DNA from: a virus
Lineage: Duplodnaviria; Heunggongvirae; Uroviricota; Caudoviricetes
Strand: one strand, 5' to 3'
DNA length: 64,000 nucleotides
Virus record (IMG/VR): IMGVR_UViG_3300027710_001079
Location: 128,833 to 192,832 of that record
The notes beneath the pieces were generated by a model that was not told the DNA's origin, made no database searches, and saw nothing but the letters and a program-made list of their open reading frames with translations. Made by a program: the position numbers and the translations under genes. Below, piece by piece: positions 1 to 64,000 of the stretch; the first letter of the stretch is position 1, and every line of letters starts with the position of its first letter.

Positions 1-418
1 GCGGAGTTGCTTCTTGAAAAGCAGTTGATTCCTGCTGTTTAAAATAAGACAGCACATCTTCATACTGCGTAATTTTAGGAAATGTCACAGTAAGTAAGTA
101 TCTATCAGTAGGGTGCAAACTAACTACCTGATGTTGCATTTGAGAATTAAACAAATACCAACGGTGTTTTTCGTATGCTAGTTCAGTTATATTATTAGTG
201 ATCCCCAATCTTTCTTCGTTATTGAACAACGTAAACGCTCGATAGTCATCTAGCACCATATTCATAGAGCATCCAATATCTTTATCTCTGTGCCAATTAT
301 AGATACTATTAGTTGAAAATTTATATAGTCGTAGTACAGGATAAAATTTTTTAGGAATACGTGATAAAAAAGGATCGTGTTTGATTAGGTGTTGGGGTAA
401 ATTTGTTGCCATGTTCAT
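1..418 (-). CDS. hypothetical protein; C-terminal part lies beyond the window start (partial)
   Basis: Hand translation of the minus strand. Open frame from ATG at 418..416 (MNMATNLPQHLIKHDPFLSRIPKK...) with no stop before position 1. In-frame upstream stop near 491..493. Confidence 0.4.
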   Translation of the reverse strand, partial: MNMATNLPQHLIKHDPFLSRIPKKFYPVLRLYKFSTNSIYNWHRDKDIGCSMNMVLDDYRAFTLFNNEERLGITNNITELAYEKHRWYLFNSQMQHQVVSLHPTDRYLLTVTFPKITQYEDVLSYFKQQESTAFQEATP

Positions 419-516
419 ATAAGGCACCCACTCCCATTCAGCCTTTGGCAAAAAATCAAAGACTTTATTCAATATGGTACAACTATTATCTAATTTGTAA
501 AAAAAGTTTTCTGTAT

Positions 517-1059
517 TCATTTTTTGATTGGTCTGTGCATTACTTGAAAAATAGGTTTGTACCCAACTGTTCTTGCAATAGTATCTGTCAACAGGTTATT
601 ATCTAGTCCCATAAAAGAAGTGACGCCGACTCTGCCATGAGACTTGCCAACAACATCAATAAGACTGTGCATTTTTTTGTAAATTCCTTTTTTTCTGTGA
701 CCATCGTTAGTAACTGCAAGTAATATATAAACACTTGATAGAGATTTTTGCAGGTCATAAAAAATACCAGCTACAACTTCATTTTCATCTTCTAATAAAA
801 TTGCACCGTCTATTTGAAATTTCCCCGGAATATGTATTCCTCCCGTGTCCAGGTATTTGTTGTACATATCTTTAAAAATTGATAATATCCTATTGTCACT
901 GATATCATCATTGTCGATATCTAAATCAATACTGAAACAATCATAATGATTAAACGTATACCTTTCGAGTGTTTCTAGTGGTGTTTTCTTAAAAAAGAAT
1001 TGCATATTGCTGTCCTTATAAATATTTATTATCATGTTCCTTGCACACAAAAATTCCAT
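517..1059 (-). CDS. GNAT-like N-acetyltransferase (putative)
   Basis: ORF-track 180 aa. Segment HRKKGIYKKMHSLIDVVG resembles GNAT motif A (R-x-x-G-x-G/A). Confidence 0.35.
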   Translation of the reverse strand: MEFLCARNMIINIYKDSNMQFFFKKTPLETLERYTFNHYDCFSIDLDIDNDDISDNRILSIFKDMYNKYLDTGGIHIPGKFQIDGAILLEDENEVVAGIFYDLQKSLSSVYILLAVTNDGHRKKGIYKKMHSLIDVVGKSHGRVGVTSFMGLDNNLLTDTIARTVGYKPIFQVMHRPIKK

Positions 1060-1861
1060 CGTTTCAAATTATTATGAGCCGCTACCGCAATTCCAAAATC
1101 GCACGGTGCTAGTTAATGACGGTGTGATTAAACTAGTATCTAATGTTTGCCCTCACCAAAAGAGTTTAATATCAACAACTTCGGGGACTGGTAATAGAAC
1201 ATGTCCTTACCATAGTTGGTCATTTGATCTTTCAGGAATTCCAGTAACATCTGGAAGAACTGCTCATTATTGCAAGAATGAGACTCCGTTGACTACTCAA
1301 CCTGTTTATGAATGGAATGGATTATTATTCAGTTCTCCAATTGATTTTGATGTAGATATTAATTTTAAAAATATGCAACTGGTCGAAAAAAGAATTGACA
1401 CAGTTTATAGCAGGCACGAAAACATTATTGATTTATTTTTAGATGTTGATCATATCCCCGGAGTGCATAGGGGAGTGTACGACAAGATTGGTATTTCTAA
1501 TATTGATAATATTGAATGGAAATATTTTAAAAATAGTAATGTACAGTATGTGTATAATGATCATAGAGAAATTAGTGCAGCATGGATTACCGTCTATCCT
1601 AATACAATGATTGAATGGCAACCTGGTGCATTGTTTATAACTGTAGTGCTTCCGTCTACTGACGAGTTATCTAAAGTGATTGTTTACAAATATAAAGATA
1701 CTGATTCGTCTAACGATTCATGGAAACTTAATGAAGAAGTTTGGGAAACAGCATGGTCGCAGGATAAACAGCAAGCAGAAATTATAACAGAATTTAATCA
1801 AGACAATCTAGAAGAATCAAAAATGCATTTTAGGTATTGGCTTAATGATCGAATTAATTAA
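1034..1861 (+). CDS. Rieske [2Fe-2S] non-heme iron oxygenase, alpha-subunit-like
   Basis: CPHQ...(17 aa)...CPYHSW is a Rieske CxH...CxxH motif. DVDHIPGVH matches the mononuclear-iron DxxHxxxxH motif of ring-hydroxylating oxygenases. Confidence 0.65.
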   Translation: MFLAHKNSIVSNYYEPLPQFQNRTVLVNDGVIKLVSNVCPHQKSLISTTSGTGNRTCPYHSWSFDLSGIPVTSGRTAHYCKNETPLTTQPVYEWNGLLFSSPIDFDVDINFKNMQLVEKRIDTVYSRHENIIDLFLDVDHIPGVHRGVYDKIGISNIDNIEWKYFKNSNVQYVYNDHREISAAWITVYPNTMIEWQPGALFITVVLPSTDELSKVIVYKYKDTDSSNDSWKLNEEVWETAWSQDKQQAEIITEFNQDNLEESKMHFRYWLNDRIN

Positions 1862-2756
1862 GGATAATTATCTTCGCGGAACCGGCCATGGTAATTCGTG
1901 GGTAGTAGAAATTGATCCTCCTAAGAGAAAAGTTAAATCTTATTTTGAAGAAACACTAATTGCCGCTGAATACATGTATGAAAATAAAAACGGAAATTTA
2001 TTTTTATTATACAGTGGAGGATTAGATAGTCAGTATGTTTTTAATATATTTTGCTATCTAGGTCTACCCTTTACTCCTGTTATTATTAGACTTACAAATA
2101 AATCTAAAACTGTTGATTATAACTATCACGAGACTCAGTACGCATATGCGTTTTGTAAAGAAAAAAATATAACTCCTAAAACAATATGGTTTGACTACGA
2201 CACGTTTGTTGATAGCGGAGAAATAATTGAAATTGCCGAAACTATATGTTGCGGATCATTTCATTTGCCCGCAACTATGAAAGTTGCAAAAATGCTAGAA
2301 GAATTTGTTGTGTTTGGTAATGATCCGCCTTATATGAAATGCAATAATAATGTATGGCAATTAGAAGAAACTGAAAAGATTCATAGCATTCTAAATTATT
2401 TTAAACATTATAATGTACCAGGTTGTCCTTTTTTATTGTCATTCACTCCTGAACTAATGTTAAGTTTTTTACTAGACCCTACTATGGTGAATTTAGCAAA
2501 TGGACAATTTCCCGGAAGGCTAGGTACAAACTCTACAAAGGTGCATGTGTTTAATAACGGGTCTGGGTTTAATATGCCGAATTACGACTTTGTAAATAAA
2601 ACACGAATTAAATCTACAGGATATGAATTTGTAAATGAACAATTTAAAATACAGCATCCTAATCTTTTTAAGTTTATAGAGCTAGAAAATAAATGGAATG
2701 GAATGTGGTATGAAGACTATCATACAATAGTTCCTAAACTATCAATATACCAATGA
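1845..2756 (+). CDS. PP-loop ATP pyrophosphatase family protein
   Basis: LYSGGLDSQYV is an SGGxDS PP-loop motif. Start overlaps the upstream stop (operon-like). Confidence 0.55.
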   Translation: MIELIKDNYLRGTGHGNSWVVEIDPPKRKVKSYFEETLIAAEYMYENKNGNLFLLYSGGLDSQYVFNIFCYLGLPFTPVIIRLTNKSKTVDYNYHETQYAYAFCKEKNITPKTIWFDYDTFVDSGEIIEIAETICCGSFHLPATMKVAKMLEEFVVFGNDPPYMKCNNNVWQLEETEKIHSILNYFKHYNVPGCPFLLSFTPELMLSFLLDPTMVNLANGQFPGRLGTNSTKVHVFNNGSGFNMPNYDFVNKTRIKSTGYEFVNEQFKIQHPNLFKFIELENKWNGMWYEDYHTIVPKLSIYQ

Positions 2757-3364
2757 CTTACAAATTAATAGAATACACAAATTTATCTTATCCAGATAAA
2801 GAAGACTTTTTTAAATTTTGTTATGAATGTTCATTGGAAGATCAACCGGCTGCTAAAAACATGTGGGAAGATGATTGGTATAATAAAACATATTCCTTAC
2901 CGTATCTATTAGAAATAGAAAAAAGATTTAATAGTCCTAACGGAGCTTTCTTTGTATTATTTGATAACAGTTCTATTGTTGGGTGTAGTGGAGTTTATAA
3001 AAGTTCATTTAATGATAGTATAAGCATTGCCGGAGTTAGAACGTGGACAAGTAAAATGCACAGACATGCAAGTGTTAATAGAGAATATTTTTTTCCTGCA
3101 GAAAAACAATGGGCAATTGATCACGGATACAAGGCTATAGCGTTAACCTTCAACGACTATAACAAAAATCTAATTGAAATTTTTAAAAGAAAAAGATTCG
3201 GCGAAACACTAGACAGGATTAATACTAGAGAACCTAAACATCTATTCTATTCAAATTTTAATCAAGTGCCGTTTGCAGTTGAAATACAGAAAACTCCGCA
3301 ATGGATTATATACGAAACACTAACTGATTTTAATTTTAACTGGGAAGAGATTCGTCATAGATAA
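2753..3364 (+). CDS. hypothetical protein (possible acyltransferase fold)
   Basis: ORF-track 203 aa. ATGA overlap with the upstream gene. No diagnostic motif. Confidence 0.4.
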   Translation: MTYKLIEYTNLSYPDKEDFFKFCYECSLEDQPAAKNMWEDDWYNKTYSLPYLLEIEKRFNSPNGAFFVLFDNSSIVGCSGVYKSSFNDSISIAGVRTWTSKMHRHASVNREYFFPAEKQWAIDHGYKAIALTFNDYNKNLIEIFKRKRFGETLDRINTREPKHLFYSNFNQVPFAVEIQKTPQWIIYETLTDFNFNWEEIRHR

Positions 3365-3953
3365 CGTACTCAGTGTAATGACTTTGAGACTTTTTAAGAA
3401 TCAAATCACTTTCTAACTGTTTTGTTTTTCCAAAATACATAATGAGTATTTTACTATGGCCCATGTACCAGTCAGTGCCGTGGGTCACTTTGTTATCCCA
3501 GTATGCCCATGTATTAGAGTCGTCTGGTAATTTTTGATATTGAATATTATTGTTGATATTGTAGTAAAATGTATCTCGTACATTATTGTCATATAACATC
3601 GACCTTACACTAACCGCAGTCGATTCCTGGTCTCTGTGCGGCAACACTCTGCCAAAACTAGAAACTGCTCTTACAATATCAACATCTATCGGTAACTGGT
3701 CTATGTTTTCAAAAATACAAGGAAATAGTTCTGGGCAATTTAAATTGATTGCTTTATAATGTGTTTCTTTTATAGAGTCAATACCGGGTTTAACATAGAT
3801 ATCAAAACCTCTCCATAATACTCCGTATTGATTGTGATTTTTCTCTACCTTATTTACAATTCGATTTTCTCTGTACCAAAGTTCCCACCATGCGTTCCAG
3901 TCAACAGGTTGTACGTAAGGAAATATTATAGGAGTTGATACTAGATTTTGCAT
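3336..3953 (-). CDS. hypothetical protein
   Basis: ORF-track 205 aa. Contiguous with the minus-strand operon. Confidence 0.4.
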   Translation of the reverse strand: MQNLVSTPIIFPYVQPVDWNAWWELWYRENRIVNKVEKNHNQYGVLWRGFDIYVKPGIDSIKETHYKAINLNCPELFPCIFENIDQLPIDVDIVRAVSSFGRVLPHRDQESTAVSVRSMLYDNNVRDTFYYNINNNIQYQKLPDDSNTWAYWDNKVTHGTDWYMGHSKILIMYFGKTKQLESDLILKKSQSHYTEYVIYDESLPS

Positions 3954-4579
3954 TAGTTGTATACTATATAATTTTTATATTTTTCAAAACTTCGCTGGAT
4001 CATTTCTAAGTGACGATGTTCATCTATTGGGCCTGCAAAAAACATTGTTATTTTTTTATATTTTGGGGGAACTAATAAGGAGCCGTGATATCCAATATGG
4101 TTATTAATCACAAACCAATCAGTTTCTTCGGGTAGTTCAGGATGCACTGGGTTGAACTCGCTAAACGGGCGTGTGTCGTACTGCGTAATTGTTGGATTAG
4201 TTGATTGAGGAAGGAGATAAAATGATTCTAATTTGTCTCGCATCACTAAGTTTTTATATGCAGTAGGTCCTAGAGAACTGTCTACAAGAGATTTAGCAAT
4301 AGGATCTTGATGAGGCCTATTGTACACAACCTGTTCTCTAAAATCTATATGTAGATTATTATCGTAATCTGTAAATGGAAGAGCTCTAAGACAAGTTTCA
4401 ATACCTGGAAAAATGTTAACTAGATCGGCATCAATAGGTTGATTGTATTTTTTAAAATTTACCCAATTCCAATCTTGATGGGGTTCTTTTTTTAAATTAA
4501 AATATTCAAGAACCTTATCTCTATCTAATGATAGCTTAGGTAAGTCTATAGGTAGGAATAATATATTTGTTAAGTCCAT
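3953..4579 (-). CDS. hypothetical protein
   Basis: ORF-track 208 aa. Overlapping start/stop with its neighbours. Confidence 0.4.
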   Translation of the reverse strand: MDLTNILFLPIDLPKLSLDRDKVLEYFNLKKEPHQDWNWVNFKKYNQPIDADLVNIFPGIETCLRALPFTDYDNNLHIDFREQVVYNRPHQDPIAKSLVDSSLGPTAYKNLVMRDKLESFYLLPQSTNPTITQYDTRPFSEFNPVHPELPEETDWFVINNHIGYHGSLLVPPKYKKITMFFAGPIDEHRHLEMIQRSFEKYKNYIVYN

Positions 4580-5982
4580 TGCCGGTTTACTACAGATTTT
4601 AATTTTTGTTTATAATCAGATATGAATTTATCTTTTCGGGCAAGTACTAAAGTTCTAAATTGATTAAATTTAAAATTTGAAACTTCTTCTCTTGAATAAC
4701 CCAGTGTATATAATGAACTTGCATAGAACCCTGACATAGGCCAAGTAGGTGACAAATACCTATTGAATTCTTTTGAAAGTTCTTGATGTAACAGATGATT
4801 ATTTTCAGGGTTTCCTGTTTCTTCCCATCCTAACAAATCTCCGGGAGCTAACCAAGGTTTCCTTGTTAGGTTATATTTTTCTGGATGTTTTCCAAACTCT
4901 GAATCATTTAAGATACGCAACCCTCTGAAGTAGCCTCTTACATAATTATGATCCTTGACCCATTGTACTGACTCTCTTATAGACTCTACTGGTTCTCCGG
5001 GAAGCCCTGATATAAAACTTCCCTCAATACCAACAGTATTATTCCAATGAGTTTCGGCTAATAACGGAATAAAGTCTTTAGCATGTTTTCCATTCCATCC
5101 TTTACCAATTCGTCTGCTAGCTAATGGATGAAAACTTTCAAGACCAAAGTAACATTGATCAAGACCACTCTCTAATAATACCTGATGATTCTTTTGACTC
5201 CATATTAGATCTAGTCGTAAAAATCCAGACCACTTCATTGTGTATCCTAGTCTTTCATTTATTTTTGCAAGATCAGCAATTTTGTCAGGATCTTCATTTA
5301 CTGTATCGTCTAACAGTACATAGTTAGTAGTCCCGAACATTTCTTTATTTCTTGAAATTTCATTTTCAATTAAAGACATATCTCGTATGTAAGATCCTTT
5401 TGCTTTTCCTAGATTAGGGTAAGTGCAAAAACTGCATTTAAATATGCAACCCCTTCCTAATTCTAATGGCAATGCTTCATTTGGCATTATGCAGTCATCT
5501 TCGTGAAATTGATGATCGTTAGTTTTTATATTAAAAAAAGAACCAGGCATGCTCAGACCCATGCTTTGTTCTTGGCACCATTTTAAAAATTGATCCTCAC
5601 CTTCTCCGGTAAAACAATGGTCGAAATGAGTATAATAATTAGTAGCATAAGGCCCACCTACAACAAATTTTAAATTTGGAAATTTTAATTTTAATTTTTG
5701 CATGGCCAATAAAATATTTAAAGGCGGGGTAGTAACTGGAGTAGTTGGAAAGAATACTGAAGACACTGCAACACATACAGTATCCTTGTTAATTAACGGC
5801 TCTGTAAATTCTATTAAAGATGCAGCATTAAACCATTGTAAAAAATCTATCACTTGACATTGGAATCGATTCTTTCTCATCCAATGAGCTAGTGCGTATA
5901 CTGCCATAGGCCTCTGAACTACTGGAGTCATTTCATCTCCTAGTCCCGGCCAGACTCCGCTCCAAAATACAATGTTTTTCAT
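4570..5982 (-). CDS. B12-binding-domain radical SAM enzyme (class B-like)
   Basis: GRGCIFKCSFC is a CxxxCxxC radical SAM cluster motif. The N-terminal ~120 aa look like a Rossmann-type cobalamin-binding domain. Confidence 0.6.
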   Translation of the reverse strand: MKNIVFWSGVWPGLGDEMTPVVQRPMAVYALAHWMRKNRFQCQVIDFLQWFNAASLIEFTEPLINKDTVCVAVSSVFFPTTPVTTPPLNILLAMQKLKLKFPNLKFVVGGPYATNYYTHFDHCFTGEGEDQFLKWCQEQSMGLSMPGSFFNIKTNDHQFHEDDCIMPNEALPLELGRGCIFKCSFCTYPNLGKAKGSYIRDMSLIENEISRNKEMFGTTNYVLLDDTVNEDPDKIADLAKINERLGYTMKWSGFLRLDLIWSQKNHQVLLESGLDQCYFGLESFHPLASRRIGKGWNGKHAKDFIPLLAETHWNNTVGIEGSFISGLPGEPVESIRESVQWVKDHNYVRGYFRGLRILNDSEFGKHPEKYNLTRKPWLAPGDLLGWEETGNPENNHLLHQELSKEFNRYLSPTWPMSGFYASSLYTLGYSREEVSNFKFNQFRTLVLARKDKFISDYKQKLKSVVNRQWT

Positions 5983-6008
5983 TACTTAATCTCTTTAAAT
6001 ATATGTGC

Positions 6009-6932
6009 TCAATCTGGTCGTTGATAGTATCGCAACGATTGCTTCGAAGTTTCTAATTCTTTTATAAACTCAAAATACGGTATTAGTACCGCAGTTTTTC
6101 TATATAAGTTTCCACCAGTTAGTTTTAATTTAGGATTCGACGGTTCATTTTTCATAAAAGGAACATGTTCCCAGCCACCATACTTTGGAAAATATATTAA
6201 TTCATCTTGCCAATACTTTCCGTAGATAATTGGCTTGATGTAAAAATCCCATCTATCAACACTGTCTAGATGGAAGTGTTCTTTATTTAGACCGTTGCCG
6301 TCGAAGTACTGATGTGTATACATTGCAGCCTTATAAACATCATCATTTAAAATGCTGTAAATGAACTCAGTAGGATCACCGTAGGGAATATACTTTCCTT
6401 TACGGTTCAATAGTTCCATTGCTCTTATTCTAGCTACTTCGGGACTATGCAACCCTTGATAAAAATAAAATTTTTCATCTTTTGTAATTCGAACAAACGG
6501 ATCATGAATCATTTGTATAATATCAGCATCATCAGGAAGCAGGCCAGTAAAAATACTTTGCATAATTTGAATAGGATGGATGGCCTCTTTCTCTGCCGTG
6601 ACCATAACTCGTTCTTCGTACTGCATCGGATCTAAGTCGATGACATCGATCCTAACTTGATATTTCTTTTTAACTAACTGAAGTTGTTGATATTCAACTT
6701 CGTTATATCCTGGCATATAAAAGAATACACAATCAATAGGTATGCCTTGGGTATAAAAGCTATGTAGCACACTTTGACTATCGACACCGGAGCTCATGCT
6801 TAAGATTAACTTATTGCTATTATTCGCCAATTCACGAGCACGGTAATCTGACTCTTCTCGCATGTTCCCCGGCACTCTAGTCAATGCTGGAAATTCTATA
6901 TAAAACTGATTGTTTTCAAAGCCATAGTTCAT
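6009..6932 (-). CDS. PP-loop ATP pyrophosphatase family protein (second paralog)
   Basis: LSMSSGVDSQSV is a variant SGGxDS PP-loop motif. Confidence 0.5.
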   Translation of the reverse strand: MNYGFENNQFYIEFPALTRVPGNMREESDYRARELANNSNKLILSMSSGVDSQSVLHSFYTQGIPIDCVFFYMPGYNEVEYQQLQLVKKKYQVRIDVIDLDPMQYEERVMVTAEKEAIHPIQIMQSIFTGLLPDDADIIQMIHDPFVRITKDEKFYFYQGLHSPEVARIRAMELLNRKGKYIPYGDPTEFIYSILNDDVYKAAMYTHQYFDGNGLNKEHFHLDSVDRWDFYIKPIIYGKYWQDELIYFPKYGGWEHVPFMKNEPSNPKLKLTGGNLYRKTAVLIPYFEFIKELETSKQSLRYYQRPD

Positions 6933-6989
6933 GATGGTATTTAAGTCAAAAAAATACCCGCCTAGGCGGGTATTGAATCTACAATCCTA

Positions 6990-8405
6990 TTACAGATCGT
7001 AGCGTGGAACCATGATGGTTTTCATCATGATACCTTCTGGAGTGAATTGATCAGTGTCCGCACTCAAGACCGCTTTCACGATGCTTGGGCTAAAACCACT
7101 AACCAATGCCGCTCCACGTGTGTCATATTTGACAGGCACGTTGTCGCTAGCGTTCAAGTTCCAGAACACAATGTTTGGAACATTGTATCCTGCGTCTGTG
7201 AACTTACGCTTGATCATCTGCATAGCAGAGTCATCGTACTTGGCACAGGCGTCGAACTGCATGTCGCTCAAGATCAACAGCATCTTTGGCATGTCTTCTT
7301 GTGGAACACTACCTTTAACAGCTACACTAAGGATCTTGTCCATAGCCTTAACCAAGTTAGTGTTCATGTCCCACTTAGACTTAACCATTTGTTCTGCCTT
7401 TTGAACCACATTACCCTTCAGAGTCAACAGTTCTGGAGAACCACTGAATGTTAGGAATGTGTCCTTGAACGCACCTTTGTTCTTATCAGCAAGGTACAAG
7501 CCCAAGCTAACAGCAACATCCATACAAGAGAAAGAACTTCCCTTACCTGCTGGTGTGCTCATAGAGCCGCTAACGTCTACCAAAGGTAGGATGCTAGCAT
7601 CGCCAACAAAGTTAGGCAGTGCTTCCCACTGTGCCACAATGTGGTCCAGTTCTGTCTTGCCAAAGTTGACGCCACCGTAGTGGTTAATCACGCCCTTCAA
7701 GACATCGTATGGGTAAACAGCACCAGCATTAACTTTAACACCTGCTTCGCCCTTTGCCAATTTAGCCACGTATTCCGCAAACTTTTCAGTATGGCGGCCG
7801 AAGGCCTTCTTGTAACGTGCTGCCGCAACGCTTGGCACGTGGTTGAAGTTGATGTTGTCCCAGTCGTTGGCACACATTTGTGTTTCAACAACATTAGTCA
7901 ACGCCACAAGACTCTTACGATATTGCTTAGGAGACATACCGAAGAAATCACGGATTTCAGCGGCAATCTTGCCCTTACGAGGAGTCCACTTTGCAGCCAA
8001 GCCATTGCGAGCACGAAGTGCATCGCCTAGCATAGTGAAAGCCTTGGCCTTCAATGCTTTAGACTCGAATACAAACAAGTCGTCCCAACGACCAAGTTCA
8101 GGGATCTTATCCATCAGAACTTCTGCGGCAGCTGGATCATTCTTTTCCAGGTACTTCAAGATGCTACGGAACAGTTCACGTTCACCAGAACCTCCACGGA
8201 CGTCACGAGCCCATTGTGCGACACGCAGGGCTAGATCTTTGTCTTCCACATAAGCGGCAACAAAGTCCTTAGTGATGTCCTTACCACGGCTTGCACCGAT
8301 CTTGAAGAACAGATCAACTACTGCGTTGGCAGTAGATTTACGAGCCTTCATGCCATTGGCAGTACGGGCTTCTTGGTTTTTAACGGCTTCTACAAATGCG
8401 TTCAT
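6990..8405 (-). CDS. rsr: Ro60/Rsr-like ribonucleoprotein (TROVE domain + vWA domain with MIDAS)
   Basis: N-terminus NGMKARKSTANAVVDLFFKIGASRG resembles the Ro60 TROVE entry motif. The C-terminal vWA has a LVDVSGSMS (DxSxS) MIDAS motif. 471 aa. Confidence 0.55.
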   Translation of the reverse strand: MNAFVEAVKNQEARTANGMKARKSTANAVVDLFFKIGASRGKDITKDFVAAYVEDKDLALRVAQWARDVRGGSGERELFRSILKYLEKNDPAAAEVLMDKIPELGRWDDLFVFESKALKAKAFTMLGDALRARNGLAAKWTPRKGKIAAEIRDFFGMSPKQYRKSLVALTNVVETQMCANDWDNINFNHVPSVAAARYKKAFGRHTEKFAEYVAKLAKGEAGVKVNAGAVYPYDVLKGVINHYGGVNFGKTELDHIVAQWEALPNFVGDASILPLVDVSGSMSTPAGKGSSFSCMDVAVSLGLYLADKNKGAFKDTFLTFSGSPELLTLKGNVVQKAEQMVKSKWDMNTNLVKAMDKILSVAVKGSVPQEDMPKMLLILSDMQFDACAKYDDSAMQMIKRKFTDAGYNVPNIVFWNLNASDNVPVKYDTRGAALVSGFSPSIVKAVLSADTDQFTPEGIMMKTIMVPRYDL

Positions 8406-8914
8406 TTTATTTTCCTTCAGGTTACAATTTTAAATATTAAAAAATGCTGTATATAACCTATACAACAGGATGGTCGGAACGGTATTTTATTTTCTGCTTG
8501 CCCCCATCCCCAGTACATCGGTTCAGTTCCACAAGCCTATCGACATTCATGTCGCCTATCTAGTAATTGTGTCTGCTACTAGAAACATAGTATGTCTTTC
8601 CATGCTGTCGTCTATTCCTTGAGCGTCTATTTCTAGAATAGTATTTCTACTATGTCCTGCGACCACTTTCTATAGCTGTAGTTCAGAGTTGATGTTTTAG
8701 TTGCTGTATCCATCCTAGGATATCAAACAGGTTAGTTGTTGACTGCTTTTATTTTACTCAGGCCATCACTCTGAGCTTGTTGGTCTATTTCAATAGACAC
8801 CTTCACAGCACTCGGGCGAACCTCTGTGCTCCAGCGTACTACCATAGGGTCCAACGATTCATAGTTAATGAATGTTGCTGTACCTAACCTTAAAAACTTA
8901 CTGTCTAAGCATTT

Positions 8915-8943
8915 ATTATATAGGATAAATGCTTCTATGTCAA
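8915..8943 (-). promoter_or_regulatory. consensus sigma70 promoter (TTGACA-17-TATAAT) driving a ~500-nt leader and rsr
   Basis: Minus strand reads TTGACAtagaagcatttatcctaTATAAT. -35 at 8938..8943, -10 at 8915..8920, spacer exactly 17. Confidence 0.6.
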
Positions 8944-8974
8944 CACTTTTTTAAACTTTGTTATCCAAAATACT

Positions 8975-9064
8975 TGGCAGTGGGTAAGAGATTCGAACTC
9001 TTGTGTCGCTTTCGCAACCTGCACCTTTCCAAGATGTGCCAATAAACCACTCTGGCAACCCACT
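8975..9064 (-). tRNA. tRNA-Ser: tRNA-Ser(GGA), type II
   Basis: Hand fold. Acceptor AGTGGGT/ACCCACT, 3-bp D stem, anticodon loop TTGGAAA, variable arm GTTGC-GAAA-GCGAC, T loop TTCGAAT, CCA encoded. 90 nt. Confidence 0.65.
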
Positions 9065-9067
9065 ATT

Positions 9068-9289
9068 TTATCGACGTTTTGGAGCTCCGATACGTGAAGC
9101 CTTGTTCCAATCGTAATCAACTCCGTCTGGACACTTGCCATCTTTAACAGAGTCTACTCCAAACATACCACATACTTCAAAATCTGTACCTGCGATAGTT
9201 ACAAACTCGTTCATATGCTTGGCAAGGTTCATTGCTTCAGCTAGTGTAAGCACTTTGAATGTTTCTTCTTTTCCTATTACTTTATACAT
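9068..9289 (-). CDS. hypothetical small protein
   Basis: ORF-track 73 aa between two tRNAs. Confidence 0.3.
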   Translation of the reverse strand: MYKVIGKEETFKVLTLAEAMNLAKHMNEFVTIAGTDFEVCGMFGVDSVKDGKCPDGVDYDWNKASRIGAPKRR

Positions 9290-9334
9290 TGTTAATTTTA
9301 CTTTCTTTTTCTCTCATTACAACAATATCAACAT

Positions 9335-9409
9335 TGGTCCCACCGACAGGAATCGAACCTGTATCTGAGACTTAGGAGGTCCCCGTTCTATCCATTGAAC
9401 TACAGCAGG
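9335..9409 (-). tRNA. tRNA-Arg: tRNA-Arg(CCT)
   Basis: Hand fold. D arm GTTC/GAAC, anticodon loop CTCCTAA, T arm ACAGG-TTCGATT-CCTGT, CCA encoded. 75 nt. Confidence 0.75.
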
Positions 9410-9916
9410 TTACAAAACTCTTTTTAATATTTTCTCTAATTTTAAACTTTCCGATCTTATGCTAATAATATTTTTAAATTGATCTGTAGAATTTACTACG
9501 GTATGCCAGCAATTATATGCATCAAAAATGCAACTGCCATTCTGCATACTCCACTGGTCAACTAATTTTGCATTATTTTCATGTAACAAAGGAATGTTAT
9601 TTTCCTGAAAATTATTATGGAAGGCACTAGTTGTATCAGCTATCTGGTCAAAAATTTCTATTGAAACATTTTCATGACCTATAGGAGACGTTACTAATGA
9701 CCAAATAGCTCCGGTACCATCTAGTCTTTGATCTTTATGTATTATATCCTTTGAGTTTGGGCCTAACCAAATAGAAAGAGTATATACATCATTGATTAAA
9801 TCTTCTAAGCCCAGCATTTTTAAATAAGGTGTAGAATCTACAACACCCCAAAAATTACCAACATTTGGATTTGGATGGAACGAAAATACTCTTTTTGTAG
9901 TTATTGGAATAAAATA
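9410..9916 (-). CDS. hypothetical protein
   Basis: ORF-track 9410..9985. The listed 5' end overlaps the tRNA at 9925..9999, so the start is moved to the internal Met (MYFIPITTKR). Confidence 0.4.
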   Translation of the reverse strand, partial: YFIPITTKRVFSFHPNPNVGNFWGVVDSTPYLKMLGLEDLINDVYTLSIWLGPNSKDIIHKDQRLDGTGAIWSLVTSPIGHENVSIEIFDQIADTTSAFHNNFQENNIPLLHENNAKLVDQWSMQNGSCIFDAYNCWHTVVNSTDQFKNIISIRSESLKLEKILKRVL

Positions 9917-9924
9917 CATAATTT

Positions 9925-9999
9925 TGGCCGGCCATGCAGGAATCGAACCCACACCGCTTGTTTCGAAGACAAGCATGATATCCATTTCACTAATGGCCG
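9925..9999 (-). tRNA. tRNA-Arg: tRNA-Arg(TCG)
   Basis: Hand fold. Acceptor CGGCCAT/ATGGCCG, perfect anticodon stem CTTGT/ACAAG, loop CTTCGAA, T loop TTCGATT, CCA encoded. Confidence 0.7.
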
Positions 10000-10117
10000 C
10001 AGTTGGTGCTCCAGGCTGGTAACGATCCAGCTTCTCATCCTTACCAAGGAAGTGTACTGCCTTTATACTACAGGAGCAAATCTTTTTCTTTTAAATATAC
10101 TTTAATTATACAACATT

Positions 10118-10738
10118 ATGGAAATTCAGTCAAGGATAGATGGTAAACAGATCGTTGTAAATTTACAACAGAATGTGTCTTACGGATTAATGATGTCGGG
10201 CGGGTTAGATAGTGCTGTGTTACTTTATCTAATGCTTAAAGCCTGTCCTACTGCAAGTATACAGCCGTTTTATATTGCCAAGCATGACGGATCGTATGCT
10301 TACATAGACGGCATTATTGAATACATTAACCTATTGTTCAATATTCGTATACCCCAACCTATTAAAGTAGGCTCCCCAGACATACATCATACACAGATCA
10401 ATCAAGCAGGTATTAGGCAGGTGTTATTTAAACACCCCGAAATAGAAAAGTTGTTTATTGGTATTAACCAAAATCCGCCACAACCTTGGGGAGATCCTAA
10501 ATGGGAATTTCCCAATAGGCCCACCTTTAACAGTAATCTCAGAATAGAGATGCCTTTTATGATGCTATACAAGACACATATAGTTGATCTTGTTAATCAA
10601 TTTGAAATTCAGGCACTCGCAAATCTTACGCACACCTGCACCGAACAGGTTACCGGAAGATGTATGAAATGTTTCCAATGTAGCGAACGAGCTTGGGCAT
10701 ACCAAACGCTCGGATTAATAGACCACGGTAAACTTTAA
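10118..10738 (+). CDS. queC: QueC-like PP-loop ATPase (7-cyano-7-deazaguanine synthase family)
   Basis: MMSGGLDSAV PP-loop motif. C-terminal RCMKCFQCSERAWA matches the QueC zinc-binding CxxCxxC motif. Confidence 0.6.
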   Translation: MEIQSRIDGKQIVVNLQQNVSYGLMMSGGLDSAVLLYLMLKACPTASIQPFYIAKHDGSYAYIDGIIEYINLLFNIRIPQPIKVGSPDIHHTQINQAGIRQVLFKHPEIEKLFIGINQNPPQPWGDPKWEFPNRPTFNSNLRIEMPFMMLYKTHIVDLVNQFEIQALANLTHTCTEQVTGRCMKCFQCSERAWAYQTLGLIDHGKL

Positions 10739-11610
10739 GTAGGAGTATCGTAACTCCACTTCCAAGTACGACTATCTTCTAAACCCAATTGTTCACATAG
10801 CTCGTCAGTAAACGTTCCGTCAACTCTAAGTGTATATCGAAATACTGGTTCAGGGTCAACTCCGTGGTAGTCACGGTTATTGAAGAAGTAACTACGAGCG
10901 TCACTATCTAGATAAATCTTTTTCTTAGCCTTTTCGTCCCAAATAAAACTAGGGCGGCTCCCACTTGCAAAAAATAAATTAATATTGTGATCACTGTGTT
11001 CAGCCATAACACTGTCTCGATGTGTTACCACTCCGGCATTTGGATAAGTTGTAAAAAATAAAACTCGACCAATTGTCTTAAACGGCAGTTGATCAATGTA
11101 CTTAACTACCTTGGGGAACAACTTTGCAGCCTCGGTCCATTGCCCGAAGTCTTGTGTCTTTTTCCCAAAATCATTTTTCTTTAAGTACAATGCAAAGAAC
11201 CATGGAATAACTGCACCCATGGCGAAATAAGCATATTTGTACATTGCCTGCATTTCTTTTCCGGGACTACGATCGATAACTTCTTTAAGAGCTTCTCGAT
11301 GTACGCCTGTTGGATCGTACTTGTGTAGTTGTTGAAGCATCTCACTCCAACAATCGTGTCCACCAAACCTAGCAACTTCCTCTGGAGGTAATGCTCCGTA
11401 GGTCATCCCCATTTTATATTCTTCACTCAGTGCAAGACCTTTGCAACATTCGATATGAAGTTCCTGGTCTTGACTGTGATCAATATATTTGTCCATTGAC
11501 AAAATAGGGAGTCGATTCTTACCGACTCCCTTAATGCCATATTCTGTATAAGGATATGATACTATATTCTGCGTATGAAACTTTAAGGATGTGTGTTGCT
11601 GATCTTTCAT
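10735..11610 (-). CDS. cupin/2OG-Fe(II)-oxygenase-like protein (aspartyl beta-hydroxylase-like), putative
   Basis: H-x-D...H arrangement (VVTHRDSVMAEHSDH) in the C-terminal half. Weak. Confidence 0.3.
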   Translation of the reverse strand: MKDQQHTSLKFHTQNIVSYPYTEYGIKGVGKNRLPILSMDKYIDHSQDQELHIECCKGLALSEEYKMGMTYGALPPEEVARFGGHDCWSEMLQQLHKYDPTGVHREALKEVIDRSPGKEMQAMYKYAYFAMGAVIPWFFALYLKKNDFGKKTQDFGQWTEAAKLFPKVVKYIDQLPFKTIGRVLFFTTYPNAGVVTHRDSVMAEHSDHNINLFFASGSRPSFIWDEKAKKKIYLDSDARSYFFNNRDYHGVDPEPVFRYTLRVDGTFTDELCEQLGLEDSRTWKWSYDTPT

Positions 11611-12077
11611 TAGTCTACACTCCTAAAAGTTCGCCAATCATCAATGTTTGGTTTTTCATCTACATCATATGTCCAGCCTAACGCCTTCATCATGCGATGT
11701 TTGACTAATAGATTAGGACTACGGAATCGTCCTGTATCTTCAAAGCCCATCATTACACCAACTTCGCATACTGCACCCGAACGGCAAATGCCAGCAAAGC
11801 AATGCACTACAACATTCATTCGATTCTCTTTTGCGTGTTGCAGTAGGCGAACAAGCTCTGCGGCTTGCTCATGACTGCACTTCATAGCTTCTTCCAGTAC
11901 TTCGTCCTTTTCTTCTACATCCAAGAACTCAAAGTTATGTTGTTCCTTGAACTTGTGGGCAGGAGTAGGACGCCAGCTTGCTGGATCAACAATACTGATC
12001 AGCATCGAATTCTCACCTGCTTCGTGATGAAACCTCTTAGGGATATCATCAGCGGCTACGTTTTCAATCCATGGCAT
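11610..12077 (-). CDS. dual-specificity/tyrosine protein phosphatase
   Basis: HCFAGICRSGAV is the CX5R P-loop of PTP/DSP phosphatases. Confidence 0.7.
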   Translation of the reverse strand: MPWIENVAADDIPKRFHHEAGENSMLISIVDPASWRPTPAHKFKEQHNFEFLDVEEKDEVLEEAMKCSHEQAAELVRLLQHAKENRMNVVVHCFAGICRSGAVCEVGVMMGFEDTGRFRSPNLLVKHRMMKALGWTYDVDEKPNIDDWRTFRSVD

Positions 12078-12093
12078 TTCAATACTCCAAATG

Positions 12094-12273
12094 TTAATTA
12101 GCTCTTAATCGCTCAATTTCGTTTGCGGCTTCTTCTAAAAGGTTTGCAATTTTGTCGGGCTTACCTTCTTCTACTGATTTACGACCTTGAATCTGTCGTC
12201 GAATTTCTGCCCGCTTACGCAAACGGAACACAAGGCTCTGTTCTGCTACAGGTAAATGGCTTTCATCTATCAT
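12094..12273 (-). CDS. hypothetical small coiled-coil protein (59 aa, below ORF-track cutoff)
   Basis: Hand translation MIDESHLPVAEQSLVFRLRKRAEIRRQIQGRKSVEEGKPDKIANLLEEAANEIERLRAN. Fills the minus-strand gap between the phosphatase and the HD hydrolase. Confidence 0.3.
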   Translation of the reverse strand: MIDESHLPVAEQSLVFRLRKRAEIRRQIQGRKSVEEGKPDKIANLLEEAANEIERLRAN

Positions 12274-12382
12274 ACAGTCTCCACAATATAGTATCCCGAA
12301 TTAGGGTAGCGTTCTTGCAACCATTCCAACATGCCCGGTTCATTGGGCAGTTGGATTGAGTTATATTTGTTAGTAATGTACA

Positions 12383-12919
12383 TCATGCACCTACAAACTC
12401 ACTAGCACGAGCATGTAAGCCCGCATCGCCCTTGGTCATCACTGCCAACGCCATACGCTTTTCTTCTAAGTAAGTCTTAGCAAAGGCAGGATCGTGTGCC
12501 ACAATGCTACGACTGTTAGAGATGAAATCGGCTAACTTGATAGTCTGTGCTTCAGCTGGTGCAGATGCAGTGTGTTCACGATCAATTGCCTTACGAACTG
12601 CACGGTTGCCGTCTTCTGGCTTTGACACATCAGTTAACCAACTTACTAATCCTGCAACTTCGGGACCGAAGTTCATGTGGATGTCAGTTAAGGTAACCCC
12701 AGTGTCTTCCACAGTGTCGTGTAACCAAGCAGCCGCAACCATTTCCGGAGTACTATCCGGAACCTCTGCTACGATCCTTGCAACTTCTGCAGGGTGAACA
12801 AAGTAGGGTTCGCCGGTATACTTACGCTTTTGCCCGACCGCACTGTGAGCAGCGATGGCAAAAACTTGGGCCTTGTGTACCAAGTCCATTCCAGTTAATT
12901 CCATAGTAAATCCTTCCAT
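12383..12919 (-). CDS. HD-domain (p)ppGpp hydrolase (SpoT/Mesh1-type small alarmone hydrolase)
   Basis: HSAVGQKRKYTGEPYFVHPAEVA...LHDTVEDT are the RelA/SpoT hydrolase-domain signature motifs (H, HD, ED). Confidence 0.7.
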   Translation of the reverse strand: MEGFTMELTGMDLVHKAQVFAIAAHSAVGQKRKYTGEPYFVHPAEVARIVAEVPDSTPEMVAAAWLHDTVEDTGVTLTDIHMNFGPEVAGLVSWLTDVSKPEDGNRAVRKAIDREHTASAPAEAQTIKLADFISNSRSIVAHDPAFAKTYLEEKRMALAVMTKGDAGLHARASEFVGA

Positions 12920-12945
12920 GCTACTCTCCTTGTTAATAAGTGTAT

Positions 12946-12974
12946 ATTATAGCATGGTTTTACCATACTGTCAA
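12946..12974 (-). promoter_or_regulatory. consensus sigma70 promoter (TTGACA-17-TATAAT)
   Basis: Minus strand reads TTGACAgtatggtaaaaccatgcTATAAT. -35 at 12969..12974, -10 at 12946..12951. Sits upstream of the HD hydrolase start. Confidence 0.6.
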
Positions 12975-13201
12975 CCGGAAGTTTTCAGCACTTTCTGTAT
13001 AGTAATTTCTACTACTAAATGCTTACGAAGAAGCATGAACTTTTTAAACTTGGCTTCTACTTCAGATTGTATATATTCGTCATGATAGGGCACAGTAGCA
13101 ACATCTTCGTAGGGCTCGTCATTTTCATCGAGTGCTATAAATTTCAATGTTACCATGCCCTGCTCGGGCTCTTTAAACAATTTGGCAAGTTTGTTAAACA
13201 T
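12971..13201 (-). CDS. hypothetical protein
   Basis: ORF-track 76 aa. Confidence 0.35.
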   Translation of the reverse strand: MFNKLAKLFKEPEQGMVTLKFIALDENDEPYEDVATVPYHDEYIQSEVEAKFKKFMLLRKHLVVEITIQKVLKTSG

Positions 13202-13209
13202 GCAAATAT

Positions 13210-13758
13210 TTAGTGATGACTTTTGATTTCATTGTCCTTGATCAAGCGGATTGCACGATCCATCGAGATAACGATTTCACCGGTTGAGTCCATACCTACA
13301 TCCATACAACGATATTTTTCCATACCTGTAGTTCCTCCGTGTAAGTGCCCGTGAAAGTGTAATGCTCCCCTGTGCATTTGATCCCATTCAAAAATAGGAT
13401 AGTGAAACATCACAATCTTGTGTCCATCATAGGTAATGTCCAAGTATTCGTGTACTTCTGCAAACGCACTACGGAATGTTTGATCCATCAATGTTTTGCG
13501 ATCATGATTACCACGTACCAAAATCTTTGTACCGTACAAACGATTCACCATACGTCCAGCATCACTGCCGCTCATGAACGCTACATCACCTAAGATGTAT
13601 ACAAGATCTTCCGGAGACACTTTAGCGTTCCATTCTTCCGCCATTGCATTGTTCATGTATGCAACATCGTTATTAAAACGTGCTCGTGTCTGTGGACAGA
13701 AACTCATAATGTTCTTGTGTCCAAAGTGTAAGTCGCTAGTAATCCATGTTTTCATCAA
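13210..13758 (-). CDS. calcineurin-like metallophosphoesterase (Ser/Thr phosphatase family)
   Basis: DLHFGH...GDV...GNHD metallophosphatase motifs. 182 aa. Confidence 0.65.
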   Translation of the reverse strand: MMKTWITSDLHFGHKNIMSFCPQTRARFNNDVAYMNNAMAEEWNAKVSPEDLVYILGDVAFMSGSDAGRMVNRLYGTKILVRGNHDRKTLMDQTFRSAFAEVHEYLDITYDGHKIVMFHYPIFEWDQMHRGALHFHGHLHGGTTGMEKYRCMDVGMDSTGEIVISMDRAIRLIKDNEIKSHH

Positions 13759-13928
13759 TACGTCTCTTTTATAATATCATATAGCTCAGCAGGCCACGCA
13801 GCCTTAAATTCTTCAGTCTTAACATATTCATTGTAGGATTTGGCTTCAAAGAAGACTTTCTTGAATACGCTCATATGCTTACCCTTAGGCAAGATTGTGA
13901 GATAGATTGATTTTGCTTTTCCTGCCAT
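13755..13928 (-). CDS. hypothetical small protein (57 aa, below ORF-track cutoff)
   Basis: Hand translation MAGKAKSIYLTILPKGKHMSVFKKVFFEAKSYNEYVKTEEFKAAWPAELYDIIKETY. Its stop overlaps the next start (ATGA-type coupling). Confidence 0.3.
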   Translation of the reverse strand: MAGKAKSIYLTILPKGKHMSVFKKVFFEAKSYNEYVKTEEFKAAWPAELYDIIKETY

Positions 13929-13956
13929 GATGTTTCCTTAAGTGTAGTAATTATAT

Positions 13957-13985
13957 ATTATACAGTCAAAAGAAAGCCCTGTCAA
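13957..13985 (-). promoter_or_regulatory. consensus sigma70 promoter with the -35 in a terminator-like hairpin
   Basis: Minus strand reads TTGACAgggctttcttttgactgTATAAT. Hairpin gccctgcTTGACAgggc overlaps the -35. Confidence 0.6.
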
Positions 13986-13997
13986 GCAGGGCAGTAA

Positions 13998-14468
13998 TTA
14001 CTGTGCAAACCAAACTTGCGTGAAGCCTTCTTCTACAGTGGGCTCTTCCCAGCTGGCAATCATGCTGGCAACAACATGCTCGGGAATAATCTTACCATCA
14101 TCCCATCGGCTCTCTAATCGCCGCATGAGCTCCTTATGCTCGGGTGTCTTAAACACCACAGCAATATGTTCATAGTTAGGCAACATGTTAAACTTGCGAG
14201 TACGACTTATTAAAGTAGTACTGGTTTGATCCCAGATGATGTCTTTGCCTGCTTCCCGGGCTTCTACTACTTTGTCAGCCATCAACTTTACAGCGGTTGG
14301 CATGTATTCTACAAATACTTCTGAATAGGTCTTACCTTGTTCTCGAGCATAGGCTTCAACAAAATCGTCAGTAGAAACTACTACACAGTCAGGAGCCCAA
14401 TCTTGTTCTTTAATCCAAGTGCTCTTACCTGAAGCAGGCACTCCGACCAATTGATAACATTTTGCCAT
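13998..14468 (-). CDS. P-loop NTPase/kinase (AAA_33 / polynucleotide-kinase-like)
   Basis: LVGVPASGKST Walker A motif. 156 aa. Confidence 0.5.
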   Translation of the reverse strand: MAKCYQLVGVPASGKSTWIKEQDWAPDCVVVSTDDFVEAYAREQGKTYSEVFVEYMPTAVKLMADKVVEAREAGKDIIWDQTSTTLISRTRKFNMLPNYEHIAVVFKTPEHKELMRRLESRWDDGKIIPEHVVASMIASWEEPTVEEGFTQVWFAQ

Positions 14469-14471
14469 TTA

Positions 14472-15221
14472 TTACCTTACTTTGATATTTTTAAATTGTT
14501 GCCTTGAAATAACGATTACCCTAATATCTGCACCAAGCAGATCAATCGGATTAGGAACTTTGTAACCAACTGATTCGAACTGTTCCAAAATACTAACACA
14601 TTCTTTAAAGTCTGAAGTTTTCATTAGCCATGCTTCAAAATGAATAACACTAGGCAGTATAGAAAGACTTAATAAGGATTTTAACAATGAATAGTCAACT
14701 CCATCTAAATCCATTTTTAAATATGCACTGTTTGGTGCAAGATTAAAAATTTCAACTGCGGCTTCGTTACATGTTTTTGGATTTGCAATAGGCAAATTAA
14801 CTGTTATGTCAGCTCTAGTTGTTGTTTTAATTGACGAGGTATCTCCCGACTTATCAAGGTCCACTGTTATATGACTAGGAAAATTGTCACTATCAATAAT
14901 TGACATTTCAACTATATCTATATTAGCATCTAATTGCTCTCTTGTCAATAGTTCTTTTGCAAGATATAGGTATACAGGAACAGCATCGATTAGTATATGC
15001 CTATCCGGATTTACTATTTTTTTTACTTGTGCTGATAGAATACCTAGCCAACACCCCATGTCAACAAAAGTATTGCATCCGTGTGCGGTGTAAAACTCTC
15101 TAATAGTTTCAACTTCTGGATAAGTTGGTTCTCTATTATACTCTGCTCTTTGCTGAGAGACTAGCACTTTCTCTAACCAGCCTGGCGTATTTTTTGGTTT
15201 TGGGTATTGATCTATTTTCAT
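14472..15221 (-). CDS. FkbM-family SAM-dependent methyltransferase
   Basis: FVDMGCWLGILS glycine-rich SAM motif in an FkbM-like context. 249 aa. Confidence 0.45.
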   Translation of the reverse strand: MKIDQYPKPKNTPGWLEKVLVSQQRAEYNREPTYPEVETIREFYTAHGCNTFVDMGCWLGILSAQVKKIVNPDRHILIDAVPVYLYLAKELLTREQLDANIDIVEMSIIDSDNFPSHITVDLDKSGDTSSIKTTTRADITVNLPIANPKTCNEAAVEIFNLAPNSAYLKMDLDGVDYSLLKSLLSLSILPSVIHFEAWLMKTSDFKECVSILEQFESVGYKVPNPIDLLGADIRVIVISRQQFKNIKVR

Positions 15222-15227
15222 ATTAAT

Positions 15228-15301
15228 TGGAGCGGGATAGGAGAATCGAACTCCTGACTAAACCTTGGCAAGGTTTCGTTTGACCATTAAACTAATCCCG
15301 C
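15228..15301 (-). tRNA. tRNA-Gly: tRNA-Gly(GCC)
   Basis: Hand fold. Acceptor GCGGGAT, D arm GTTT-AATGGTC-AAAC, anticodon stem AAACC/GGTTT, loop TTGCCAA, T loop TTCGATT, CCA encoded. 74 nt. Confidence 0.8.
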
Positions 15302-15310
15302 ATACCTTTC

Positions 15311-16081
15311 TTATTTAAGTAACCACTTGAATAAAGTACAAGGGTCATACTCCCAATATTTACCACTAACCCCAGAACCAAAATCAAATGACTTTGGATC
15401 TTTATGGTGATTGTTATGCCATCCTTGGCCCCATGCAAAAATTCCTAAAATAGGAACATTAGTTGACAGGTCTTTTAACTCGAAATTTCTATACCCGGCG
15501 GCAGGAGTATGGCCAAATAAATCTACTAGATTTTCTTGGTGTTGTGCTATGGTCATTGCAATAACAAATCCATATAAGGCTGCTTGCCAGGAAATCAATC
15601 CAACAACTAGCAATGTAATCCAAATGATTTTATTGTAGTGTTTATGTATGAATAAATGAAATGGATCTCTTAACAAGTCAACAGCGTATTTCAAGTTAAC
15701 ATCGGTGGGCTTTAACTTGAATATCCAGCCCATATAGGCACTCCACTTGCCGTGTATAGGGCTGTGGAAATCTTTAACTGTGTCAGCCGATGCATGATGA
15801 TATCCTCTATGCAATGCTACCCAAAATATAGGGCTTCCTTGACATCCAAACATACCTAACACAGCTAATACTTTTTTCTTCCACGGTACAACTGCTAAAG
15901 CATTATGACTTATAATTCTGTGATAGCCAACAGCGATTCCCAGGCCACTAAACAGTGTCCAAAAGATAAAACTGCTCCATAGCCAAATCCAGTCATGCAG
16001 TACAAACATAGTCGTAACTGCTAGAACAAATAGAATATGTATTGGAATAGTAATACTTTTTACATGTTGACTTGTAAACAT
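15311..16081 (-). CDS. membrane fatty-acid (acyl-lipid/acyl-CoA) desaturase
   Basis: Three histidine boxes: HRIISH, HRGYHH, HNNHH. Hydrophobic segments between them. Confidence 0.7.
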   Translation of the reverse strand: MFTSQHVKSITIPIHILFVLAVTTMFVLHDWIWLWSSFIFWTLFSGLGIAVGYHRIISHNALAVVPWKKKVLAVLGMFGCQGSPIFWVALHRGYHHASADTVKDFHSPIHGKWSAYMGWIFKLKPTDVNLKYAVDLLRDPFHLFIHKHYNKIIWITLLVVGLISWQAALYGFVIAMTIAQHQENLVDLFGHTPAAGYRNFELKDLSTNVPILGIFAWGQGWHNNHHKDPKSFDFGSGVSGKYWEYDPCTLFKWLLK

Positions 16082-16090
16082 AATTTATTT

Positions 16091-16687
16091 TTATAAACCT
16101 GCTATTGGTGGTCTGTATTTTTGTTGCAATATGTGATGTCGTACCAGCATGTCTTGCGGCCATACTGCACCTTTCATTAATACAGAATCAAACTCTTTAT
16201 ATTTAGATCTTGTCAGTGCAGGAATTACATGATCAAAATTAATATCATAATGCTTTCTTTCAGGCACTAGATTTCCCCAAATTCGTTCGTGGGATTTTAC
16301 ATATTTTAATGGAATACTACTGTAGTATTCAAACAGCATTTTTTGCTCTGCAAAATTAATTGCATGACTCATTAGTGATGCTATACCTTTCATGGGAATA
16401 GAGGTTACTGCCGTTGCATCATTAACTACTTTTTGTAGATACCAGACTGGTCGACTAGAACTTAATTGCATAATTAAGTAACTTAGTAGGTTATCATTTT
16501 CAAAATATCCCCAGCATAAGTGATCTTCTATATTGTGATCCAATAAAGTATATACAAAGTATGCTTCATTCTTATCCCAGAAATTTATTTTACCTACTTG
16601 ATCGGGAGTTACACCTGCGTGTCTTTCGTGTGAAAGCGTTAATCTTTCGACTAAACTAACATGCTCTAGACCCAGAAGTGTAATCAT
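16091..16687 (-). CDS. hypothetical protein
   Basis: ORF-track 198 aa. Confidence 0.4.
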   Translation of the reverse strand: MITLLGLEHVSLVERLTLSHERHAGVTPDQVGKINFWDKNEAYFVYTLLDHNIEDHLCWGYFENDNLLSYLIMQLSSSRPVWYLQKVVNDATAVTSIPMKGIASLMSHAINFAEQKMLFEYYSSIPLKYVKSHERIWGNLVPERKHYDINFDHVIPALTRSKYKEFDSVLMKGAVWPQDMLVRHHILQQKYRPPIAGL

Positions 16688-16690
16688 GTT

Positions 16691-16918
16691 TCAATAATGT
16701 TCGCTCTTTTTAGGAGGCTTACGAAGTTTTTCCAAATAATTACGACCTACTTTACCTGCTTCAATTTCTCGAAGTGCAGTAACGTTAAATCCGTTATTAC
16801 AAGTAACCATAGGCATATGCCCACGCTTTAGTTCTCTTGCACGAATTGATGCAATTAGTACTAGATCAAAACGATTACCAACCATCTCTACTGCTGCCTG
16901 TGACGTTAAACGTGCCAT
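16691..16918 (-). CDS. rpoZ: DNA-directed RNA polymerase omega subunit homolog
   Basis: [33 protein letters not shown] aligns closely with E. coli RpoZ [33 protein letters not shown]. Confidence 0.7.
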   Translation of the reverse strand: [75 protein letters not shown]

Positions 16919-16951
16919 GTGTTTCCTTGAAGTTAAAGTTAAAATTAAACA

Positions 16952-17065
16952 GGTTCTCTTTTTTACGTGCTACCACTACACCAACGTGAAGACCAACTCA
17001 CGCCTAGGATTCGAACCTAGCCCCTCTTTTTTCAAGAAAGATTATTTTGATTGCTGAAAAGAACC
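16952..17065 (-). ncRNA. yrlA-like: Y-RNA-like tRNA mimic (YrlA-type candidate) #1
   Basis: Minus-strand order: closing stem GGTTCTTTT...AAAAGAGAACC; T arm CTAGG-TTCGAAT-CCTAG; 7-bp acceptor-like stem GCGTGAG/TTCACGT capped by loop TTGGTC instead of open ends; D arm GTGT-AGTGGTA-GCAC. No anticodon arm. Confidence 0.5.
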
Positions 17066-17231
17066 TAAAGGTCAAAACTTACCGAGTAATAAATCTTACT
17101 AGCCGCAACCAGTAATATTTAATTCCTCTAAATGCCGGGAAATCAAATTCTATAAATGATACCGGCTCTTTGGGAATATTGCCGTATGCTTTATCAAGTG
17201 TGTCTTTCGCATTCATATAACATTCCTTTGT

Positions 17232-17306
17232 TGGTGGACCGACGGGGGATCGAACCCCGACCCGAGGCTTGCAAAGCCACTGTGCTCCCATTATCACTAT
17301 CAGCCC
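17232..17306 (-). tRNA. tRNA-Ala: tRNA-Ala(TGC)
   Basis: Hand fold. G3:U70 wobble in the acceptor, anticodon loop TTTGCAA, T arm CGGGG-TTCGATC-CCCCG, CCA encoded. Confidence 0.7.
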
Positions 17307-17310
17307 AAAA

Positions 17311-17384
17311 TGGATGCGGGTGACAGATTCGAACTGCCGATGCACCTGGCTTATGAGACCGGTGTGGTGACCACCCTACCCGCG
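17311..17384 (-). tRNA. tRNA-Met: tRNA-Met(CAT), possibly initiator-like (C1:A72 mismatch)
   Basis: Hand fold. Acceptor CGCGGGT/ACCCGCA with a 1:72 mismatch, anticodon loop CTCATAA, short D arm, T loop TTCGAAT, CCA encoded. Confidence 0.6.
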
Positions 17385-17548
17385 TAATTCTTGTTGATGA
17401 TTATTTTTGTGTCAGGAAACCATCCAACCCCGTGAGAGCAGCCCATCCTGTTTTCGCTTCAGCGGATGCGGAATTTGGATACAGGTCCGCACTAAATTCG
17501 TTTACATACTACTTATCTCATTGTACTCCGTATGTAAGGGAGATTCTT

Positions 17549-17625
17549 TTGGTCGGTGTGACACGATTCGAACATGCGACCACTGCGTCCCAAACGCAGA
17601 GCTCTACCAAGCTGAGCTACACACC
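17549..17625 (-). tRNA. tRNA-Pro: tRNA-Pro(TGG)
   Basis: Hand fold. D arm GCTC-AGCTTGGTA-GAGC, anticodon stem CTGCG/CGCAG, loop TTTGGGA, T loop TTCGAAT, CCA encoded. 77 nt. Confidence 0.75.
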
Positions 17626-17632
17626 GATTATC

Positions 17633-17708
17633 CTGGTACGTCCTGACGGGCTCGAACCGCCGACAGCTGCCGTGTAAAGGCAGAACTCTACCAACTGAGT
17701 TAAGGACG
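17633..17708 (-). tRNA. tRNA-Val: tRNA-Val(TAC)
   Basis: Hand fold. D arm ACTC-AGTTGGTA-GAGT, anticodon stem CTGCC/GGCAG, loop TTTACAC, CCA encoded. Confidence 0.75.
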
Positions 17709-17778
17709 CAAAATACAACAGGCTTCGCTTTTTTTCATTTACAGTGAAATTTTTATTTGCTGAAAGAAGCCTAAAAAT

Positions 17779-17852
17779 TGGAGCGGGGTAAGAGAATCGA
17801 ACTCTCAGCATTAGCTTGGAAGGCTAAGGTATTACCACTATACGAACCCCGC
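17779..17852 (-). tRNA. tRNA-Gly: tRNA-Gly(TCC)
   Basis: Hand fold. Acceptor GCGGGGT/ACCCCGC, D arm GTAT-AGTGGTA-ATAC, anticodon stem TTAGC/GCTAA, loop CTTCCAA, CCA encoded. Confidence 0.8.
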
Positions 17853-18367
17853 ATTAAATCTATTTAGTAAAACACACTAACACCGCTGGCAAAGTAATTA
17901 CATTACTTGATACGAGTACCTAATGTGTTTTAATAAAGTGTCTAGCTACCTACACCACATAGGCCCTAAACTGAGCGGTTTACTCTGTCTCACGTTATCC
18001 CTTATGGTTGGACTATTCGTCTACCTGTGATATTTTCCGTGCTCCTGAAATGAAGCCGTGTAGTAGATCTCACGCACTAAGTTCGTCGTTATGGCAAGGA
18101 AACCACTCGCCCACTTTAATAACGGTCAAGTGTAACCGGGTTTTTAACAGGTTAATACTAGTTTAACGTCCTAGCAGACAGCCATTTTTTTATTGCCGTA
18201 ATTAACCTAAATAGGTTTTTGAGAGACTGACTATCTTTCTTAAGGACTCATCAGGTTGTCTCGAATGAAAGAGTTTATGCAGACCTTGTACAATTCTACT
18301 GGTGTGTCATGCTCAAGAATAGGGCACTAGAATACAAGGGACTCATCTCACCGTCTATCTCAAAACT

Positions 18368-18459
18368 TGGTACCCCCGGCGGGAGTCGAACCCACACTAA
18401 CCAATTATCTGTTGCATACGGGATATAAATCCGCTGTTCTACCATTAAACTACAGGGGC
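18368..18459 (-). tRNA. tRNA, long-variable-arm (type II-like) gene; anticodon loop reads TTTATAT (TAT?), assignment uncertain
   Basis: Acceptor GCCCCTG/CGGGGGT, D arm GTTT-AATGGTA-GAAC, T arm GTGGG-TTCGACT-CCCGC, CCA encoded. There is a ~20-nt variable region. The anticodon stem has an A:C mismatch. 92 nt. Confidence 0.45.
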
Positions 18460-18538
18460 ATAAAATAACAGGATCAACTTTTTATGTTTCAGTATAAATG
18501 AAATTTTTATTATGTTTGCTGAACTGATCCTAAAAACT

Positions 18539-18628
18539 TGGCGGTGCGACTGAGACTCGAACTCAGAACCCGGCTTTCACCGAGCGACGGATTAGCAATC
18601 CGCTCTAATACCATTATAGGACCGCACC
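18539..18628 (-). tRNA. tRNA-Ser: tRNA-Ser(GCT), type II
   Basis: Hand fold. 3-bp D stem, anticodon loop TTGCTAA, variable arm CTCGG-TGAAAG-CCGGG, T arm CTGAG-TTCGAGT-CTCAG, CCA encoded. 90 nt. Confidence 0.75.
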
Positions 18629-18633
18629 ATATT

Positions 18634-18709
18634 TGGCTCCCCAGCGTGGGATCGAACCACGGACACCTTGATTAACAGTCAAGTGCAACTACCGCTGTGC
18701 TACTAGGGA
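18634..18709 (-). tRNA. tRNA-Asn: tRNA-Asn(GTT)
   Basis: Hand fold. Perfect anticodon stem CTTGA/TCAAG, loop CTGTTAA, T arm CGTGG-TTCGATC-CCACG, CCA encoded. Confidence 0.75.
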
Positions 18710-18722
18710 ATATATTCTTTAC

Positions 18723-18956
18723 TTACACACTAGTACTTGCAGTACCGGTGTCATTGGTTACGTAACTAGTACCCTGTGGACGAGGTGCGTTACGATCACG
18801 TTTTTCTGATCTTGGAACAATGCTTGCTGCCACTTGAGCATCAATCATTGCATTTTTAAAACCATGACGGTCTTGTTCATTTTTAAACTTCATCAATGCT
18901 AACATTGTTTTTGTTCGTTTACTCAACTTAAAAGTTGCAGATGTTCTTGATCTCAT
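18723..18956 (-). CDS. hypothetical small basic protein within the tRNA array
   Basis: ORF-track 77 aa. Does not overlap the flanking tRNAs. Confidence 0.3.
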   Translation of the reverse strand: MRSRTSATFKLSKRTKTMLALMKFKNEQDRHGFKNAMIDAQVAASIVPRSEKRDRNAPRPQGTSYVTNDTGTASTSV

Positions 18957-18977
18957 TTTAGTCCTTAATAAAAAATT

Positions 18978-19051
18978 GGTCCGGCGTAGAGGAATCGAAC
19001 CTCTATTAAGACTTTAGAAGAATCCTGTCCTATCCATTGAACGAACGCCAG
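18978..19051 (-). tRNA. tRNA-Arg: tRNA-Arg(TCT)
   Basis: Hand fold. D arm GTTC-AATGGATA-GGAC, anticodon loop CTTCTAA, T arm AGAGG-TTCGATT-CCTCT, CCA encoded. Confidence 0.75.
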
Positions 19052-19060
19052 GTAATTGTT

Positions 19061-19144
19061 TGGTACGAGAGACGGGACTCGAACCCGTATGCCTTTCGAC
19101 GGGAGATTTTAAGTCTCCTGAGTATACCATTTCTCCACTCTCGC
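19061..19144 (-). tRNA. tRNA-Leu: tRNA-Leu(TAA), type II
   Basis: Hand fold. 3-bp D stem, anticodon stem GGAGA/TCTCC, loop CTTAAAA, long variable arm, T arm ACGGG-TTCGAGT-CCCGT, CCA encoded. 84 nt. Confidence 0.75.
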
Positions 19145-19232
19145 ATTCACCATATTAGAACACATTTAAACAGTCCTTCAACGCTAGACGCTATCTCCCC
19201 AACTAGAGGGCGGAACTGTATGTGTTTTAATA

Positions 19233-19316
19233 TGGTGCCCCAGGTCGGACTCGAACCGACACGGATTTCTCCACTGGCTTCTAAGACCAGCGTGGCTACC
19301 ATTACACCACCGGGGC
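19233..19316 (-). tRNA. tRNA-Leu: tRNA-Leu(TAG), type II
   Basis: Hand fold. Anticodon loop CTTAGAA, long variable arm, T arm GTCGG-TTCGAGT-CCGAC, CCA encoded. 84 nt. Confidence 0.7.
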
Positions 19317-19371
19317 AAAATACTGACTTAACTTTTTAATGAACAGTGCTGTGTTAACAGCGTATGTATTA

Positions 19372-19400
19372 ATTATACAGTCTATTTAACAGTGTGTCAA
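19372..19400 (-). promoter_or_regulatory. consensus sigma70 promoter inside the tRNA array
   Basis: Minus strand reads TTGACAcactgttaaatagactgTATAAT. -35 at 19395..19400, -10 at 19372..19377. Points toward the tRNA-Leu/Arg/Asn block. Confidence 0.55.
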
Positions 19401-19420
19401 TAGATATATAAAAATATTTT

Positions 19421-19495
19421 TGGAAGAGCTACGGGGAATCGAACCCCGCTTGCCTGGATGAAAACCAGATGTCCTAACCGATAGACGATAGCTCC
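19421..19495 (-). tRNA. tRNA-Glu: tRNA-Glu(TTC)
   Basis: Hand fold. D arm GTCT-ATCGGTTA-GGAC, anticodon loop TTTTCAT, T arm CGGGG-TTCGATT-CCCCG, CCA encoded. Confidence 0.7.
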
Positions 19496-19637
19496 ATAAA
19501 AAGTGTTAGGTGTGCTACTACGCTAAAAGGGAAACAGTCCTTACCAGTTACGGGGTGACCTATTACTTCCTAGACTATATCTAGGCCCTACTCCTTAGAG
19601 GATGGACGCCTTTAATCCCACCTTCCTAACTATAACT

Positions 19638-19712
19638 TGGTGGTGATGAGTAGAGTCGAACTACCACCTTGCTCCGTATGAAGGAGGTGCACTACCATTA
19701 TGCTACATCACC
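19638..19712 (-). tRNA. tRNA-Met: tRNA-Met(CAT), elongator or Ile2-type
   Basis: Hand fold. Acceptor GGTGATG/CATCACC, D arm GCAT-AATGGTA-GTGC, anticodon loop TTCATAC, T loop TTCGACT, CCA encoded. Confidence 0.7.
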
Positions 19713-19809
19713 ATATGTAAACACACTAAGGTTTATTAAGAGTTATGACTATGTCAAAGAGCTCCTGGGATACCAAACCTGATCTTTTTACAGATTTAAG
19801 TATGTTTAC

Positions 19810-19860
19810 ATATGGTAGGGGCACAGGGAATCGAACCCTGATAGACCGGATCTTTGAAGT
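19810..19860 (-). pseudogene. tRNA 3'-half fragment (T arm + acceptor 3' strand + CCA, no matching 5' half)
   Basis: CAGGG-TTCGATT-CCCTG-TGCCCCT-A-CCA is present. No D arm or complementary acceptor 5' strand lies upstream. Confidence 0.4.
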
Positions 19861-19891
19861 CTTAGATTTTATTTGCTGAGTTTAGCAATAA

Positions 19892-20371
19892 TCATTTGTC
19901 TTTTAATCTGTCCCAAGCACGATCCTGAGTTTGTTGTGCCTTGCGGGCGTATGCTGGATCTTTATCTGCTTGTTTACTTGTTACTCTATCTGCGGCACGA
20001 TTGTGGACCTTGCCTAACTGCTTCTGACCTTTAGCAGTATCACCGTATTCTTCTAAAGAGCCTTCTGATACACCTTGCTCTTTATCCTTCTTTGCTTTTT
20101 CTATTGCGTCCCATTCGGCTCCGGTCTTTTCACCTCGTTTTTTCTTTACAGGAGGTTTAGATGAACGAACACCAGTGTGTTGATTTATATAATCACCGCT
20201 TGGAGTTTTGGTCCAGCCCTCTGCTACTTCTTCGCTTTGGGCATTTTCAATAAGGTTGATATAATCGCGGATAGATTTGTTTGTCATAGTGTAGTATTTA
20301 TGCTTCACGCTTCCAAAATCTAAAAGATTCCGCGAGTTTTTCGCGGATGTATTCTTCTGTTTCGGTATCAC
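19892..20371 (-). CDS. hypothetical Lys/Glu-rich protein
   Basis: ORF-track 159 aa. Low-complexity charged C-terminus. Confidence 0.4.
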   Translation of the reverse strand: MIPKQKNTSAKNSRNLLDFGSVKHKYYTMTNKSIRDYINLIENAQSEEVAEGWTKTPSGDYINQHTGVRSSKPPVKKKRGEKTGAEWDAIEKAKKDKEQGVSEGSLEEYGDTAKGQKQLGKVHNRAADRVTSKQADKDPAYARKAQQTQDRAWDRLKDK

Positions 20372-20443
20372 AAGATGCTAACTCACTATCCACCAAATCG
20401 TGAATTTTTGTCCATAATTCGTTGTATAGGTCTTGTTCATTCA

Positions 20444-21019
20444 TTACTTAACTCCTAACAATCGTTTAGCTCTTGAATAGTTATTACCCTTTGCCGCAAT
20501 ACCTGCCTTAAGCAAACCTTGCCTGATATTATCAGTTTCTTTTAGGCATTGTAGTAAGAACTCATCCGAGACTTCATTTACTCCATTCCTAGATGGTTTG
20601 TTTCTTCCTCGCCAAGTATCAGTAATACTATGGCAGTTCGGACACAATCCTTCTAAGTTTTCTCTACTATTATTAGTAGTGTTGCCATCTTTGTGTTCTA
20701 GTTCAAGCGGAATCTTAAACCCCTGCCATTCACTTACACCGCATCTATTACAGCAATGATTTTGTTCTTCAAACACCCTGCGGCGTCTGTTTTCAGAACC
20801 CAACTCGGCAAACGGTGTAGCATTGTATTTGTCTAATCGTGCTTGCCTAATGTTTGCTTTCCATTGTTCTGGATTTGCCCTAACTGCTGTTCGTCCTGCC
20901 AACTTAGCAGAACGACTTTCATTTATATCTTTACTCCACTCTCTGCTATTGGCACAAGAGCGTGAGCAGTATAAGCCTGCTTTTTCGTGTTCTTTGTTAC
21001 ACTTAGGACATTGTTTCAT
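20444..21019 (-). CDS. HNH homing endonuclease
   Basis: Zinc-finger-like CPKC...CSRSC pair, then ELEHKDGN...NLEGLCPNCH HNH motif. Embedded in the tRNA array. Confidence 0.7.
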   Translation of the reverse strand: MKQCPKCNKEHEKAGLYCSRSCANSREWSKDINESRSAKLAGRTAVRANPEQWKANIRQARLDKYNATPFAELGSENRRRRVFEEQNHCCNRCGVSEWQGFKIPLELEHKDGNTTNNSRENLEGLCPNCHSITDTWRGRNKPSRNGVNEVSDEFLLQCLKETDNIRQGLLKAGIAAKGNNYSRAKRLLGVK

Positions 21020-21156
21020 ATCGTACCTTGTTAAAATATAAAAGTATTTATCTAAGTACGATATAAAACAACATTCTAATGGTGAGGGTGTAGGGTACTG
21101 ACCCCTATTTTACGAGTTAAAAGCTCGTTACTTCACCTTAAAGTTTCACCCCCATA

Positions 21157-21231
21157 TGGTCCCTCCGCTGAGAATTGAACTCAGTCTTCTCGGATTAAGA
21201 GTCCGGTATGCTACCGTAACATCTCGAAGGG
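21157..21231 (-). tRNA. tRNA-Lys: tRNA-Lys(CTT)
   Basis: Hand fold. Acceptor CCCTTCG/CGGAGGG, D arm ATGT-TACGGTA-GCAT, anticodon loop CTCTTAA, T loop TTCAATT, CCA encoded. Confidence 0.6.
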
Positions 21232-21339
21232 ATGGATCGTAAGAATTGTCTTTTACGTGCCATCCAGGACCATACGGGGGTCTAGGATGACACTAACGTT
21301 TACCTGAACGTTTCATGTCGTTCTCCTTTTAAATAAAAT

Positions 21340-21414
21340 TGGCGGTACCAGGGGGTAACGATCCCCCTCCTCAGCAGTGACAGTGCTGTGTGCGTCCATG
21401 AACACCTTGGAACC
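21340..21414 (-). tRNA. tRNA-Asp: tRNA-Asp(GTC)-like with non-canonical T loop (ATCGTTA)
   Basis: Acceptor GGTTCCA/TGGTACC, D arm GTGT-TCATGGAC-GCAC, perfect anticodon stem CAGCA/TGCTG, loop CTGTCAC, CCA encoded. The T loop deviates from TTCRANN and may be degenerate. Confidence 0.45.
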
Positions 21415-21419
21415 TAAAT

Positions 21420-21506
21420 TGGTGGAGACGACTGGAGTCGAACCAGTAGTGCCTTTCGGGCGGCGGATTTACAGTCCACTGGGGTTACCAATTTTCCTAC
21501 ATCTCC
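21420..21506 (-). tRNA. tRNA-Tyr: tRNA-Tyr(GTA), type II
   Basis: Hand fold. Anticodon stem GTGGA/TCCGC, loop CTGTAAA, variable arm CGCCCGAAAGGC, T arm ACTGG-TTCGACT-CCAGT, CCA encoded. 87 nt. Confidence 0.7.
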
Positions 21507-21628
21507 ATTAATTGAATCCTCTACACTATATGCCTATCCTCAACAGCTTTACTCGAGATTACTGTTTATTGAATAAGTTACATAACGTATGATCAAACCT
21601 CTGTGCTTGCAGAGGATTCAATTAATGG
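21505..21628. repeat. perfect 18-bp inverted repeat bracketing the tRNA-Tyr/tRNA-Ile spacer
   Basis: ccattaattgaatcctct at 21505..21522 is the exact reverse complement of agaggattcaattaatgg at 21611..21628. The arms overlap the 5' end of tRNA-Tyr and the CCA end of tRNA-Ile. Confidence 0.75.
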
Positions 21629-21700
21629 TACCCGAAGCAAGATTTGAACTTGCGACCAACGGCTTATCAAGCCGCTGCTCTACCACTGAGCTATCCGGGT
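21626..21700 (-). tRNA. tRNA-Ile: tRNA-Ile(GAT)
   Basis: Hand fold. D arm GCTC-AGTGGTA-GAGC, anticodon loop TTGATAA, T arm GCAAG-TTCAAAT-CTTGC, CCA encoded. Confidence 0.8.
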
Positions 21701-21832
21701 AAACTTTTGATTTAACTTTTTAAAGAACGTTTGTTAATTTCTTAACATGTGTATATTATAGCAAAGTTTTGCCACTTTGTCAAGTTCTTTTTGTGTTGTA
21801 TTTTTACAACATATTTGGCACCCGTTACGGAT

Positions 21833-22486
21833 TTAAACCTTTATAATTCTGCCCTTACTCCACCCATTTGGAATATCATCAGACTTTTTAATTTTTTTAT
21901 TTTCTATGCCGTTAGTAATCCACATAGTTCCAAACTGTGAGCCTTTTTCACCTTTACCTCTCCCAGTTCTTTGCCATGTTAATTTCTTCTTAGCAATTGC
22001 CTCTGGAGAATTAGCTACTGACAACGCAGTCCAGTAATTTGGATTTTTTACAGAAGAGTTTCCAAGTTTACCTAATTGGCTCCGTTCTTCAGGAGTTAAT
22101 TGTGCCATTCTTGATTTTCCGCCCTTCGATGACTCGTTAGGAGTTAACTTAAAATTTTTACTATGCTTATTGATATAATCAAATCCGCCGTAGCCTCCTC
22201 GTCTTTTATTGTAAACATCTGTTCTTAATAAAAATTCTTCGTTTACAATTTCTTTTTCTCGATTAAACATAGACTCTGAAGTATCGAATGTTTCTAATAT
22301 TCTTTTGGAAAAATTTTCAATTCCGAACTCTTTATATGCTTTATGAAGTTCTGAACCAGACCCCATATAACCGTCATCCATATTTTTAGTTTTATGGACT
22401 CCAACATAAATCATATTGTTTATGTTGTTTCTAATTTCGTACAAATAGTAGTATCTCATAAAACTATTTATACTTTGTGTGGGCAA
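21833..22486 (-). CDS. GIY-YIG homing endonuclease
   Basis: N-terminal YYLYEIRN...MIYVGV GIY-YIG motif, then RRGGYGG. Embedded in the tRNA array. Confidence 0.65.
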   Translation of the reverse strand: MPTQSINSFMRYYYLYEIRNNINNMIYVGVHKTKNMDDGYMGSGSELHKAYKEFGIENFSKRILETFDTSESMFNREKEIVNEEFLLRTDVYNKRRGGYGGFDYINKHSKNFKLTPNESSKGGKSRMAQLTPEERSQLGKLGNSSVKNPNYWTALSVANSPEAIAKKKLTWQRTGRGKGEKGSQFGTMWITNGIENKKIKKSDDIPNGWSKGRIIKV

Positions 22487-22568
22487 GTGTGGAATCGAAC
22501 CACCTAGTCTCTCATGTTCGAAAGGGCCTAGAATTTCTTAAGAGTGCGAAACCATTTCGCGTCATGCC
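22478..22568 (-). tRNA. irregular tRNA-like gene (D arm and T arm present; acceptor and anticodon arm imperfect)
   Basis: D arm GCGA-AATGGTT-TCGC and T arm GGTGG-TTCGATT-CCACA in canonical order. The acceptor pairs at only 5/7 positions and no clean 5-7-5 anticodon arm is found. Possible pseudo-tRNA or intron-bearing tRNA. Confidence 0.3.
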
Positions 22569-22574
22569 TATAAT

Positions 22575-22649
22575 TGGTAGTTCCTACTGGGATCGAACCA
22601 GTGACCTTCACAATGTCAATGTGATATTCTACCGCTGAAATAAGGAACT
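22575..22649 (-). tRNA. tRNA-Val: tRNA-Val(GAC)
   Basis: Hand fold. Perfect acceptor AGTTCCT/AGGAACT, perfect anticodon stem TCACA/TGTGA, loop TTGACAT, T arm CACTGG-TTCGATC-CCAGT, CCA encoded. Confidence 0.8.
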
Positions 22650-22655
22650 GTTGTT

Positions 22656-22774
22656 TGGTGGTGACCCCTGGATTCGAACCAGGATCTCGTCCTTATGAAT
22701 GGAATGAAGTAGTTGCTGTATTGTATCCTTGCCAGGATCGCTTTCTACGTGTGCTACCGTTACACCAAGTCACC
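22656..22774 (-). tRNA. 119-nt tRNA with a ~45-nt insertion between D arm and T arm (possible intron or giant variable region)
   Basis: Acceptor GGTGACT/GGTCACC, D arm GTGT-AACGGTA-GCAC, T arm CCTGG-TTCGAAT-CCAGG, CCA encoded. The intervening 66 nt cannot be folded into a single anticodon arm plus normal variable loop. Confidence 0.4.
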
Positions 22775-22775
22775 G

Positions 22776-22853
22776 TGGTACCCTAGGTCGGATTCGAACC
22801 GACACGATTCTCCTTTTGAGAGAGACGCCTCATTCCAATTGGGCTACTAGGGC
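22776..22853 (-). tRNA. tRNA (anticodon loop CTCAAAA, CAA = Leu by anticodon, but short variable arm)
   Basis: Acceptor GCCCTAG/CTAGGGT, 3-bp D stem with long D loop, anticodon stem TCTCT/GGAGA, T arm GTCGG-TTCGAAT-CCGAC, CCA encoded. Confidence 0.5.
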
Positions 22854-22861
22854 ATAAAAAT

Positions 22862-22935
22862 TGGTGCGGGGTAGGAGAATCGAACTCCTGCTTAAACGTT
22901 GGCAACGTCTGGTTCTACCATTTAACTAACCACGC
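22862..22935 (-). tRNA. tRNA-Gly: tRNA-Gly(GCC), second copy
   Basis: Hand fold. Anticodon stem AGACG/CGTTT, loop TTGCCAA, T arm AGGAG-TTCGATT-CTCCT, CCA encoded. Confidence 0.7.
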
Positions 22936-22941
22936 ATTATT

Positions 22942-23019
22942 TGGAATCTGGGGTGAGATTTGAACTCACGGTTTTACGGATTTGCAATCCATTGCATTGG
23001 GCCACTCTGCCACCCAGAC
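22942..23019 (-). tRNA. tRNA-Cys: tRNA-Cys(GCA)
   Basis: Hand fold. Anticodon stem ATGGA/TCCGT, loop TTGCAAA, T arm GTGAG-TTCAAAT-CTCAC, CCA encoded. Confidence 0.7.
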
Positions 23020-23030
23020 ATAATAAAACA

Positions 23031-23144
23031 GGATACTTTTTTTCGATGGCTTGTAAGCCATTGCTCTACCATTGAGCGAATCATTCCATCAGGAATAATG
23101 TTGGAATCGAACCAACGTGTCGTTAGACATTGCTGTAAGTATCC
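23031..23144 (-). ncRNA. yrlA-like: Y-RNA-like tRNA mimic (YrlA-type candidate) #2
   Basis: Minus-strand order: 8-bp closing stem GGATACTT/AAGTATCC; T arm GTTGG-TTCGATT-CCAAC; 7-bp acceptor-like stem ATTATTC/GAATGAT capped by loop CTGATG; D arm GCTC-AATGGTA-GAGC; extra hairpin ATGGC-TTACAA-GCCAT where the anticodon arm would be. Same permuted architecture as element #1. Confidence 0.5.
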
Positions 23145-23150
23145 TTAAAC

Positions 23151-23224
23151 TGGCACTCCCCTAGGGACTCGAACCCCAACGAACGGTTTTGGAGACCGCT
23201 ATGCTGCCATTACATCAGAGAAGT
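23151..23224 (-). tRNA. tRNA-Trp: tRNA-Trp(CCA)
   Basis: Hand fold. Acceptor ACTTCTC/GGGGAGT, D arm ATGT-AATGGCA-GCAT, anticodon loop CTCCAAA, T loop TTCGAGT, CCA encoded. Confidence 0.7.
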
Positions 23225-23229
23225 AAATT

Positions 23230-23314
23230 TGGTGGAAAGCAGAGGAGTCGAACCCCACCCGCCTCTTCAGCAGGACCTAGTTTTCAAGACTAGTCGGGGT
23301 ACCAACACCCCTGC
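23230..23314 (-). tRNA. tRNA-Ser: tRNA-Ser(TGA), type II (acceptor register ambiguous)
   Basis: Perfect anticodon stem CTAGT/ACTAG with loop CTTGAAA, long variable region, T loop TTCGACT. Two alternative acceptor pairings exist. 85 nt. Confidence 0.45.
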
Positions 23315-23330
23315 ATTACTTTCCATAATT

Positions 23331-23406
23331 TGGTACCACAAGCTGGACTCGAACCAGCAACACAAGAATTTTCAGTCCTCTGCTCTACCATTGGAGCTAT
23401 TGTGGC
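23331..23406 (-). tRNA. tRNA-Phe: tRNA-Phe(GAA)
   Basis: Hand fold. D arm GCTC-CAATGGTA-GAGC, anticodon loop CTGAAAA, T arm GCTGG-TTCGAGT-CCAGC, CCA encoded. Confidence 0.8.
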
Positions 23407-23422
23407 AATAAAACTTATTAGG

Positions 23423-23493
23423 GGTGACTATCGGGATTTGAACCCGAACTACCAGAGTCACAGTCTAGGTTGCTACCATTACAACATAGCCAC
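23423..23493 (-). tRNA. tRNA-His: tRNA-His(GTG), CCA not encoded
   Basis: Hand fold. Acceptor GTGGCTA/TAGTCAC, discriminator C, anticodon stem CTAGA/TCTGG, loop CTGTGAC, T arm TCGGG-TTCAAAT-CCCGA. Confidence 0.65.
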
Positions 23494-23510
23494 ACCTAAT
23501 AAGTCTCAAT

Positions 23511-23585
23511 TGGTGCCTCCGTATGGAATCGAACCACAATCCCCGGTTTCGTAGACCAGTGTATTATCCATTATACTACGGAGGC
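23511..23585 (-). tRNA. tRNA-Arg: tRNA-Arg(ACG)
   Basis: Hand fold. Perfect acceptor GCCTCCG/CGGAGGC, D arm GTAT-AATGGATA-ATAC, anticodon loop CTACGAA, T loop TTCGATT, CCA encoded. Confidence 0.8.
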
Positions 23586-23596
23586 AAATTAATTAG

Positions 23597-23670
23597 TGGT
23601 CTGGGTGGCAGGAATCGAACCTGCACCTCAAGTATCCAAGACTCGTCGACTTCCACTATCCTACACCCAG
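23597..23670 (-). tRNA. tRNA-Pro: tRNA-Pro(TGG)-like, second copy
   Basis: Perfect acceptor CTGGGTG/CACCCAG, anticodon stem CGAGT/ACTTG, loop CTTGGAT, T arm GCAGG-TTCGATT-CCTGC, CCA encoded. The D stem is weak. Confidence 0.55.
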
Positions 23671-23794
23671 ATATTGAATTTGTAAGTAGTTGCGTCCCTC
23701 ATATCGCAACCATTTTCCCTTGTAATAAAGCCGGCAGGGTCAAGATACGTCACTTGGGCTTTGTCCAGATGATACTCCAACTGTATTCCGATCT

Positions 23795-23830
23795 TCCGAT
23801 CGGACGGGGATCGAACCCGCTACCTTCTAC
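23795..23830 (-). pseudogene. isolated tRNA T-arm fragment (GCGGG-TTCGATC-CCCGT) with palindromic tail TCCGATCGGA
   Basis: T-arm signature without an identifiable acceptor partner, D arm or anticodon arm in the adjacent ~125 nt. Confidence 0.3.
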
Positions 23831-23891
23831 TGTTTCAGTCCTTCGAAGAAACCTTAACAGCGTGACTCTACTTGCTGACACTTACAAAACT

Positions 23892-23966
23892 TGGTGCCCC
23901 TTGCAGGAATCGAACCCACACACCCTGATTACAAAACAGGACCTCTACCATTAAGGATAAAAGGGC
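23892..23966 (-). tRNA. tRNA-Thr: tRNA-Thr(TGT)
   Basis: Hand fold. Acceptor GCCCTTT/AAGGGGC, anticodon loop TTTGTAA, T arm GTGGG-TTCGATT-CCTGC, CCA encoded. Confidence 0.65.
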
Positions 23967-23973
23967 AAAAATA

Positions 23974-24047
23974 TGGCACCCGGACTAGGGATCGAACCTA
24001 GGCTAACAGAGTCAAAGTCTGTTGTGCTACCATTACACAATCCGGGA
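23974..24047 (-). tRNA. tRNA-Gln: tRNA-Gln(TTG) with weak 1:72 pair
   Basis: Hand fold. D arm GTGT-AATGGTA-GCAC, perfect anticodon stem ACAGA/TCTGT, loop CTTTGAC, T arm CTAGG-TTCGATC-CCTAG, CCA encoded. U1:U72. Confidence 0.7.
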
Positions 24048-24124
24048 ACAAAATAACAGGATGGTTTTTGTCGCTAGACAACCAAAAAGTTTAGCTTTAA
24101 AGTTTGCTGAACCCATCCTAAAAC

Positions 24125-24199
24125 TGGTGGAGGCCGGGGGTATCGAACCCCTCTAGACAAGATGCTTGCAAGGCAACTCCGCAGCCCTCTGCTGCCCCC
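24125..24199 (-). tRNA. tRNA-Ala: tRNA-Ala(TGC)-like, second copy (G3:U70 present; short D arm)
   Basis: Acceptor GGGGGCA/GGCCTCC with G3:U70. Anticodon stem GTTGC/GCATC with the same U:U mismatch as the first Ala copy. Loop CTTGCAA, T loop TTCGATA, CCA encoded. Confidence 0.45.
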
Positions 24200-24206
24200 A
24201 TTATAT

Positions 24207-24285
24207 TGGCTCCGTGTGTGAGGATCGAACTCACCTAATCATTGATTAACAGTCAAGTCCTTGCACCATGCTTGGATTTCACGGA
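24207..24285 (-). tRNA. tRNA-Asn: tRNA-Asn(GTT)-like, second copy
   Basis: Anticodon arm CTTGA-CTGTTAA-TCAAT is nearly identical to the first Asn copy. 3-bp D stem with long D loop, T arm GTGAG-TTCGATC-CTCAC, CCA encoded. Confidence 0.55.
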
Positions 24286-24294
24286 ATAGAAAAC

Positions 24295-24369
24295 TGGCAC
24301 CGCAGACGAGAATCGAACTCGCCTAAGTCGGATAGACAATCCGTTGCCCTCCCAGAGGACTACTGCGGT
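24295..24369 (-). tRNA. tRNA-Asp: tRNA-Asp(GTC)
   Basis: Hand fold. Perfect acceptor ACCGCAG/CTGCGGT, D arm GTCC-TCTGGGA-GGGC, anticodon loop TTGTCTA, T loop TTCGATT, CCA encoded. Confidence 0.75.
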
Positions 24370-24374
24370 ATATT

Positions 24375-24449
24375 TGGTACTCCGAACGGGTTTCGATCCC
24401 GCTTCTCCAACTTGAAAGGCTGGCGTCCTAGCCACTAGACGACCGGAGT
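24375..24449 (-). tRNA. tRNA-Glu: tRNA-Glu(TTC), second copy; T loop ATCGAAA
   Basis: Hand fold. D arm GTCT-AGTGGCTA-GGAC, anticodon stem CCAGC/GTTGG, loop CTTTCAA, CCA encoded. Confidence 0.6.
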
Positions 24450-24525
24450 ATAATTAAACAGGTTGCTTTTTTACGTTTTCAATTAAAAGTTGAATGTATT
24501 ATGTTTGCTGAACGCAACCTAAACT

Positions 24526-24599
24526 TGGTTCCTAGAACAAGAATCGAACTTGTAATGACCGGTTATCAGCCGATTGTTATACCATTTAACTATCCAGGA
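24526..24599 (-). tRNA. tRNA-Ile: tRNA-Ile(GAT), second copy
   Basis: Hand fold. D arm GTTA-AATGGTA-TAAC, anticodon stem ATCGG/CCGGT, loop CTGATAA, T arm ACAAG-TTCGATT-CTTGT, CCA encoded. Confidence 0.7.
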
Positions 24600-24604
24600 A
24601 TAAT

Positions 24605-24693
24605 TGGTGAAGCGTGATAGAATCGAACTACTTGCCAGCCACCCCACTTAATAAAGGCTACCGGGTTACAGCCGGCAATGGGGAACACACTCC
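24605..24693 (-). tRNA. 89-nt type II-like tRNA, isotype unresolved (internal hairpin GCCGG-CTGTAAC-CCGGT)
   Basis: T loop TTCGATT, acceptor GGAGTGT/ACGCTTC, CCA encoded. The D-arm region is too short for a standard fold. Confidence 0.35.
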
Positions 24694-24907
24694 AATTTGT
24701 TAACACTCTCTTTCGAAAGTGCTTATTAAAACAAACTGTTACGCTATGCGTCCTATTCTGATTCAGAGTCAGTAGGTACCAATTTGTTTTAATAACTAGT
24801 ATTTTTTTATCCACATAAGGATAAGCCATCCACTAGTCCGCCCGTTCAGAACATATTTTAAGTGCGTTCCCCGGGCCTCGTTCCCGTAATCTATTGCACT
24901 TTGCGAT

Positions 24908-25069
24908 CTACGACTGCTCTTGAGCAATCTCTCGCTTTCTAACGGCTTTGCTATACACCTTTGCACGTTCAAACTTTTCAAAAATCATCTTGCGAAGATC
25001 TTCTTGGGTTAGAGTGTGTTTGAGTGTAAACTCAGCTTCTCGTTGTTTATTCTTATCTGTCTCTATCAT
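24908..25069 (-). CDS. hypothetical small protein (53 aa, below ORF-track cutoff)
   Basis: Hand translation MIETDKNKQREAEFTLKHTLTQEDLRKMIFEKFERAKVYSKAVRKREIAQEQS, starting immediately downstream of the terminator at 25081..25115. Confidence 0.25.
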   Translation of the reverse strand: MIETDKNKQREAEFTLKHTLTQEDLRKMIFEKFERAKVYSKAVRKREIAQEQS

Positions 25070-25080
25070 TTTTCCGATCT

Positions 25081-25115
25081 AAAAACAAAAAACCCCAGGG
25101 TTGTTAATCCTGGGG
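25081..25115 (-). terminator. rho-independent terminator
   Basis: Minus strand reads CCCCAGGATTAACAACCCTGGGG followed by TTTTTTGTTTTT. Confidence 0.7.
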
Positions 25116-25350
25116 TCCTTAGAAGTTAAAATGTAAACTTGTTACACTTTGGTCTCCTGGGACCCCGGGTAAATCTCTGGTGTGCGATCATATGACAGAC
25201 TTCCACACTCAATAGATAACCAATTGGAGGCTACAAAGCCTGCCTGTTTGGGCATCGTATTAAATTGTTGATGTCTAAAATTCGATTGCATTTTGTTTTC
25301 TCTTTAAAAACTTTCTTTACATTGACAGCACCATTACTGTCTATGTGTTA

Positions 25351-25554
25351 ATTATACAGTTATTTAGTCTTGTTGTCAACCTCTTTTTTGCCTTTTGACA
25401 AAAAAGTTTTTTAACAACCTTTCTAACTAACCTATGTCTTTATTGTACAGTTATTTAGTTCTCTTGTCAACCACTATTTTTAAAGTGGCTAAAAATTTCA
25501 CTATCTAACTTACAACCTAGTCTCTATTGTATAGTGTTTATTTAGTCTTGTCAA
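25351..25554 (-). promoter_or_regulatory. three tandem consensus-like sigma70 promoters ~90 nt apart
   Basis: On the minus strand: (1) TTGACAacaagactaaataactgTATAAT, -35 at 25374..25379, -10 at 25351..25356. (2) TTGACAagagaactaaataactgTACAAT, -35 at 25465..25470, -10 at 25442..25447. (3) TTGACAagactaaataaacactaTACAAT, -35 at 25549..25554, -10 at 25526..25531. All spacers are 17 nt. Confidence 0.6.
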
Positions 25555-25570
25555 GATCTAGTGTTGTTTT

Positions 25571-26167
25571 TTAACAACATTTTTTAAGGATTACCAAAGA
25601 ACCTGCTTTTAATACTTTAGTGTATCCTTGTGTACTTAACCGATGTACTGCTTCTTCTACTGCTGGCCACCTTAACGGATTACTTAACGGCAGGTGCGGC
25701 CTATGATCGTGAAAAATCATCAACCCTCCGTTTTTTAATTTTGGCAACCAGTATTCTAAATTCTTGTTTAGCCCCGGGGCATAATGATCTCCATCATCAA
25801 AATAAACATCTATTGGATCACCGTTCCAATTAAACGACTCTGTATTCAAGAATCGAGATCTATGTAGGAATATATTTGTATATTCCGATAATAGGTTACT
25901 TACTGTTTCGAGATTCCTTGGAACACCCAGACCTAATGATTTTTCTAATAATTCTTCTTTAAACAACGGATCATTGTCTCGGCCGTCATACAGATCATAC
26001 GTATAAATTTTAGCAGTTGGGTTTGAGCTTGCCATAATTGCTGCACTACCGCCCAAGTATGTTCCGACTTCGACAATTATTGGATTTGTTAGTTGTGCAA
26101 TTGCATTATACAATGCGTTTTTTTCTTCCAGAGTTGTTAGACTAAATTCGTGTTCTTTTGGTAACAT
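25571..26167 (-). CDS. class I SAM-dependent methyltransferase (CmcI/TylF-like O-methyltransferase fold)
   Basis: IIVEVGTYLGGSAAIMA is a glycine-rich SAM-binding motif I. 198 aa. Confidence 0.5.
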   Translation of the reverse strand: MLPKEHEFSLTTLEEKNALYNAIAQLTNPIIVEVGTYLGGSAAIMASSNPTAKIYTYDLYDGRDNDPLFKEELLEKSLGLGVPRNLETVSNLLSEYTNIFLHRSRFLNTESFNWNGDPIDVYFDDGDHYAPGLNKNLEYWLPKLKNGGLMIFHDHRPHLPLSNPLRWPAVEEAVHRLSTQGYTKVLKAGSLVILKKCC

Positions 26168-26188
26168 GCCCTTATTTATGTGGTACCG

Positions 26189-26217
26189 TTGTTTTTATAA
26201 TTAAATACAGCTATAAT
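26189..26217 (+). promoter_or_regulatory. sigma70-like promoter for the plus-strand sugar/glycosyltransferase operon
   Basis: TTGTTTttataattaaatacagcTATAAT, spacer 17. The -10 lies 10 nt upstream of the ATG at 26227. Confidence 0.45.
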
Positions 26218-26226
26218 TTTAATACT

Positions 26227-27036
26227 ATGAAACAACACAATTTTATCACACACGCAACATTCGGAGATATCGTTTACAGCCTATGCGTTATGAAAATGAT
26301 CGGCCCGGGCGATATCTATGTAAAACTAAACTATCACGACTACTTTGCTAAAAATGTTTTAGGGTGGCCTAACGCGGGACCTGCATCGGGTAGACTTACA
26401 CAGAAAGACTACGACATTGTGGCACCTTTGTTAGAAGCACAGGACTACATTGGCAAAGTTGCAGTTTGGAAGGACGAGGTAGATGACTTTCCGCAACTAC
26501 TAGATCACTGGAAGCAGCACTTGATCCGAGGTTGGCAAGGTAACCAAACAGAGTGTTATGCATTAGCTATGGGATGGAACATCCATGATCCAGAAATTAA
26601 AAAGAAGCTATTACACGAGCCGTGGCTAACTCCTGTACAACCGATTCACATTCCGGGCAAGCCTGTTATTGTTAACAGAACTGGCAGACATCTTTGGGGT
26701 GCAGAAGGCGGAGAAGGATGGATTGAACAGAAGTTTATCGAAAATCAAATTGGAGAGTACGGTGCGTTTGTTGGAACACCCGATGAACATGCTAGCTTCG
26801 AAGAAACATTCAAAACAAAAATACACTATCAGAAAACAGAAGACTTACTTGAAGTTGCAAGACTTATTCAAGGTAGCGAAATGTTCATTGGAAACCAGAG
26901 TGCCGCATTAAGCATTGCAATTGGTTTAGGCAAGACCTATTGGTGCGAAGTACGTGCTGATTACGAACAGACAAAAACACCACACGGCGGCTACGGGGAC
27001 ACATGGTTTCCTCGTGCTAACGGCTTTTACTTTTAA
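26227..27036 (+). CDS. glycosyltransferase family 9-like (ADP-heptose:LPS heptosyltransferase-like)
   Basis: ORF-track frame 26158..27036 (begins with TTG). Internal ATG at 26227 gives MKQHNFITHATFGDIVYSLCV, which resembles GT9 N-termini (MKILVIRLSSLGDVV). Confidence 0.4.
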   Translation: MKQHNFITHATFGDIVYSLCVMKMIGPGDIYVKLNYHDYFAKNVLGWPNAGPASGRLTQKDYDIVAPLLEAQDYIGKVAVWKDEVDDFPQLLDHWKQHLIRGWQGNQTECYALAMGWNIHDPEIKKKLLHEPWLTPVQPIHIPGKPVIVNRTGRHLWGAEGGEGWIEQKFIENQIGEYGAFVGTPDEHASFEETFKTKIHYQKTEDLLEVARLIQGSEMFIGNQSAALSIAIGLGKTYWCEVRADYEQTKTPHGGYGDTWFPRANGFYF

Positions 27037-27044
27037 GGACATAT

Positions 27045-27695
27045 ATGTACGCAGTTGTAAGTTTAAACGACGAGAAATACCAACCACTTGCTGACCTAAC
27101 TTGGAATCAGAACAAGAAACAATATTGTGAGCGACACGGATACGAAGGTATTAATAAAACTGATAATTTTGTAGGTGGTATCACGATCGGTTTTGAAAAA
27201 ATATTCTTTATTAAAAAACTTATGGAAGACCGTAAGGATATTGAGTGGATCTGGTGGACAGGCACAGATGCTATGATCACAAACCATACAATTAAAATCG
27301 AAGACAAGATCATGCCTGAATATGATTTGATTCTTGCTACAGACTGCAATGAGATCAACAACGACAGCTTCTTAATCAAGAATAGCGATTGGAGTCGTAA
27401 CTACATGCAGAGCATCATCAATGTTATGCCAAAATATGAAAAACACTATTTCTACGAGCAGCAGGCTATGATCGACAGTGTGCCGCTACCAGAGAATAAG
27501 GGCAAGATTAAAATTGTTCCACAGCGATATTTAAATGCATATAAGAATGATCTGTACCCACACCAGAGCAAATATGATCTGTTAGGCAATGATGGAACTT
27601 GGCAAAAGGGCGATTGGTTAATCCACTGGCCGGGTACTGGGCTAGATCTTCGTCTCCAATTAGCTAGACATTTCATGAACGAAGTAGTAAAATAA
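27045..27695 (+). CDS. glycosyltransferase (GT32/GT34-like), putative
   Basis: ORF-track 216 aa. D-x-D-containing segment ILATDCNEINNDSF. Sits inside the sugar operon. Confidence 0.3.
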   Translation: MYAVVSLNDEKYQPLADLTWNQNKKQYCERHGYEGINKTDNFVGGITIGFEKIFFIKKLMEDRKDIEWIWWTGTDAMITNHTIKIEDKIMPEYDLILATDCNEINNDSFLIKNSDWSRNYMQSIINVMPKYEKHYFYEQQAMIDSVPLPENKGKIKIVPQRYLNAYKNDLYPHQSKYDLLGNDGTWQKGDWLIHWPGTGLDLRLQLARHFMNEVVK

Positions 27696-27698
27696 ACT

Positions 27699-29018
27699 AT
27701 GAAAGACATCTTAGACCAAATTCGACAGTTCATCGAAGAAAAACAAAAGAACAAAACTTGGACTGCGGGCAAGGATTTTGTTAACTATGCAGGCCCACAT
27801 TTTAACGCAGACGAATATGTTGCGGCAGCAGAAACATTACTAGGCGGTTGGCTAGTAATGGGCGATAAGAGTTTGAAATTTGAAAAAGAATTCCCTAAGC
27901 AATTTGGCAAAATGAACGGCATCTTAACCAACAGCGGGTCTAGCTCGAACTTGTTGATGATGTCTGCGTTGACCAGTAAGCGTGGATATAACTTGCCTAA
28001 GGGTACTAAGGTACTGATGCCTATCGCAGGCTTCCCTACTACACTTAACCCAACATTACAGGTAGGATTTACTCCTGTATTCTGTGATATTGAAATTGAA
28101 ACACTAAACATTGATTTGAAACATGCAGAACAGTTACTCGAAGCTGATCCAGAAATTCGTGTAATTACATTTGCTCACGTGTTAGGTAATCCTCCAAACA
28201 TGGACAAGGTAATGGAATTGGTAAAGAAGTACAACCTTATCTTGTTAGAAGATTGTTGCGATGCATTAGGCAGCACATATGATGACAAACCATTAGGTAG
28301 CTTTGGAGAAATGGCATCATGCAGTTTCTATCCTGCACACCACATGACAATGGGCGAAGGCGGATACGTTGCATGTAACGATTACCAGCAAGAAGTTATC
28401 TTACGTAGTTTCCGTGAATGGGGTCGCGGTTGCTACTGTGTTGGTCCTGAGGCTAACAAACTAAAGTGCGGCAGTTGCGGTAAACGCTTCCAAGAATGGA
28501 TTCCAGAACTACCTGGGGAAATTTTTGATCACAAATATGTCTATGACGAGATCGGTTATAATCTCAAGCCTATTGAAATTCAAAGTGCAATGGGATTAGT
28601 GCAACTTAACAAGTTGGAAGAAATTCATGCACTTCGTAAACGTAACTATTCATTACTCTTTGAAATCTATTCAAAGTACGAAGACTTCTTTTATTTGCCA
28701 CGTCCGCAAGCTAAAGCAGATCCTAGCTGGTTTGCATTCCCGTTAACCGTTAGAGAAAATGCACCTTTCAAACGTGCAGACATTGTAGACTACCTGGAAG
28801 AAAATTTAATTCAAACTCGTCCTTACTTTGCTGGCAACATTATGTTACAGCCTGCGTACTCGCACATTATGGCACCGCAGAAAGCCAAAGACGACTTCCC
28901 AGTTGCTACTCTGACAATGACTAACACTTACTTCCACGGAACTAGTCCAGTTATCACTCCTGAACAGATTGCTTATATTGGCGAGACTGTTGACGGCTTT
29001 ATGAGTTTATTCAAATGA
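27699..29018 (+). CDS. DegT/ColD/E1-family PMP-dependent sugar 3-dehydratase (His in place of PLP-Lys, 4-Cys cluster)
   Basis: SFYPAHHMTMGEGG matches the ColD/E1 (DdhC) active site, where His replaces the DegT lysine. CYCVGPEANKLKCGSCG suggests a [2Fe-2S] site as in E1. Confidence 0.6.
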   Translation: MKDILDQIRQFIEEKQKNKTWTAGKDFVNYAGPHFNADEYVAAAETLLGGWLVMGDKSLKFEKEFPKQFGKMNGILTNSGSSSNLLMMSALTSKRGYNLPKGTKVLMPIAGFPTTLNPTLQVGFTPVFCDIEIETLNIDLKHAEQLLEADPEIRVITFAHVLGNPPNMDKVMELVKKYNLILLEDCCDALGSTYDDKPLGSFGEMASCSFYPAHHMTMGEGGYVACNDYQQEVILRSFREWGRGCYCVGPEANKLKCGSCGKRFQEWIPELPGEIFDHKYVYDEIGYNLKPIEIQSAMGLVQLNKLEEIHALRKRNYSLLFEIYSKYEDFFYLPRPQAKADPSWFAFPLTVRENAPFKRADIVDYLEENLIQTRPYFAGNIMLQPAYSHIMAPQKAKDDFPVATLTMTNTYFHGTSPVITPEQIAYIGETVDGFMSLFK

Positions 29019-30181
29019 AAAGTTTAAGCCAAGTAACATCTAAGATTGACGGACAGCCAATGTTCAAGTATTTGGACATGGCTAAGGCTTTAGAAGCTAA
29101 AGGTCGGCACCTTATCCATATGGAGATAGGTGAGCCAGACTTTGACACGCCTAAGAATGTTACTTGGGCTGCTGTTCAGTCTTTATCTAACGGTGAAACA
29201 CACTACGGAAGTAGTTACGGTTTACAAGAGTTTAGAGAAGCTGTTCAGTTTGCTACAGAACGTAGCAGAGGATTTAAACCCGATTTAGATCAAGTGCTGA
29301 TTACGCCAGGTGCTAATATTGCTATCTACTATGCAGTATTCTGTTTAGTCGATCCGGGATTCGAAGTTATTGTTCCAGATCCCGGCTTCAGTACATATTA
29401 TAGTAATATCAAAATGTGTGGTGCGGTTCCAGTTCGTGTGCCGTTAAAAGAAGAAAACGAATTCCGTATGAACCCTGATGATATTGAAGCGGCTATTACA
29501 GACAAGACCCGCTTGATTATTATTAACAGTCCGCAAAATCCTACAGGCAGTGTGTTAACCACTGACGAAGTAAAACGCATTTACGAAATTGCCAAGAAGC
29601 ACGACATCTACATTTATAGTGATGAAATTTATGCACGTATGAACTATGAGCCAATTGGCTTTGCAAGTCCTAGCATTTATGATCATTGTAAAGAACATGT
29701 TATCCTTAGTAACGGTTTTAGTAAAGCGTTTGCTATGACTGGCTGGCGTCTAGGTACACTTATCGGTCCCGCAAATGTTATTGAACGTATGGCGGCACTA
29801 TTACAGACTACATCAAGTTGTGTAAGTCCGTTTGTTCAACGTGCTGGCATTGAAGCTATTCGTGGCAGTCAAGAAGCAGTTACAAACATGATGGCAGAAT
29901 ATCGAGCACGTAGAGATTTGTTAGTTGACGGACTTAATCGTGTTAAGGGTATCACTTGTCTAAAACCCGGCGGTGCTTTTTATGTATTTCCTAATATCAA
30001 AGGAACCGGACTAACAAGTGATCAAGTTGTTGATAAACTAATGGATGCGGGTGTAGTAACACTGCCCGGTCATTGCTTCGGAGAACACGGCGACGGTTAT
30101 ATTAGATTGTGCTATGCAACCAGTCGTGAAAATATTCAAGAAGCATTGAATAGAATTTACAAAGCATTGGGGACAAAATGA
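29015..30181 (+). CDS. class I/II PLP-dependent aminotransferase
   Basis: SNGFSKAFAMTGWRLG carries the PLP-lysine motif of aspartate-aminotransferase-fold enzymes. 388 aa. Confidence 0.7.
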   Translation: MKSLSQVTSKIDGQPMFKYLDMAKALEAKGRHLIHMEIGEPDFDTPKNVTWAAVQSLSNGETHYGSSYGLQEFREAVQFATERSRGFKPDLDQVLITPGANIAIYYAVFCLVDPGFEVIVPDPGFSTYYSNIKMCGAVPVRVPLKEENEFRMNPDDIEAAITDKTRLIIINSPQNPTGSVLTTDEVKRIYEIAKKHDIYIYSDEIYARMNYEPIGFASPSIYDHCKEHVILSNGFSKAFAMTGWRLGTLIGPANVIERMAALLQTTSSCVSPFVQRAGIEAIRGSQEAVTNMMAEYRARRDLLVDGLNRVKGITCLKPGGAFYVFPNIKGTGLTSDQVVDKLMDAGVVTLPGHCFGEHGDGYIRLCYATSRENIQEALNRIYKALGTK

Positions 30182-31185
30182 GAGTATGTGAATGGATAGC
30201 TGATTATCTAAAATCAATCGGTGTTGAACGTGTACACGGATTGATGGGCGGTGGAGCAAGCGGACTCAATGATGGGTTCATTAAGCAGGGTATGCCTTAC
30301 ATTTGTTATCACCATGAACAGGGTGCCGGACATGCAGCAACTGCCGAAAGTAAGTTTACAGGCAAACTTGCTGTAGTTAATCCTACAACAGGATGTGCAG
30401 GTACTAACTGTGCAACTAGTGTATTGAACGCATGGCAAGACAGTGTTCCTGTTTTATTTTTGTCCGGCAATGTTAGATTAGCTACTTGTAGCGGACACAT
30501 TAATAAAAAGAATCATATTAAAATTAGAAAGTATGGTATTCAGGAACATCACATTGTTGATACTTACGAGTCTATGACCAAGTTTAGTTACTTCATCGAT
30601 AATGTTGATGATGTTGCGTATGTCTTACAGTATGCTATTCACACTGCTACTAGTGGTAGACATGGACCTGTATGGATTGATATTCCAGGAGATATACAAA
30701 CTGCACAGATGCCTGAAAAGTATAAAGAGTATCAGCCTGTAGAACTAGTTAAACCATTAGCAGACTTTAGTCGAATCAAAGAAGCGATTGCTAAAGCAGA
30801 ACGTCCTATTGTGTTAGCAGGTTACGGAATTCGTCAAAGCAACACTGTTGAAGATTTTGTTAAGTTTATCGAACATTATCAAATTCCTTATGTTAGTACA
30901 TACGGAGCAAGAGATTACACAGCTAATGATCACAAATTAAGTATCGGTGCTATAGGTATTAAAGGTAGTCGTGCAGGTAACTTTGCTTTACAGAATGCAG
31001 ACTTGTTAATTGTTTTAGGTAGCAGTTTAGGATCAAGTGTAATTGGATATGATCCTGCACAGTTTAGTCCTGCAAGTTACAAAATTATTGTAGACTTAGA
31101 TATCAACGAATTAAAAAAAGATATCGTTAAAATTGACGAGAAGTATAACGTTAACTTAGAAAAATTCTTTAGGAGCATGGTATGA
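30178..31185 (+). CDS. ThDP-dependent enzyme, N-terminal Pyr + middle domains (AHAS/YerE-like), split gene part 1
   Basis: GGASGLNDGF...HEQGAGHAATAESKFTG is the TPP_enzyme_N signature. Confidence 0.65.
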   Translation: MRVCEWIADYLKSIGVERVHGLMGGGASGLNDGFIKQGMPYICYHHEQGAGHAATAESKFTGKLAVVNPTTGCAGTNCATSVLNAWQDSVPVLFLSGNVRLATCSGHINKKNHIKIRKYGIQEHHIVDTYESMTKFSYFIDNVDDVAYVLQYAIHTATSGRHGPVWIDIPGDIQTAQMPEKYKEYQPVELVKPLADFSRIKEAIAKAERPIVLAGYGIRQSNTVEDFVKFIEHYQIPYVSTYGARDYTANDHKLSIGAIGIKGSRAGNFALQNADLLIVLGSSLGSSVIGYDPAQFSPASYKIIVDLDINELKKDIVKIDEKYNVNLEKFFRSMV

Positions 31186-31928
31186 ACAGACAAGAATGGA
31201 TAGACAAATGCGATCACTGGAAAGCTATCTGGCCAGTAATGCAGGAGGAATATCGTCCAACTGATAATCAATTCCAATTAAACATCTATGCTGTACTAGA
31301 TGCAATCAATCAGCATAGTTCAGCTGATGATATTTTAATGGGAGATGCGGGCAGTATTAGCTATGCAGGCCCTGTAGCACTTAATGCCAAACAAGGTCAG
31401 CGTTTTATTTTTAGCCCTGCTCAAGCAGACATGGGATGGGCGTTGCCGGCGGCTGTTGGTGCAAGCCTAGCCAGTAATCAGCCTGTAATCAGCATCATAG
31501 GCGATGGCAGTTTTATGAGCAATGTTCAAGAGTTAGCTGTGGCCAAACAACACGAATTAGATATTAAATTTGTTATATTAAATAATAACGGTTACTTGAG
31601 CATTAAAAATACACAACAAAAATATTTCAATGGCAGAGTACACGGCACTAGCGGTGAAACTGGTCTTTGGTTCCCTAGCATGAAAAATATTGCTACGGCA
31701 TTCGGAATGCCTTGTGTGGATATTAGAACAAAAGAGGATCTGCGACTACACTTTCCTAACGCTCTTAAGAAAAAAGGTCCAGTTATTATCGACTGCCAGT
31801 GCCTGTCTGAACAAGAAATTCTGCCAGCACAAGCATTAAAGGATGGGAAGCAAGCCGGGCTCCACGACATGACTCCGTTCTTAAGTAATGAAGAACTTGC
31901 CCGAGAAATGATTGTTAAGATTACATGA
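31182..31928 (+). CDS. ThDP-dependent enzyme, C-terminal PP domain, split gene part 2
   Basis: GDGSFMSNVQELAVAKQHELDIKFVILNNNGY is the GDG-x24-NN ThDP-binding motif. ATGA overlap with part 1. Confidence 0.65.
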   Translation: MNRQEWIDKCDHWKAIWPVMQEEYRPTDNQFQLNIYAVLDAINQHSSADDILMGDAGSISYAGPVALNAKQGQRFIFSPAQADMGWALPAAVGASLASNQPVISIIGDGSFMSNVQELAVAKQHELDIKFVILNNNGYLSIKNTQQKYFNGRVHGTSGETGLWFPSMKNIATAFGMPCVDIRTKEDLRLHFPNALKKKGPVIIDCQCLSEQEILPAQALKDGKQAGLHDMTPFLSNEELAREMIVKIT

Positions 31929-32710
31929 AGATAGCAGTGTTAGGTGCAGGCGGATTCTTAGGCAAAATTATTTGTGAATACCTAAGAAGTAATGGACATA
32001 CTGTATTTGCTGTTACTCGTCGAGAGTTGACATTAACTGACTATCTATCTGTACAAAAATGGCTAGAGCAAACGTTACCAGATGCTGTTGTTAATTGTGC
32101 AACTTCGGGCGGTAAGCAAAGGATGGGTGATGCTCTGCTAGATGATGTACAGAACAATTTAACTATTTTCCTAAATTTTTATAATAATAGTCAATACTTT
32201 GACAAGTTTATTAATGTAGGGTCTGGTGCAGAGTTTGATCATTCTGCTAACATAGACCTTGCAAAAGAAGATCATATACTTAATGTATTTCCCAAAGACG
32301 GGTATGGGTATGCAAAAAATACGATTTCAAGATTATGTTTAGAACATTCTAAATTTTATACTCTAAGATTGTTTGGGTGCTTTGATAGTAGTGATCCAGA
32401 CTTTAGACTTTTTAAAAAATTTCTTAATAATGATCCGTTAGATCTTGTTGATCGTAAATTTGATTATTTCAGTGCTCAAGATTTTTGTCAAGTAATAGAC
32501 CACTACTTAAATAATCAAGTTGAATACCGCGATATCAATTGCGTGTATAAAGATAAACTTTATCTAAGTGAAATATTAAACAAGTTCAAGCCTGTAGAGA
32601 TTTTAAAAAAATCAAATAATAATTATACCGGTGACGGAAGTAGATTAGCTAAATTAAAATTAAAACTAAACGGATTAGATAAATCTATAAAGGAATATAA
32701 AGCGTTATGA
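31925..32710 (+). CDS. NAD(P)-dependent sugar epimerase/reductase (RmlD-like)
   Basis: MKIAVLGAGGFLGKII Rossmann motif. YGYAK catalytic YxxxK. Confidence 0.55.
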   Translation: MKIAVLGAGGFLGKIICEYLRSNGHTVFAVTRRELTLTDYLSVQKWLEQTLPDAVVNCATSGGKQRMGDALLDDVQNNLTIFLNFYNNSQYFDKFINVGSGAEFDHSANIDLAKEDHILNVFPKDGYGYAKNTISRLCLEHSKFYTLRLFGCFDSSDPDFRLFKKFLNNDPLDLVDRKFDYFSAQDFCQVIDHYLNNQVEYRDINCVYKDKLYLSEILNKFKPVEILKKSNNNYTGDGSRLAKLKLKLNGLDKSIKEYKAL

Positions 32711-33645
32711 AAAAGATTGTGTACGTTACTGGATGTTTGGGATTCATTGGTTATCATGTAACTAAAGCATGTTTAGACAAAGGTTGGTATGTGCGAGGCA
32801 TCGACAAGGGAACTTACGCTGCTAATTGGAATCTATTGCCTGAATTAAAAAAGTATGATACGTTTACTTTTGAACACAAAGATATTAACGACTTAGACAG
32901 GATTTACGACTGTGACTATTTTATTAATACAGCCGCCGAAACTCATGTTGATAACAGTTTAGAAGAAAGCGACACCTTTGTTCACAGCAACATTAACGGT
33001 GTCCATCATATTTTAAAATTAATCAACCAAAAGAAATACCGCAGGCCTATCTTGTTACACTTTAGCACTGATGAAGTCTACGGTGATATTGATGAAGGAA
33101 GTCATTCAGAAGAGGATCTACTGTGTCCTAGTAATCCATACTCAGCAACTAAAGCAGCAGCAGACATGTTGATTATGGCATGGGGACGTAGTCATAAACT
33201 ACCTTACGTTATTGTTCGTCCTACTAACAATTACGGTATTGGACAGTATGTAGAAAAACTTATTCCCAAGACTTGTAAGTTTTTAACTGTGGGTAAAAAG
33301 ATTGATCTTCATAATAACGGAACTCCGGTGCGTACTTGGTTGCACGCCAGCGATACTGCTAATGCAGTTATTACTATTATTGAAGCCGGAGTAGTTAACG
33401 AAATTTACAATATTAGTGGTGCTTATCAGACAGAGAATATTAATGTTGTAAAGAAGATTCTTGAACTATTCAAAGTAAAAGGATCATATGAAAACTACAT
33501 CACTCATATGGATCGTCAGGGACAGGACGTTAGATACAGTATTGACGACAGTAAGTTACAGGCACTAGGTTGGAAACCAAAAGCTGTATTTGATAAAGAA
33601 TTAAAGAAAATTGTTAAGTATTACAAAGACAACTTTATTTGGTAA
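32707..33645 (+). CDS. NDP-hexose 4,6-dehydratase (extended SDR, RmlB/DdhB-like)
   Basis: VYVTGCLGFIGYHV Rossmann motif. YSATKAAAD YxxxK. 312 aa. Confidence 0.6.
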   Translation: MKKIVYVTGCLGFIGYHVTKACLDKGWYVRGIDKGTYAANWNLLPELKKYDTFTFEHKDINDLDRIYDCDYFINTAAETHVDNSLEESDTFVHSNINGVHHILKLINQKKYRRPILLHFSTDEVYGDIDEGSHSEEDLLCPSNPYSATKAAADMLIMAWGRSHKLPYVIVRPTNNYGIGQYVEKLIPKTCKFLTVGKKIDLHNNGTPVRTWLHASDTANAVITIIEAGVVNEIYNISGAYQTENINVVKKILELFKVKGSYENYITHMDRQGQDVRYSIDDSKLQALGWKPKAVFDKELKKIVKYYKDNFIW

Positions 33646-34144
33646 AGCCGTTATTGTAGTTAACATTATCAAACTCTATTAAACTTGCACGAGGATTTTT
33701 AATCCAAAAGTCAACAGCACTAACAACCTGTTGATATGGTATTGAATCATACTGTGTCCAGTTTTCAAGGAATCCCATTTTCAATAACAACATTGGAAAT
33801 TGGGATTCTTTTTTTAATTTCTTGTGTTCAATTTCAATAAGTTTTTTTGCAGTAGCATAACGAATAATGTCTGGATTCGGATAGTCCGCAGCCATTGATC
33901 CGCAAGTTATAATAGAAGTTTTATTATGTAACCGTTTTAGAAAGTCGTATTGTATAGTATGTATATGTAAATTGTTAATGAACAGATCAGCAGTCTCTGC
34001 TAAGTTAACAACTTCTTCAAACTTTTCAGGCAGGTTATAACCATTTGATCTAGACACACCTACAACCTCATGACCTGATTGTGTTAAGTAATTGAAAAAG
34101 GCGAGCCCGAGCCCGCCTGTGTGTCCTGTGATTACAACTCGCAT
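33635..34144 (-). CDS. short-chain dehydrogenase/reductase (truncated SDR fold)
   Basis: VITGHTGGLGLAF (TGxxxGxG) and YATAKK (YxxxK). Confidence 0.5.
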   Translation of the reverse strand: MRVVITGHTGGLGLAFFNYLTQSGHEVVGVSRSNGYNLPEKFEEVVNLAETADLFINNLHIHTIQYDFLKRLHNKTSIITCGSMAADYPNPDIIRYATAKKLIEIEHKKLKKESQFPMLLLKMGFLENWTQYDSIPYQQVVSAVDFWIKNPRASLIEFDNVNYNNGFTK

Positions 34145-34650
34145 CAGCTATTTAAAACTTTTGCCACCGAGTTCATAACAGAAGCGATTCTACCAATATC
34201 ACGTAACTGTTCTACAGTGTAGCCTTCGGTCTTCAATGTTTCGTAATGTGCTTTCACACAGAAATGGCATTTGCCTACAATACTAGCTGCTAAACTAAAT
34301 GCTTCAAAGTTTGACTTAGTAGTTCCACCGTGGTTTGCAATAGCGTTCATACGTAGCTGTGCTGGCAATCCTTTGAGTGCAGGATCATCGGCCATTTCAA
34401 CATATGGATACCACACATTGTTCTGTGCCATGATACTTGCCGCAGTCATTGCCGACTCAGCATGTACAGGTGCATCTGCTAGTAAAATGCTTAATACTTT
34501 ACCGTTGCCAGTTGCAGCCAAAGCAGCCACAGCACAACCTAGGGCAACATCGGCATCTAGCGTACTTCGTACTAATACTGCATCTAGATTTAACTTAGTG
34601 TCCTTAGCATAATCAGGTAATGCACCTTTAATTGTATCAATAAAACTCAT
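34144..34650 (-). CDS. ahpD: AhpD-like alkylhydroperoxidase / carboxymuconolactone decarboxylase family
   Basis: KCHFCVKAHYE is a CxxHC-type AhpD core motif. Lies adjacent to AhpC. Confidence 0.5.
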   Translation of the reverse strand: MSFIDTIKGALPDYAKDTKLNLDAVLVRSTLDADVALGCAVAALAATGNGKVLSILLADAPVHAESAMTAASIMAQNNVWYPYVEMADDPALKGLPAQLRMNAIANHGGTTKSNFEAFSLAASIVGKCHFCVKAHYETLKTEGYTVEQLRDIGRIASVMNSVAKVLNS

Positions 34651-35081
34651 TTTGTCATCTCCGCTAATTGTTTATATCCATTGTATGTAGGATGTACCTT
34701 ATCTTTCGATAGCTCCGGAATTGTCAAAATAGTGTCACCGTAACTGTTAGCAATGATTCTAACAATATCTTGAACTGACGGTTTGATAGGCGGCATAACC
34801 CACATCACTTTTTTTGCATAAATCTGTTGACGCAACAATAATAGTTCTTTAAAACTATTCATAGTGTCCGGGTCGTTAGTTCCAAGACTGATAATAACAG
34901 TGTTGGCAGATAAATCATTAACAATATTTCTATTGTTCCAGGTACGACTGTTAATACCGCTCTTAACAATAGCAACACATTCTTTACGAATTGTGCTAAT
35001 GCCATGAGCGATACTATCGCCTAAGATAAGGCAATCTAACATTACAGAGTCTCGCCGCCTACTGTACGGTTGCAAGCACAC
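34647..35081 (-). CDS. SGNH/GDSL-family hydrolase
   Basis: CLILGDSIAHGI block I GDS(x) motif. Confidence 0.45.
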   Translation of the reverse strand: MCLQPYSRRRDSVMLDCLILGDSIAHGISTIRKECVAIVKSGINSRTWNNRNIVNDLSANTVIISLGTNDPDTMNSFKELLLLRQQIYAKKVMWVMPPIKPSVQDIVRIIANSYGDTILTIPELSKDKVHPTYNGYKQLAEMTK

Positions 35082-35581
35082 AGTTCGCCTGTTTGCAATG
35101 CGTCCAATACACGAAGTGTTTCTTCTGGACTACGACCAACGTTCAAGTTGTTGACAGTAACGTGTTGGATAACGTTTTCTGGGTCAACAATGAATGTTGC
35201 ACGAAGTGCGGCACCTGCTGGAGCGTACATAACGCCCAACTGTTCAATCAAACTCAACTCACCACGCTGTGTGTCTGCGAATTGATTGTGGGTAATCTTA
35301 ACTAGATCACTGTGACTCTTTTGCCATGCTACTTTGCAGAACTCATTGTCTGTACTGCCTGTTAGCAGAACTGCATCACGATCCGCAAAATCACCTGTTA
35401 GCTTGTCGTAGGCTACAATTTCTGTAGGGCAAACAAACGTAAAGTCCTTAGGATAGTAAACGATTACTTTCCACTTGCCTTCAAAGCTCTGGTCTGTAAT
35501 TGTAAAGAATGCATCTTCTGGTTGTCCTGGCTTAACGCCTGTGACTGCAAATGGGGCTAATTTATCGCCGACTGTTTTCAT
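35042..35581 (-). CDS. ahpC: peroxiredoxin (AhpC/TSA 2-Cys family)
   Basis: YPKDFTFVCPTEI peroxidatic-Cys motif. 179 aa. Confidence 0.75.
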   Translation of the reverse strand: MKTVGDKLAPFAVTGVKPGQPEDAFFTITDQSFEGKWKVIVYYPKDFTFVCPTEIVAYDKLTGDFADRDAVLLTGSTDNEFCKVAWQKSHSDLVKITHNQFADTQRGELSLIEQLGVMYAPAGAALRATFIVDPENVIQHVTVNNLNVGRSPEETLRVLDALQTGELCACNRTVGGETL

Positions 35582-35639
35582 ATCTTCTCCTGTGTGTTAA
35601 ATGAAAAAACTTCTGTACATCTTCTGTACTGTACAGTTT

Positions 35640-35668
35640 ATTGTACATATATTTACAATAGAAATCAA
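35640..35668 (-). promoter_or_regulatory. sigma70 promoter for ahpC (TTGATT-17-TACAAT), followed by a TGTACA-repeat operator candidate
   Basis: Minus strand reads TTGATTtctattgtaaatatatgTACAAT. Downstream, at 35610..35640, ACTGTACAGTACAGAAGATGTACAGAAG has three TGTACA palindromes and two TACAGAAG direct repeats. Confidence 0.45.
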
Positions 35669-35772
35669 CTAAAAACTCATGGTTTACCATTGTATTTTCC
35701 TATGACTGTAATAGGTTATTAAGTACCAAGTTTTAAAAATTATATACCCAGTAAATACGATTACACTACAAC

Positions 35773-36072
35773 TTGGGACTAGGAGTAAAAATGGGCGATA
35801 TTTTTAAAATTATCGGCGATCTTGGTATGCCTGTTGCGGCAGCACTTGCTGGTGGGTACTTTGTGTACTTGACTATCAAGCTGTTGTTGCAGGGCGTTCT
35901 TGGATCAATAAAAGGAATGGCTGGTATTATTACAGCACTTGATAATCGTGTTAAGACCATGAATCACGATGTTATACGTATTGACACAATCGTATCTAAT
36001 GCACTAGGTCTACGTCCTGACGCAGATCGTATTGCTCGTGCAGACGGTAAAAACGATGCAAGGAGAGACTAA
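35773..36072 (+). CDS. small membrane protein (holin-like candidate)
   Basis: ORF-track 99 aa. N-terminal hydrophobic helix GMPVAAALAGGYFVYLTIKLLL. Confidence 0.35.
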   Translation: MGLGVKMGDIFKIIGDLGMPVAAALAGGYFVYLTIKLLLQGVLGSIKGMAGIITALDNRVKTMNHDVIRIDTIVSNALGLRPDADRIARADGKNDARRD

Positions 36073-36266
36073 TGTTGCACCTTGAATACAATTGGGATCT
36101 GCACCCGGACAAAATTATACTAGATGACGAACTAAACACTGATCGGCTAGGTTGGAAGGGCGGAGACATTTTTAAATTCATCAATGTTGACGGTAAGCAA
36201 ATGCTGGTCAAAATGGATCCCCTAGTTGCTTTTGTTAAAGGCTTTAAGGTGAACTGCAATGAGTAA
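36072..36266 (+). CDS. hypothetical small protein
   Basis: ORF-track 64 aa. Its start overlaps the previous stop. Confidence 0.3.
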   Translation: MLHLEYNWDLHPDKIILDDELNTDRLGWKGGDIFKFINVDGKQMLVKMDPLVAFVKGFKVNCNE

Positions 36267-36406
36267 ATGGAATACTTGGTATGACAACTTGCCAGAGCAT
36301 ACAAAACAATATTTAAAATCTCAACCAATTTGGCACGACATTGACATGTGGAAAGCTGGCATATTGGGTGCAGTAGTAGGGTTCATTCTAGGAGTAATAT
36401 TATAAT
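36263..36406 (+). CDS. hypothetical small membrane protein (47 aa, hand-called)
   Basis: ATG at 36263 overlaps the upstream stop. MSKWNTWYDNLPEHTKQYLKSQPIWHDIDMWKAGILGAVVGFILGVIL. Confidence 0.25.
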
Positions 36407-36740
36407 GGATGTCGTTGAATTAGTAAACAAATATGGCTTCCCTATTGTTATGGCAGTAGGGATGGGATTCATTATCAAGTATGTGTGGGAATGGGCCACT
36501 AAGGAAGTGAAGCCAGTTATATCAGATGCCAACACAGTGTTGATTGCACTGATTGATCGAATACGTATGTTAGACAATGACCTTATCAGACTTAACCAAA
36601 AAGTTAATACAGTATTACATCTACGTGGTAAGACCATTGAGTTTGAACGTGTAGAAGCAGAGAAAGCAATTAATAAGATAGACCGCCCTAAAAGCGAGGG
36701 TAACGAAGATACTAAGTCAGCTGCCTCAGGTGAAAGTTGA
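36407..36740 (+). CDS. small membrane/coiled-coil protein
   Basis: ORF-track frame 36348..36740. Probable start at the internal MDVVELVNKYGFPIVMAVGMGFII (hydrophobic N-terminus). Confidence 0.35.
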
Positions 36741-37212
36741 TTTGAGAAAGTTTTGCTAGATTGTGAAGCCATACGACACCCTCTACGGAGGGTGATCTTA
36801 TGATGTTTGCTGAGTTGCTCTGCACACACTTGACAGTAGGTATTTGATCTTCACTCTTCTGGGCTCTGTACCTTACCCCACCTACTACGACTTTTAAAGG
36901 AACTGCGGTGTCACTGCTCCTATGAGAGTATAGAAAATCTTTTCAACTATTATGACAATCCAAACGTTTCGTGCCAGTGGGCAGACGTTTAAGCATCCTC
37001 TCGGGTAGTGGATTGAAACTGCCTTCGCAATGAGGCTAGGTCAGTGGGTCACACGTCAGAACCTTGACCAACAGAAAGTTACCGGTGCTGTCTCACCTTA
37101 AGTTGCGAATAGTGGGAGTGTGAATGTAAGTGTGTAACTTACATTATACAGGTTATCCAAAATGATCGCGACCGAAATGGCGATCTATTTTGGATTAGTA
37201 GTCCTGTAGATA

Positions 37213-39285
37213 TTACTTACTTGTGGCTATGAATACGCCGTTCCAATCAGCTGGTAGTACTTGTGTCTTTTGGAACTCACAGCGTTCTATCCACATGTCG
37301 TAGTATTTTTTCATTTGCCCGTCGAACTCATGTTTAAGTTCTTCGCACAGCTGAATAGCATCGTCCCATTTCTGCTGTCTATAACACAGGTGCATTTCAT
37401 TGTGAGTCTCTTGTGCTAACAAATATTCAGCAGCAACAGTTACATCAGGATCAAGAACTGTATAGATAGCAACTCCTACTGACTTACCTTTAACAGCTAG
37501 GTCGTCGATCTTAAGGAAGAAGAATTCGTTAGCACAACGTTCAACGGTTGCACCGCCTACTAATAACAAGCATCCGTATTCTTTACACTTACTTTCAATT
37601 CGTGCCGCAGTACTAACAGCATCGCCTAGTACATCGTAACTGTGTCTAGCAGTACTGCCCATCTCACCAATGTAGCCCAGTCCTGTATTAATACCTGCAC
37701 CCATACCAACTGGAGGACGTCCTTGCGGAACAATCACATCTCGGTTAAATGTATCTACAGCTTTAAGCATTTTCAATCCTGTGCGAACTGCTGTTGAAGG
37801 ATGATTAAGATCTTCAATAGGTGCATTGTGTATGTGCATACTAGCATCGCCAATGTACTTGATGATCATACCATCTGCATCTAATACAGGTTGTGTAATA
37901 GCATCCATGTAGCCGTTCATTATTTTTGTAAGTCCTGCAACATCATCGCCGAATGATTCACCTAAGGGTGTAAAACCACGTAAGTCCGAGAACAGTATGC
38001 TGACTTCTTTTTTAACACCTTTCTTGATCAAGTCTGGGTTTTCTTGTAGCAGTCTAACCACTGTAGGACTAGCGTAGCCTGCAAACTGTTTCTTGATTGC
38101 CTGCTTTTGTAAGAATTCGCTTACGAATTTAACTCCGTATGCATGTAATGCCACAAGCAATATGCCACTGACAAAAGCAGTAGCATCAAACAAATAAAGA
38201 TACTGGCTATAAGCATACATGCTGACAGCAACACCACCCACAGAAAGAGCAACCACTGTTCCAAGTCCAACATATACCCACCTTGTTAAAAATAATAATA
38301 GTACACCTGCTGCTAGGAGTACAATAATTTCTACACCATCTGCATAATCCGGACGCTGAATGGTTACATTGTTAATCATTGTGCCTATTACTGCGGCCTG
38401 TACTTCGTGTGGAAATACTGCACCCTTACTAGTAGGTAAAGGATTTGCAATGCCTGCGGCTGTTGGGCCCACGATTACAATCGCACCTGCTAGGTCTTTT
38501 GGAAGATTTAACATACTGACTGATTGACTGGTCTGACTCCAATCAATCCATATGCGACCTAAGTTGTCTGTTGCCACAGGACCAAACTTTGGAATACGCA
38601 TTTTTTCAACGCCACCTTCAAACAGTTTGACCTGGAACGTTGTATCGCCTGCCGCTACGCGGAGTGTCTCCATAGCTAAACTAGGATATAACTTACCGTC
38701 CACTGTGACAATTAACGGCAATCTGCGATTAACACCATCTACTTCTGGCAGTGTGTTTACAATACCAATACCTGCTGCTGCGTTTTCTAACACAGGCACG
38801 TTAGCAATTAGACCTGGATACTGTATGATTTGATCTAAGTGTTCTGGACCTAATACTGCTGAGCCAGGATTACGAGGTTCGTTCTTAGTCTTTTGTGCAG
38901 GAATGCTGCCCAATACTACTGGATATTCTTTTAGAGTTTTACCCAGTTGACTGTCACCACCTGTACGATCTGATTCTGGCATGAGTACGTTGAGTACCAC
39001 AAGGCCCGCTCCCCTCTGATATAAATCTCGTATAAGTCGGGAATACTCAACACGAGGTAACGGCCATTGTCCATATTTGTCTAAGCTCCCTTCATCAATG
39101 TTTACTGTAACAATGTTGTTAACAGTAGTTTCTTTAGCGGTGATTAGCGTATCAAAATAGCGTAGTCTTATACTTTCTACAAAGACAGGATCAGCAATTC
39201 TTATACTTAAAATAAGTGCCAATGTCAGCAGTGCTGTCCATGGACTAGTTAAAATTTTTTTAATTTTTGACATTAGCAGTTCCAA
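37213..39285 (-). CDS. membrane-anchored class III adenylate/guanylate cyclase with CHASE2-like sensor region
   Basis: N-terminal TM, ~350-aa extracytoplasmic region, second TM cluster, then FSDLRGFT...IKYIGDASM cyclase-homology-domain motifs. 690 aa. Confidence 0.65.
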   Translation of the reverse strand: MELLMSKIKKILTSPWTALLTLALILSIRIADPVFVESIRLRYFDTLITAKETTVNNIVTVNIDEGSLDKYGQWPLPRVEYSRLIRDLYQRGAGLVVLNVLMPESDRTGGDSQLGKTLKEYPVVLGSIPAQKTKNEPRNPGSAVLGPEHLDQIIQYPGLIANVPVLENAAAGIGIVNTLPEVDGVNRRLPLIVTVDGKLYPSLAMETLRVAAGDTTFQVKLFEGGVEKMRIPKFGPVATDNLGRIWIDWSQTSQSVSMLNLPKDLAGAIVIVGPTAAGIANPLPTSKGAVFPHEVQAAVIGTMINNVTIQRPDYADGVEIIVLLAAGVLLLFLTRWVYVGLGTVVALSVGGVAVSMYAYSQYLYLFDATAFVSGILLVALHAYGVKFVSEFLQKQAIKKQFAGYASPTVVRLLQENPDLIKKGVKKEVSILFSDLRGFTPLGESFGDDVAGLTKIMNGYMDAITQPVLDADGMIIKYIGDASMHIHNAPIEDLNHPSTAVRTGLKMLKAVDTFNRDVIVPQGRPPVGMGAGINTGLGYIGEMGSTARHSYDVLGDAVSTAARIESKCKEYGCLLLVGGATVERCANEFFFLKIDDLAVKGKSVGVAIYTVLDPDVTVAAEYLLAQETHNEMHLCYRQQKWDDAIQLCEELKHEFDGQMKKYYDMWIERCEFQKTQVLPADWNGVFIATSK

Positions 39286-39557
39286 CGACTTAATGCTTTG
39301 GCTTTTGGAGTAGGGCGTCCCTTCTCGTCTTTCATTGGTCCTTTGTTACCCGACATACGAGCACAGAAACTCTTACGGCGTTTTGCATCCTTGCTGCCTG
39401 CTTTTAATTTACTAGGCTTAGTAGTAACTGCTGTTTTTAATTTACTACCTGGATTCTCTCTACGATAAGCATTAACAGCTTTTTGACTTAGGCCGTCTGT
39501 CTTATCTTTTCTATTGACTTTATTCCAGTCTTCATTAATAAATTCGTGTGCTCTCAT
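39273..39557 (-). CDS. hypothetical basic protein
   Basis: ORF-track 94 aa. Lys/Arg-rich. Confidence 0.35.
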   Translation of the reverse strand: MRAHEFINEDWNKVNRKDKTDGLSQKAVNAYRRENPGSKLKTAVTTKPSKLKAGSKDAKRRKSFCARMSGNKGPMKDEKGRPTPKAKALSRWNC

Positions 39558-40099
39558 TGTCTTAAATCCTGCGGTGAACTGTTGGGAACATGATTAGGAC
39601 CATAACTGATCCTGCTGCCCGTAATCTTTTCCAATGCAACATGCAGACTTGGTCCGGTTAAATTCTTACGTAACCATTTCTCTGCTAGGTTGTTAATAAT
39701 CTTTTCATTACTTTGTGCTCTTCCGGGGCTCTTACTATGAACATATGCGTGATATGCTTCGTGTACTGCTACTCCAATATCACTCGCGGCATGACTTTCA
39801 AGATTTGGCAAATTAATGCTACCGCCCTCACCTTGATCACCTGTGGCTCTAAACATAGGAGGCTCCGAACTTTGATACACATAGTACATACCTGGTTCTA
39901 ATTCGTCCTCGTCGTCTGTGACATTACCGGCACCTAGTATGTTTTTGATTGCATCTATACAAGACCATAAGGTAGGTGCAGGTTGTCTCGGTAATTGAGT
40001 AGTTGGTAACATAGGCTTGTCTTCGGGATCAAAGTCACCCCAGCGTTGCCTTAATTCCGCATCACTTGCTTCTGCTTCTAGTAGTTCTTGTATTCGCAT
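39554..40099 (-). CDS. putative zinc metallopeptidase (HExxH)
   Basis: VAVHEAYHAYVH contains an HExxH motif. 181 aa. Confidence 0.3.
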   Translation of the reverse strand: MRIQELLEAEASDAELRQRWGDFDPEDKPMLPTTQLPRQPAPTLWSCIDAIKNILGAGNVTDDEDELEPGMYYVYQSSEPPMFRATGDQGEGGSINLPNLESHAASDIGVAVHEAYHAYVHSKSPGRAQSNEKIINNLAEKWLRKNLTGPSLHVALEKITGSRISYGPNHVPNSSPQDLRQ

Positions 40100-40106
40100 G
40101 ATGTAT

Positions 40107-40976
40107 TTACTTTAATTTTGTATCCAAATACAGTGCTGCACCCACACTTGATCCGGCATCGCCTGGATTTTTTGGAACATAGGTATGTTTAAATGTAGAT
40201 GAAAGTAGACGTTTTGCAGGCACATTATAAGCACAACCGCCTGTAAAAACGCAGGAATTACTGTGAAAAGATGCAAGTTTAAAGCAATTTTTTATCTGTT
40301 CCATGAACACACGCTGTACGCTGGCAGCTACGTCTGCACGATCTTTTTCTGCTACTTCCCAATCCCAAATTCCTTTGTGTAGATTCTTTGTTAGATAGCT
40401 GCTGACTTTTAAGTAGTTTGGTTCCCAGTCTCCAGAAGTTGCAAGTGCAGTTAGTTTACTTTCTTCTTGGACGGGTTTAAATCCCAGTAACTCTGTAAAT
40501 GCTGTATAAAATAAACCGAGACTAAAAGGATAACTTTTTGAAAATACTTTTTTAAATTTTTGATCTCGATAATGCCAGATACTCACAGTATCCCACTCGC
40601 CGATTGCATCAGCTACTACAACCGCAGTTTCTGTTAATCCACTTTCATATACAGCATTTGCTGCATGACTTAAATGATGCGGCACACAGTAGATTGGAAC
40701 AGATGGTATATTAAATTTTTTTAGGTAGAAGTATGGCAACTGATTGATACTAAATGCATCTCTGTATTGTCCTGCATATAGTTGTCTTGATTTTTTAATC
40801 CAAGGTTGTTCGTACCAAGCAATTGCATCTATTGGAGCATATGACAATGCACGAGCAACTATTTCTGGACATAAGTCGACTCCGCAGAGAGAGCGTTCAT
40901 GATGTAGTATTTGACCGTCGTGAATAACTGCAACACTTGCATCGTGATTTAGAGCATTTATTCCTAGTATATTCAT
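40107..40976 (-). CDS. carbamoyltransferase N-terminal (Kae1/NodU-like) domain protein
   Basis: MNILGINALNHDASVAV...VPHHLSHAANA matches the NodU/CmcH N-domain. 289 aa (about half the length of full carbamoyltransferases). Confidence 0.45.
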   Translation of the reverse strand: MNILGINALNHDASVAVIHDGQILHHERSLCGVDLCPEIVARALSYAPIDAIAWYEQPWIKKSRQLYAGQYRDAFSINQLPYFYLKKFNIPSVPIYCVPHHLSHAANAVYESGLTETAVVVADAIGEWDTVSIWHYRDQKFKKVFSKSYPFSLGLFYTAFTELLGFKPVQEESKLTALATSGDWEPNYLKVSSYLTKNLHKGIWDWEVAEKDRADVAASVQRVFMEQIKNCFKLASFHSNSCVFTGGCAYNVPAKRLLSSTFKHTYVPKNPGDAGSSVGAALYLDTKLK

Positions 40977-41082
40977 TTGTAAATGAAAGGGTCTCGTTTG
41001 CGAAACTCTTTTAATTTCTTACGTATACGCCTACGCTCTTGAAAATGACGATATAGAGATATAATAAAATTCATATCTCTAT

Positions 41083-42837
41083 TTATTGTTGTTTAACTGT
41101 GGTGTTACATCCTGATAAAATTGCACAACTCTGTATTAGAGTAAAGTTCTTGCCGCCGCCTTGTTCTAGATCAACAGTTGCTGCACCGCCAGCATTAGTT
41201 ACATCAATCTGTGCATTGTTTGCATTTGCACCATATTGATTAACTTTTACATTATGCCCGTTACCAGTCATTCTAACATCAAGGTAGTGTTGGCCTGCAC
41301 CTGATTGAGTAGTAGTTAGGGTGTTGCTATCACCGTTGACTGTGCTAAACAACAATCTGTTATTGTTATTATTCTGCGTATGATTTACAGAGTTGTTATT
41401 ACCGTTAATAGTAGTTTCGGCATAGTTAGTACCAATAGTATTTGTTTGATTGGTAGTAAGACTATTTTGATAACCATTAACATCTGCTTTAAGATAGTTT
41501 GATCCAATCTGTGTAAGATTTAAATTATTAGTGCCAGCTCCGTCCAAAGTTAGTTCTACTCTGTTCTTTGTGCCAGACAACGAGATAGTTACGTTATTAT
41601 TATCCCCACCTATCTGATCAACATACACTGCATTGCTGTATGGTGCTGGACTATTAGCCCAAGTATTGATTCTAGTTTGTTGTGATGTTCTGCTAGAATT
41701 ATTGACATAAGTACCGCCACTTTGTATAGTTTGATTTGAAGGTGCGTTAGTCTGAGTGATTGTTCCGCCTACTACTGTTGGACCGCAATCGGCACAGATA
41801 CTGCCGGATGTTCCTGGATTGCTCGGAGTACCTCCTGATCCAGTAGCTGTTGAAGTTACTCCGTCATTTAGATCGTAATAAAAAGTGACTTCAGCAATCT
41901 GCATACTGTCGCAATTTAATCCACACCCATCGCCTGACTTAGTTGTGGGAAATAATATAAAATAGTAAACATAGGCATTTGTATTTGCTACCATGATTTC
42001 TGGACTTGTCCAAAAACGTTGCTCACTTAAAGTCACAGTGTCTTGTTTGATCAATACCCAATTAACCCCGTCATTACTGCCGTAGAGTTTATAGCTGGTA
42101 GGATCTCGTCCACTGAAGTCATTAGCAGTGGTCAATGTGAATTTTTGTACTACACGACCTTGACTTAATTTAACAGTAACACCTGCGTTTTTCTTATCAA
42201 AGTTCAAATACTTAGTTCCAGAGTTTCCGTCAAATGCTTGTGTTGCACCTTCGCCGGCAGGGCTATTATTACTTGTTGGATAGATGTTACTGATCACAAC
42301 TGGGGAGCTAGTAGTTCTAATAGGTTGCCAGTTGACTGTTGGAGTCGGCGGTGCTGCTGTCTGTCCTGCTGCTAGTGGAGTTGAACTAGCATAGGTATAA
42401 TTGTTTAAGTCTGTGCTAGTAACACTAGTATCCATATTAGTAAAACTAGCACTCGAACCGTAGCTGTAGCCTTGGGCGGTAGTAATAACATTGCCAAAGA
42501 ATCCACTACCAATGTAAAAAATAGCACCATTACCCAAGGCAGTGATATCACCGTGATCGTGTACAATGCTATGCTGTGTGCCGTTGCTGTTCATTAACTT
42601 TAATCCGTGCTTACCCGGATTAGTTGTGCTGTCAAAGAATTGAAAGTATTGACCTGCGGTAACCGTTACTGTTTGAAAGTTTTTATTGTAAGGTGCAATG
42701 AAGTTACTGGCGTTTAAAGTAGTGCCGCTCCAATAATATTGTACATCAAATATTTGATTGATACCAAACTTGCCGTCAGTGATGGCACCAAAGGCATTAG
42801 AGCATAACAGTAACAGTGCTAGAAATATTTTCTTCAT
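41083..42837 (-). CDS. secreted protein with discoidin (F5/8 type C) domain and C-terminal curlin-like Q/N-rich repeats
   Basis: Signal peptide. GEGATQAFDGNSGTKYLNFD...YKLYGSNDGVNWVL is discoidin-like. The C-terminus has TQIGSNY/NGYQNS/INGNNNS repeats. Confidence 0.5.
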   Translation of the reverse strand: MKKIFLALLLLCSNAFGAITDGKFGINQIFDVQYYWSGTTLNASNFIAPYNKNFQTVTVTAGQYFQFFDSTTNPGKHGLKLMNSNGTQHSIVHDHGDITALGNGAIFYIGSGFFGNVITTAQGYSYGSSASFTNMDTSVTSTDLNNYTYASSTPLAAGQTAAPPTPTVNWQPIRTTSSPVVISNIYPTSNNSPAGEGATQAFDGNSGTKYLNFDKKNAGVTVKLSQGRVVQKFTLTTANDFSGRDPTSYKLYGSNDGVNWVLIKQDTVTLSEQRFWTSPEIMVANTNAYVYYFILFPTTKSGDGCGLNCDSMQIAEVTFYYDLNDGVTSTATGSGGTPSNPGTSGSICADCGPTVVGGTITQTNAPSNQTIQSGGTYVNNSSRTSQQTRINTWANSPAPYSNAVYVDQIGGDNNNVTISLSGTKNRVELTLDGAGTNNLNLTQIGSNYLKADVNGYQNSLTTNQTNTIGTNYAETTINGNNNSVNHTQNNNNNRLLFSTVNGDSNTLTTTQSGAGQHYLDVRMTGNGHNVKVNQYGANANNAQIDVTNAGGAATVDLEQGGGKNFTLIQSCAILSGCNTTVKQQ

Positions 42838-43949
42838 CGTTGTGTTATAGTAATAATAGTATTACCGCCCGAATTTACTCTATTACTAAATTCAATACTA
42901 CCTTGAATTTGTGTAATTAAACTATTTTGAGTCAACGGAGTAGTTACACACTGTATGTCACTGCCGTTGTCGCGGCATAGACCAATTTGTCCTTCATCCT
43001 TAGTTACAATAATACCGCTGCTTCGTCTCCAATCTGGTAGCACACTGTCCACATCGTCTTTTAAGTAATCTTCATCTAGCCCACTGCCTATAATATCAAA
43101 TAGACTATCTAGAAAATGATTTTCTAGAAAGTTACGACTTAGTCGATCTTGAAAAAATTGTGCGTTTTGTTTTTCCAAGGCATTTTCGTCTAGCCCTGAG
43201 AATTTTAAAAAGTCAATATCTAGCAAACTTCGTTGTTCGTAATCACTGCGTCTAGTTTCAGTTAGTTCTCTCGGCGGACTTAAAATAAGAATATTGCTGA
43301 TAGCATCTTCGGACAAGTTCAATATTACTGGGGTCCTAGGAACTTGACTTCTACTGGCCACAGTAGTTGCTTGAAATGCCTGATTCATTATGACTTGACC
43401 AACATCTGTTTCAACAATAATAGTGCCCACTACACAGTTGCTGTTAACTTCGTCTCTGTTACGTACTGGTTTGTCATTGGGACAACTTGGTAACAGAATA
43501 ATAGTGCTGGCCCCTACTTCATCTACTGTGGCGGTAAAATCAGTACCACGAACTGAGATAGTAGCAGTAGGTGTATTAACGGCAACGTTTTGCGGGCTGT
43601 TCTTGGCAATTTGTCCACTGGCATATCTAACAGTGCCCAATGCAACCTTAACACCCAGCTTACCGGATTTTGATTTTGGATCATAAACAAAGTCGTCGAT
43701 TACTAATCTCGAATTCTCATTGACCTGTACTCGAGTCTGATCTTCGAATGTTATGCCTACCTTGCCCACTGCTGTTTTCACAGAGTCGTTCATTTCCACT
43801 CCCGTGCCCTTGGCTCCGGTCAGTGTGGCATTCTTCCGCTGTATACTGGGAGGGGTGTTCAGCAACTCTGTCACTGTTCCGATACTGGCTTGACTGTTCA
43901 GCGAGGTACTGATCAATAAGCCTAATAAGATTAAGCGACATAGTTTCAT
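42834..43949 (-). CDS. secreted protein (FecR-like beta-sandwich?)
   Basis: Signal peptide MKLCRLILLGLLISTSLNSQA. 371 aa. Confidence 0.3.
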   Translation of the reverse strand: MKLCRLILLGLLISTSLNSQASIGTVTELLNTPPSIQRKNATLTGAKGTGVEMNDSVKTAVGKVGITFEDQTRVQVNENSRLVIDDFVYDPKSKSGKLGVKVALGTVRYASGQIAKNSPQNVAVNTPTATISVRGTDFTATVDEVGASTIILLPSCPNDKPVRNRDEVNSNCVVGTIIVETDVGQVIMNQAFQATTVASRSQVPRTPVILNLSEDAISNILILSPPRELTETRRSDYEQRSLLDIDFLKFSGLDENALEKQNAQFFQDRLSRNFLENHFLDSLFDIIGSGLDEDYLKDDVDSVLPDWRRSSGIIVTKDEGQIGLCRDNGSDIQCVTTPLTQNSLITQIQGSIEFSNRVNSGGNTIITITQR

Positions 43950-43957
43950 TTCACACC

Positions 43958-44737
43958 TTAATTACCAGTGGTAATGCTGTATGTGTTTCCGCTTCCTGCT
44001 ACAGCAAGATTAACATTGGTATTGATACTACCACTCTGTACAACTGTGGTATTGTTATTTGATCCATTGATATTCAATGTTGCAATGTGACCATCGGCAC
44101 CACCACCACTTTGGGTAATGTTAGTTGCGTTACTAGCACCTAATATAGTTAAATCTACTGTGCCTTTTGCACCAGTTAAATTTAACGTAGTGTTGTTTGC
44201 AGTTCCACCAGTCTTATTAATGTTTACACTAACTTGATCCGCATTGATTGTAGCAACGATTTGATTCAAGTTGCCGTCTGTTACAGCACTAAAGGTGTTG
44301 TTAGATCCTAGCATATTAAGATTGGCAATAGTATTGTCACCTGTTTGATCAATAGAAACAGTGTTACTATTTGCAGTACCCTGTTCGCTATTGTTCATAT
44401 TGATTGTACCAATACCGTTATTACCAGTTACTCGATATAGAATACTAGTATCAACGCCGCCACTAGCTGTGGCAGTTACAACGCCTAGATTTAAAATGTT
44501 ACCACTACCAACTTGTTCAACAGTCAAAGTTACGTTGTCGCCTTTGATTTTTGACGGGGTAGTGTTGCCCGTGCCCGTGCCTTGAATTCCTCGGATACGG
44601 TTTGTTGCACCATCCTGTAGCATGGTGATAACAGAGTTGTCGCCTGTTTGATCAATATAGATACTATTGTCTGCTGCGAAAACTTGTGAAGCGAACAACA
44701 TCACGATCGCTGTCATTACTTGATTTAGCTTCTTCAT
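43958..44737 (-). CDS. curlin-repeat amyloid subunit (CsgA/CsgB-like)
   Basis: Signal peptide. Repeated (S/I)-x-Q-x-G-x-x-N units, e.g. IDQTGDNSV, VEQVGSGNI, SIDQTGDNTI. Confidence 0.55.
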   Translation of the reverse strand: MKKLNQVMTAIVMLFASQVFAADNSIYIDQTGDNSVITMLQDGATNRIRGIQGTGTGNTTPSKIKGDNVTLTVEQVGSGNILNLGVVTATASGGVDTSILYRVTGNNGIGTINMNNSEQGTANSNTVSIDQTGDNTIANLNMLGSNNTFSAVTDGNLNQIVATINADQVSVNINKTGGTANNTTLNLTGAKGTVDLTILGASNATNITQSGGGADGHIATLNINGSNNNTTVVQSGSINTNVNLAVAGSGNTYSITTGN

Positions 44738-44794
44738 ATATTTCTTCAGTTCTTTTGAAACTGCTCCTTGGGGTGTTATTTGTTGCTCCCCGAT

Positions 44795-45709
44795 TTACTT
44801 GGCCCTAACTTCTTTGCTTCCTCCAGCATCTTTCTCGTTGCTGGGCTGTGTCGTTGCGGCTGTGCCTTGTGGGGCTCTTTCGCTTTCGGTGTTCTTTTGA
44901 ACCAACTCATTTTTTTCTCCCTTATAGTCCCAAAGCCCTTTACGAGCTCCTTCTTTAATAAGTTCAACCACGCCTGCTTCAATTGCTGATTTTACAGCAT
45001 ATGTTCCCGGCTCGTTTATTGTAAATCCTGCTTCACCTTCGAATGCTCTGGTGCCCATGTCAAAGAATTTAAGAGCAGTTACAGCATCGGCAGAACTGAG
45101 AATAGTTTTCTGTACAGTCACTGACGCTAATATTTTACCAGTATTAACACTCACCGCTCTTATACTGATAGTCACAACATCTTGACTCCACTGTGTTTGC
45201 TTACCGATGCCGAACACTCTAGCACCGAGGCCGCCGCTTTTTGTTGAGCTATCATAGCCCACAATACCACCTTCAATAATCATTCCAGCAAATTGCATTG
45301 GCATCAAAGGTTTAGCACTTGGCCCCTCATACGCTTCACGCATCTGTCTAATGATTAATCTTTCTTTGGTTAAATTATCAAGCCCTACACGCTCAACAAC
45401 ATCAAACCATTGTCCTTTGCCTACATCCTGTAATGCCTTGATCAAAAACGATTCTGCACCCTGTGTCACTGCCATTGACAAACTAGCAATGTTACTCTGC
45501 GGACGTCTCTGTCCTGTCATATCTCTAAAACTGTATACAGCCACACTCACAGGTTTGCCGCCAGCCGGTGCAGGAATAGTATCAAATTCTTTCTGCATCA
45601 TTACTTTTGCTACTTCAGGCTTGTCTGCCTCCACTAAAGGATTATTTTGATGTATTGCACAGCCAGACAACAGTGTTACGATCGCCAGTGTTAATAATGT
45701 CTTTTTCAT
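44795..45709 (-). CDS. csgG: curli production assembly/transport lipoprotein CsgG
   Basis: Lipobox LLSGCA. IPAPAGGKPVSVAVYSF..TGQ, WFDVVERVGLDNL..ER.IIR and GYDSSTKSGGLGARVFGIGKQTQ...VNTGKILASV...KTILS align block-by-block with E. coli CsgG. Confidence 0.85.
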   Translation of the reverse strand: MKKTLLTLAIVTLLSGCAIHQNNPLVEADKPEVAKVMMQKEFDTIPAPAGGKPVSVAVYSFRDMTGQRRPQSNIASLSMAVTQGAESFLIKALQDVGKGQWFDVVERVGLDNLTKERLIIRQMREAYEGPSAKPLMPMQFAGMIIEGGIVGYDSSTKSGGLGARVFGIGKQTQWSQDVVTISIRAVSVNTGKILASVTVQKTILSSADAVTALKFFDMGTRAFEGEAGFTINEPGTYAVKSAIEAGVVELIKEGARKGLWDYKGEKNELVQKNTESERAPQGTAATTQPSNEKDAGGSKEVRAK

Positions 45710-45710
45710 A

Positions 45711-46190
45711 TTATTTTCCTGGAATTACAAATTGGCTTAGGGGAATATCAATAGTTGTATTAATATCAGGACCAACTACGGTTAAACGAATCATATCTCC
45801 GTTCACCAAATCAGAAATTTTTTCCCACTTGATTTTACTTCCTTGGAAGTCTACTTCACCTGAACAAGTTGTTGACGTTGTAGTGCAACCACTGTTGGCA
45901 AACATAGCTGTAGCTACGTTTTGACTAATCTGTGCATAAATTCTAGATTCTAAGTTGTTTAAAAACTTAGCTAAGTTAGTATTCTTTTTATCAGCGGCTT
46001 CTTTATCAATGGCCGCTTGGATTTTGTCTTGAAGAGCTTTACGACGAGTAGCTTCTTGATTCTCAATCGTCAAGACGTGACTGCTATATCCTATGCCGTT
46101 GAAAGCAGGACTTTTAAAAGTAAAGTCGTTTATTGGTGCAGCCTGTGCAGTCATCGCAGACAAGGCCAGGCTGAGAATTAAAAATCGCAT
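45711..46190 (-). CDS. csgF: curli assembly protein CsgF-like
   Basis: Signal peptide, then TFKSPAFNGIGYSS (compare E. coli TFQFRNPNFGGNPNNG). Size ~140 aa mature, immediately upstream of csgG. Confidence 0.55.
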   Translation of the reverse strand: MRFLILSLALSAMTAQAAPINDFTFKSPAFNGIGYSSHVLTIENQEATRRKALQDKIQAAIDKEAADKKNTNLAKFLNNLESRIYAQISQNVATAMFANSGCTTTSTTCSGEVDFQGSKIKWEKISDLVNGDMIRLTVVGPDINTTIDIPLSQFVIPGK

Positions 46191-46266
46191 CCTAAGTCCC
46201 CAGTGTAGTGTATTAGTATTTACTAGGGTGGAATGAGAAATTTAAGCAGCAGTTTATTAATCTAGA

Positions 46267-47913
46267 TTAAATTCCTGGTTTAATACCAGTTTGTGGTGCG
46301 GGAGTTGTGCCTAGTGTACCTTTAGACTGAACTGGTGCACCTATTTTAGGTTTGCTTACTGCTAGTGCAGGCTGCTTTGGTGCCGCTACAGTGGGTTTAA
46401 CCGCAGGTTGTTTTGCAGCTAATTTATTAACAGGCTGTGGCTGTTTAGCCTGTTGCTCTATGTGATTTTCAATATCAGCAATGTTTTTCAGCAACGACCC
46501 CATACCTAACATGTTACGAATAGATCCATCTTTTAATTGCGATGTCAAATCTACTAGTTTACTATTAGCATCTTTTCTTCCCGGAACATACTTCTTTGCA
46601 ATACTGCCTACCGGAAATCCGTAAATTGAAATATTAAAAGAAGAAGCTCTATCAGATTCTGTAACGACTAATTGTAATTGTTTTAATGCTTGATAAAACG
46701 CTGGACCAAAATCTAGTTCTTTAAAGGCTTTCTTGTCATCAGGATCTAAAATAACCATTTCAACACCTTCTTCGTGTCTAGTTAAGTGATGCAATAATCC
46801 TTGATAAACATCTTCAACTAAATTTGCCTGATCAGTCGCTGCCCTAGATTTCAGCTGTTTAAATGCTGTACTAAAGGCACTACTAACACCGTTGTTAAAG
46901 TTATGTTCCTTTTGGTCAGAAGTATCGCGTGTACCCGGGCGAATATCGTAGAAATATTTCTTTAGAGTAGGTGGCAAAGTTACACCCACAGCATTGAAAA
47001 ATTCACTAACGTGTTCAAAATTTGCACCAGTAACTTGTCCAAATTGTGCTACGTTTCCTGCTTTAATGCTTAGTAATCTCTTTGCAGATTCTTTGCCGTC
47101 GATTAAAATTTTTAAATCTACTTTAGTACTGCTTTGATTTTCTTTCTCGCCACCATCGCTGATAACGTCAACTTTGTTTTGTTGAGGATCATTTGCTGCT
47201 TCTTGAATAGCTGCCTGTACTCTTTTCGAAGTATTTGCATATTCAATTGCAGTTCTAGCACGTCTTTCAATCAATGCGATCGACTCAGCAGGTACGTTGT
47301 AATCTTGTAAAGATCGACCACGACTATCTTCGTTCAACCAAGCATAAAACGCTTTCTTATCCATAAAAGGAATTGACACTTTAAAAATAAGTTTATCTTT
47401 TCCTGCGGTTGTTTCGATATAGCCTTTATTACGAGCAATCTGTTTGCCCATAGACACTAGTTGCTGTTCTGTTACTGGCTTGCCGCCTGATGCAAATTTT
47501 GCAGCTACTGCACATCCTAATAACGCTTCGGAGATATTGCCCATGTTAGGCTTTAGTTCTCCCTTGATTTTTTCATCTTTAAAAATGCTGTTAATAGGAA
47601 CGTTTTCAATAACTCTTCCAGTTGAGTTTCCGTCCTCATCAACTTCTGCTACTGAAAATTTAATTTTTGCGGCGGCGAAATCTTTTTGATCCCAATCTGC
47701 AACAGCATCTCCAACAGCCTGTCTAACTAGTTCGGGATTTTGGATAATTCCCTCAAACCTGTTTCCTTTTGGAAATTCGAAAGCATATACTTGTTGATTT
47801 TCTAATCCATCAATGAAACTATCAATGTATTTCTCTTTCATCCATTCGCTATTGGTCATCATTCCTTCTTTAAGAAATGATCTTGATTCTTTTAAAAATT
47901 CACGTGCTCGCAT
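46267..47913 (-). CDS. hypothetical protein with Pro/Ala/Lys-rich C-terminal tail
   Basis: ORF-track 548 aa. Confidence 0.4.
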   Translation of the reverse strand: MRAREFLKESRSFLKEGMMTNSEWMKEKYIDSFIDGLENQQVYAFEFPKGNRFEGIIQNPELVRQAVGDAVADWDQKDFAAAKIKFSVAEVDEDGNSTGRVIENVPINSIFKDEKIKGELKPNMGNISEALLGCAVAAKFASGGKPVTEQQLVSMGKQIARNKGYIETTAGKDKLIFKVSIPFMDKKAFYAWLNEDSRGRSLQDYNVPAESIALIERRARTAIEYANTSKRVQAAIQEAANDPQQNKVDVISDGGEKENQSSTKVDLKILIDGKESAKRLLSIKAGNVAQFGQVTGANFEHVSEFFNAVGVTLPPTLKKYFYDIRPGTRDTSDQKEHNFNNGVSSAFSTAFKQLKSRAATDQANLVEDVYQGLLHHLTRHEEGVEMVILDPDDKKAFKELDFGPAFYQALKQLQLVVTESDRASSFNISIYGFPVGSIAKKYVPGRKDANSKLVDLTSQLKDGSIRNMLGMGSLLKNIADIENHIEQQAKQPQPVNKLAAKQPAVKPTVAAPKQPALAVSKPKIGAPVQSKGTLGTTPAPQTGIKPGI

Positions 47914-47919
47914 AATAAG

Positions 47920-48588
47920 TTATTTACCAATTTCAGGGAACAGCACTTGATCAACAAACTGCCGAATAGTTGTTTCTGGAACGCCCATTGCAATCATACT
48001 GCGGTACACATGCGGATTCTGTTTCTGATTTTGACAGTAGTAATTTTGCCGCTCAGTAACATCAACTCCGTTAATCCTGTCTCCTATATTATGCAGGTAG
48101 TAATCTAGGGTTTTAATCCCTAAATCAACAAGATTATCTAATTCTGTTTGCTCACTGATGTTGCCCGCGGCTACCATTGCAGGACTAAAAATATTGCGGG
48201 CCCATTCCGGTAGTTCGCGTTGTTTATTCCAGGTTATGCTACTGGCAGTTTCTTTAAACCATTCGTGCATATAATGACTGTCGTTTACAAGACTAAAGTC
48301 GTGAAACGCACCAGTAATCTTATTCTTACCACAAACGGCATCAAATCCCCAAATAGGACTAGGATCGTCTACGTGTGGGAACACTGTTGCATGTAGAATA
48401 TATATTCCGTGTGTTGCAGTTTTATCTACTACTTCAACGTGCCCTCTACGGAACAGGTTGCTGTGGTATACGTGATTTTCCCAGTCGTATTGATCTAAGC
48501 TAGGATCTTCTGCTCTGTAACCTGCATGTTCCATCATAGACTGCATCGTTTCGGCACACTGCCGCATCTGTGTCCATACTGTGCTCAT
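47920..48588 (-). CDS. ferredoxin-dependent bilin reductase (FDBR; PebB/PcyX-like)
   Basis: VDKTATHGIYILHATVFPHVDDPSPIWGFDAVCGKNKITGAFHDFS is the FDBR core. Paralog of the adjacent gene. Confidence 0.6.
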   Translation of the reverse strand: MSTVWTQMRQCAETMQSMMEHAGYRAEDPSLDQYDWENHVYHSNLFRRGHVEVVDKTATHGIYILHATVFPHVDDPSPIWGFDAVCGKNKITGAFHDFSLVNDSHYMHEWFKETASSITWNKQRELPEWARNIFSPAMVAAGNISEQTELDNLVDLGIKTLDYYLHNIGDRINGVDVTERQNYYCQNQKQNPHVYRSMIAMGVPETTIRQFVDQVLFPEIGK

Positions 48589-49301
48589 TGATGTACTCCT
48601 ATCTTAGGAAATAGGCAGTCCTGTATAAACACACGAACGTCTTCTGGATTTAGTCCTAATGCAGTCATCACCTTAGGAGTGTGGGGATTCTGTCTTTGAT
48701 TTTCACAGTAGTAATCTTGCGAAGGTCCGGTGTCTAATGCAGTACCGTTAGTTTCACCTACAGCACTAATATAATGCTTCAAGTTATTAATAGCAGTAAA
48801 ATACAGTTGTTGAAGCTCCTCTGGATCATTGACATTTCCTGCACTGATCATACTGGGAGTAAAGATACGTTCTGCCCAGTCTGGTAAACGTCTAACTTTG
48901 TTCCATTCTAATTTTTGTGCTTCGTCTGCAAAGTAATCTAACATAGGATGCTCAGGATCACCTGCAGGACTAAAGTCGTGAAATGCACCTGTTACTTTGT
49001 TTCTGCCAGCTACTACATCGAACCCAAAGATAGGTGCAGGATTATGAGTATGCGGAAACACACAACAATGCATCATCCAGAGACCTCGAGTTTCTCTAGC
49101 ATCAACAACATCTATATGTGCTCGGCGATATAATTTACTGGTCCAGACTTTGTTGTACCAACTAAATCTTTCTAGGCCTGGCTCTTGTATTTCTGTTCCA
49201 CTGAGATTGAATTGTCTTTCAAACTCAGTTTGTATATCAATTAGACTGTTCCAGACCAAGCTCATTGTTATATGACTCCATAATTTTGATAGCCCATTCA
49301 A
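48585..49301 (-). CDS. ferredoxin-dependent bilin reductase (FDBR; PebA/PebS-like)
   Basis: VDARETRGLWMMHCCVFPHTHNPAPIFGFDVVAGRNKVTGAFHDFS FDBR core. Confidence 0.6.
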   Translation of the reverse strand: MNGLSKLWSHITMSLVWNSLIDIQTEFERQFNLSGTEIQEPGLERFSWYNKVWTSKLYRRAHIDVVDARETRGLWMMHCCVFPHTHNPAPIFGFDVVAGRNKVTGAFHDFSPAGDPEHPMLDYFADEAQKLEWNKVRRLPDWAERIFTPSMISAGNVNDPEELQQLYFTAINNLKHYISAVGETNGTALDTGPSQDYYCENQRQNPHTPKVMTALGLNPEDVRVFIQDCLFPKIGVHQ

Positions 49302-49788
49302 AAGCTACATTGGCTTCATCGCCCATGCTGTCATCTAACTTAGCACGAATGTTAGTTTTTAATGTGTTAGCATCTTCAAATTCTAAATTGCGGTGTGGAC
49401 CTGGAACAATTTTCTTGATCATTTGTCCACCAAACATATCTCCCATGTGCCACACATATAAATGTGCCATAATTTTATTAGGGTCTTGACTGATGCTTAA
49501 AATATAATTGTAATAATCAATAACTAATGATCGATATGAATGACGAGGATACCCCTCATTCATATCGTTGTAGTCCATGTTTAGATAAAATGCTCTACGC
49601 AGATCTGGAAGATCTCCTAGCAATCTATTAGCACCTGCTGCTCCTTCAATTGCACCGTAAAATAATGACTTCTGTAAAGTCCAATCTGTCCATACTTCTC
49701 TTGGTAATGTTTTTGCAAACACTGCCTTCATAAAAGGTGTGTGTTCTGCTCTATCATGATTTTCTGCTGTTAGTTCTTTAAGACTCAT
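49237..49788 (-). CDS. ho1: heme oxygenase
   Basis: LKELTAENHDRAEHTPFMK and KIMAHLYVWHMGDMFGGQMIKK align with the HO-1 motifs LKEATKEVHTQAENAEFMR and [22 protein letters not shown]. Confidence 0.8.
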   Translation of the reverse strand: MSLKELTAENHDRAEHTPFMKAVFAKTLPREVWTDWTLQKSLFYGAIEGAAGANRLLGDLPDLRRAFYLNMDYNDMNEGYPRHSYRSLVIDYYNYILSISQDPNKIMAHLYVWHMGDMFGGQMIKKIVPGPHRNLEFEDANTLKTNIRAKLDDSMGDEANVAFEWAIKIMESYNNELGLEQSN

Positions 49789-51015
49789 TTAATCCTCGTA
49801 ACGTTCTAATACTGCACAAGCGGCCCTGCCACCAAATGCAAAATTATTCTTTATCGCATACTTAGCCACTATTGCGGTAGCCTTAGTGGGGATATTGATT
49901 CCTACATCAATTGGGTTAATTAAATTTACAGTAGGAGGTGATATTTGATCTCGTAGTGCTAACACAGTATAGATAGTTTCAACAATCCCACTGGCTGCTA
50001 ATGTGTGTCCAATTTGACCTTTATTTGCAGTCATTGTAGTGCCTGGCAATAAGTCACGCATAGCATAGAATTCAATGTCGTCGCCTGCTTTTGTTCCAGT
50101 AGCATGTGCATTAATATAACCGACATCTGCTAACTGTATGCCTGCTTGCTTTATTGCTCTGGTTACTGCTAATTTTGCAGCATCACCATTTTTATCCGGT
50201 GCAGTATCATTATTGCCACATGTGGCAATTCCTACAGACTTGATTATTCCGTAAATCTTTGCACCTCGTGCCTTAGCTTTATCTAACGGTTCGACAATTA
50301 GTGTGCCAGCGGCTTCTCCTACTACAAATCCTGATCTATCTTTGTCAAAAGGTCTACTTGCAATTTCTGCTGGTTGTAAACTTAATGCACCGAGATTTTG
50401 AAAGTAGTATACTTGGAAGCCTTCAATCGGTACATCGGCACCTCCCACAATGACAGCATCGAGATCGTCATTGAATTCTAGTTGCTTAATAGCATAATCA
50501 AGACCAGTCAGTCCAGTTGAACATGCAGAGTGCATCGAAGTTGACCCACCGTTACATTCGTATATTCTAGCAATCAATCCGCTAATGTAATCCGCAGTTG
50601 CCTGTATTACTTGCCTCGGGGAAACTCTCTCGCGACCATCTTCTAGTTGCCGCATCATGTATGCTCTACTATGTAAACTTCCGCCGGTGGTACTAAACAC
50701 TACTGAAACATTTTTGCTAGTAAGACTGCTGTCTCTGATAGCATCTCTAGCAGTGTGCATTGATATTTTAACACACGGATCCCAATACTGGTGATGTCCT
50801 CCGAATTCTGTTTCTTCAAACGCAGGCAGCGGGCACGGTGCCCCAGAAGAGACAATTAAAGATTTATGTGTTCTTGGAAATTTTGTTGGATCATCTTCGG
50901 GCCACTTGATTTGTTTAATTGCAGTTTCCCCTGCTAACAAATTCAGCCAATTTTCCTGTACGCTTGCTCCAAGACCGTTGATAATTCCCATTCCGGTAAT
51001 GGCGTACTGTTTCAT
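49789..51015 (-). CDS. beta-ketoacyl-ACP synthase (KAS I/II, FabF/FabB-like)
   Basis: Active-site Cys in SMHSACSTG, then HATGTKAGD and GHTLAASG (the Cys-His-His triad region). Confidence 0.7.
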   Translation of the reverse strand: MKQYAITGMGIINGLGASVQENWLNLLAGETAIKQIKWPEDDPTKFPRTHKSLIVSSGAPCPLPAFEETEFGGHHQYWDPCVKISMHTARDAIRDSSLTSKNVSVVFSTTGGSLHSRAYMMRQLEDGRERVSPRQVIQATADYISGLIARIYECNGGSTSMHSACSTGLTGLDYAIKQLEFNDDLDAVIVGGADVPIEGFQVYYFQNLGALSLQPAEIASRPFDKDRSGFVVGEAAGTLIVEPLDKAKARGAKIYGIIKSVGIATCGNNDTAPDKNGDAAKLAVTRAIKQAGIQLADVGYINAHATGTKAGDDIEFYAMRDLLPGTTMTANKGQIGHTLAASGIVETIYTVLALRDQISPPTVNLINPIDVGINIPTKATAIVAKYAIKNNFAFGGRAACAVLERYED

Positions 51016-51320
51016 TCTTCTTCGATCCTTACTGCTAGCGGCCAGCCATTTTGTCTAGCAAGCATTGTGCTTTCTACACCTTTTTGCTCTGCGACTTCAT
51101 ATGTATAAACACCGGCAATACCTGCACCTTGTTCGTGTACCTGCATTGTTATTTCCCTTGCCTTTGCCTCACTGTGCTTAAACACATGCATCAACAATGC
51201 AATGACAAAATCCATTGGGGTGTGATCATCATTTAGTACAATCACTTTATACATGCCGGGCGTTATAATGTCGAAATCTTCTTCAATATCAACAATATCT
51301 TTGGTTTTGGTATTTGCCAT
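51012..51320 (-). CDS. clpS: ATP-dependent Clp protease adaptor ClpS
   Basis: MYKVIVLNDDHTPMDFVIALLMHVFKH is the canonical ClpS core. 102 aa. Confidence 0.8.
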   Translation of the reverse strand: MANTKTKDIVDIEEDFDIITPGMYKVIVLNDDHTPMDFVIALLMHVFKHSEAKAREITMQVHEQGAGIAGVYTYEVAEQKGVESTMLARQNGWPLAVRIEEE

Positions 51321-51356
51321 ATAGACTTTCTAAAAAGGGGGCCGGAGCCCCCGGGC

Positions 51357-51782
51357 TTACTTGATGGCGATCAAGCGAGGCTTGAGTGCTTCAGGTACTA
51401 CTCGTGTAAGTTTAACACGAAGAATACCGTTTGTCAACTCTGCATCGCCCACAATCATGTAGTCTGCCAGTGTAAAGCTTCGCTCAAAATCACGAGCAGC
51501 TAGCCCACGATGTAGGTATTTGCTAGCATCGTCTTCTTTTAACCGATTGCCTTTAATGGTCAGTAGATTTTGATCCACTTCCACAGTAACGTCCTCTCGA
51601 TCAAAGCCTGCCACAGCGATTTCGATCTCAAAGTGATCGTCATCGTGTTTCAGAACATTGTACGGAGGGTAGTTGGTTTGTACGGAGTTTGCAAATCGCT
51701 TTTCAACATCGTTAAAAAGGCTGTCAAATCCAATAAGTGCTCTGTTTAGAGCCTGAGTGTCAAATCGTGTTAATGCGTTCAT
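51357..51782 (-). CDS. ibpA: small heat-shock protein (Hsp20/IbpA family)
   Basis: PPYNVLKHDDDHFEIEIAVAGFDREDVTVEVDQNLLTIKG alpha-crystallin domain. Start set at the internal MNALTRF. Confidence 0.75.
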   Translation of the reverse strand: MNALTRFDTQALNRALIGFDSLFNDVEKRFANSVQTNYPPYNVLKHDDDHFEIEIAVAGFDREDVTVEVDQNLLTIKGNRLKEDDASKYLHRGLAARDFERSFTLADYMIVGDAELTNGILRVKLTRVVPEALKPRLIAIK

Positions 51783-51861
51783 AGTTTTCTCCTTAATAAG
51801 CAAGAACGTTTTGGGCACCATGCCCATTTTGTAGAACCCTAACGGCGTCCTACAAAATTAT

Positions 51862-52647
51862 TTATCCCGAGATTTTCGAGATTTCTTCACAAGTGGGCGA
51901 ATAATTTCCGCGATGTTGCACAGTAATACTGGCCGCCTTGTTTGCATATATTATAGCTTTTTCTATATCTTTTGTATATAGATATTCAGTAGTTAGGGCG
52001 GCTAAAAATGTATCTCCGCAGCCACATACATCCATAACTTCTACTCGATTAGTTGGGTACCTGACCCCGTTATACTCTGCACCCTCGTCGCCTTTAGTCA
52101 CGATCAAATTAGTGGGTTTACTCGTTGCAAGTTTGGATTCTGCATCATTAATCTTAACATAAACTCTAGGGTCTTGTCCAAAGAATGCTAGATCTTTTTT
52201 CTTAGTATCAATGAATACCGGGCACTTTGACATTTCGACTAGATACCTAATAGATTCGTATGTTAGAAAACCCTTGTCATAATCCGATATGATAATTGCA
52301 TCATATTCATGCGGCGGGGAGAGAAGACGTTTGCTCCATGGAGTTAACGAATGCTCCTGATCCATTCTTAATAAATGCTGCCCAGATTTTTTGTCAATAA
52401 ACCTAGTTTTAGTAATAGTTTCATCGTTGCTAACAAAGTCTGGGTTAACGCCTAGTGCTACAAAGTTGTTGAGTACGTTAGCACTCATACCGGCTAATGA
52501 GTATGTTTCTACTAATTTGAAAACTGGCACAGGTGCTTCGGGACTCAGTCTATCAACCGTGCCTATTTTATATTCATCTATACACCTATCACCGATCAGC
52601 AATACGTTGAATAATGTTGGTAGTTGAGTAGTCTCCGACTCTGTCAT
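51862..52647 (-). CDS. PfkB-family sugar kinase (HldE/RfaE kinase-domain-like; heptose-7-phosphate kinase candidate)
   Basis: DVCGCGDTFLAAL is the PfkB GxGD anion-hole motif. Confidence 0.6.
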   Translation of the reverse strand: MTESETTQLPTLFNVLLIGDRCIDEYKIGTVDRLSPEAPVPVFKLVETYSLAGMSANVLNNFVALGVNPDFVSNDETITKTRFIDKKSGQHLLRMDQEHSLTPWSKRLLSPPHEYDAIIISDYDKGFLTYESIRYLVEMSKCPVFIDTKKKDLAFFGQDPRVYVKINDAESKLATSKPTNLIVTKGDEGAEYNGVRYPTNRVEVMDVCGCGDTFLAALTTEYLYTKDIEKAIIYANKAASITVQHRGNYSPTCEEISKISG

Positions 52648-52987
52648 AATAAATTACTTCTTTTGAATATTGGTGGGCAGTTCCAGTGCTAGATTTCCAG
52701 TCACTGCCCTTTACATAAATGTCAGGTTGCCAGCCTTGCATGATTTCTATCAACTCTTCTTTAGAGTCAAAAAATAATACATAATCAACAGCTTTGAGAT
52801 TTTCTAAATGAAATTTACGATCCTCTTGATTATTAATAGGACGATCTGGGCCCTTTAGTTCTTTGACACGGCGGTCAGTGTCAATGGCAACTAACAATAC
52901 ATAACCTTGACTCTTAGCAAAGTTTAACAGTTCAATGTGCCCACGATGTAAGATATCAAACGTGCCATTAACCATTACCCGTTTCAT
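52589..52987 (-). CDS. cytidylyl/adenylyltransferase (HldE/RfaE domain II-like; heptose-1-phosphate adenylyltransferase candidate)
   Basis: NGTFDILHRGHIELL is the (H/T)xGH nucleotidyltransferase motif. Confidence 0.6.
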   Translation of the reverse strand: MKRVMVNGTFDILHRGHIELLNFAKSQGYVLLVAIDTDRRVKELKGPDRPINNQEDRKFHLENLKAVDYVLFFDSKEELIEIMQGWQPDIYVKGSDWKSSTGTAHQYSKEVIYYDRVGDYSTTNIIQRIADR

Positions 52988-53343
52988 TTTTGACTATCAC
53001 CTTTGCCTACACGGTAGTTGTCTTCTACGCTGTCAGGAGTAGAAACTTCAATAACTGTACCAGCTTCGATACATTCTAATTGATGCGGCATGCACGGTGT
53101 ATTATGCCATACTGCACCTTCACGAATTTCTTTTTCGTGCAGCTCGGCAGTGTTAGTGTCAATCCATCGAACAATAAACTTACCTGATTGTATGTACCAA
53201 GTTTCCTCTTTGTCTTTATGGAAGTGCATACTGAACTTAGCACCTGCGTTAAAGTTCATAAACTTACCGCAGTACTTGTCGTTAGTGGCCCAGATAAATT
53301 CTGAGCCCCAACCTTTTGGAACTAGACCTTTTAATTGTGTCAT
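52984..53343 (-). CDS. cupin-domain protein
   Basis: WHNTPCMPHQLECIEAGTVIEV cupin motif-2-like. 119 aa. Confidence 0.35.
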   Translation of the reverse strand: MTQLKGLVPKGWGSEFIWATNDKYCGKFMNFNAGAKFSMHFHKDKEETWYIQSGKFIVRWIDTNTAELHEKEIREGAVWHNTPCMPHQLECIEAGTVIEVSTPDSVEDNYRVGKGDSQK

Positions 53344-53344
53344 G

Positions 53345-54037
53345 TTATTTTCCTATTAACTTGATATTTAATCTTACACCGTCACCTGGATAGTTTTTTA
53401 CAACAGTTGCCAGCTTCACTCCAAACTCTAAATTTTGAGCGGGCAGAAAATGGTTTCGTGTTTCATTTTTTTTCCATACGGCTGATTGTTGAAGATCAAT
53501 CAAAGGTATTGACATAGTAATACCTCTTGAAAATATATGGTTATTATAGTCTCCTCGAAAACAAAAAAAATGTACAACTTTTTCTATGTTATTGTCGACG
53601 GCAATTTTATCTATTTCATTAAACCATTGCTGGTAAGCCCAAAGATGAAAATTCTCGCAAATAATATATTCATAATATCCCCTTGCTGCCTTAATAAAAT
53701 TTTCTGATGGACTCTTTACCCCTAATGGATTCCAAATATCTCCAAGCTCAACACTTTTTGTATTGAGGGACAATGCATCGTCATTAGGTATCCTAAATGG
53801 TTCTGTGTGACATACTACTAATACCTTAACAGGATTAATAAGTAATTCGTCTAATAATTTTTTTCGGGCTGACCACCAACTTGCCCCGCCATACCCTTGC
53901 CCTCTAGGAAGTTGATCTTTTTCAAATTTATTTCCTGTTAGATGTAAAGTAAATATCTGTGGCCAATCGACGGGCATAGTACGTTCTGCACAGAAACTAT
54001 CCCCTACGATTAATATATCGTTCCATTCATATGTCAT
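53345..54037 (-). CDS. SGNH/GDSL-like hydrolase, putative
   Basis: ILIVGDSFC near the N-terminus. Confidence 0.3.
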   Translation of the reverse strand: MTYEWNDILIVGDSFCAERTMPVDWPQIFTLHLTGNKFEKDQLPRGQGYGGASWWSARKKLLDELLINPVKVLVVCHTEPFRIPNDDALSLNTKSVELGDIWNPLGVKSPSENFIKAARGYYEYIICENFHLWAYQQWFNEIDKIAVDNNIEKVVHFFCFRGDYNNHIFSRGITMSIPLIDLQQSAVWKKNETRNHFLPAQNLEFGVKLATVVKNYPGDGVRLNIKLIGK

Positions 54038-54330
54038 AACTCTTTGAACCGTCTAATATCTTTATGTTTTACAATTATAAAATTATAAATTTTGTCTTGA
54101 TATTTAAGGGGCAAGTCTAAGTGGATGGTTACTTCCGGACCAGTGATATGATTAATTAGTCGGTCGTTTCCTACAGTACCCACGAAAGGAATCTTATGCC
54201 ATTTACCTATGACACGATCTCCTATGTCATATGTATGTTTGTATCCAATTTTATTAAAGTAATCAGTTTGATTGCCCATCTGATTCTCCAAAAATATACT
54301 CTGCCATTTTACGCTCGGCAGTCTTTTCAT
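54034..54330 (-). CDS. hypothetical protein
   Basis: ORF-track 98 aa. Confidence 0.35.
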   Translation of the reverse strand: MKRLPSVKWQSIFLENQMGNQTDYFNKIGYKHTYDIGDRVIGKWHKIPFVGTVGNDRLINHITGPEVTIHLDLPLKYQDKIYNFIIVKHKDIRRFKEL

Positions 54331-54454
54331 CCTTCATAGCACAGTCAAAACAAATCTGTTCATCATTTGGACCATAAGGGCGGCACTCTGCAATTATGCC
54401 GCACAGTTCACAAGCCTGGTCTGGCTCGGGTGCAATAAATCCACGTCCGCTCAT
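54263..54454 (-). CDS. hypothetical zinc-ribbon protein
   Basis: CELCG...CFDC pair of CxxC motifs. 63 aa. Confidence 0.3.
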   Translation of the reverse strand: MSGRGFIAPEPDQACELCGIIAECRPYGPNDEQICFDCAMKDEKTAERKMAEYIFGESDGQSN

Positions 54455-54723
54455 TTACCACCTGCCTTCTTTAACAAATACATAGTAACCTCCGGACCGT
54501 CAACTTTGACTAAGTCGCTGGGATATTTGTTACTACCAGTATACCACTTACTTGGGCCATGCCCAGCTTCCCAAACTTTAACCATCTTTGGATTAAGTTT
54601 CTTTACCGTACCCAATTCTAAACTATTATGACTAGGATAGCACACAGCATCTCCTACCGCTAACAATTTACCTAATTTATCTCTATGCTCGAGCGGTACT
54701 TTTGTTGTTTTCTCTGCTGCCAT
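54451..54723 (-). CDS. hypothetical protein
   Basis: ORF-track 90 aa. Confidence 0.35.
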   Translation of the reverse strand: MAAEKTTKVPLEHRDKLGKLLAVGDAVCYPSHNSLELGTVKKLNPKMVKVWEAGHGPSKWYTGSNKYPSDLVKVDGPEVTMYLLKKAGGK

Positions 54724-55016
54724 CAGTGTGTTCCATTTTCTTCATCATAAATGTAGTAACGACCTGCTTCATTATTCCAATGACGATTGTCATATAAGTT
54801 AAAGTTGAACGTATATCCTAGCAAGCCTACGTCAATGTTTACACCGGCGTGATCTGTACGTGTAGCAAGTTTAAAACTAAAGGATAAAATGGTACTATCC
54901 TTAAACACTTCAAGTTCGATGTACTTGTTAGGGTGCGGAGTATTGTAAACACGATTCCAAATGTTCGTCCAACGCTTGCTCCAAGGGTTGGTAATATTAA
55001 AGCAGAAATAAATCAT
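54723..55016 (-). CDS. hypothetical protein
   Basis: ORF-track 97 aa. Confidence 0.35.
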   Translation of the reverse strand: MIYFCFNITNPWSKRWTNIWNRVYNTPHPNKYIELEVFKDSTILSFSFKLATRTDHAGVNIDVGLLGYTFNFNLYDNRHWNNEAGRYYIYDEENGTH

Positions 55017-55321
55017 TCGTCGTTTTCCTCTTGCAGTTGGTCTCGGAATAACTCTAATTGTTTGATTAGATTGTCAATGCCGCCTGCATTTAAAGTAATT
55101 TCGCTGTAGCCCATAGCAAAACTAACTCTGTTGTTATTAGTCATTCCCAGCCGGTAATAGGTCATAGCAGGCTTTTCTTCTTTAGGCGGCACTACTTCGG
55201 GTACTGGAAAAGGAATCACTTTTTTCATATCATTGCCAATCTTTTCCATATCAGTAGGAGGCGGAACATCTGCCCAAGTAGGGTATTCACGACGACCAAT
55301 ATTTTTAAACCATTCAAACAT
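55013..55321 (-). CDS. hypothetical protein
   Basis: ORF-track 102 aa. Confidence 0.35.
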   Translation of the reverse strand: MFEWFKNIGRREYPTWADVPPPTDMEKIGNDMKKVIPFPVPEVVPPKEEKPAMTYYRLGMTNNNRVSFAMGYSEITLNAGGIDNLIKQLELFRDQLQEENDE

Positions 55322-55531
55322 TTACTTACTCCTTACACAACGGTAGTTTTCTGTCTTCAATCCAAGCTGACGAGCAGCATCTTCGCACATTTCTTGTGCT
55401 GTCTTTTTACCCATACGACCTTCTTCCATATGAAACTCACCAAGCGGCCGCCAATCATGATATGCCTTCATAGATCCGCCTCGACTGTCGCTGGCTCCTA
55501 CTACAGTCCAAATTAGTAGAATGTAAATCAT
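55322..55531 (-). CDS. hypothetical small protein
   Basis: ORF-track 69 aa. Confidence 0.3.
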   Translation of the reverse strand: MIYILLIWTVVGASDSRGGSMKAYHDWRPLGEFHMEEGRMGKKTAQEMCEDAARQLGLKTENYRCVRSK

Positions 55532-55713
55532 ACTTCCACCTTTTCAATACACTGTTCCACATCCTGTAGGATACGCTTGAGTTCGTCAATGTTGATTTCA
55601 AGGTACTTAATTGCTACTTTATCAATAACACGGCGGGAGTTGAGATTAGACAGCATGTATTCCTTGCCGGCGATTGTGTTACGCAGGTTGTCTGCTACGG
55701 TTTGGATGTTCAT
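55528..55713 (-). CDS. hypothetical small protein
   Basis: ORF-track 61 aa. Confidence 0.3.
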   Translation of the reverse strand: MNIQTVADNLRNTIAGKEYMLSNLNSRRVIDKVAIKYLEINIDELKRILQDVEQCIEKVEV

Positions 55714-55982
55714 TCTTCAACTCCGAAATGTTGTTTAATCATTGTAGCACAACTATCAGCCGTTGCTTTAGTTTTGCGAGCCATTTCACCCGTGTTAGTG
55801 ATTGTAGCCATATTAGCAACAAACTCGCACTTACTGGTACATTCCCGAACAATCAACTCGGCGAACTTTTGATCACATCGTTCCCATTGTTCTCGAGCCT
55901 CATACAGTTCGCCACGATCTCGTTCTTCATTGGATACTAAGGTCCAAGCCTGTTCTCTCAGTTGTCGAATTCGTTCGTTCAT
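55710..55982 (-). CDS. hypothetical protein
   Basis: ORF-track 90 aa. First gene downstream of the promoter at 56015..56043. Confidence 0.35.
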   Translation of the reverse strand: MNERIRQLREQAWTLVSNEERDRGELYEAREQWERCDQKFAELIVRECTSKCEFVANMATITNTGEMARKTKATADSCATMIKQHFGVEE

Positions 55983-56014
55983 ATCAATCTCTCAGTGTGT
56001 GTTGAACATATGTT

Positions 56015-56050
56015 ATTATAGCACAAAAGAAAAGGGCCGTCAAGGCCCTT
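56015..56050 (-). promoter_or_regulatory. terminator-promoter cassette: intrinsic terminator hairpin whose loop carries the -35 (TTGACG-17-TATAAT)
   Basis: Minus strand reads AAGGGCC-TTGAC-GGCCCTT followed by TTCTTTTGTGC, then TATAAT. -35 at 56038..56043, -10 at 56015..56020. Confidence 0.6.
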
Positions 56051-56068
56051 GTTCTTCTTATTGCTTAA

Positions 56069-56872
56069 TCAGCGACCGCTAATGTTACCCAGAGCAGTCA
56101 TGTTGCTTGGAACAACAATGGTCTGTACCTTACCGTTCTTGATACCTTCGGAGATATTCAATTCAGCCTGTGCCCGCATAAACGCAATGCTACTAGTTGA
56201 GTTGTTAGCCAATGCCGCCATACGACGTGATTCAGCTTCAGCAGTCTTGACTTCAATTTCCTTCTGTTTCAACTCATTCTTGGACTTAACCAATTCGTTA
56301 GCACTGGCCACAACTGAGTCTGCCGGAACTACGTTACGAATCAATACCTGACTGATAGTAATCGAACCGTCCAACTTTTCTTCAGTAAGGTTGCGAATAA
56401 CTTCTTCTTTAATGAAGTTTTCCATTTCGCCTCGATTATCAGCCATGTCCAGAGCTTCGTACTTACGTGCGGCCTTGTAGATAGCATTACGAGCGTTCTG
56501 AACAATGTAATTATACATCACGTAGGTATCGCCCTTGAACTCTGCGTGGAAGCTCTTGTTCTTAGTCGAATACAGTTCTGCTACTTGTGCAGGGTTGATG
56601 TTGTAAACAACCACAGCATCAAAGTCCTTCATTGTGCTGTTATCTTTGGCAACGGGTGTCATGTCGTTGAGCGACACGTTAACGTCCTTGATTGGAAACG
56701 TAAGGATAGTACCAATCAAACTTTGGTTGAACGAACCTGGCAACAGCTCACCCGGCTGTACCTGCTTGTCAAAACCAACTCGAACACCAACTTCGCCAGT
56801 CTCAATTCGAGTACATGCACTAGTCAATGCAACTGCGGCGATAACAAAACCCAATTTAATCAAACGATTCAT
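56069..56872 (-). CDS. SPFH/band-7 (prohibitin/flotillin-like) lipoprotein
   Basis: Start set at the internal MNRLIKLGFVIAAVALTSAC (lipobox LTSAC). SPFH-like core follows. Confidence 0.5.
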   Translation of the reverse strand: MNRLIKLGFVIAAVALTSACTRIETGEVGVRVGFDKQVQPGELLPGSFNQSLIGTILTFPIKDVNVSLNDMTPVAKDNSTMKDFDAVVVYNINPAQVAELYSTKNKSFHAEFKGDTYVMYNYIVQNARNAIYKAARKYEALDMADNRGEMENFIKEEVIRNLTEEKLDGSITISQVLIRNVVPADSVVASANELVKSKNELKQKEIEVKTAEAESRRMAALANNSTSSIAFMRAQAELNISEGIKNGKVQTIVVPSNMTALGNISGR

Positions 56873-56968
56873 TTTAAATAACTCCAGTAGAAAAAAGAAA
56901 GAAACAAACACTAAACCCAAGAACAAAATACAGTGGCCGAAGCAACACATCATTGATCATATAAGTCC

Positions 56969-57145
56969 TTAAAAAATAATTACAATTCCAAACATTAGCA
57001 ACATTGCTATTGTTGCACTAATTATAGCATACATTCCTGTCTTAGTCAAGAACAATGCCTGGGCACCTGTCATCTTTTGGACTCCGCGAATGCCAAAATA
57101 AATCAGCACCGCGAGAACCAAAAAGAGTAAAATTACTCCAATCAT
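56969..57145 (-). CDS. small two-TM membrane protein (NfeD/YqiJ-like partner of the SPFH protein?)
   Basis: Hand translation MIGVILLFLVLAVLIYFGIRGVQKMTGAQALFLTKTGMYAIISATIAMLLMFGIVIIF (58 aa). Confidence 0.3.
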   Translation of the reverse strand: MIGVILLFLVLAVLIYFGIRGVQKMTGAQALFLTKTGMYAIISATIAMLLMFGIVIIF

Positions 57146-57148
57146 TTA

Positions 57149-58225
57149 TCAACTCCGAGTCGGGAAGGGCCACTGTACAGATTGTGCAGTGAAGGTAGTT
57201 CCTGGAGGAGGACTTACCTTACCATCTGCGTTGCGAGTCCAACCTGCCGGAGTAGCAGGTGCCTTGGCCTGATAACGCCAGCGTTCTGGAGCACCGTCAT
57301 CGCGATCCTCACAGCCCAAATTGTAGCCGTTGTCGTAGTTGTCGTAGTCCTTACCAACATAAGTGTTGTGATAGTCCAAGTTCATAAAACCATTGCTATA
57401 ACCCTTCTTAAAGGCACTGTCGCCAATACGCACTTCCGGAGTAGCCTGCGGTGCTTGAGTAGTACCGTTGGCATTGCTTTGGACACTACGATCAAAAGCC
57501 TTGTCTGGGTCAACGTTCAGTTCGCCGATAACTTCATAGCGGCAAGCACGACCTTTGGCATCGTTGTAGTCACTTGGAATGCTAACAACATCGCGTGGGT
57601 TGATCTTAACGATCACAGTACGCTCGCCACCAAAGTGACTCAGGTAACTCATACCGCAGAAGTGCAGGCCAGTAGAGCAGGTTTGATCCTTGTTGTCGTC
57701 AACTTGGTTACGTTCCATCTCCACAACACAGCCAGGTGCGTTCAGCATGGTATTGCTGTGTACGTCCATAAATGTGTCACGCACTTTCTTGTAGGCAAGG
57801 AAGTGACCGTCTGGAGTGATTGGCAACTGATTCTTTTCCAAGAAGCCATACAGTTCAGTTACGGCTCGTTTGCTAGGGTTAGCATACAAGTTTTCCATAA
57901 AGTTAACCATTGGCTCAATTGGAAAGCCTTCCTGCAACATTTCGATCATGCGTCGAGCAAGACCAGTGTTGAGCACTTCGCCCTTCCAGTACAGAGTCTC
58001 ACCTTGGATGCTGACATTGCCGGCACCGTAGTTCAACACAACCTTTTTGGGTTCGATGATGTCTTTAACAGTATCCCAATCTCCAGCCTTAATGGCATCG
58101 AGCACCTTTTGATAGGTAATATGGGTTTTGGAAACAGTGTGTGACTTATTTCCGATTACAACAACAATGTTTGATCCTTGGATCAAGAATGGATAACTCA
58201 TTTTAAATGCCTTTCTTTGCGTCAA
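57149..58225 (-). CDS. hypothetical protein
   Basis: ORF-track 358 aa. GC-rich Pro/Gly C-terminus. Confidence 0.4.
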   Translation of the reverse strand: MTQRKAFKMSYPFLIQGSNIVVVIGNKSHTVSKTHITYQKVLDAIKAGDWDTVKDIIEPKKVVLNYGAGNVSIQGETLYWKGEVLNTGLARRMIEMLQEGFPIEPMVNFMENLYANPSKRAVTELYGFLEKNQLPITPDGHFLAYKKVRDTFMDVHSNTMLNAPGCVVEMERNQVDDNKDQTCSTGLHFCGMSYLSHFGGERTVIVKINPRDVVSIPSDYNDAKGRACRYEVIGELNVDPDKAFDRSVQSNANGTTQAPQATPEVRIGDSAFKKGYSNGFMNLDYHNTYVGKDYDNYDNGYNLGCEDRDDGAPERWRYQAKAPATPAGWTRNADGKVSPPPGTTFTAQSVQWPFPTRS

Positions 58226-60377
58226 TCAAATTAACATATTCAGCAATATCGCTTGCTTCAACGCGGTAGGTGCTCAACTTACTCAACAACGGATACCTAC
58301 GGTTCACTTCGTCAACTTCTTTCTGATACTTGATCACAAGTGCTTCTGGGCTAAGGTTAGCAGTAGGAGCAAACTTGCGGAACAGTCTATCTATATTATA
58401 GCGGTTTCCTTGAAACTTGTCAACCTTTTCAAACACTGTGACCAGTTTTGCGTAAGGACTATTTGCATCAATTTCGCCAACAATGCTACGGTTATTGTAA
58501 CTAAACAGGTCTGAACGTTCCAAACCACTCTTAACCAAACTCATCAACAGTTTGGAATTGTCCTTGGCGTTCAACTTGTCCACAACATAGTCTTCGAAGT
58601 TCTTCCAGTTTGGCTTCTTCTTGATATCTTCAATGTCGCTCTTACGAACACCGTAGATCTCACCGTTGAACAAACCACTCAGGCTCTTAACATCGTCATG
58701 CAATTCCTTGCCACTAGTATAACCTTTGGCACTCAGCATAGTGAAGCCGCTCAATGGCACATAGTAGTAGGTTTCTGTGTCAACAAACTTGCTAGTATCA
58801 CCAGCGGCACGCCAAACCATATCTTGCTCATCACGACGATAGCCACCACCACCTCGACGTTCCAACTTGAGAATTGACACATTCTTGCCCATGTTCTCAC
58901 GTTCACGTTGCTTCAATGTACTTGCGGCAAAGCGTCGAGCAGTAGGCGGTTCTTGGATAGCGGCAAAGAATGCTGTCAAATCCATATCCTTACTCTTGTC
59001 TGCCTTTTCCAAAATCCAGATAGCACGGCTGTAGACATCGCAACCGACTTCCTTGTAGTGGTAACGAGCACGTTCGGCAGCACCTGTCTTCAAGTCGTTG
59101 ATGATAAAGTGGCAAGTGTCGTCTACAGGAATCTGCCATTCTTGCCAAGTGATGTAATGACCATTGGCATCTTTAGCATTGTTAGCGGCATACTCAGTAA
59201 CACTCTTGCCTGTGCTGATAACCTTAGCATGACGGCTTTGCGACAACAAGCGGATCTGAATGTTCCAGTCCTTGGCAAGTTCTTCAACTTTGAAATTGAA
59301 CTTCTTCAATCGGTTCCATTGCTTGTCATCGTAAGTAGACAGTTGGGTGTCCTGTACATACTTGCTCACAGCCGCAGTCCACAAGCGGTGTTCTTTCTTC
59401 TTGTACAAGAACACAGCACGGTCCCACAGGTTATCAATAGCATCTGCTTCTTTAGCCAAGACCACAGTCAATGCGGCATTGAGTTGTTCCAACTTAGATT
59501 TGATAGCGGCAATAGTTGAAGGGATGTAACTCAAACCTTCACGGCTTGCTTGGAAGTCCAATTCGCCAATACCGAAGTGGATTTCCAACCCACAGCCCAA
59601 CAATGCCCGCACATCAGCAGGGATAGTTTGATCAGCGGCAGGGATATCGATTGGGTAAGCAATATTACCCATAACGGCTGTACTACCACGGCCACCTTTG
59701 ACAGCATGAACACCTGCGATGATATCGCGGCTTTCGTAGTCAATCAAGTCAAAGCGGAAGTCGTTGTTACCACTGACCACAGGCTTCAAACTGAAGTGTG
59801 TATAGACTTGACGTGCTTCTTGACGGAACTTGTCAAAGTCATAACGATCGTTGACTGAAAATTTAACTTCAACACCTGCTGGCTCGTCAGTAACTTCCAT
59901 CATCATCAGTGCAATGCTGGGCACACCTTCGCCGTTGATGAACGCAGAGTAGATACCTTTCTGGCCATCCTTGATAGCGGTTACTGTGAAGTTATCCGTG
60001 TAACTAAATGGTGACTTTGAGCCAAGACCAAGAGCACCAATAAAAGCATTAGAACCAGTTTTAGTAGATTCGAAGTACGTTGTATAAATGCTAGTAACTT
60101 GTTCATGTGTCAATCCTGTACCGTAGTCGCGAATAGCAAAGTGCGGCTCCAAAGCATTTGGAAGATGCACATCAAAAGGAGTGTCTGCTTTACCTGCGGC
60201 CACGTGTGAGTCAACTGCGTTGCAACTCAATTCACGGATGATAGCACGGACCTTGTTGGCGTACAAGCCACTGGACAAGATGCTGAACGCTTTGGCAGAG
60301 TTGCGAATACGGAATTCTCCAATTTCTGCTACGTTAGAAACAATGGCTTCGTGTTGTGGAGCATTGTTGAGAATCAT
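58203..60377 (-). CDS. GHKL-family ATPase, Hsp90 (HtpG)-like N-terminal domain
   Basis: KVRAIIRELSCNAVDSHVAAGK resembles the HtpG motif EIFLRELISNASDAADK (N box). IRDYGTGLT is the G1 box and IGALGLGSKS the G2 box. 724 aa. Confidence 0.5.
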   Translation of the reverse strand: MILNNAPQHEAIVSNVAEIGEFRIRNSAKAFSILSSGLYANKVRAIIRELSCNAVDSHVAAGKADTPFDVHLPNALEPHFAIRDYGTGLTHEQVTSIYTTYFESTKTGSNAFIGALGLGSKSPFSYTDNFTVTAIKDGQKGIYSAFINGEGVPSIALMMMEVTDEPAGVEVKFSVNDRYDFDKFRQEARQVYTHFSLKPVVSGNNDFRFDLIDYESRDIIAGVHAVKGGRGSTAVMGNIAYPIDIPAADQTIPADVRALLGCGLEIHFGIGELDFQASREGLSYIPSTIAAIKSKLEQLNAALTVVLAKEADAIDNLWDRAVFLYKKKEHRLWTAAVSKYVQDTQLSTYDDKQWNRLKKFNFKVEELAKDWNIQIRLLSQSRHAKVISTGKSVTEYAANNAKDANGHYITWQEWQIPVDDTCHFIINDLKTGAAERARYHYKEVGCDVYSRAIWILEKADKSKDMDLTAFFAAIQEPPTARRFAASTLKQRERENMGKNVSILKLERRGGGGYRRDEQDMVWRAAGDTSKFVDTETYYYVPLSGFTMLSAKGYTSGKELHDDVKSLSGLFNGEIYGVRKSDIEDIKKKPNWKNFEDYVVDKLNAKDNSKLLMSLVKSGLERSDLFSYNNRSIVGEIDANSPYAKLVTVFEKVDKFQGNRYNIDRLFRKFAPTANLSPEALVIKYQKEVDEVNRRYPLLSKLSTYRVEASDIAEYVNLIDAKKGI

Positions 60378-60411
60378 TTGAAACCTTTCAGTAGTGTGTC
60401 TGTATGTATAT

Positions 60412-60440
60412 ATTATACAGCGGTTTTACCTGTTTGTCAA
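60412..60440 (-). promoter_or_regulatory. consensus sigma70 promoter (TTGACA-17-TATAAT)
   Basis: Minus strand reads TTGACAaacaggtaaaaccgctgTATAAT. Directly upstream of the GHKL ATPase start. Confidence 0.6.
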
Positions 60441-60443
60441 CCA

Positions 60444-60815
60444 CTAATCCAATTTAGTTATGTTTAATTTTTTAATTTGGATAACTTCGTTGATATATTT
60501 TTCCAATTCCGAAGCACGAGTATCCTTAATCCATTCACTAAGTGCTCGGATTTCAGCACATCGTTTAACTTTAAAATATTTGAGCACTTGCCGTTCAAGC
60601 CAGCGAATTTCCTTTTCGTCCCCTATCCAAGTTGCTTCAAATTGAAAAGCATAGTCCGGACCCACTGCCTGCTGATAGTCAGCATTACGAGAATCTAAAC
60701 TTTTTGCAATTCCAACTTTTGAGCTACACTTTCCAGTGTATTGTTGAATAGGCAACAAGGTTTCAAAAATGTAAAGATTATAGGACACGGTTAGTTGCCT
60801 TTGAAAAGTCCACAC
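60444..60815 (-). CDS. hypothetical protein
   Basis: ORF-track 123 aa. Confidence 0.35.
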   Translation of the reverse strand: MWTFQRQLTVSYNLYIFETLLPIQQYTGKCSSKVGIAKSLDSRNADYQQAVGPDYAFQFEATWIGDEKEIRWLERQVLKYFKVKRCAEIRALSEWIKDTRASELEKYINEVIQIKKLNITKLD

Positions 60816-61899
60816 CTGAAGGAATAAGGATACCGGATTTGGGATTCTTTTTATTCCACATATACGCTAGTCCCAACATGACCTGATTGTTGTGGTCAAG
60901 TGTAACTGTGCTCATGTTGGCAACAGGATCATATGTAACTTCTGAAAAAGCTTCTTTAATAAAGTCGTCTGCCATTTCGATAATTTTAAATTTATCTTTC
61001 AACATTTCTGCTAATTTGTCTTGATTGGCAACAGACCATTTATTTTTACGAGCATGTTCACGATGCATAAGCAAACCAAATGCGGCACTCAAGCAAGGGT
61101 CAACTGTTTCGTCTTTCCAATTACGTTTCCACCAACGCATTGCAGTTTCCAATGCGGCACCAGTCTTGTCCAAATTCCACAAAAAGTGGATATCATTTAA
61201 GTTATGAATAGACATTTCGGAAGTGGCATTTTGTTTAACTTTAAAGCCTAATGGGGCAACTACATTATGAATATCAACTTCTGGAGATTGTTGTTGCACT
61301 ACTGCAATTCGATAAATGTCAAACTTGCTAGGCTTCTTGACGTTCTTAGAGTTAAGACTCAGGAAGATTTCTCCAGCAATTTCCATTGCCAATTGCAGAG
61401 TATCTTCAAAGTTACCTTGGTCTGGGACATCTGCAATTTCAAAAGGAATATCAGTTTCACCACGGATAATTCGAGCCACACTAGTATGGCCGCTGTCTGC
61501 CGGCAGTACAATGGATCCATACTTTGCAGGCATCCGAACTCCCTTTCCACTGCGGGCACATGGCTCAAACCAATTTATAACAATGTTTGAAACGTTATTA
61601 GCATAGGTGTTACGTTGGAACATCCAATGGGTGAAAATTGAAGTAACAGGAACTAGTTCGCCCGAAAAGCATTTAATAGCATAGTTATTGTACTTGCCGC
61701 CAATTGGGTTTGAAATTTTGTGCTGAACTAGAATCTTAACACCTTCTGCAATATCCACTAGAGGCACTAGCTCATTTGGATAGTTTGCACCCATTTCTTC
61801 AATGTCGACTGTCTCACCAATAGTAAATTGATGTTTAAACTTTGCTTTGAATGCACTCATTTGTTGTTGCATTAAGAATTGTTTATTGATCTTTGCCAT
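60778..61899 (-). CDS. hypothetical protein
   Basis: ORF-track 373 aa. Confidence 0.4.
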   Translation of the reverse strand: MAKINKQFLMQQQMSAFKAKFKHQFTIGETVDIEEMGANYPNELVPLVDIAEGVKILVQHKISNPIGGKYNNYAIKCFSGELVPVTSIFTHWMFQRNTYANNVSNIVINWFEPCARSGKGVRMPAKYGSIVLPADSGHTSVARIIRGETDIPFEIADVPDQGNFEDTLQLAMEIAGEIFLSLNSKNVKKPSKFDIYRIAVVQQQSPEVDIHNVVAPLGFKVKQNATSEMSIHNLNDIHFLWNLDKTGAALETAMRWWKRNWKDETVDPCLSAAFGLLMHREHARKNKWSVANQDKLAEMLKDKFKIIEMADDFIKEAFSEVTYDPVANMSTVTLDHNNQVMLGLAYMWNKKNPKSGILIPSGVDFSKATNRVL

Positions 61900-61927
61900 A
61901 CGGGCCTCTGTGTGTTAATATATGTAT

Positions 61928-61968
61928 ATTATACAAGAAAAAACCAGTCCTGTCAAGAACTGGTTTTT
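61928..61968 (-). promoter_or_regulatory. terminator-promoter cassette (hairpin AACCAGTTCTTGACAGGACTGGTT + T-run, then TATAAT)
   Basis: -35 TTGACA at 61951..61956 sits inside the terminator hairpin at 61940..61968. -10 at 61928..61933, spacer 17. Confidence 0.6.
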
Positions 61969-61991
61969 ATTAAGTTAATCCAAATTATGGA

Positions 61992-63083
61992 TTAAAAAGC
62001 GTCCATGTAGTTGTAGCTACGATCTTTAACCTTGCTCAAAACCAATTGTACGCCTTCCGAATTGGCAAAAACAAACTTGCCAGATTGGCTGTCAATTTTC
62101 TTGATATGGCTAGGATCAAACTTAATGTTGTTCCAGTTCCAATCAAAGTCGCCGTCTTCGTCCTTTTCGTCTTCGTACTCTTTAACATGGACGCTGACTT
62201 GTCCTTGAAGAGGGTTACCGCTCCATTCAATTCGTTCCATGTCAGTTTCCTTGACTTCTTCGCCGTCCTTGATAACTTTCATAGTGAACTTATTGCCCGA
62301 GTCAAACTCTGGCTTGACGTTCAGCATACGCAGAGCATCTTGAGGTTCTTCGTTGTAGCGATTCATTTCTTCAACAACTGCTTTCAACATGTCAAAGTTA
62401 AATTGTGCAAACAAGCTGGCAATTTGGCACAGCTTTTCAGCGTGATGCTGAAGATCTGCTTTCAAGTTGTCGGCACAATACTCCATAATGAAGCCAGCAT
62501 CCAAACCTTTGTAGTCCAACATGTAGTACAATCGTCCAGGACGATTACGCATGTGTTGGTCGATACGCCACTTGTCGTTACAAGTCAACACAAACAATTT
62601 CTTAGATGGAAACACACCATCTAGCAAAGTCAATGCCTTTTCTTGGTCATCGCTATCGTAGACCTTTTCAAATTCATCAAACAATACCATACAAGGCTGT
62701 TCAATCATCTGCATGAACGCATTGAACTTGTCACCGACCCATGGGGCATTAATAACAATGCATGGAATCTCCATACGCTTTGCGGCTTCAATGGCCAAGT
62801 TCTTAGCCAACAGTGATTTACCGGAACCCTTTTCACCTGCCAGCATAACACCAGTAGAGGCTGTACGATCCATGAACGTATTCAAGATACGATCAGTGTT
62901 CTTGTCCAAGTCACCGTAACGCTTGCCTTTGATCTCGAAAGATTCAATGTGCTCCAGGTATAGAGGACCATCCATGGGCATCTCTTTAACCACGTAGTTA
63001 CCTGCTGGCAATGTATCGTGAAGGTCCATAGCTTCTTTTGTAGAAACTCGGAATGTATTACCAGATTTTAGAAAATATGACAT
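61992..63083 (-). CDS. AAA+ / P-loop ATPase
   Basis: VMLAGEKGSGKSLLAKN Walker A. MVLFDEFEK Walker B. Confidence 0.55.
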   Translation of the reverse strand: MSYFLKSGNTFRVSTKEAMDLHDTLPAGNYVVKEMPMDGPLYLEHIESFEIKGKRYGDLDKNTDRILNTFMDRTASTGVMLAGEKGSGKSLLAKNLAIEAAKRMEIPCIVINAPWVGDKFNAFMQMIEQPCMVLFDEFEKVYDSDDQEKALTLLDGVFPSKKLFVLTCNDKWRIDQHMRNRPGRLYYMLDYKGLDAGFIMEYCADNLKADLQHHAEKLCQIASLFAQFNFDMLKAVVEEMNRYNEEPQDALRMLNVKPEFDSGNKFTMKVIKDGEEVKETDMERIEWSGNPLQGQVSVHVKEYEDEKDEDGDFDWNWNNIKFDPSHIKKIDSQSGKFVFANSEGVQLVLSKVKDRSYNYMDAF

Positions 63084-63117
63084 TGTACTTCTTTCAATGT
63101 GTTGTTGCTATGCGTAA

Positions 63118-63156
63118 ATTATACAGTAAAAACAAGGGGTTGTAAAGCCCCTTGTT
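63118..63156 (-). promoter_or_regulatory. terminator-promoter cassette (hairpin CAAGGGGCTTTACAACCCCTTG + T-run; TTTACA-17-TATAAT)
   Basis: -35 TTTACA at 63141..63146 sits in the hairpin loop. -10 at 63118..63123. Confidence 0.55.
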
Positions 63157-63161
63157 ACATC

Positions 63162-64000
63162 TTACTTGCGAGCGTTAGCTCGAACTTCTTCAAATGTGTA
63201 TTCTTTTTCAAGAGTACCATCCCAGAACACTGGCACTAGAGCCTTGGTCCAGCCTCGGTCAGCCCATTGCTTGGGTTCATCAACACTGGATACATATTCT
63301 CCAGTACCGTTGGTCCAAAGTGTAACACGACCCGCCTTTGACTTCTTACCGGGGTCAGTAATGGGGTCCTTAACAACATCAAACCATTCGGTTTTAAAAC
63401 CTGATCCGAGATCACCGTCTTCGACCCAAACATCTCGACTCATTGCACTGCACTTCATAGCAAACTTCTGAGTATCGCGATCCACGATTTGAAGCAGGGC
63501 ACCTCCCATGCCAAAAGCAATGTTATCGGCACTCCAGCCCATGGCCATAAAAGCACCAAGGATACTGCGAACAGTAAGTTCGTTGATGCCATCACCTTGA
63601 ATCAATCGTACATTGTTGAGTACTTTGAAGCCCTTGCTATTGGTTGTGTAACCAAACTTGCTACCAAGGATCTCAATCAACTTGCGGTTGACTTCAACAG
63701 GATCACCACTGTCAGGACGAATAACAACAGTGGCACCACTATCGATAACCTGTTGGTGAAGTTCTTCGCCCCACAGCTTAGAGGCTGCGTTGTAGATATC
63801 ATAACTATCACTGACAACAGCGAGGATAGTACCGGGACGAGCGAATTGAGTGAGCATGTTTCTGTAAGCATCAACTTCTCCTTCACGACCCCAACTTGTT
63901 ACTGTGCTGTGTTCCATTGCTGGGATACTAAAGCCAGCGATGCCGGCATTGTAATACTCACGAGCAAACAAAATACCACTAATAGTATCAGTGCCCATAA
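63162..64000 (-). CDS. nadV: nicotinamide phosphoribosyltransferase (NAMPT/NadV), N-terminal part beyond window end (partial)
   Basis: C-terminal half matches the NAMPT family (GTDTISGILFAREYY...RPDSGDP...QGDGIN...FGMGGALLQ). The ORF continues past position 64000. Confidence 0.65.
   Translation of the reverse strand, partial: MGTDTISGILFAREYYNAGIAGFSIPAMEHSTVTSWGREGEVDAYRNMLTQFARPGTILAVVSDSYDIYNAASKLWGEELHQQVIDSGATVVIRPDSGDPVEVNRKLIEILGSKFGYTTNSKGFKVLNNVRLIQGDGINELTVRSILGAFMAMGWSADNIAFGMGGALLQIVDRDTQKFAMKCSAMSRDVWVEDGDLGSGFKTEWFDVVKDPITDPGKKSKAGRVTLWTNGTGEYVSSVDEPKQWADRGWTKALVPVFWDGTLEKEYTFEEVRANARK

Follow-up and report, generated by a model that had tools for sequence, protein, structure and literature searches.

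Curli-type gene cassettes carried by viruses have been described since 2020 in marine phages of SAR11 and OM43 (PMC7029224, PMC9004378, PMC9599517). These studies treat the missing CsgE and CsgD and the presence of FecR and adenylate cyclase genes, and hypothesize functions in aggregation, superinfection exclusion, pore formation or lysis. The viral curli genes are reported to be expressed in ocean metatranscriptomes (PMC9599517), whereas neither cytograms nor TEM revealed clumps of cells infected with Melnitz (Buchholz et al., PMC9004378). Among bacteria, operons that combine FecR and CHASE2 genes are known from Burkholderia and S. meliloti (PMC5192318, PMC5498481).

Here, we analyzed a 64,000-nt stretch of an uncultured large phage (the window), in which five co-oriented genes encoding proteins with signal peptides occupy positions 41083-46190 of the minus strand (Table 1). 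We interpret the locus, with moderate confidence, as a phage-carried type VIII (curli-type) secretion cassette of the SAR11/OM43-phage kind that would build sugar-binding adhesive fibers on infected cells, together with a periplasm-sensing cAMP module.

Table 1. Features of the curli-type locus and its surroundings in the window
Feature	Coordinates	Strand	Length	Basis
Small membrane protein, N-terminal TM helix and coiled coil	35791..36072	+	93 aa	phrog_18771, E 2.9e-30
Paralogous small membrane protein	36405..36740	+	111 aa	phrog_18771, E 4.7e-29
Membrane adenylate cyclase with periplasmic CHASE2 sensor	37213..39285	-	690 aa (TTG start) or 686 aa (JGI call)	Pfam
Three intervening genes: carbamoyltransferase-N-like; protein of unknown function; DUF6321	39273..40976	-	289 aa; 181 aa; 94 aa	Pfam
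Modular secreted protein	41083..42837	-	584 aa	Pfam F5_F8_type_C, AF2 domains, Foldseek CBM32
Secreted FecR-domain protein	42834..43949	-	371 aa	Pfam FecR, phrog_37870
CsgA/B-like curlin-repeat subunit	43958..44737	-	259 aa	Signal peptide and repeats
CsgG outer-membrane lipoprotein channel	44795..45709	-	304 aa	Pfam PF03783 and PDB CsgG alignment
CsgF-like protein	45711..46190	-	159 aa	Pfam PF10614, phrog_35372

A cassette on a large phage genome

The first-pass annotation assigned these genes to a phage-like genome, and this is borne out. The same contig encodes rIIA and rIIB (the latter matching Pfam Phage_T4_rIIB), 37 tRNA genes covering all 20 amino acids, and small, densely packed ORFs; its rIIA is nearest to that of PA5oct-like jumbo phages (32%). 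Among IMG/VR viral contigs, 37 carry the cassette in the conserved gene order, the longest reaching 229 kb, and several independent assemblies carry identical genes with the same neighbors. These features argue against a host-chromosomal region or a mis-assembled piece of bacterial DNA, a possibility raised by the existence of a syntenic CsgF-CsgG-curlin-FecR-cyclase locus in Caulobacteraceae and Henriciella genomes and by the appearance of cassette contigs in several MAG bins. Moreover, the bacterial counterparts are only 35-46% identical, GC content is continuous across the cassette region, and neither an integrase nor an attachment site was seen. We consider a host origin of this DNA extremely unlikely.

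The locus had also been described as unusual for a virus, a claim that fails because the same cassette is already annotated and described in known phages. A search of 50,697 phage records for CsgG homologs returned Pelagibacter phage HTVC008M (Zhao 2013 annotation) and the Melnitz methylophages, including Methylophilales phage Melnitz, which share the order CsgF-CsgG-curlin-FecR-second curlin-CHASE2 adenylate cyclase. These cassettes (Zaragoza-Solas 2020, Buchholz 2022, Wittmers 2022) likewise lack CsgE, CsgC and CsgD, include a pair of phrog_18771 small membrane proteins, and have a FecR stop codon that runs into the start of the following gene. In contrast, the carrier examined here is a different, larger uncultured phage, with 27-51% protein identity to the two (CsgG 45%) and no nucleotide similarity. 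Three unrelated genes are inserted ahead of its cyclase, and the small membrane pair is encoded past the cyclase, on the opposite strand, rather than upstream of csgF.

The predicted export channel

Similarity of the predicted lipoprotein to E. coli CsgG, proposed on first reading, was confirmed by profile search (Pfam PF03783, E 2.3e-49; 168 bits versus a cut-off of 20.8) and by alignment of residues 5-265 with solved E. coli CsgG structures (E 4e-52). The protein has a readable lipobox (LLSG/C17) and ends in a low-complexity tail of roughly 40 aa. Its constriction loop, TGQRRPQSNIASLSMAVTQ, is one residue longer than that of E. coli and is kept among 40 phage homologs; Q71/S76/L77 replace E. 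coli Y51/N55/F56. On the NCBIfam CsgG model the protein scores 188 bits, under the equivalog cut-off of 505, and NCBIfam equivalog cut-offs are all missed widely by the phage curli proteins.

The gene preceding CsgG was correctly recognized as CsgF-like (Pfam PF10614, E 5.9e-8; 33.4 bits versus a gathering score of 25.8; phrog_35372, E 2e-46). A search of the PDB with the CsgF profile ranks E. coli CsgF at the top, yet at E 0.25. Following a signal peptide (...AQA/AP), the N-terminal motif DFTFKSPAFNG corresponds to TFQFRNPNFGG of E. coli CsgF, the part that plugs into the CsgG barrel; F25, P28, F30 and G34 do not vary in 17 homologs. The earlier observation that csgE and csgD are missing also stands: CsgE, CsgC, CsgH and CsgD/GerE families are absent from the precomputed Pfam matches of all called genes across the window, and no gap between cassette genes exceeds 106 bp.

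Two curlin-like proteins

The gene order and coordinates given on first reading are exact, including the place of a curlin-repeat subunit after CsgG. This protein is a true CsgA homolog with ~9 repeats of ~22 aa (turns Q-x-G-x(-x)-N), 15% Asn and no cysteine. Its mature N-terminus is without an N22-like Gly-rich targeting segment, and its model has no significant Foldseek match in the PDB. Both curlin-like proteins of the window score under the Pfam Curlin_rpt gathering score.

The second of these was described at the outset as a large secreted protein uniting a discoidin domain with curlin-type repeats, possibly a lectin-tipped subunit, and the domain analysis agrees. A signal peptide is followed by a beta-rich N-domain of unknown family (~28-135), a Pro/Thr/Ala linker, a discoidin/CBM32 domain (~170-325), a low-confidence linker and a curlin-like beta-solenoid (~400-584). 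Residues 189-268 match Pfam F5_F8_type_C (E 1.3e-9), and the modeled middle domain matches CBM32 modules by Foldseek (E to 8.7e-8, TM 0.6-0.77), lending structural support to the lectin-tipped subunit idea. AF2 domain confidences define residues 400-584 as a confident beta-solenoid; the Curlin_rpt match in this part is under threshold (E 0.034). Orthologs in HTVC008M and loci L016 and L032 pair a PA14 or F5/8-C domain with Curlin_rpt matches above threshold, and the 666-aa relatives P0114-P0120 also have Curlin_rpt matches above threshold. Metagenomes are rich in this discoidin-curlin fusion, with more than 1,700 homologs. All mature cysteines fall into three close pairs (C305/C309, C348/C351, C571/C577); such solely short-range pairing would allow the protein to be exported unfolded.

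All six cassette genes are under purifying selection (dN/dS 0.06-0.14; 0.06 for the 584-aa protein). Both curlin-like genes are kept in nearly all cassette loci, and the selection on them equals that on CsgG in strength (0.06-0.12). This bears on the proposal by Buchholz et al. (2022) for Melnitz, whose infected cells did not clump, that CsgG, with or without CsgF, is a gated, secretin- or pinholin-like outer-membrane pore that times lysis and that the repeat proteins are not fiber subunits (PMC9004378). Consistent with such a role, the constriction residues are unlike those of E. coli, and two TM and coiled-coil proteins of holin-like size and topology accompany the phage cassettes. Also in keeping with it, CsgE, the usual periplasmic gate, is absent from the window's Pfam matches. 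However, the retention of both curlin-like genes, the CsgA homology of the 259-aa protein and the same pore and subunit set in the bacterial ancestors speak for fiber subunits. Moreover, it is established for lysis systems that an outer-membrane pore alone cannot depolarize the inner membrane. A lysis pore thus appears unlikely.

A proposed FecR-cyclase module and small membrane proteins

The 371-aa protein had been listed as secreted; its signal peptide was confirmed, and its FecR domain (residues 58-149; Pfam E 1.3e-10) had gone unrecognized. The protein matches phrog_37870 (E 2.5e-125), has no Pfam match in its conserved C-terminal half (residues 150-371), and yielded no PDB relative. The stop codon of its gene lies in a 4-nt overlap with the start of the 584-aa gene, whereas in bacterial loci the FecR gene overlaps the cyclase gene instead.

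The cyclase lies 1.8 kb downstream, with the two small membrane proteins beyond; both had been missed previously. The system extends to the cyclase and these two genes (37213-39285 and 35791-36740). The cyclase (CHASE2, E 3.3e-39; Guanylate_cyc, E 1.9e-15) is 51% identical to that of Melnitz and 35% to that of HTVC008M, and is the conserved final gene in most cassette loci and in bacterial loci L055-L057. The three intervening genes occur only in the closest relatives (L008/L009), being missing from other cassette loci, and are lineage-specific inserts that probably fall outside the system. The phrog_18771 proteins are phage-specific companions of the cassette: they are tied to it in 28 loci, are missing from bacterial loci, and among the 50,697 phage records occur only in HTVC008M and Melnitz. 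They probably correspond to the short genes that Wittmers et al. label "HK"; the 111-aa protein has no HisKA/HATPase match at Pfam E<=1.

An ungated CsgG leaks small molecules. Combined with the FecR domain, this could favor a pore that imports cofactors, iron complexes or other phage-needed solutes, with FecR in iron-citrate-like signaling, as raised in PMC7029224 and PMC9599517. The FecR protein, however, is soluble and secreted and lacks an anti-sigma domain at its N-terminus. Neither FecA nor FecI is among the Pfam matches in the window, and in bacteria the conserved partner of FecR is a CHASE2 cyclase rather than a TonB receptor system. Uptake would also leave CsgF, two curlin proteins and the CBM32 module unexplained, and we regard it as very unlikely.

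Bacterial relatives

The Alphaproteobacterial loci (Caulobacteraceae MAGs and Henriciella sp.) share the gene order on a single strand and a CsgG constriction loop of the S-F/S-L type, at 31-46% identity. They differ in that FecR adjoins the cyclase with no lectin-curlin fusion between, and in that ordinary bacterial genes surround them, for instance those for TonB receptors and an FAA hydrolase. Hoeflea and Hyphomicrobiales have the FecR-cyclase pair without CsgGF. The Burkholderia BiofilmReg operon, P. aeruginosa PA4035/36-type genes and S. meliloti CyaD1/SMc02177 likewise place a secreted FecR gene beside one for a periplasmic-CHASE2 membrane protein, with cAMP output in S. meliloti, but have no CsgG/CsgF linkage; the Burkholderia pair consists of a FecR protein with a LysM domain and a CHASE2 histidine kinase. 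In our phage, a FecR-CHASE2 partnership is suggested by gene neighborhood.

Relative to E. coli and Salmonella csgBAC-csgDEFG, the cassette retains the CsgG channel, CsgF with its plug motif and a CsgA-type beta-solenoid subunit (~9 repeats versus 5), and adds the lectin-fused second subunit and the FecR and CHASE2-cyclase module. In the Caulobacter holdfast anchor (HfaA/HfaB/HfaD), a polysaccharide adhesin is held by curlin-like proteins, whose exporter HfaB resembles CsgG. This system shares a Caulobacterales origin, and its logic parallels that of an amyloid bearing a glycan-binding module. However, the phage CsgG reaches just 25 bits with the HfaB model, whose cut-off is 300, Hfa is without the CsgF found in the phage, and no match to HfaA or HfaD was seen in the cassette.

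Discussion

We propose that the cassette was acquired from Alphaproteobacteria as one block. During infection, Sec would export all five products to the periplasm, where the CsgG lipoprotein would become an outer-membrane channel capped by CsgF through its N-terminal F-x-F-K-x-P-x-F-x-G peptide. The 259-aa protein would cross unfolded and polymerize outside as a beta-solenoid fiber, which the 584-aa protein may nucleate or join via its C-terminal solenoid, exposing the CBM32 module. Display of this module would give the infected cell glycan-binding adhesive fibers. The FecR protein and cyclase would form a separate, co-inherited envelope-sensing module converting a periplasmic signal to cAMP. 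Several observations weigh against fibers: at 584 aa and with two folded domains, the second curlin-like protein is a large substrate for a CsgG channel, CsgE and the N22-like segment are both missing, and the non-clumping of Melnitz-infected cells, the sub-threshold Curlin_rpt scores and the lack of a PDB match for the 259-aa model point the same way.

Beyond widening the system boundary to the cyclase and two small membrane proteins, our analysis adds the gene order shared with Alphaproteobacterial genomes, purifying selection on all six genes, and a swappable sugar-binding domain in the second curlin protein, CBM32 (with the extra N-domain) in this phage versus PA14 in HTVC008M. A lectin-tipped subunit is not mentioned in PMC7029224, PMC9004378 or PMC9599517. 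Remodeling of the host surface is our leading hypothesis for the cassette, and the phage would probably benefit because infected cells aggregate or attach, or through a barrier to competing phages.

Gene content of the cassette and known viral relatives

The five curli-related genes are tightly packed, with intergenic gaps of 1, 57 and 8 bp and a 4-bp overlap between the final pair, and each encodes a protein that begins with a Sec-type signal peptide. The coordinates and gene calls of the first-pass annotation were exact, and its identification of CsgG was confirmed by profile search (see table) and by E. coli CsgG structures in the Protein Data Bank (PDB), which align to residues 5-265 of the window protein at E 4e-52. 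The lipobox (LLSG/C) can be read in the protein sequence. Assignment to the HfaB-type holdfast exporter of Caulobacter was rejected, as the NCBIfam HfaB model scored 25 bits against a cut-off of 300 and the CsgG model 188 bits; none of the window proteins reached the NCBIfam equivalog cut-off for CsgG, CsgA or CsgB. The constriction loop is conserved in the phage homologues (TGQRRPQ-ANxASLSxAVTQ), and by alignment Q71, S76 and L77 of the window protein correspond to Y51, N55 and F56 of E. coli; CsgG from the alphaproteobacterial loci carries S-F at the last two of these three positions. Many csgG ORFs among the relatives (loci L011-L015, L019-L023, L027 and L031-L043) encode 380-442 aa and therefore a C-terminal extension of 100-170 aa, presumably periplasmic. 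The window CsgG has 304 aa with a low-complexity C-terminal tail of merely 40 aa, and that of HTVC008M, a Pelagibacter phage, has about 280 aa.

The gene ahead of csgG, initially described as CsgF-like, encodes a CsgF by its Pfam score. Its N-terminal CsgG-binding plug motif, F-x-F-K-x-P-x-F-x-G, is unchanged across 17 homologues and aligns to FQFRNPNFGG of E. coli CsgF. A profile built from these 17 sequences reached E. coli CsgF in the PDB at E 0.25 only, and a phmmer search of the PDB with the window sequence returned spurious matches to a designed Kelch repeat protein and no others. In contrast to the enterobacterial csgBAC-csgDEFG system, the window has no CsgE gate, CsgC chaperone or CsgD regulator among its Pfam hits: the CsgE, CsgC, CsgH and GerE families are absent from the hits of all called genes, in line with the original remark on csgE and csgD, and the cassette interior leaves no room for csgE-, csgC- or csgD-like genes. 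The absence of CsgE, CsgC and CsgD has also been noted for the pelagiphage cassette, for which an alphaproteobacterial origin was inferred (PMC9599517).

A tblastn search of a phage collection with CsgG recovered HTVC008M and four Melnitz methylophages at 45% identity, all with annotated curli components. Gene order is common to these phages and the window (CsgF, CsgG, a curlin-associated repeat protein, a FecR-domain protein, a second curlin-repeat protein and an adenylate cyclase), except that three additional, lineage-specific genes separate the second curlin gene from the cyclase in the window. Zaragoza-Solas et al. 2020 described this as the first curli operon of a phage and put forward "sibling capture" (PMC7029224); Buchholz et al. 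2022 built a model of CsgGF and suggested that a gated pore sets the timing of lysis (PMC9004378); and Wittmers et al. 2022 described myo- and podo-pelagiphages carrying CsgF, CsgG, CsgA/B, FecR, a second CsgA/B, a cyclase and short "histidine kinase" genes (PMC9599517). Cassette genes were found at all 65 GOV2.0 stations, transcripts were detected as well, and curli systems account for about 0.1% of the viral proteins assembled from ocean viromes (PMC9599517). Because the cassette is annotated in HTVC008M and Melnitz and treated in these three papers, the first-pass view that a virus encoding such a system is unusual does not hold, and most of the functions it proposed had already been raised there; its gene identities stand and its novelty does not.

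Features of the window and the profile matches that support them
Feature	Position	Strand	Evidence or content
CsgF	45711-46190	-	Pfam PF10614, E 5.9e-8, 33.4 bits against a cut-off of 25.8 (above gathering score)
CsgG	44795-45709	-	Pfam PF03783, E 2.3e-49, 168 bits against a cut-off of 20.8
259-aa curlin-repeat protein	43958-44737	-	
FecR-domain protein, 371 aa	42834-43949	-	Pfam FecR, E 1.3e-10
584-aa protein	41083-42837	-	Pfam F5/8 type C (PF00754), residues 189-268, E 1.3e-9, 38.7 bits against 28.2
CHASE2 adenylate cyclase	37213-39285		Pfam CHASE2, E 3.3e-39; cyclase domain (Guanylate_cyc), E 1.9e-15
Small membrane protein	35791-36072	+	phrog_18771; N-terminal TM helix and coiled coil
Paralogous small membrane protein	36405-36740	+	phrog_18771; N-terminal TM helix and coiled coil
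548-aa ORF	46267-47913	-	phrog_3560
Bilin genes	47920-49788	-	Heme oxygenase (183 aa); two tandem ferredoxin-dependent bilin reductase paralogues (PF05996; 238 and 222 aa)
Five genes in a row	49789-52647	-	FabF-type ketoacyl synthase, ClpS, HSP20, PfkB-family kinase, cytidylyltransferase-like gene
rIIB	57149-58225		Also Pfam Phage_T4_rIIB
rIIA	58203-60377		
tRNA array	8975-24599	-	37 tRNA genes, all 20 amino acids
Plus-strand island	26158-33645	+	GT34 glycosyltransferase, two DegT-type aminotransferases, split TPP-dependent enzyme, two NAD-dependent epimerases/dehydratases
QueC	10118-10738		
TROVE/Ro-like protein	6990-8405		phrog_850
Low-GC region	1-6000		GC 32-34% against about 40% elsewhere in the window

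Curlin-type subunits and an exchangeable, putatively glycan-binding head

The curlin identity of the repeat proteins was the weakest point of the original observation; csgA and csgB were reported missing by Buchholz et al. (PMC9004378) and found by the HMMs of Wittmers et al. (PMC9599517). The sole Pfam match of the 259-aa protein, to Curlin_rpt, is sub-threshold (E 0.056, 13.8 against 20.7 bits, in four stretches), but a family profile identifies CsgA. We gathered 370 homologues and aligned 47; the columns without variation correspond to Q, G and N in Q-x-G-x(-x)-N turns. A search of every PDB sequence with the family profile gave exactly two matches, to CsgA of Pontibacter korlensis (8c50, E 2.2e-9) and CsgA of E. 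coli (8enq, E 0.012). NCBIfam likewise returned only CsgA (3.9e-6) and CsgB (0.004), both far under their equivalog cut-offs, and the AlphaFold2 model is confident (pLDDT 85.9, pTM 0.82) and consists wholly of beta structure that repeats about every 22 residues. A PF07012 hit is recorded for about one-third of 120 homologues among the matches listed. Since the alignment columns, PDB profile, NCBIfam matches and structure model agree, we concluded that this is a true subunit of the CsgA/B type, built of about nine repeats, as first suggested.

The 584-aa protein also proved to be the discoidin and curlin-type combination first described. Its C-terminal 185 residues are predicted with confidence as a beta-solenoid (pLDDT 80-90); the Curlin_rpt match there is sub-threshold (E 0.034), and orthologues in HTVC008M and in loci L016 and L032 pass. 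For the middle domain, Foldseek returned 120 PDB matches at E<=0.001, headed by CBM32 modules (E down to 8.7e-8, TM 0.6-0.77) that bind galactose, GalNAc or LacNAc. The predicted fold is accordingly an F5/8 type C beta-sandwich of the CBM32/discoidin kind, with putative sugar binding. The N-terminal 190 aa, which include a beta-rich domain (residues 28-135), have no Pfam match at E<=10, and BLASTP found no match between this domain and the orthologues that bear PA14. All cysteines of the mature protein lie in three close pairs (C305/C309, C348/C351 and C571/C577), an arrangement compatible with export as an unfolded chain.

Across the loci compared, this fifth protein ranges from 188 to 844 aa, and its start overlaps the FecR stop. 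The curlin-like C-terminal part is common to the relatives and the N-terminal part is exchanged: F5/8-C (CBM32) in the window and its closest relatives; PA14 in HTVC008M, L017 and L030; and in other loci an unrecognisable N-terminal part or no extra domain. Both recognisable swapped domains are carbohydrate-binding folds, a point that PMC7029224, PMC9004378 and PMC9599517 do not mention. The CBM32 type is frequent in metagenomes (>1,700 homologues), one member being labelled "F5/8 type C domain/Curlin associated repeat" by JGI.

Every cassette gene is under strong purifying selection. Comparison of the window with two relatives gave dN/dS of 0.06-0.14 for all six conserved genes, both curlin-like genes included; because synonymous sites are near saturation in this comparison, these values are overestimates, if anything. 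Two rival readings account for CsgG alone. If CsgG served as a pore for timing lysis and the repeat proteins were not fibre subunits, the conserved, selected repeat proteins and the lectin module would be left unexplained, and we consider this improbable. Import of solutes through the CsgG pore, which fails to cover the same components, strikes us as more improbable still.

The FecR protein and CHASE2 cyclase have bacterial counterparts

Pfam at E<=10 has no match to the last 222 aa of the FecR protein, and the FecR family profile found no relative in the PDB. A scan with the FecR family alignment covered a single genome for each prokaryotic species. It revealed Caulobacteraceae MAGs and a Henriciella genome (396-kb contig) that carry CsgF, CsgG, one or more curlin-like genes, FecR and a CHASE2 cyclase in the phage order, at 31-46% identity to the window proteins and among ordinary bacterial genes. 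The FecR gene directly overlaps the cyclase gene in these genomes, and the two are adjacent or overlapping in L055-L057 (the Caulobacteraceae and Henriciella loci), L060 and L063. Hoeflea marina and a Hyphomicrobiales MAG have the FecR-cyclase pair without CsgGF. FecR-domain proteins have been documented with a CHASE2 sensor in the Burkholderia BiofilmReg operon and beside CyaD1 of S. meliloti (PMC5192318, PMC5498481).

Because of this synteny, the CsgGF-free pairs and the Burkholderia and S. meliloti precedents, FecR and the CHASE2 cyclase appear to be a co-travelling, envelope-sensing pair that would have been transferred from Alphaproteobacteria together with the type VIII secretion genes. 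Like the documented signalling pairs, the window encodes a predicted secreted FecR protein and a membrane protein with a putative periplasmic CHASE2 domain, a pairing read from the genes. Two other interpretations were rejected: that FecR and the cyclase are a phage addition, as the same set occurs in the bacterial loci, and that FecR is an iron regulator in the FecIRA sense, as its bacterial partner is a CHASE2 cyclase. Specific to the phage version are two small membrane proteins and the protein encoded between FecR and the cyclase.

Small membrane proteins and the limits of the cassette

The order in 37 viral loci is CsgF, CsgG, repeat protein, FecR, variable protein, zero to four unrelated genes and CHASE2 adenylate cyclase. 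Proteins of phrog_18771 occur alongside the cassette in 28 loci of those compared and are not found in the bacterial loci; among 50,697 phage records they occur in HTVC008M and Melnitz only, that is, in curli-carrying phages. The pair lies immediately 5' of csgF in HTVC008M and Melnitz, but past the cyclase and on the opposite strand in the window; in two other loci it spans 6838-7400 (L001) and 6960-7598 (L002). In the cassette of Wittmers et al. (PMC9599517), one or two short "HK" genes precede csgF; these probably encode the same proteins, and the window pair shows no HisKA or HATPase signal in Pfam. Their topology is holin-like, and they are better conserved than the cassette, the 93-aa protein being 87-100% identical where CsgG is 64-88%.

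The 548-aa ORF directly 5' of csgF was left out of the system because few relatives keep it there (L008, L009, L034 and L043); unrelated ORFs of about 450-520 aa fill the slot elsewhere. Its product lacks a signal peptide, carries a tail rich in Pro, Ala and Lys, and matches nothing in Pfam or NCBIfam. Just 5' of csgF in L035 (9122-9442), L039 (9124-9486) and L040 (9159-9476) is a stand-alone ORF of 105-120 aa that resembles the C-terminal helical domain of the adenylate cyclase (aa ~575-685). Scans for promoter consensus (30 matches against 29.3 in shuffled sequence) and terminators (7 against 7.8) were at shuffle level, so we drew no operon boundaries.

The carrier is a large uncultured phage

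A host-chromosome origin for the region was rejected on the presence of rIIA and rIIB, the tRNA array, recurring assemblies and related viral contigs, which agrees with the initial attribution to a phage. Exact window proteins recur with identical neighbours in several independent assemblies (contigs up to 88 kb and 192 kb), and the cassette is present on 37 viral contigs in IMG/VR, the longest of 229 kb, with CsgG identity of 60-88%. The best match of rIIA is to PA5oct-like jumbo phages, at 32%. Nucleotide similarity to the 50,697 phage records was absent, Megablast of 16 kb around the cassette giving one 65-bp chance-level match, and the cassette proteins are 27-51% identical to their counterparts in isolate phages. 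Given these phage genes, the tRNA array, the viral contigs, the remote rIIA and the lack of nucleotide similarity, the carrier is an uncultured large phage that is not close to any isolate. The MAG names of relatives (a Loclat lake bin, Polynucleobacter) point tentatively to fresh water. Cassette contigs of 1.5-104 kb (L048-L054) are binned in MAGs of unrelated phyla (an actinobacterium, Flavobacteriaceae, Polynucleobacter, Rhodobacteraceae, Luteolibacter and Bacteroidetes); they are probably mis-binned phage contigs, since several carry the phage-specific small proteins.

The tRNA set is unusually complete for a phage and holds three tRNA-Pro(tgg), two Met(cat) and one Ile(tat), with small ORFs between. 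The remainder of the window consists of dense small genes and auxiliary metabolic genes. Directly 5' of the cassette region, in a genome that gives no indication of a cyanobacterial host, a heme oxygenase and two bilin reductases form a phage bilin-synthesis module. The plus-strand island, where GC skew is reversed, resembles a cluster for the modification of sugar nucleotides or surface glycans. The low-GC region at the window start includes genes for a Rieske-domain protein and a radical SAM enzyme, and a longer contig encodes NAMPT and an NadR-like NMN adenylyltransferase/NUDIX gene just past rIIA.

Discussion

The best-supported interpretation, for which we infer export, polymerisation, sugar binding and FecR-CHASE2 contact, is that the cassette would furnish the infected cell with curli-type fibres. 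The 259-aa subunit would leave the cell through CsgG and CsgF; the 584-aa protein may enter or nucleate the fibre through its curlin-like solenoid and display its CBM32 head; and FecR and the CHASE2 cyclase may detect a periplasmic cue and convert it to cAMP. The one published observation bearing on this fibre proposal is negative: cells infected with Melnitz were reported not to clump (PMC9004378).

We also entertain, as a speculative reading that is on balance unlikely, that the heads, the FecR-cyclase pair and the small proteins all belong to a single surface-sensing adhesion device imposed by the phage on a curli-free planktonic host. Exchangeable lectin heads, CBM32 here and PA14 elsewhere, may be tuned to glycans of neighbouring cells or particles; periplasmic FecR may inform the cyclase of how the CsgG channel stands in secretion or load; and contact or aggregation may thus raise cAMP as a signal for reprogramming the infected cell. 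Such a module would be linked to the phage programme by the two small membrane proteins specific to phages.

The new points are modest: the exchangeable, putatively glycan-binding heads, and the bacterial synteny that includes FecR and the cyclase. Phage curli systems are globally abundant and would equip curli-free hosts with an entirely new surface structure. Their range is wider than phages of SAR11 and OM43, extending to a large, tRNA-rich uncultured lineage and many metagenome relatives. The CsgA-type subunit, the second subunit with its exchangeable head, the co-inherited FecR and cyclase, and the selection acting on the genes point to glycan-directed adhesion over a mere pore.

What the first reader, a model, noticed from the sequence alone, without database searches (positions are those of the whole stretch)
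47920..49788. Heme oxygenase plus two paralogous ferredoxin-dependent bilin reductases in a non-cyanophage-looking context
The HO signature motifs and two FDBR cores (..FPH..P.PI(F/W)GFD.V.G.NK(V/I)TGAFHDFS) form a three-gene block capable of making biliverdin and then a phycobilin (PebA/PebB-like pair or PcyX-like). The rest of the window points to a gammaproteobacterial rather than cyanobacterial host (E. coli-like RpoZ, curli, heptose). This resembles the metagenomic PcyX-type phage FDBRs whose role in heterotroph-infecting phages is unresolved.
Basis: partly seen in the sequence, partly recalled or inferred. Interest (0 to 1): 0.7.

Follow-up and report, generated by a model that had tools for sequence, protein, structure and literature searches.

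The report
Phage heme-to-bilin operon, two reductases
A large uncultured freshwater phage carries a heme oxygenase followed by two different bilin reductases of the phage PcyX lineage, one with the active-site signature of the pink-pigment (PEB) enzyme and one with that of the blue-pigment (PCB) enzyme. This suggests that the pigments themselves matter to phages that do not seem to infect cyanobacteria.

Summary
Window 47920-49788 (- strand) holds three tightly coupled genes: a heme oxygenase (HO, 183 aa), FDBR-A (226 aa from ATG 49265) and FDBR-B (222 aa).

Both reductases belong to the PcyA/PcyX branch. The best solved match for each is PcyX 5OWG (E 2e-65 and 3e-45). Neither is PebA/PebB-like.

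They are not recent duplicates (41.5% identical).
- FDBR-A is a canonical PcyX with the Asp-His-Asp triad.
- FDBR-B belongs to a large, phage-only sister clade that I did not find described. It carries the PcyA states Glu, Ile and Leu at PcyA positions 76, 86 and 87 and keeps His88 and Asp105.

In 142 non-redundant related phage loci the same island (Hsp20-ClpS-HO-FDBR...CsgF-CsgG) holds:
- an Asp-type reductase alone in 84 loci;
- a Glu-type reductase alone in 51;
- both in 6, always in the order HO-Asp-Glu;
- a Gln variant in 1.

All three genes are under strong purifying selection (dN/dS 0.05-0.07).

The best reading is HO -> biliverdin, then PEB made by A and, by inference, PCB made by B. 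The products were not tested.

The window is a tRNA-rich jumbo-type phage. Its host is unresolved: probably a proteobacterial heterotroph, not shown to be a gammaproteobacterium.

HO plus PcyX in non-cyanophages is already known. The Asp/Glu dimorphism and the tandem are a new variant.

The parts
49237..49788 (-). Heme oxygenase (183 aa), first gene of the cassette. Its ATG directly follows the TAA of the upstream KAS gene, with GAGGA 5 nt upstream.
   Evidence: PF01126, E 5e-14. It is 56% identical to a Grosse Fuchskuhle phage HO, 31% to the Mosig HO and 27% to the experimentally active CB_2 vHemO. The sequence shows T-x3-H11-x2-AE and GDMFGGQ, which are the proximal-His and distal-helix motifs of HO-1-type enzymes (my own knowledge). 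Junction. dN/dS 0.058 against L003.
48585..49265 (-). FDBR-A, a PcyX-type bilin reductase (226 aa from ATG 49265; the mechanical ORF starts at TTG 49301). Triad Asp52-His66-Asp83, equivalent to PcyX Asp55-His69-Asp86. It overlaps the HO 3' end by 29 nt.
   Evidence: PF05996. 5OWG PcyX at E 2e-65, with PcyA next at ~1e-14. 45% identical to PcyX and 47.6% to the Mosig FDBR. Nested in the Asp55 clade. Asp is present in 86 of 86 distinct A-type sequences. The 226-aa start is the one used by public gene calls. dN/dS 0.048.
47920..48588 (-). FDBR-B, a Glu-type bilin reductase (222 aa). Triad Glu52-His66-Asp83, equivalent to PcyA Glu76-His88-Asp105. It also has Ile64 and Leu65, the PcyA Ile86 and Leu87 states. 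Its start overlaps the FDBR-A stop (ATGA), with AGGAG 7 nt upstream.
   Evidence: PF05996. 5OWG at E 3e-45. 34% identical to PcyX, 36% to CB_2 vPcyA and 41.5% to FDBR-A. The B clade has 81% bootstrap support. Glu is present in 179 of 181 distinct B-type sequences, His in 181 of 181 and Asp in 180 of 181. AlphaFold model pLDDT 91.3; best folds are PcyA (TM 0.78-0.82) and PcyX. dN/dS 0.071. Junction.
49789..51320 (-). Context, upstream genes of the probable same transcription unit: ClpS (51012..51320) and a KAS II-like beta-ketoacyl synthase (49789..51015).
   Evidence: Pfam ClpS at E 1e-27 and ketoacyl-synt at E 3e-35; fabF-like, below the equivalog cut-off. ClpS lies next to HO in most related loci. 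KAS is present only in 3 of the 6 two-FDBR loci.
51337..51352 (-). Context: an intrinsic-terminator-like hairpin (GGGGGCTCCGGCCCCC + T run) between Hsp20 and ClpS, marking the likely 5' boundary of the ClpS-KAS-HO-A-B unit.
   Evidence: No further terminator-like site was found on the - strand down to the end of the scanned stretch (45500).
51357..51827 (-). Context: the Hsp20 small heat-shock protein, a conserved first member of the island.
   Evidence: PF00011 at E 1e-18 and phrog_432 at E 8.5e-40. Present in 119 of 136 related loci.
44795..47913 (-). Context, downstream genes: a hypervariable 548-aa ORF (46267..47913), CsgF (45711..46190) and CsgG (44795..45709).
   Evidence: CsgF and CsgG are found in about 40% of related loci. 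The 548-aa ORF is only 54-61% identical between otherwise near-identical phages.

Best explanation
This is an auxiliary metabolic operon of a large (about 230 kb or more) uncultured freshwater phage.

Shown by sequence:
- A heme oxygenase and two intact ferredoxin-dependent bilin reductases of the PcyA/PcyX (AX) branch are translationally coupled and under purifying selection.

Inferred mechanism:
- During infection the HO opens host heme to biliverdin IXalpha, releasing Fe and CO.
- FDBR-A is a canonical PcyX (Asp-His-Asp). It reduces biliverdin through 15,16-dihydrobiliverdin to phycoerythrobilin.
- FDBR-B belongs to a phage-only sister clade that I did not find described. It has kept the PcyA residues Glu76, Ile86 and Leu87 needed for reduction of the D-ring 18-vinyl group. 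It is therefore predicted to make phycocyanobilin, or at least a bilin different from that of A.
- Both enzymes draw electrons from host ferredoxin, since no ferredoxin gene is seen in the window.

Inferred history:
- Related phages carry the same island with either the Asp type or the Glu type.
- This phage descends from a Glu-type lineage into which a PcyX gene was inserted between HO and the resident reductase.

Keeping two reductases with different predicted regiospecificity argues that the bilin products are what is selected, not merely the removal of biliverdin.
For: Identity of the three genes.

The triad was mapped by hand from the PDB alignments: PcyX D55/H69/D86 = PcyA E76/H88/D105 = residues 52/66/83 in both window proteins.

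Clade-discriminating columns over 86 A-type and 181 B-type distinct sequences:
- Position 55: D in 100% of A, E in 99% of B.
- Position 67: M in 100% of A, I in 90% of B (PcyA has Ile86).
- Position 68: M in A, L in 91% of B (PcyA has Leu87).

Literature:
- Glu76 is essential for 18-vinyl reduction, and PcyX has Asp there and makes PEB (PMC13446030).
- The freshwater phage CB_2 enzyme lacks Asp55 and makes PCB (PMC11480375, section 10). Its sequence has Glu at this position.

Tree: the phage PcyX-like clade has 89.5% support. Inside it, the B clade (81%) is sister to the Asp clade. CB_2 and Bradyrhizobium PcyA fall outside.

Census: 84 Asp-only, 51 Glu-only, 1 Gln-only and 6 Asp+Glu loci, the order always HO-Asp-Glu, all in the same Hsp20-ClpS-HO island.

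The HO co-segregates with the reductase type. The HOs of Asp+Glu phages are nearest to Glu-only HOs, at 78-80% identity.

dN/dS is 0.058, 0.048 and 0.071 for HO, A and B.

Coupled junctions and a single upstream terminator.

Recurrence in independent assemblies.

Functional precedent: cyanophage P-RSM6 has adjacent pebS (PEB synthase) and pcyA (PCB synthase) genes.
Against: - No product was measured. Specialists state that FDBR regiospecificity is 'not reliably predictable' from sequence or phylogeny (PMC13193486).
- FDBR-B is only 36% identical to the one Glu-bearing phage enzyme shown to make PCB (CB_2). It branches with PcyX, not with CB_2 or Bradyrhizobium PcyA.
- B differs from both PcyA and PcyX at other conserved pocket-region columns (Thr68, Cys86, Val194, Ser197).
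- Support for the Asp clade as a whole is weak (45%). The tree is neighbour-joining on 149 columns, not maximum likelihood.
- No bilin-binding protein, lyase or ferredoxin was found in the 64 kb, so there is no visible consumer of either pigment.
- The HO is short (183 aa) and only 27% identical to a tested phage HO.
Confidence: 0.5

Rival explanations
1. The two reductases are redundant PEB synthases. FDBR-B is simply a divergent PcyX that also makes phycoerythrobilin. The second copy raises flux or fits a different host ferredoxin or host range.
For: B groups with PcyX rather than with any proven PcyA. PcyX is its best solved sequence match. PcyX has low apparent activity, less than one tenth of PebS in vivo (PMC13197396), so extra capacity could help. 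Regiospecificity often does not follow sequence (PMC13193486).
Against: The Asp/Glu split is essentially absolute over 267 distinct sequences. It is accompanied by PcyA-like Ile and Leu at the neighbouring pocket positions, which points to a fixed functional difference. Most related phages manage with one reductase (135 of 142 loci).
Confidence: 0.2
2. The two enzymes divide the labour on one pathway, analogous to PebA/PebB but not homologous to them. A carries out the fast 15,16 reduction. B then takes the intermediate or the product, completing the A-ring reduction or also reducing the 18-vinyl group, which would give a more reduced bilin.
For: The order HO-A-B is invariant in all 6 two-reductase loci and translation is coupled by an ATGA overlap. 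PcyX works via 15,16-DHBV (PMC13193486). B has the residues PcyA uses for 18-vinyl and A-ring chemistry.
Against: Both types occur alone next to HO in 84 and 51 loci, so each must be able to use biliverdin by itself. The invariant order is equally explained by a single insertion event, or a few, into an HO-B cassette.
Confidence: 0.15
3. The cassette serves iron and heme scavenging only. HO releases iron for the many phage Fe enzymes, and the reductases merely remove inhibitory biliverdin, so the identity of the product is irrelevant.
For: The window encodes several iron-dependent enzymes: a Rieske oxygenase, a radical SAM enzyme, a fatty-acid desaturase and a cupin. No bilin-binding protein was found.
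Against: This does not explain why two distinct reductase lineages are each conserved with a fixed active-site state, nor why both are kept under dN/dS of about 0.05-0.07 in the same operon.
Confidence: 0.1
4. The phage is a freshwater cyanophage after all, and the cassette feeds phycobilisomes with PEB and PCB, as pebS and pcyA do in cyanophage P-RSM6.
For: P-RSM6 carries an adjacent PEB synthase and PCB synthase. Hsp20 is common in cyanomyophages (my own knowledge). The TROVE-like protein has its best cultured-phage hit in a Synechococcus phage, at 50% identity.
Against: No photosynthesis gene lies in the 64 kb. The CsgG, CsgF, heptose and proteobacterial-type RpoZ genes fit Gram-negative heterotrophs. 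The closest cultured carriers of the HO-PcyX and curli modules infect SAR11 and OM43. [quoted passage not shown] Large freshwater phages with ho1 + pcyX-like genes were assigned to methanotrophs (bioRxiv 10.1101/2020.02.13.942896).
Confidence: 0.05

Closest known systems
Phage HemO-PcyX two-gene cassette (metagenomic PcyX_EBK42635, PDB 5OWG; Pelagibacter phage Mosig EXVC030M)
   Same: A short HO is directly followed by an overlapping FDBR of the AX lineage. FDBR-A has the Asp-His-Asp triad and is 45-48% identical to these proteins. The cassette is restricted to phages.
   Different: The window has a second, Glu-type reductase after the PcyX gene. The cassette sits in an Hsp20-ClpS...curli island of a much larger, tRNA-rich freshwater phage, not next to the neck genes of a 141-kb pelagimyophage.
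vPcyA of the freshwater jumbo phage CB_2 (Crystal Bog), with alphaproteobacterial PcyA of Bradyrhizobium ORS278
   Same: These are AX-lineage reductases with Glu at the PcyA-76 position. CB_2 comes from a large freshwater phage with an HO nearby, and its enzyme was shown to make PCB (PMC11480375).
   Different: FDBR-B is only 36% identical to CB_2 vPcyA. It branches inside the PcyX-like phage clade, whereas CB_2 and Bradyrhizobium branch outside it. B keeps the PcyX-like GAFHDFS motif where CB_2 has GVFLDLS. No AlaS gene lies in the window.
Cyanophage P-RSM6 pebS-pcyA tandem
   Same: Two adjacent, overlapping FDBR genes in one phage, annotated as a PEB synthase followed by a PCB synthase. This is the same functional pairing I predict here.
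   Different: The P-RSM6 enzymes come from two different FDBR lineages (PebA/PebS and cyanobacterial PcyA). They sit in a Prochlorococcus phage whose host has phycobiliproteins. Here both enzymes are AX-lineage and the host is apparently not a cyanobacterium.
Cyanobacterial PebA/PebB pair
   Same: Two FDBR genes lie side by side downstream of heme oxygenase chemistry. This could in principle be a two-step route.
   Different: There is no homology at the subfamily level. PebA, PebB and PebS are the outgroup in the tree and weaker structural matches, at TM 0.53-0.74 against 0.78-0.82 for PcyA. Each window type also occurs alone with HO.

Membership tests
Ferredoxin-dependent bilin reductases (PF05996), PcyA/PcyX branch | A significant profile match and the FDBR alpha/beta/alpha fold | tested here: met
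   Both proteins score above the Pfam cut-off (57.9 and 53.6 bits against 31). The FDBR-B model has pLDDT 91.3 and TM 0.78-0.82 to PcyA structures.
PcyX (phage PEB synthase) | Placement in the phage part of the AX clade | tested here: met
   A and B both fall in the phage PcyX-like clade (89.5% bootstrap, neighbour-joining). A is nested among marine and freshwater Asp-type sequences. B is in the sister clade.
PcyX (phage PEB synthase) | The Asp55-His69-Asp86 triad, with Asp55 named the PcyX-specific catalytic residue (PMC11480375) | tested here: met
   This result is for FDBR-A only: Asp52-His66-Asp83, with Asp in 86 of 86 A-type sequences.
PcyX (phage PEB synthase) | Asp at position 55, tested for FDBR-B | tested here: not met
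   FDBR-B has Glu52. Of 181 B-type sequences, 179 have Glu and 2 have Gln. B should therefore not be filed as PcyX sensu stricto.
PcyX (phage PEB synthase) | Four-electron reduction of biliverdin to PEB via 15,16-DHBV | not testable with these tools
   This needs an enzyme assay and HPLC.
PcyA (PCB:ferredoxin oxidoreductase) | The Glu76-His88-Asp105 catalytic triad | tested here: met
   This result is for FDBR-B: Glu52-His66-Asp83, plus the PcyA states Ile and Leu at positions 86 and 87. FDBR-A does not meet it, having Asp at position 76.
PcyA (PCB:ferredoxin oxidoreductase) | Equivalog-level sequence match, or placement with proven PcyA (cyanobacterial, green, or the alphaproteobacterial/CB_2 group) | tested here: not met
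   NCBIfam PcyA equivalog NF002760 scores 88.7 and 75.2 bits against a cut-off of 206. B does not branch with CB_2, Bradyrhizobium or cyanobacterial PcyA.
PcyA (PCB:ferredoxin oxidoreductase) | Reduction of biliverdin to PCB via 18(1),18(2)-DHBV | not testable with these tools
   This needs an enzyme assay.
PebA/PebB two-enzyme PEB pathway | [quoted passage not shown] | tested here: not met
   PDB sequence searches of A and B return only PcyX and PcyA chains, with no PebA, PebB or PebS. The Peb proteins form the outgroup.
Heme oxygenase (HO-1/HemO type, PF01126) | A profile match plus the proximal-His and GDxxGG distal-helix motifs | tested here: met
   53 bits against a cut-off of 23. His11 lies in T-x3-H-x2-AE, and GDMFGGQ is present (read directly from the sequence; the meaning of the motifs is from my own knowledge). 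No NCBIfam match was found. Activity was not tested.

The most novel reading that the evidence does not exclude
The Glu-type clade, of which FDBR-B is a member, is a new functional class of phage bilin reductase. Its product is neither that of PcyX nor simply that of PcyA. In phages that carry both genes, the pair could make two different signalling or protective bilins, or cooperate to make a six-electron-reduced bilin (A-ring, 15,16 and 18-vinyl all reduced) that no single known FDBR produces. This would imply a dedicated, still unidentified bilin-binding target in heterotrophic hosts.
Probability: 0.15. Interest if true: 0.85.

Novelty: new variant of a known kind. Interest (0 to 1): 0.58.

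Why it matters
Why phages of non-photosynthetic bacteria make phycobilins is an open question.

This locus adds two things.

1. A natural, nearly absolute Asp/Glu (plus Met/Ile and Met/Leu) dimorphism separates two large sister clades of phage reductases that sit in the same genomic island. The differences fall at the positions that distinguish PEB-making PcyX from PCB-making PcyA. This gives a ready-made test set for what determines FDBR regiospecificity.

2. A small lineage of phages keeps both types in one translationally coupled operon under strong purifying selection. That is hard to reconcile with a pure 'remove biliverdin / free iron' role. It points to the bilins themselves being the useful product.

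Both ideas can be tested directly by co-expression in E. coli.

Tried and rejected
- **DNA similarity to cultured phages.** A near-identity DNA search of window 40000-64000 against 50,697 phage records found nothing. A distant DNA search of the cassette found only 67 bases in pelagiphage Mosig.

- **Host assignment failed.**
  - A search with the phage RpoZ gave more than 600 relatives, but none had an organism name. The cluster look-up added none.
  - A scan of 185,579 species genomes with the B-type alignment returned only three MAG contigs (Pirellulales, Neomarinimicrobiota, Rickettsiales). All were 42% identical or less and of the A-like kind, most likely misbinned phage DNA. No Glu-type was found.
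  - I did not attempt tRNA-based host matching, because no local bacterial tRNA set was available.

- **AlaS.** The aminotransferase at 29015..30181 looked like a possible viral AlaS, part of the 'broken cassette' of PMC11480375. It is aspartate-aminotransferase-like, so I rejected the idea.

- **Ferredoxin.** No credible 2Fe-2S or 4Fe-4S motif appears in any ORF of 50 aa or more.

- **Bilin consumers.** No phytochrome/GAF protein, globin or lyase appeared among about 90 ORFs scanned.

- **CB_2 orthology.** I considered whether FDBR-B is the CB_2-type vPcyA and rejected it on the tree and on 36% identity.

- **Recent tandem duplication.** I considered and rejected this: A and B are 41.5% identical, lie in separate deep clades, and the HO has Glu-only affinities.

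- **Technical notes.**
  - A first Biopython bootstrap tree timed out and was replaced by my own numpy neighbour-joining code.
  - A first regex census mislabelled a few loci and was redone.
  - The PcyX structure paper (FEBS J 2018) is not held, so I could not check whether a D55E variant was ever tested.
Full report
**1. What is there**

Window 47920-49788 contains exactly three co-directional ORFs on the minus strand.
- The first (49237..49788, 183 aa) matches Pfam Heme_oxygenase at E 5e-14.
- The other two (48585..49301 and 47920..48588) match Fe_bilin_red at E 1.5e-15 and 3e-14. All three are above the curated cut-offs.
- Both reductases hit PHROG 7278 'ferredoxin oxidoreductase'.

The mechanical ORF of the middle gene starts at a TTG. 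The ATG at 49265 (226 aa) has a GGAG upstream, aligns with residue 1 of PcyX, and is the start used in the gene calls on five public contigs.

The junctions are those of a coupled operon:
- The KAS stop TAA is followed at once by the HO ATG, with GAGGA upstream.
- FDBR-A starts 29 nt inside the HO 3' end.
- The FDBR-A stop overlaps the FDBR-B start (ATGA), with AGGAG 7 nt upstream.
- A strong terminator-like hairpin lies between Hsp20 and ClpS (51352..51337). No other was found on that strand downstream within the scanned stretch.

The likely unit is therefore ClpS-KAS-HO-A-B-(548-aa ORF).

**2. What kind of reductases**

Against all solved structures, both proteins hit PcyX_EBK42635 (5OWG) far better than anything else: E 2e-65 for A and 3e-45 for B. 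PcyA follows at 1e-14 to 1e-12. No PebA, PebB or PebS chain is returned.

The NCBIfam PcyA equivalog model is matched well below its cut-off, at 88.7 and 75.2 bits against 206.

An AlphaFold model of B (pLDDT 91.3, pTM 0.89) superposes best on PcyA (TM 0.78-0.82) and on PcyX. PebA, PebB and PebS match worse, at TM 0.53-0.74.

**3. The two are different**

A and B are 41.5% identical. A is 45% identical to PcyX. B is 34% identical to PcyX and 36% to the CB_2 vPcyA.

By counting through the PDB alignments, the PcyX triad Asp55-His69-Asp86 equals PcyA Glu76-His88-Asp105 and residues 52/66/83 of both window proteins.
- A reads RRAHIDVVD (Asp).
- B reads RRGHVEVVD (Glu).

The literature is explicit on what this position does:
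[quoted passage not shown] PcyX has Asp there and makes PEB instead of PCB (PMC13446030).
[quoted passage not shown] The CB_2 sequence in that paper's supplement has Glu.

**4. This is a property of two clades, not of one gene**

Searching 5.8 billion proteins with B gave more than 120 clusters that are 51-98% identical to it. Of these, 118 of 120 carry Glu in this motif.

In IMG/VR loci, all A-like reductases have Asp and all B-like ones have Glu.

Across 86 distinct A-type and 181 distinct B-type sequences, nine columns separate the clades almost perfectly. Three of them put B in the PcyA state:

| PcyX position | A-type | B-type | PcyA residue |
|---|---|---|---|
| 55 | D, 100% | E, 99% | Glu76 |
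| 67 | M, 100% | I, 90% | Ile86 |
| 68 | M, 99% | L, 91% | Leu87 |

His69 and Asp86 are conserved in both clades (100% and 99-100%).

A neighbour-joining tree was built from 80 sequences and 149 columns with 200 bootstraps. Its references came from the supplement of PMC11480375.
- All phage PcyX-like sequences group together (89.5%).
- Inside that group, the B clade plus two Grosse Fuchskuhle sequences with Ser or Cys at position 55 (81%) is sister to the Asp clade. The Asp clade contains marine PcyX, Mosig and the freshwater A-type, with weak support (45%).
- CB_2 vPcyA and Bradyrhizobium PcyA branch outside.

Glu is also the state in those outgroups and in cyanobacterial PcyA. B therefore appears to retain the ancestral residue, and Asp is derived in PcyX (inference).

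One B-type sequence (GROS21-1_SAMEA9560623) is already in the data set of PMC11480375. There the metagenomically retrieved viral FDBR sequences are described only as clustering within PcyX. I found no paper that singles out a Glu-type clade or a two-reductase cassette.

**5. Genomic setting and history**

The window is phage DNA of the jumbo kind:
- 37 tRNA genes by ARAGORN and 34 by Rfam.
- rIIA and rIIB.
- Many auxiliary genes.
- No near match to any cultured phage.

Close relatives are IMG/VR contigs of 229 kb and 164 kb and a 334.6-kb JGI contig.

Across the related loci fetched, HO and the reductase sit in a conserved island. Of 136 loci, Hsp20 is present in 119, ClpS in 120, and CsgF/CsgG in 54-55.

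After removing redundancy and requiring 1.5 kb on each side, the island holds:

| Reductase content | Loci |
|---|---|
| Asp-type only | 84 |
| Glu-type only | 51 |
| Gln variant | 1 |
| Both, always HO-Asp-Glu | 6 |

The HO co-segregates with the reductase type. The nearest neighbour is of the same type in 89 of 91 Asp loci and 52 of 57 Glu loci. The HOs of two-reductase phages are closest to HOs of Glu-only phages; for the window's group the identity is 78-80%.

The simplest history is that a PcyX gene from the Asp-type lineage was inserted between HO and the resident Glu-type gene. L102 may represent a separate event.

All three genes are under strong purifying selection between the window and its 229-kb relative, with dN/dS 0.058, 0.048 and 0.071. 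The exact FDBR-B protein is on 17 contigs from several samples.

**6. Mechanism proposed**

Shown: three intact, conserved, coupled genes with complete catalytic motifs.

Inferred:
- HO produces biliverdin IXalpha.
- A makes PEB, as characterised PcyX enzymes do.
- B reduces the 18-vinyl group and the A-ring, as PcyA does, giving PCB or at least a bilin different from A's.
- Host ferredoxin supplies the electrons, since no ferredoxin motif was found in the window.

Cyanophage P-RSM6 carries adjacent, overlapping pebS and pcyA genes. This is a precedent for a phage pairing a PEB synthase with a PCB synthase, but with enzymes from other lineages and a host that has phycobiliproteins.

The main caveat is that FDBR regiospecificity is 'not reliably predictable' from sequence (PMC13193486). 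In addition, B is only distantly related to the one Glu-bearing phage enzyme that has been tested.

I put about 0.9 on the identity and clade assignment. I put about 0.45 on PCB as B's product.

**7. Host**

Curli and heptose genes are present.

These do not single out gammaproteobacteria:
- The closest cultured-phage CsgG (45%) belongs to phages of SAR11 and of OM43 Methylophilales.
- The curli operon is a described feature of pelagimyophages (PMC7029224).
- The RpoZ relatives carry no organism names.
- Large freshwater phages with adjacent ho1 and pcyX-like genes have been linked to alpha- and gammaproteobacterial methanotrophs (bioRxiv 10.1101/2020.02.13.942896).

No bona fide bacterial genome among 185,579 species carries a Glu-type gene, so like PcyX it looks phage-exclusive.

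A non-cyanobacterial, probably proteobacterial host is likely but not shown.

**8. Verdict**

HO plus a PcyX-like reductase in phages of heterotrophs is already known. Two things are new here:
- The recognition of a large Glu-type sister clade with PcyA-like pocket residues.
- A small phage lineage that keeps both types in one operon.

This is a new variant of a known kind. Its interest is moderate to good because it yields a sharp, cheap experiment. Retention of two distinct reductases also argues that the pigments, not just heme breakdown, are what the phage needs.

Noticed in passing
window 8975-24599 (- strand): There is an array of 37 tRNA genes by ARAGORN, 34 of them confirmed by Rfam, covering nearly all amino acids. 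HNH-like (20444..21019) and GIY-YIG (21833..22486) endonuclease ORFs are interspersed.
   Followed up: partly
window 6990-9064: A TROVE/Ro-like RNA-binding protein gene (6990..8405; DUF2828 + DUF7788; phrog_850 at E 2.5e-141) lies close to a 90-nt 'tRNA-Pro' call (8975-9064) that Rfam does not confirm. This could be a Y-RNA-like partner RNA.
   Followed up: no
window 16691-16918 (-): This is a phage-encoded RNA polymerase omega subunit (RpoZ, 75 aa). More than 600 metagenomic relatives carry PF01192, on contigs of up to 381 kb. It has no PHROG family.
   Followed up: partly
window 46267-47913 (-): A 548-aa ORF directly after FDBR-B has no Pfam match. It is only 54-61% identical between phages whose flanking genes are 85-96% identical, making it a local hypervariable spot. 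It ends in a Pro/Ala/Lys-rich tail.
   Followed up: partly
window 49789-51015 (-): A KAS II (FabF)-like gene is wedged between ClpS and HO. It is present in 3 of the 6 two-reductase loci and in none of the one-reductase loci. A fatty-acid desaturase lies elsewhere in the window, at 15311..16081.
   Followed up: partly
window 37213-39285 (-): The phage encodes a CHASE2 sensor domain fused to an adenylate/guanylate cyclase (690 aa), a possible manipulator of host cyclic-nucleotide signalling.
   Followed up: no
window 41083-46190 (-): This is a curli-type module: CsgF, CsgG, a 259-aa unknown, a FecR-domain protein and an F5/8-type-C domain protein. It is conserved in about 40% of related loci. 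The closest cultured-phage CsgG proteins are in pelagiphage HTVC008M and OM43 phage Melnitz.
   Followed up: partly
window 34144-35581 (-): An AhpC/TSA peroxiredoxin lies near a CMD (AhpD-like) protein, with a 144-aa ORF between them. This suggests peroxide-defence auxiliary genes.
   Followed up: no
L133 5426-6001 (Grosse Fuchskuhle contig): In one Glu-only phage a 191-aa alpha/beta-hydrolase-like gene sits between HO and the reductase, where the window has the PcyX gene. The slot after HO appears to accept insertions.
   Followed up: no
Supplement of PMC11480375 (GROS21 sequences); tree: Other freshwater phage reductases have Ser, Cys or Val at the position-55 equivalent (GROS21_540, _823, _542). 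One IMG/VR locus has Gln. The residue is therefore a hot spot of variation beyond Asp/Glu.
   Followed up: partly
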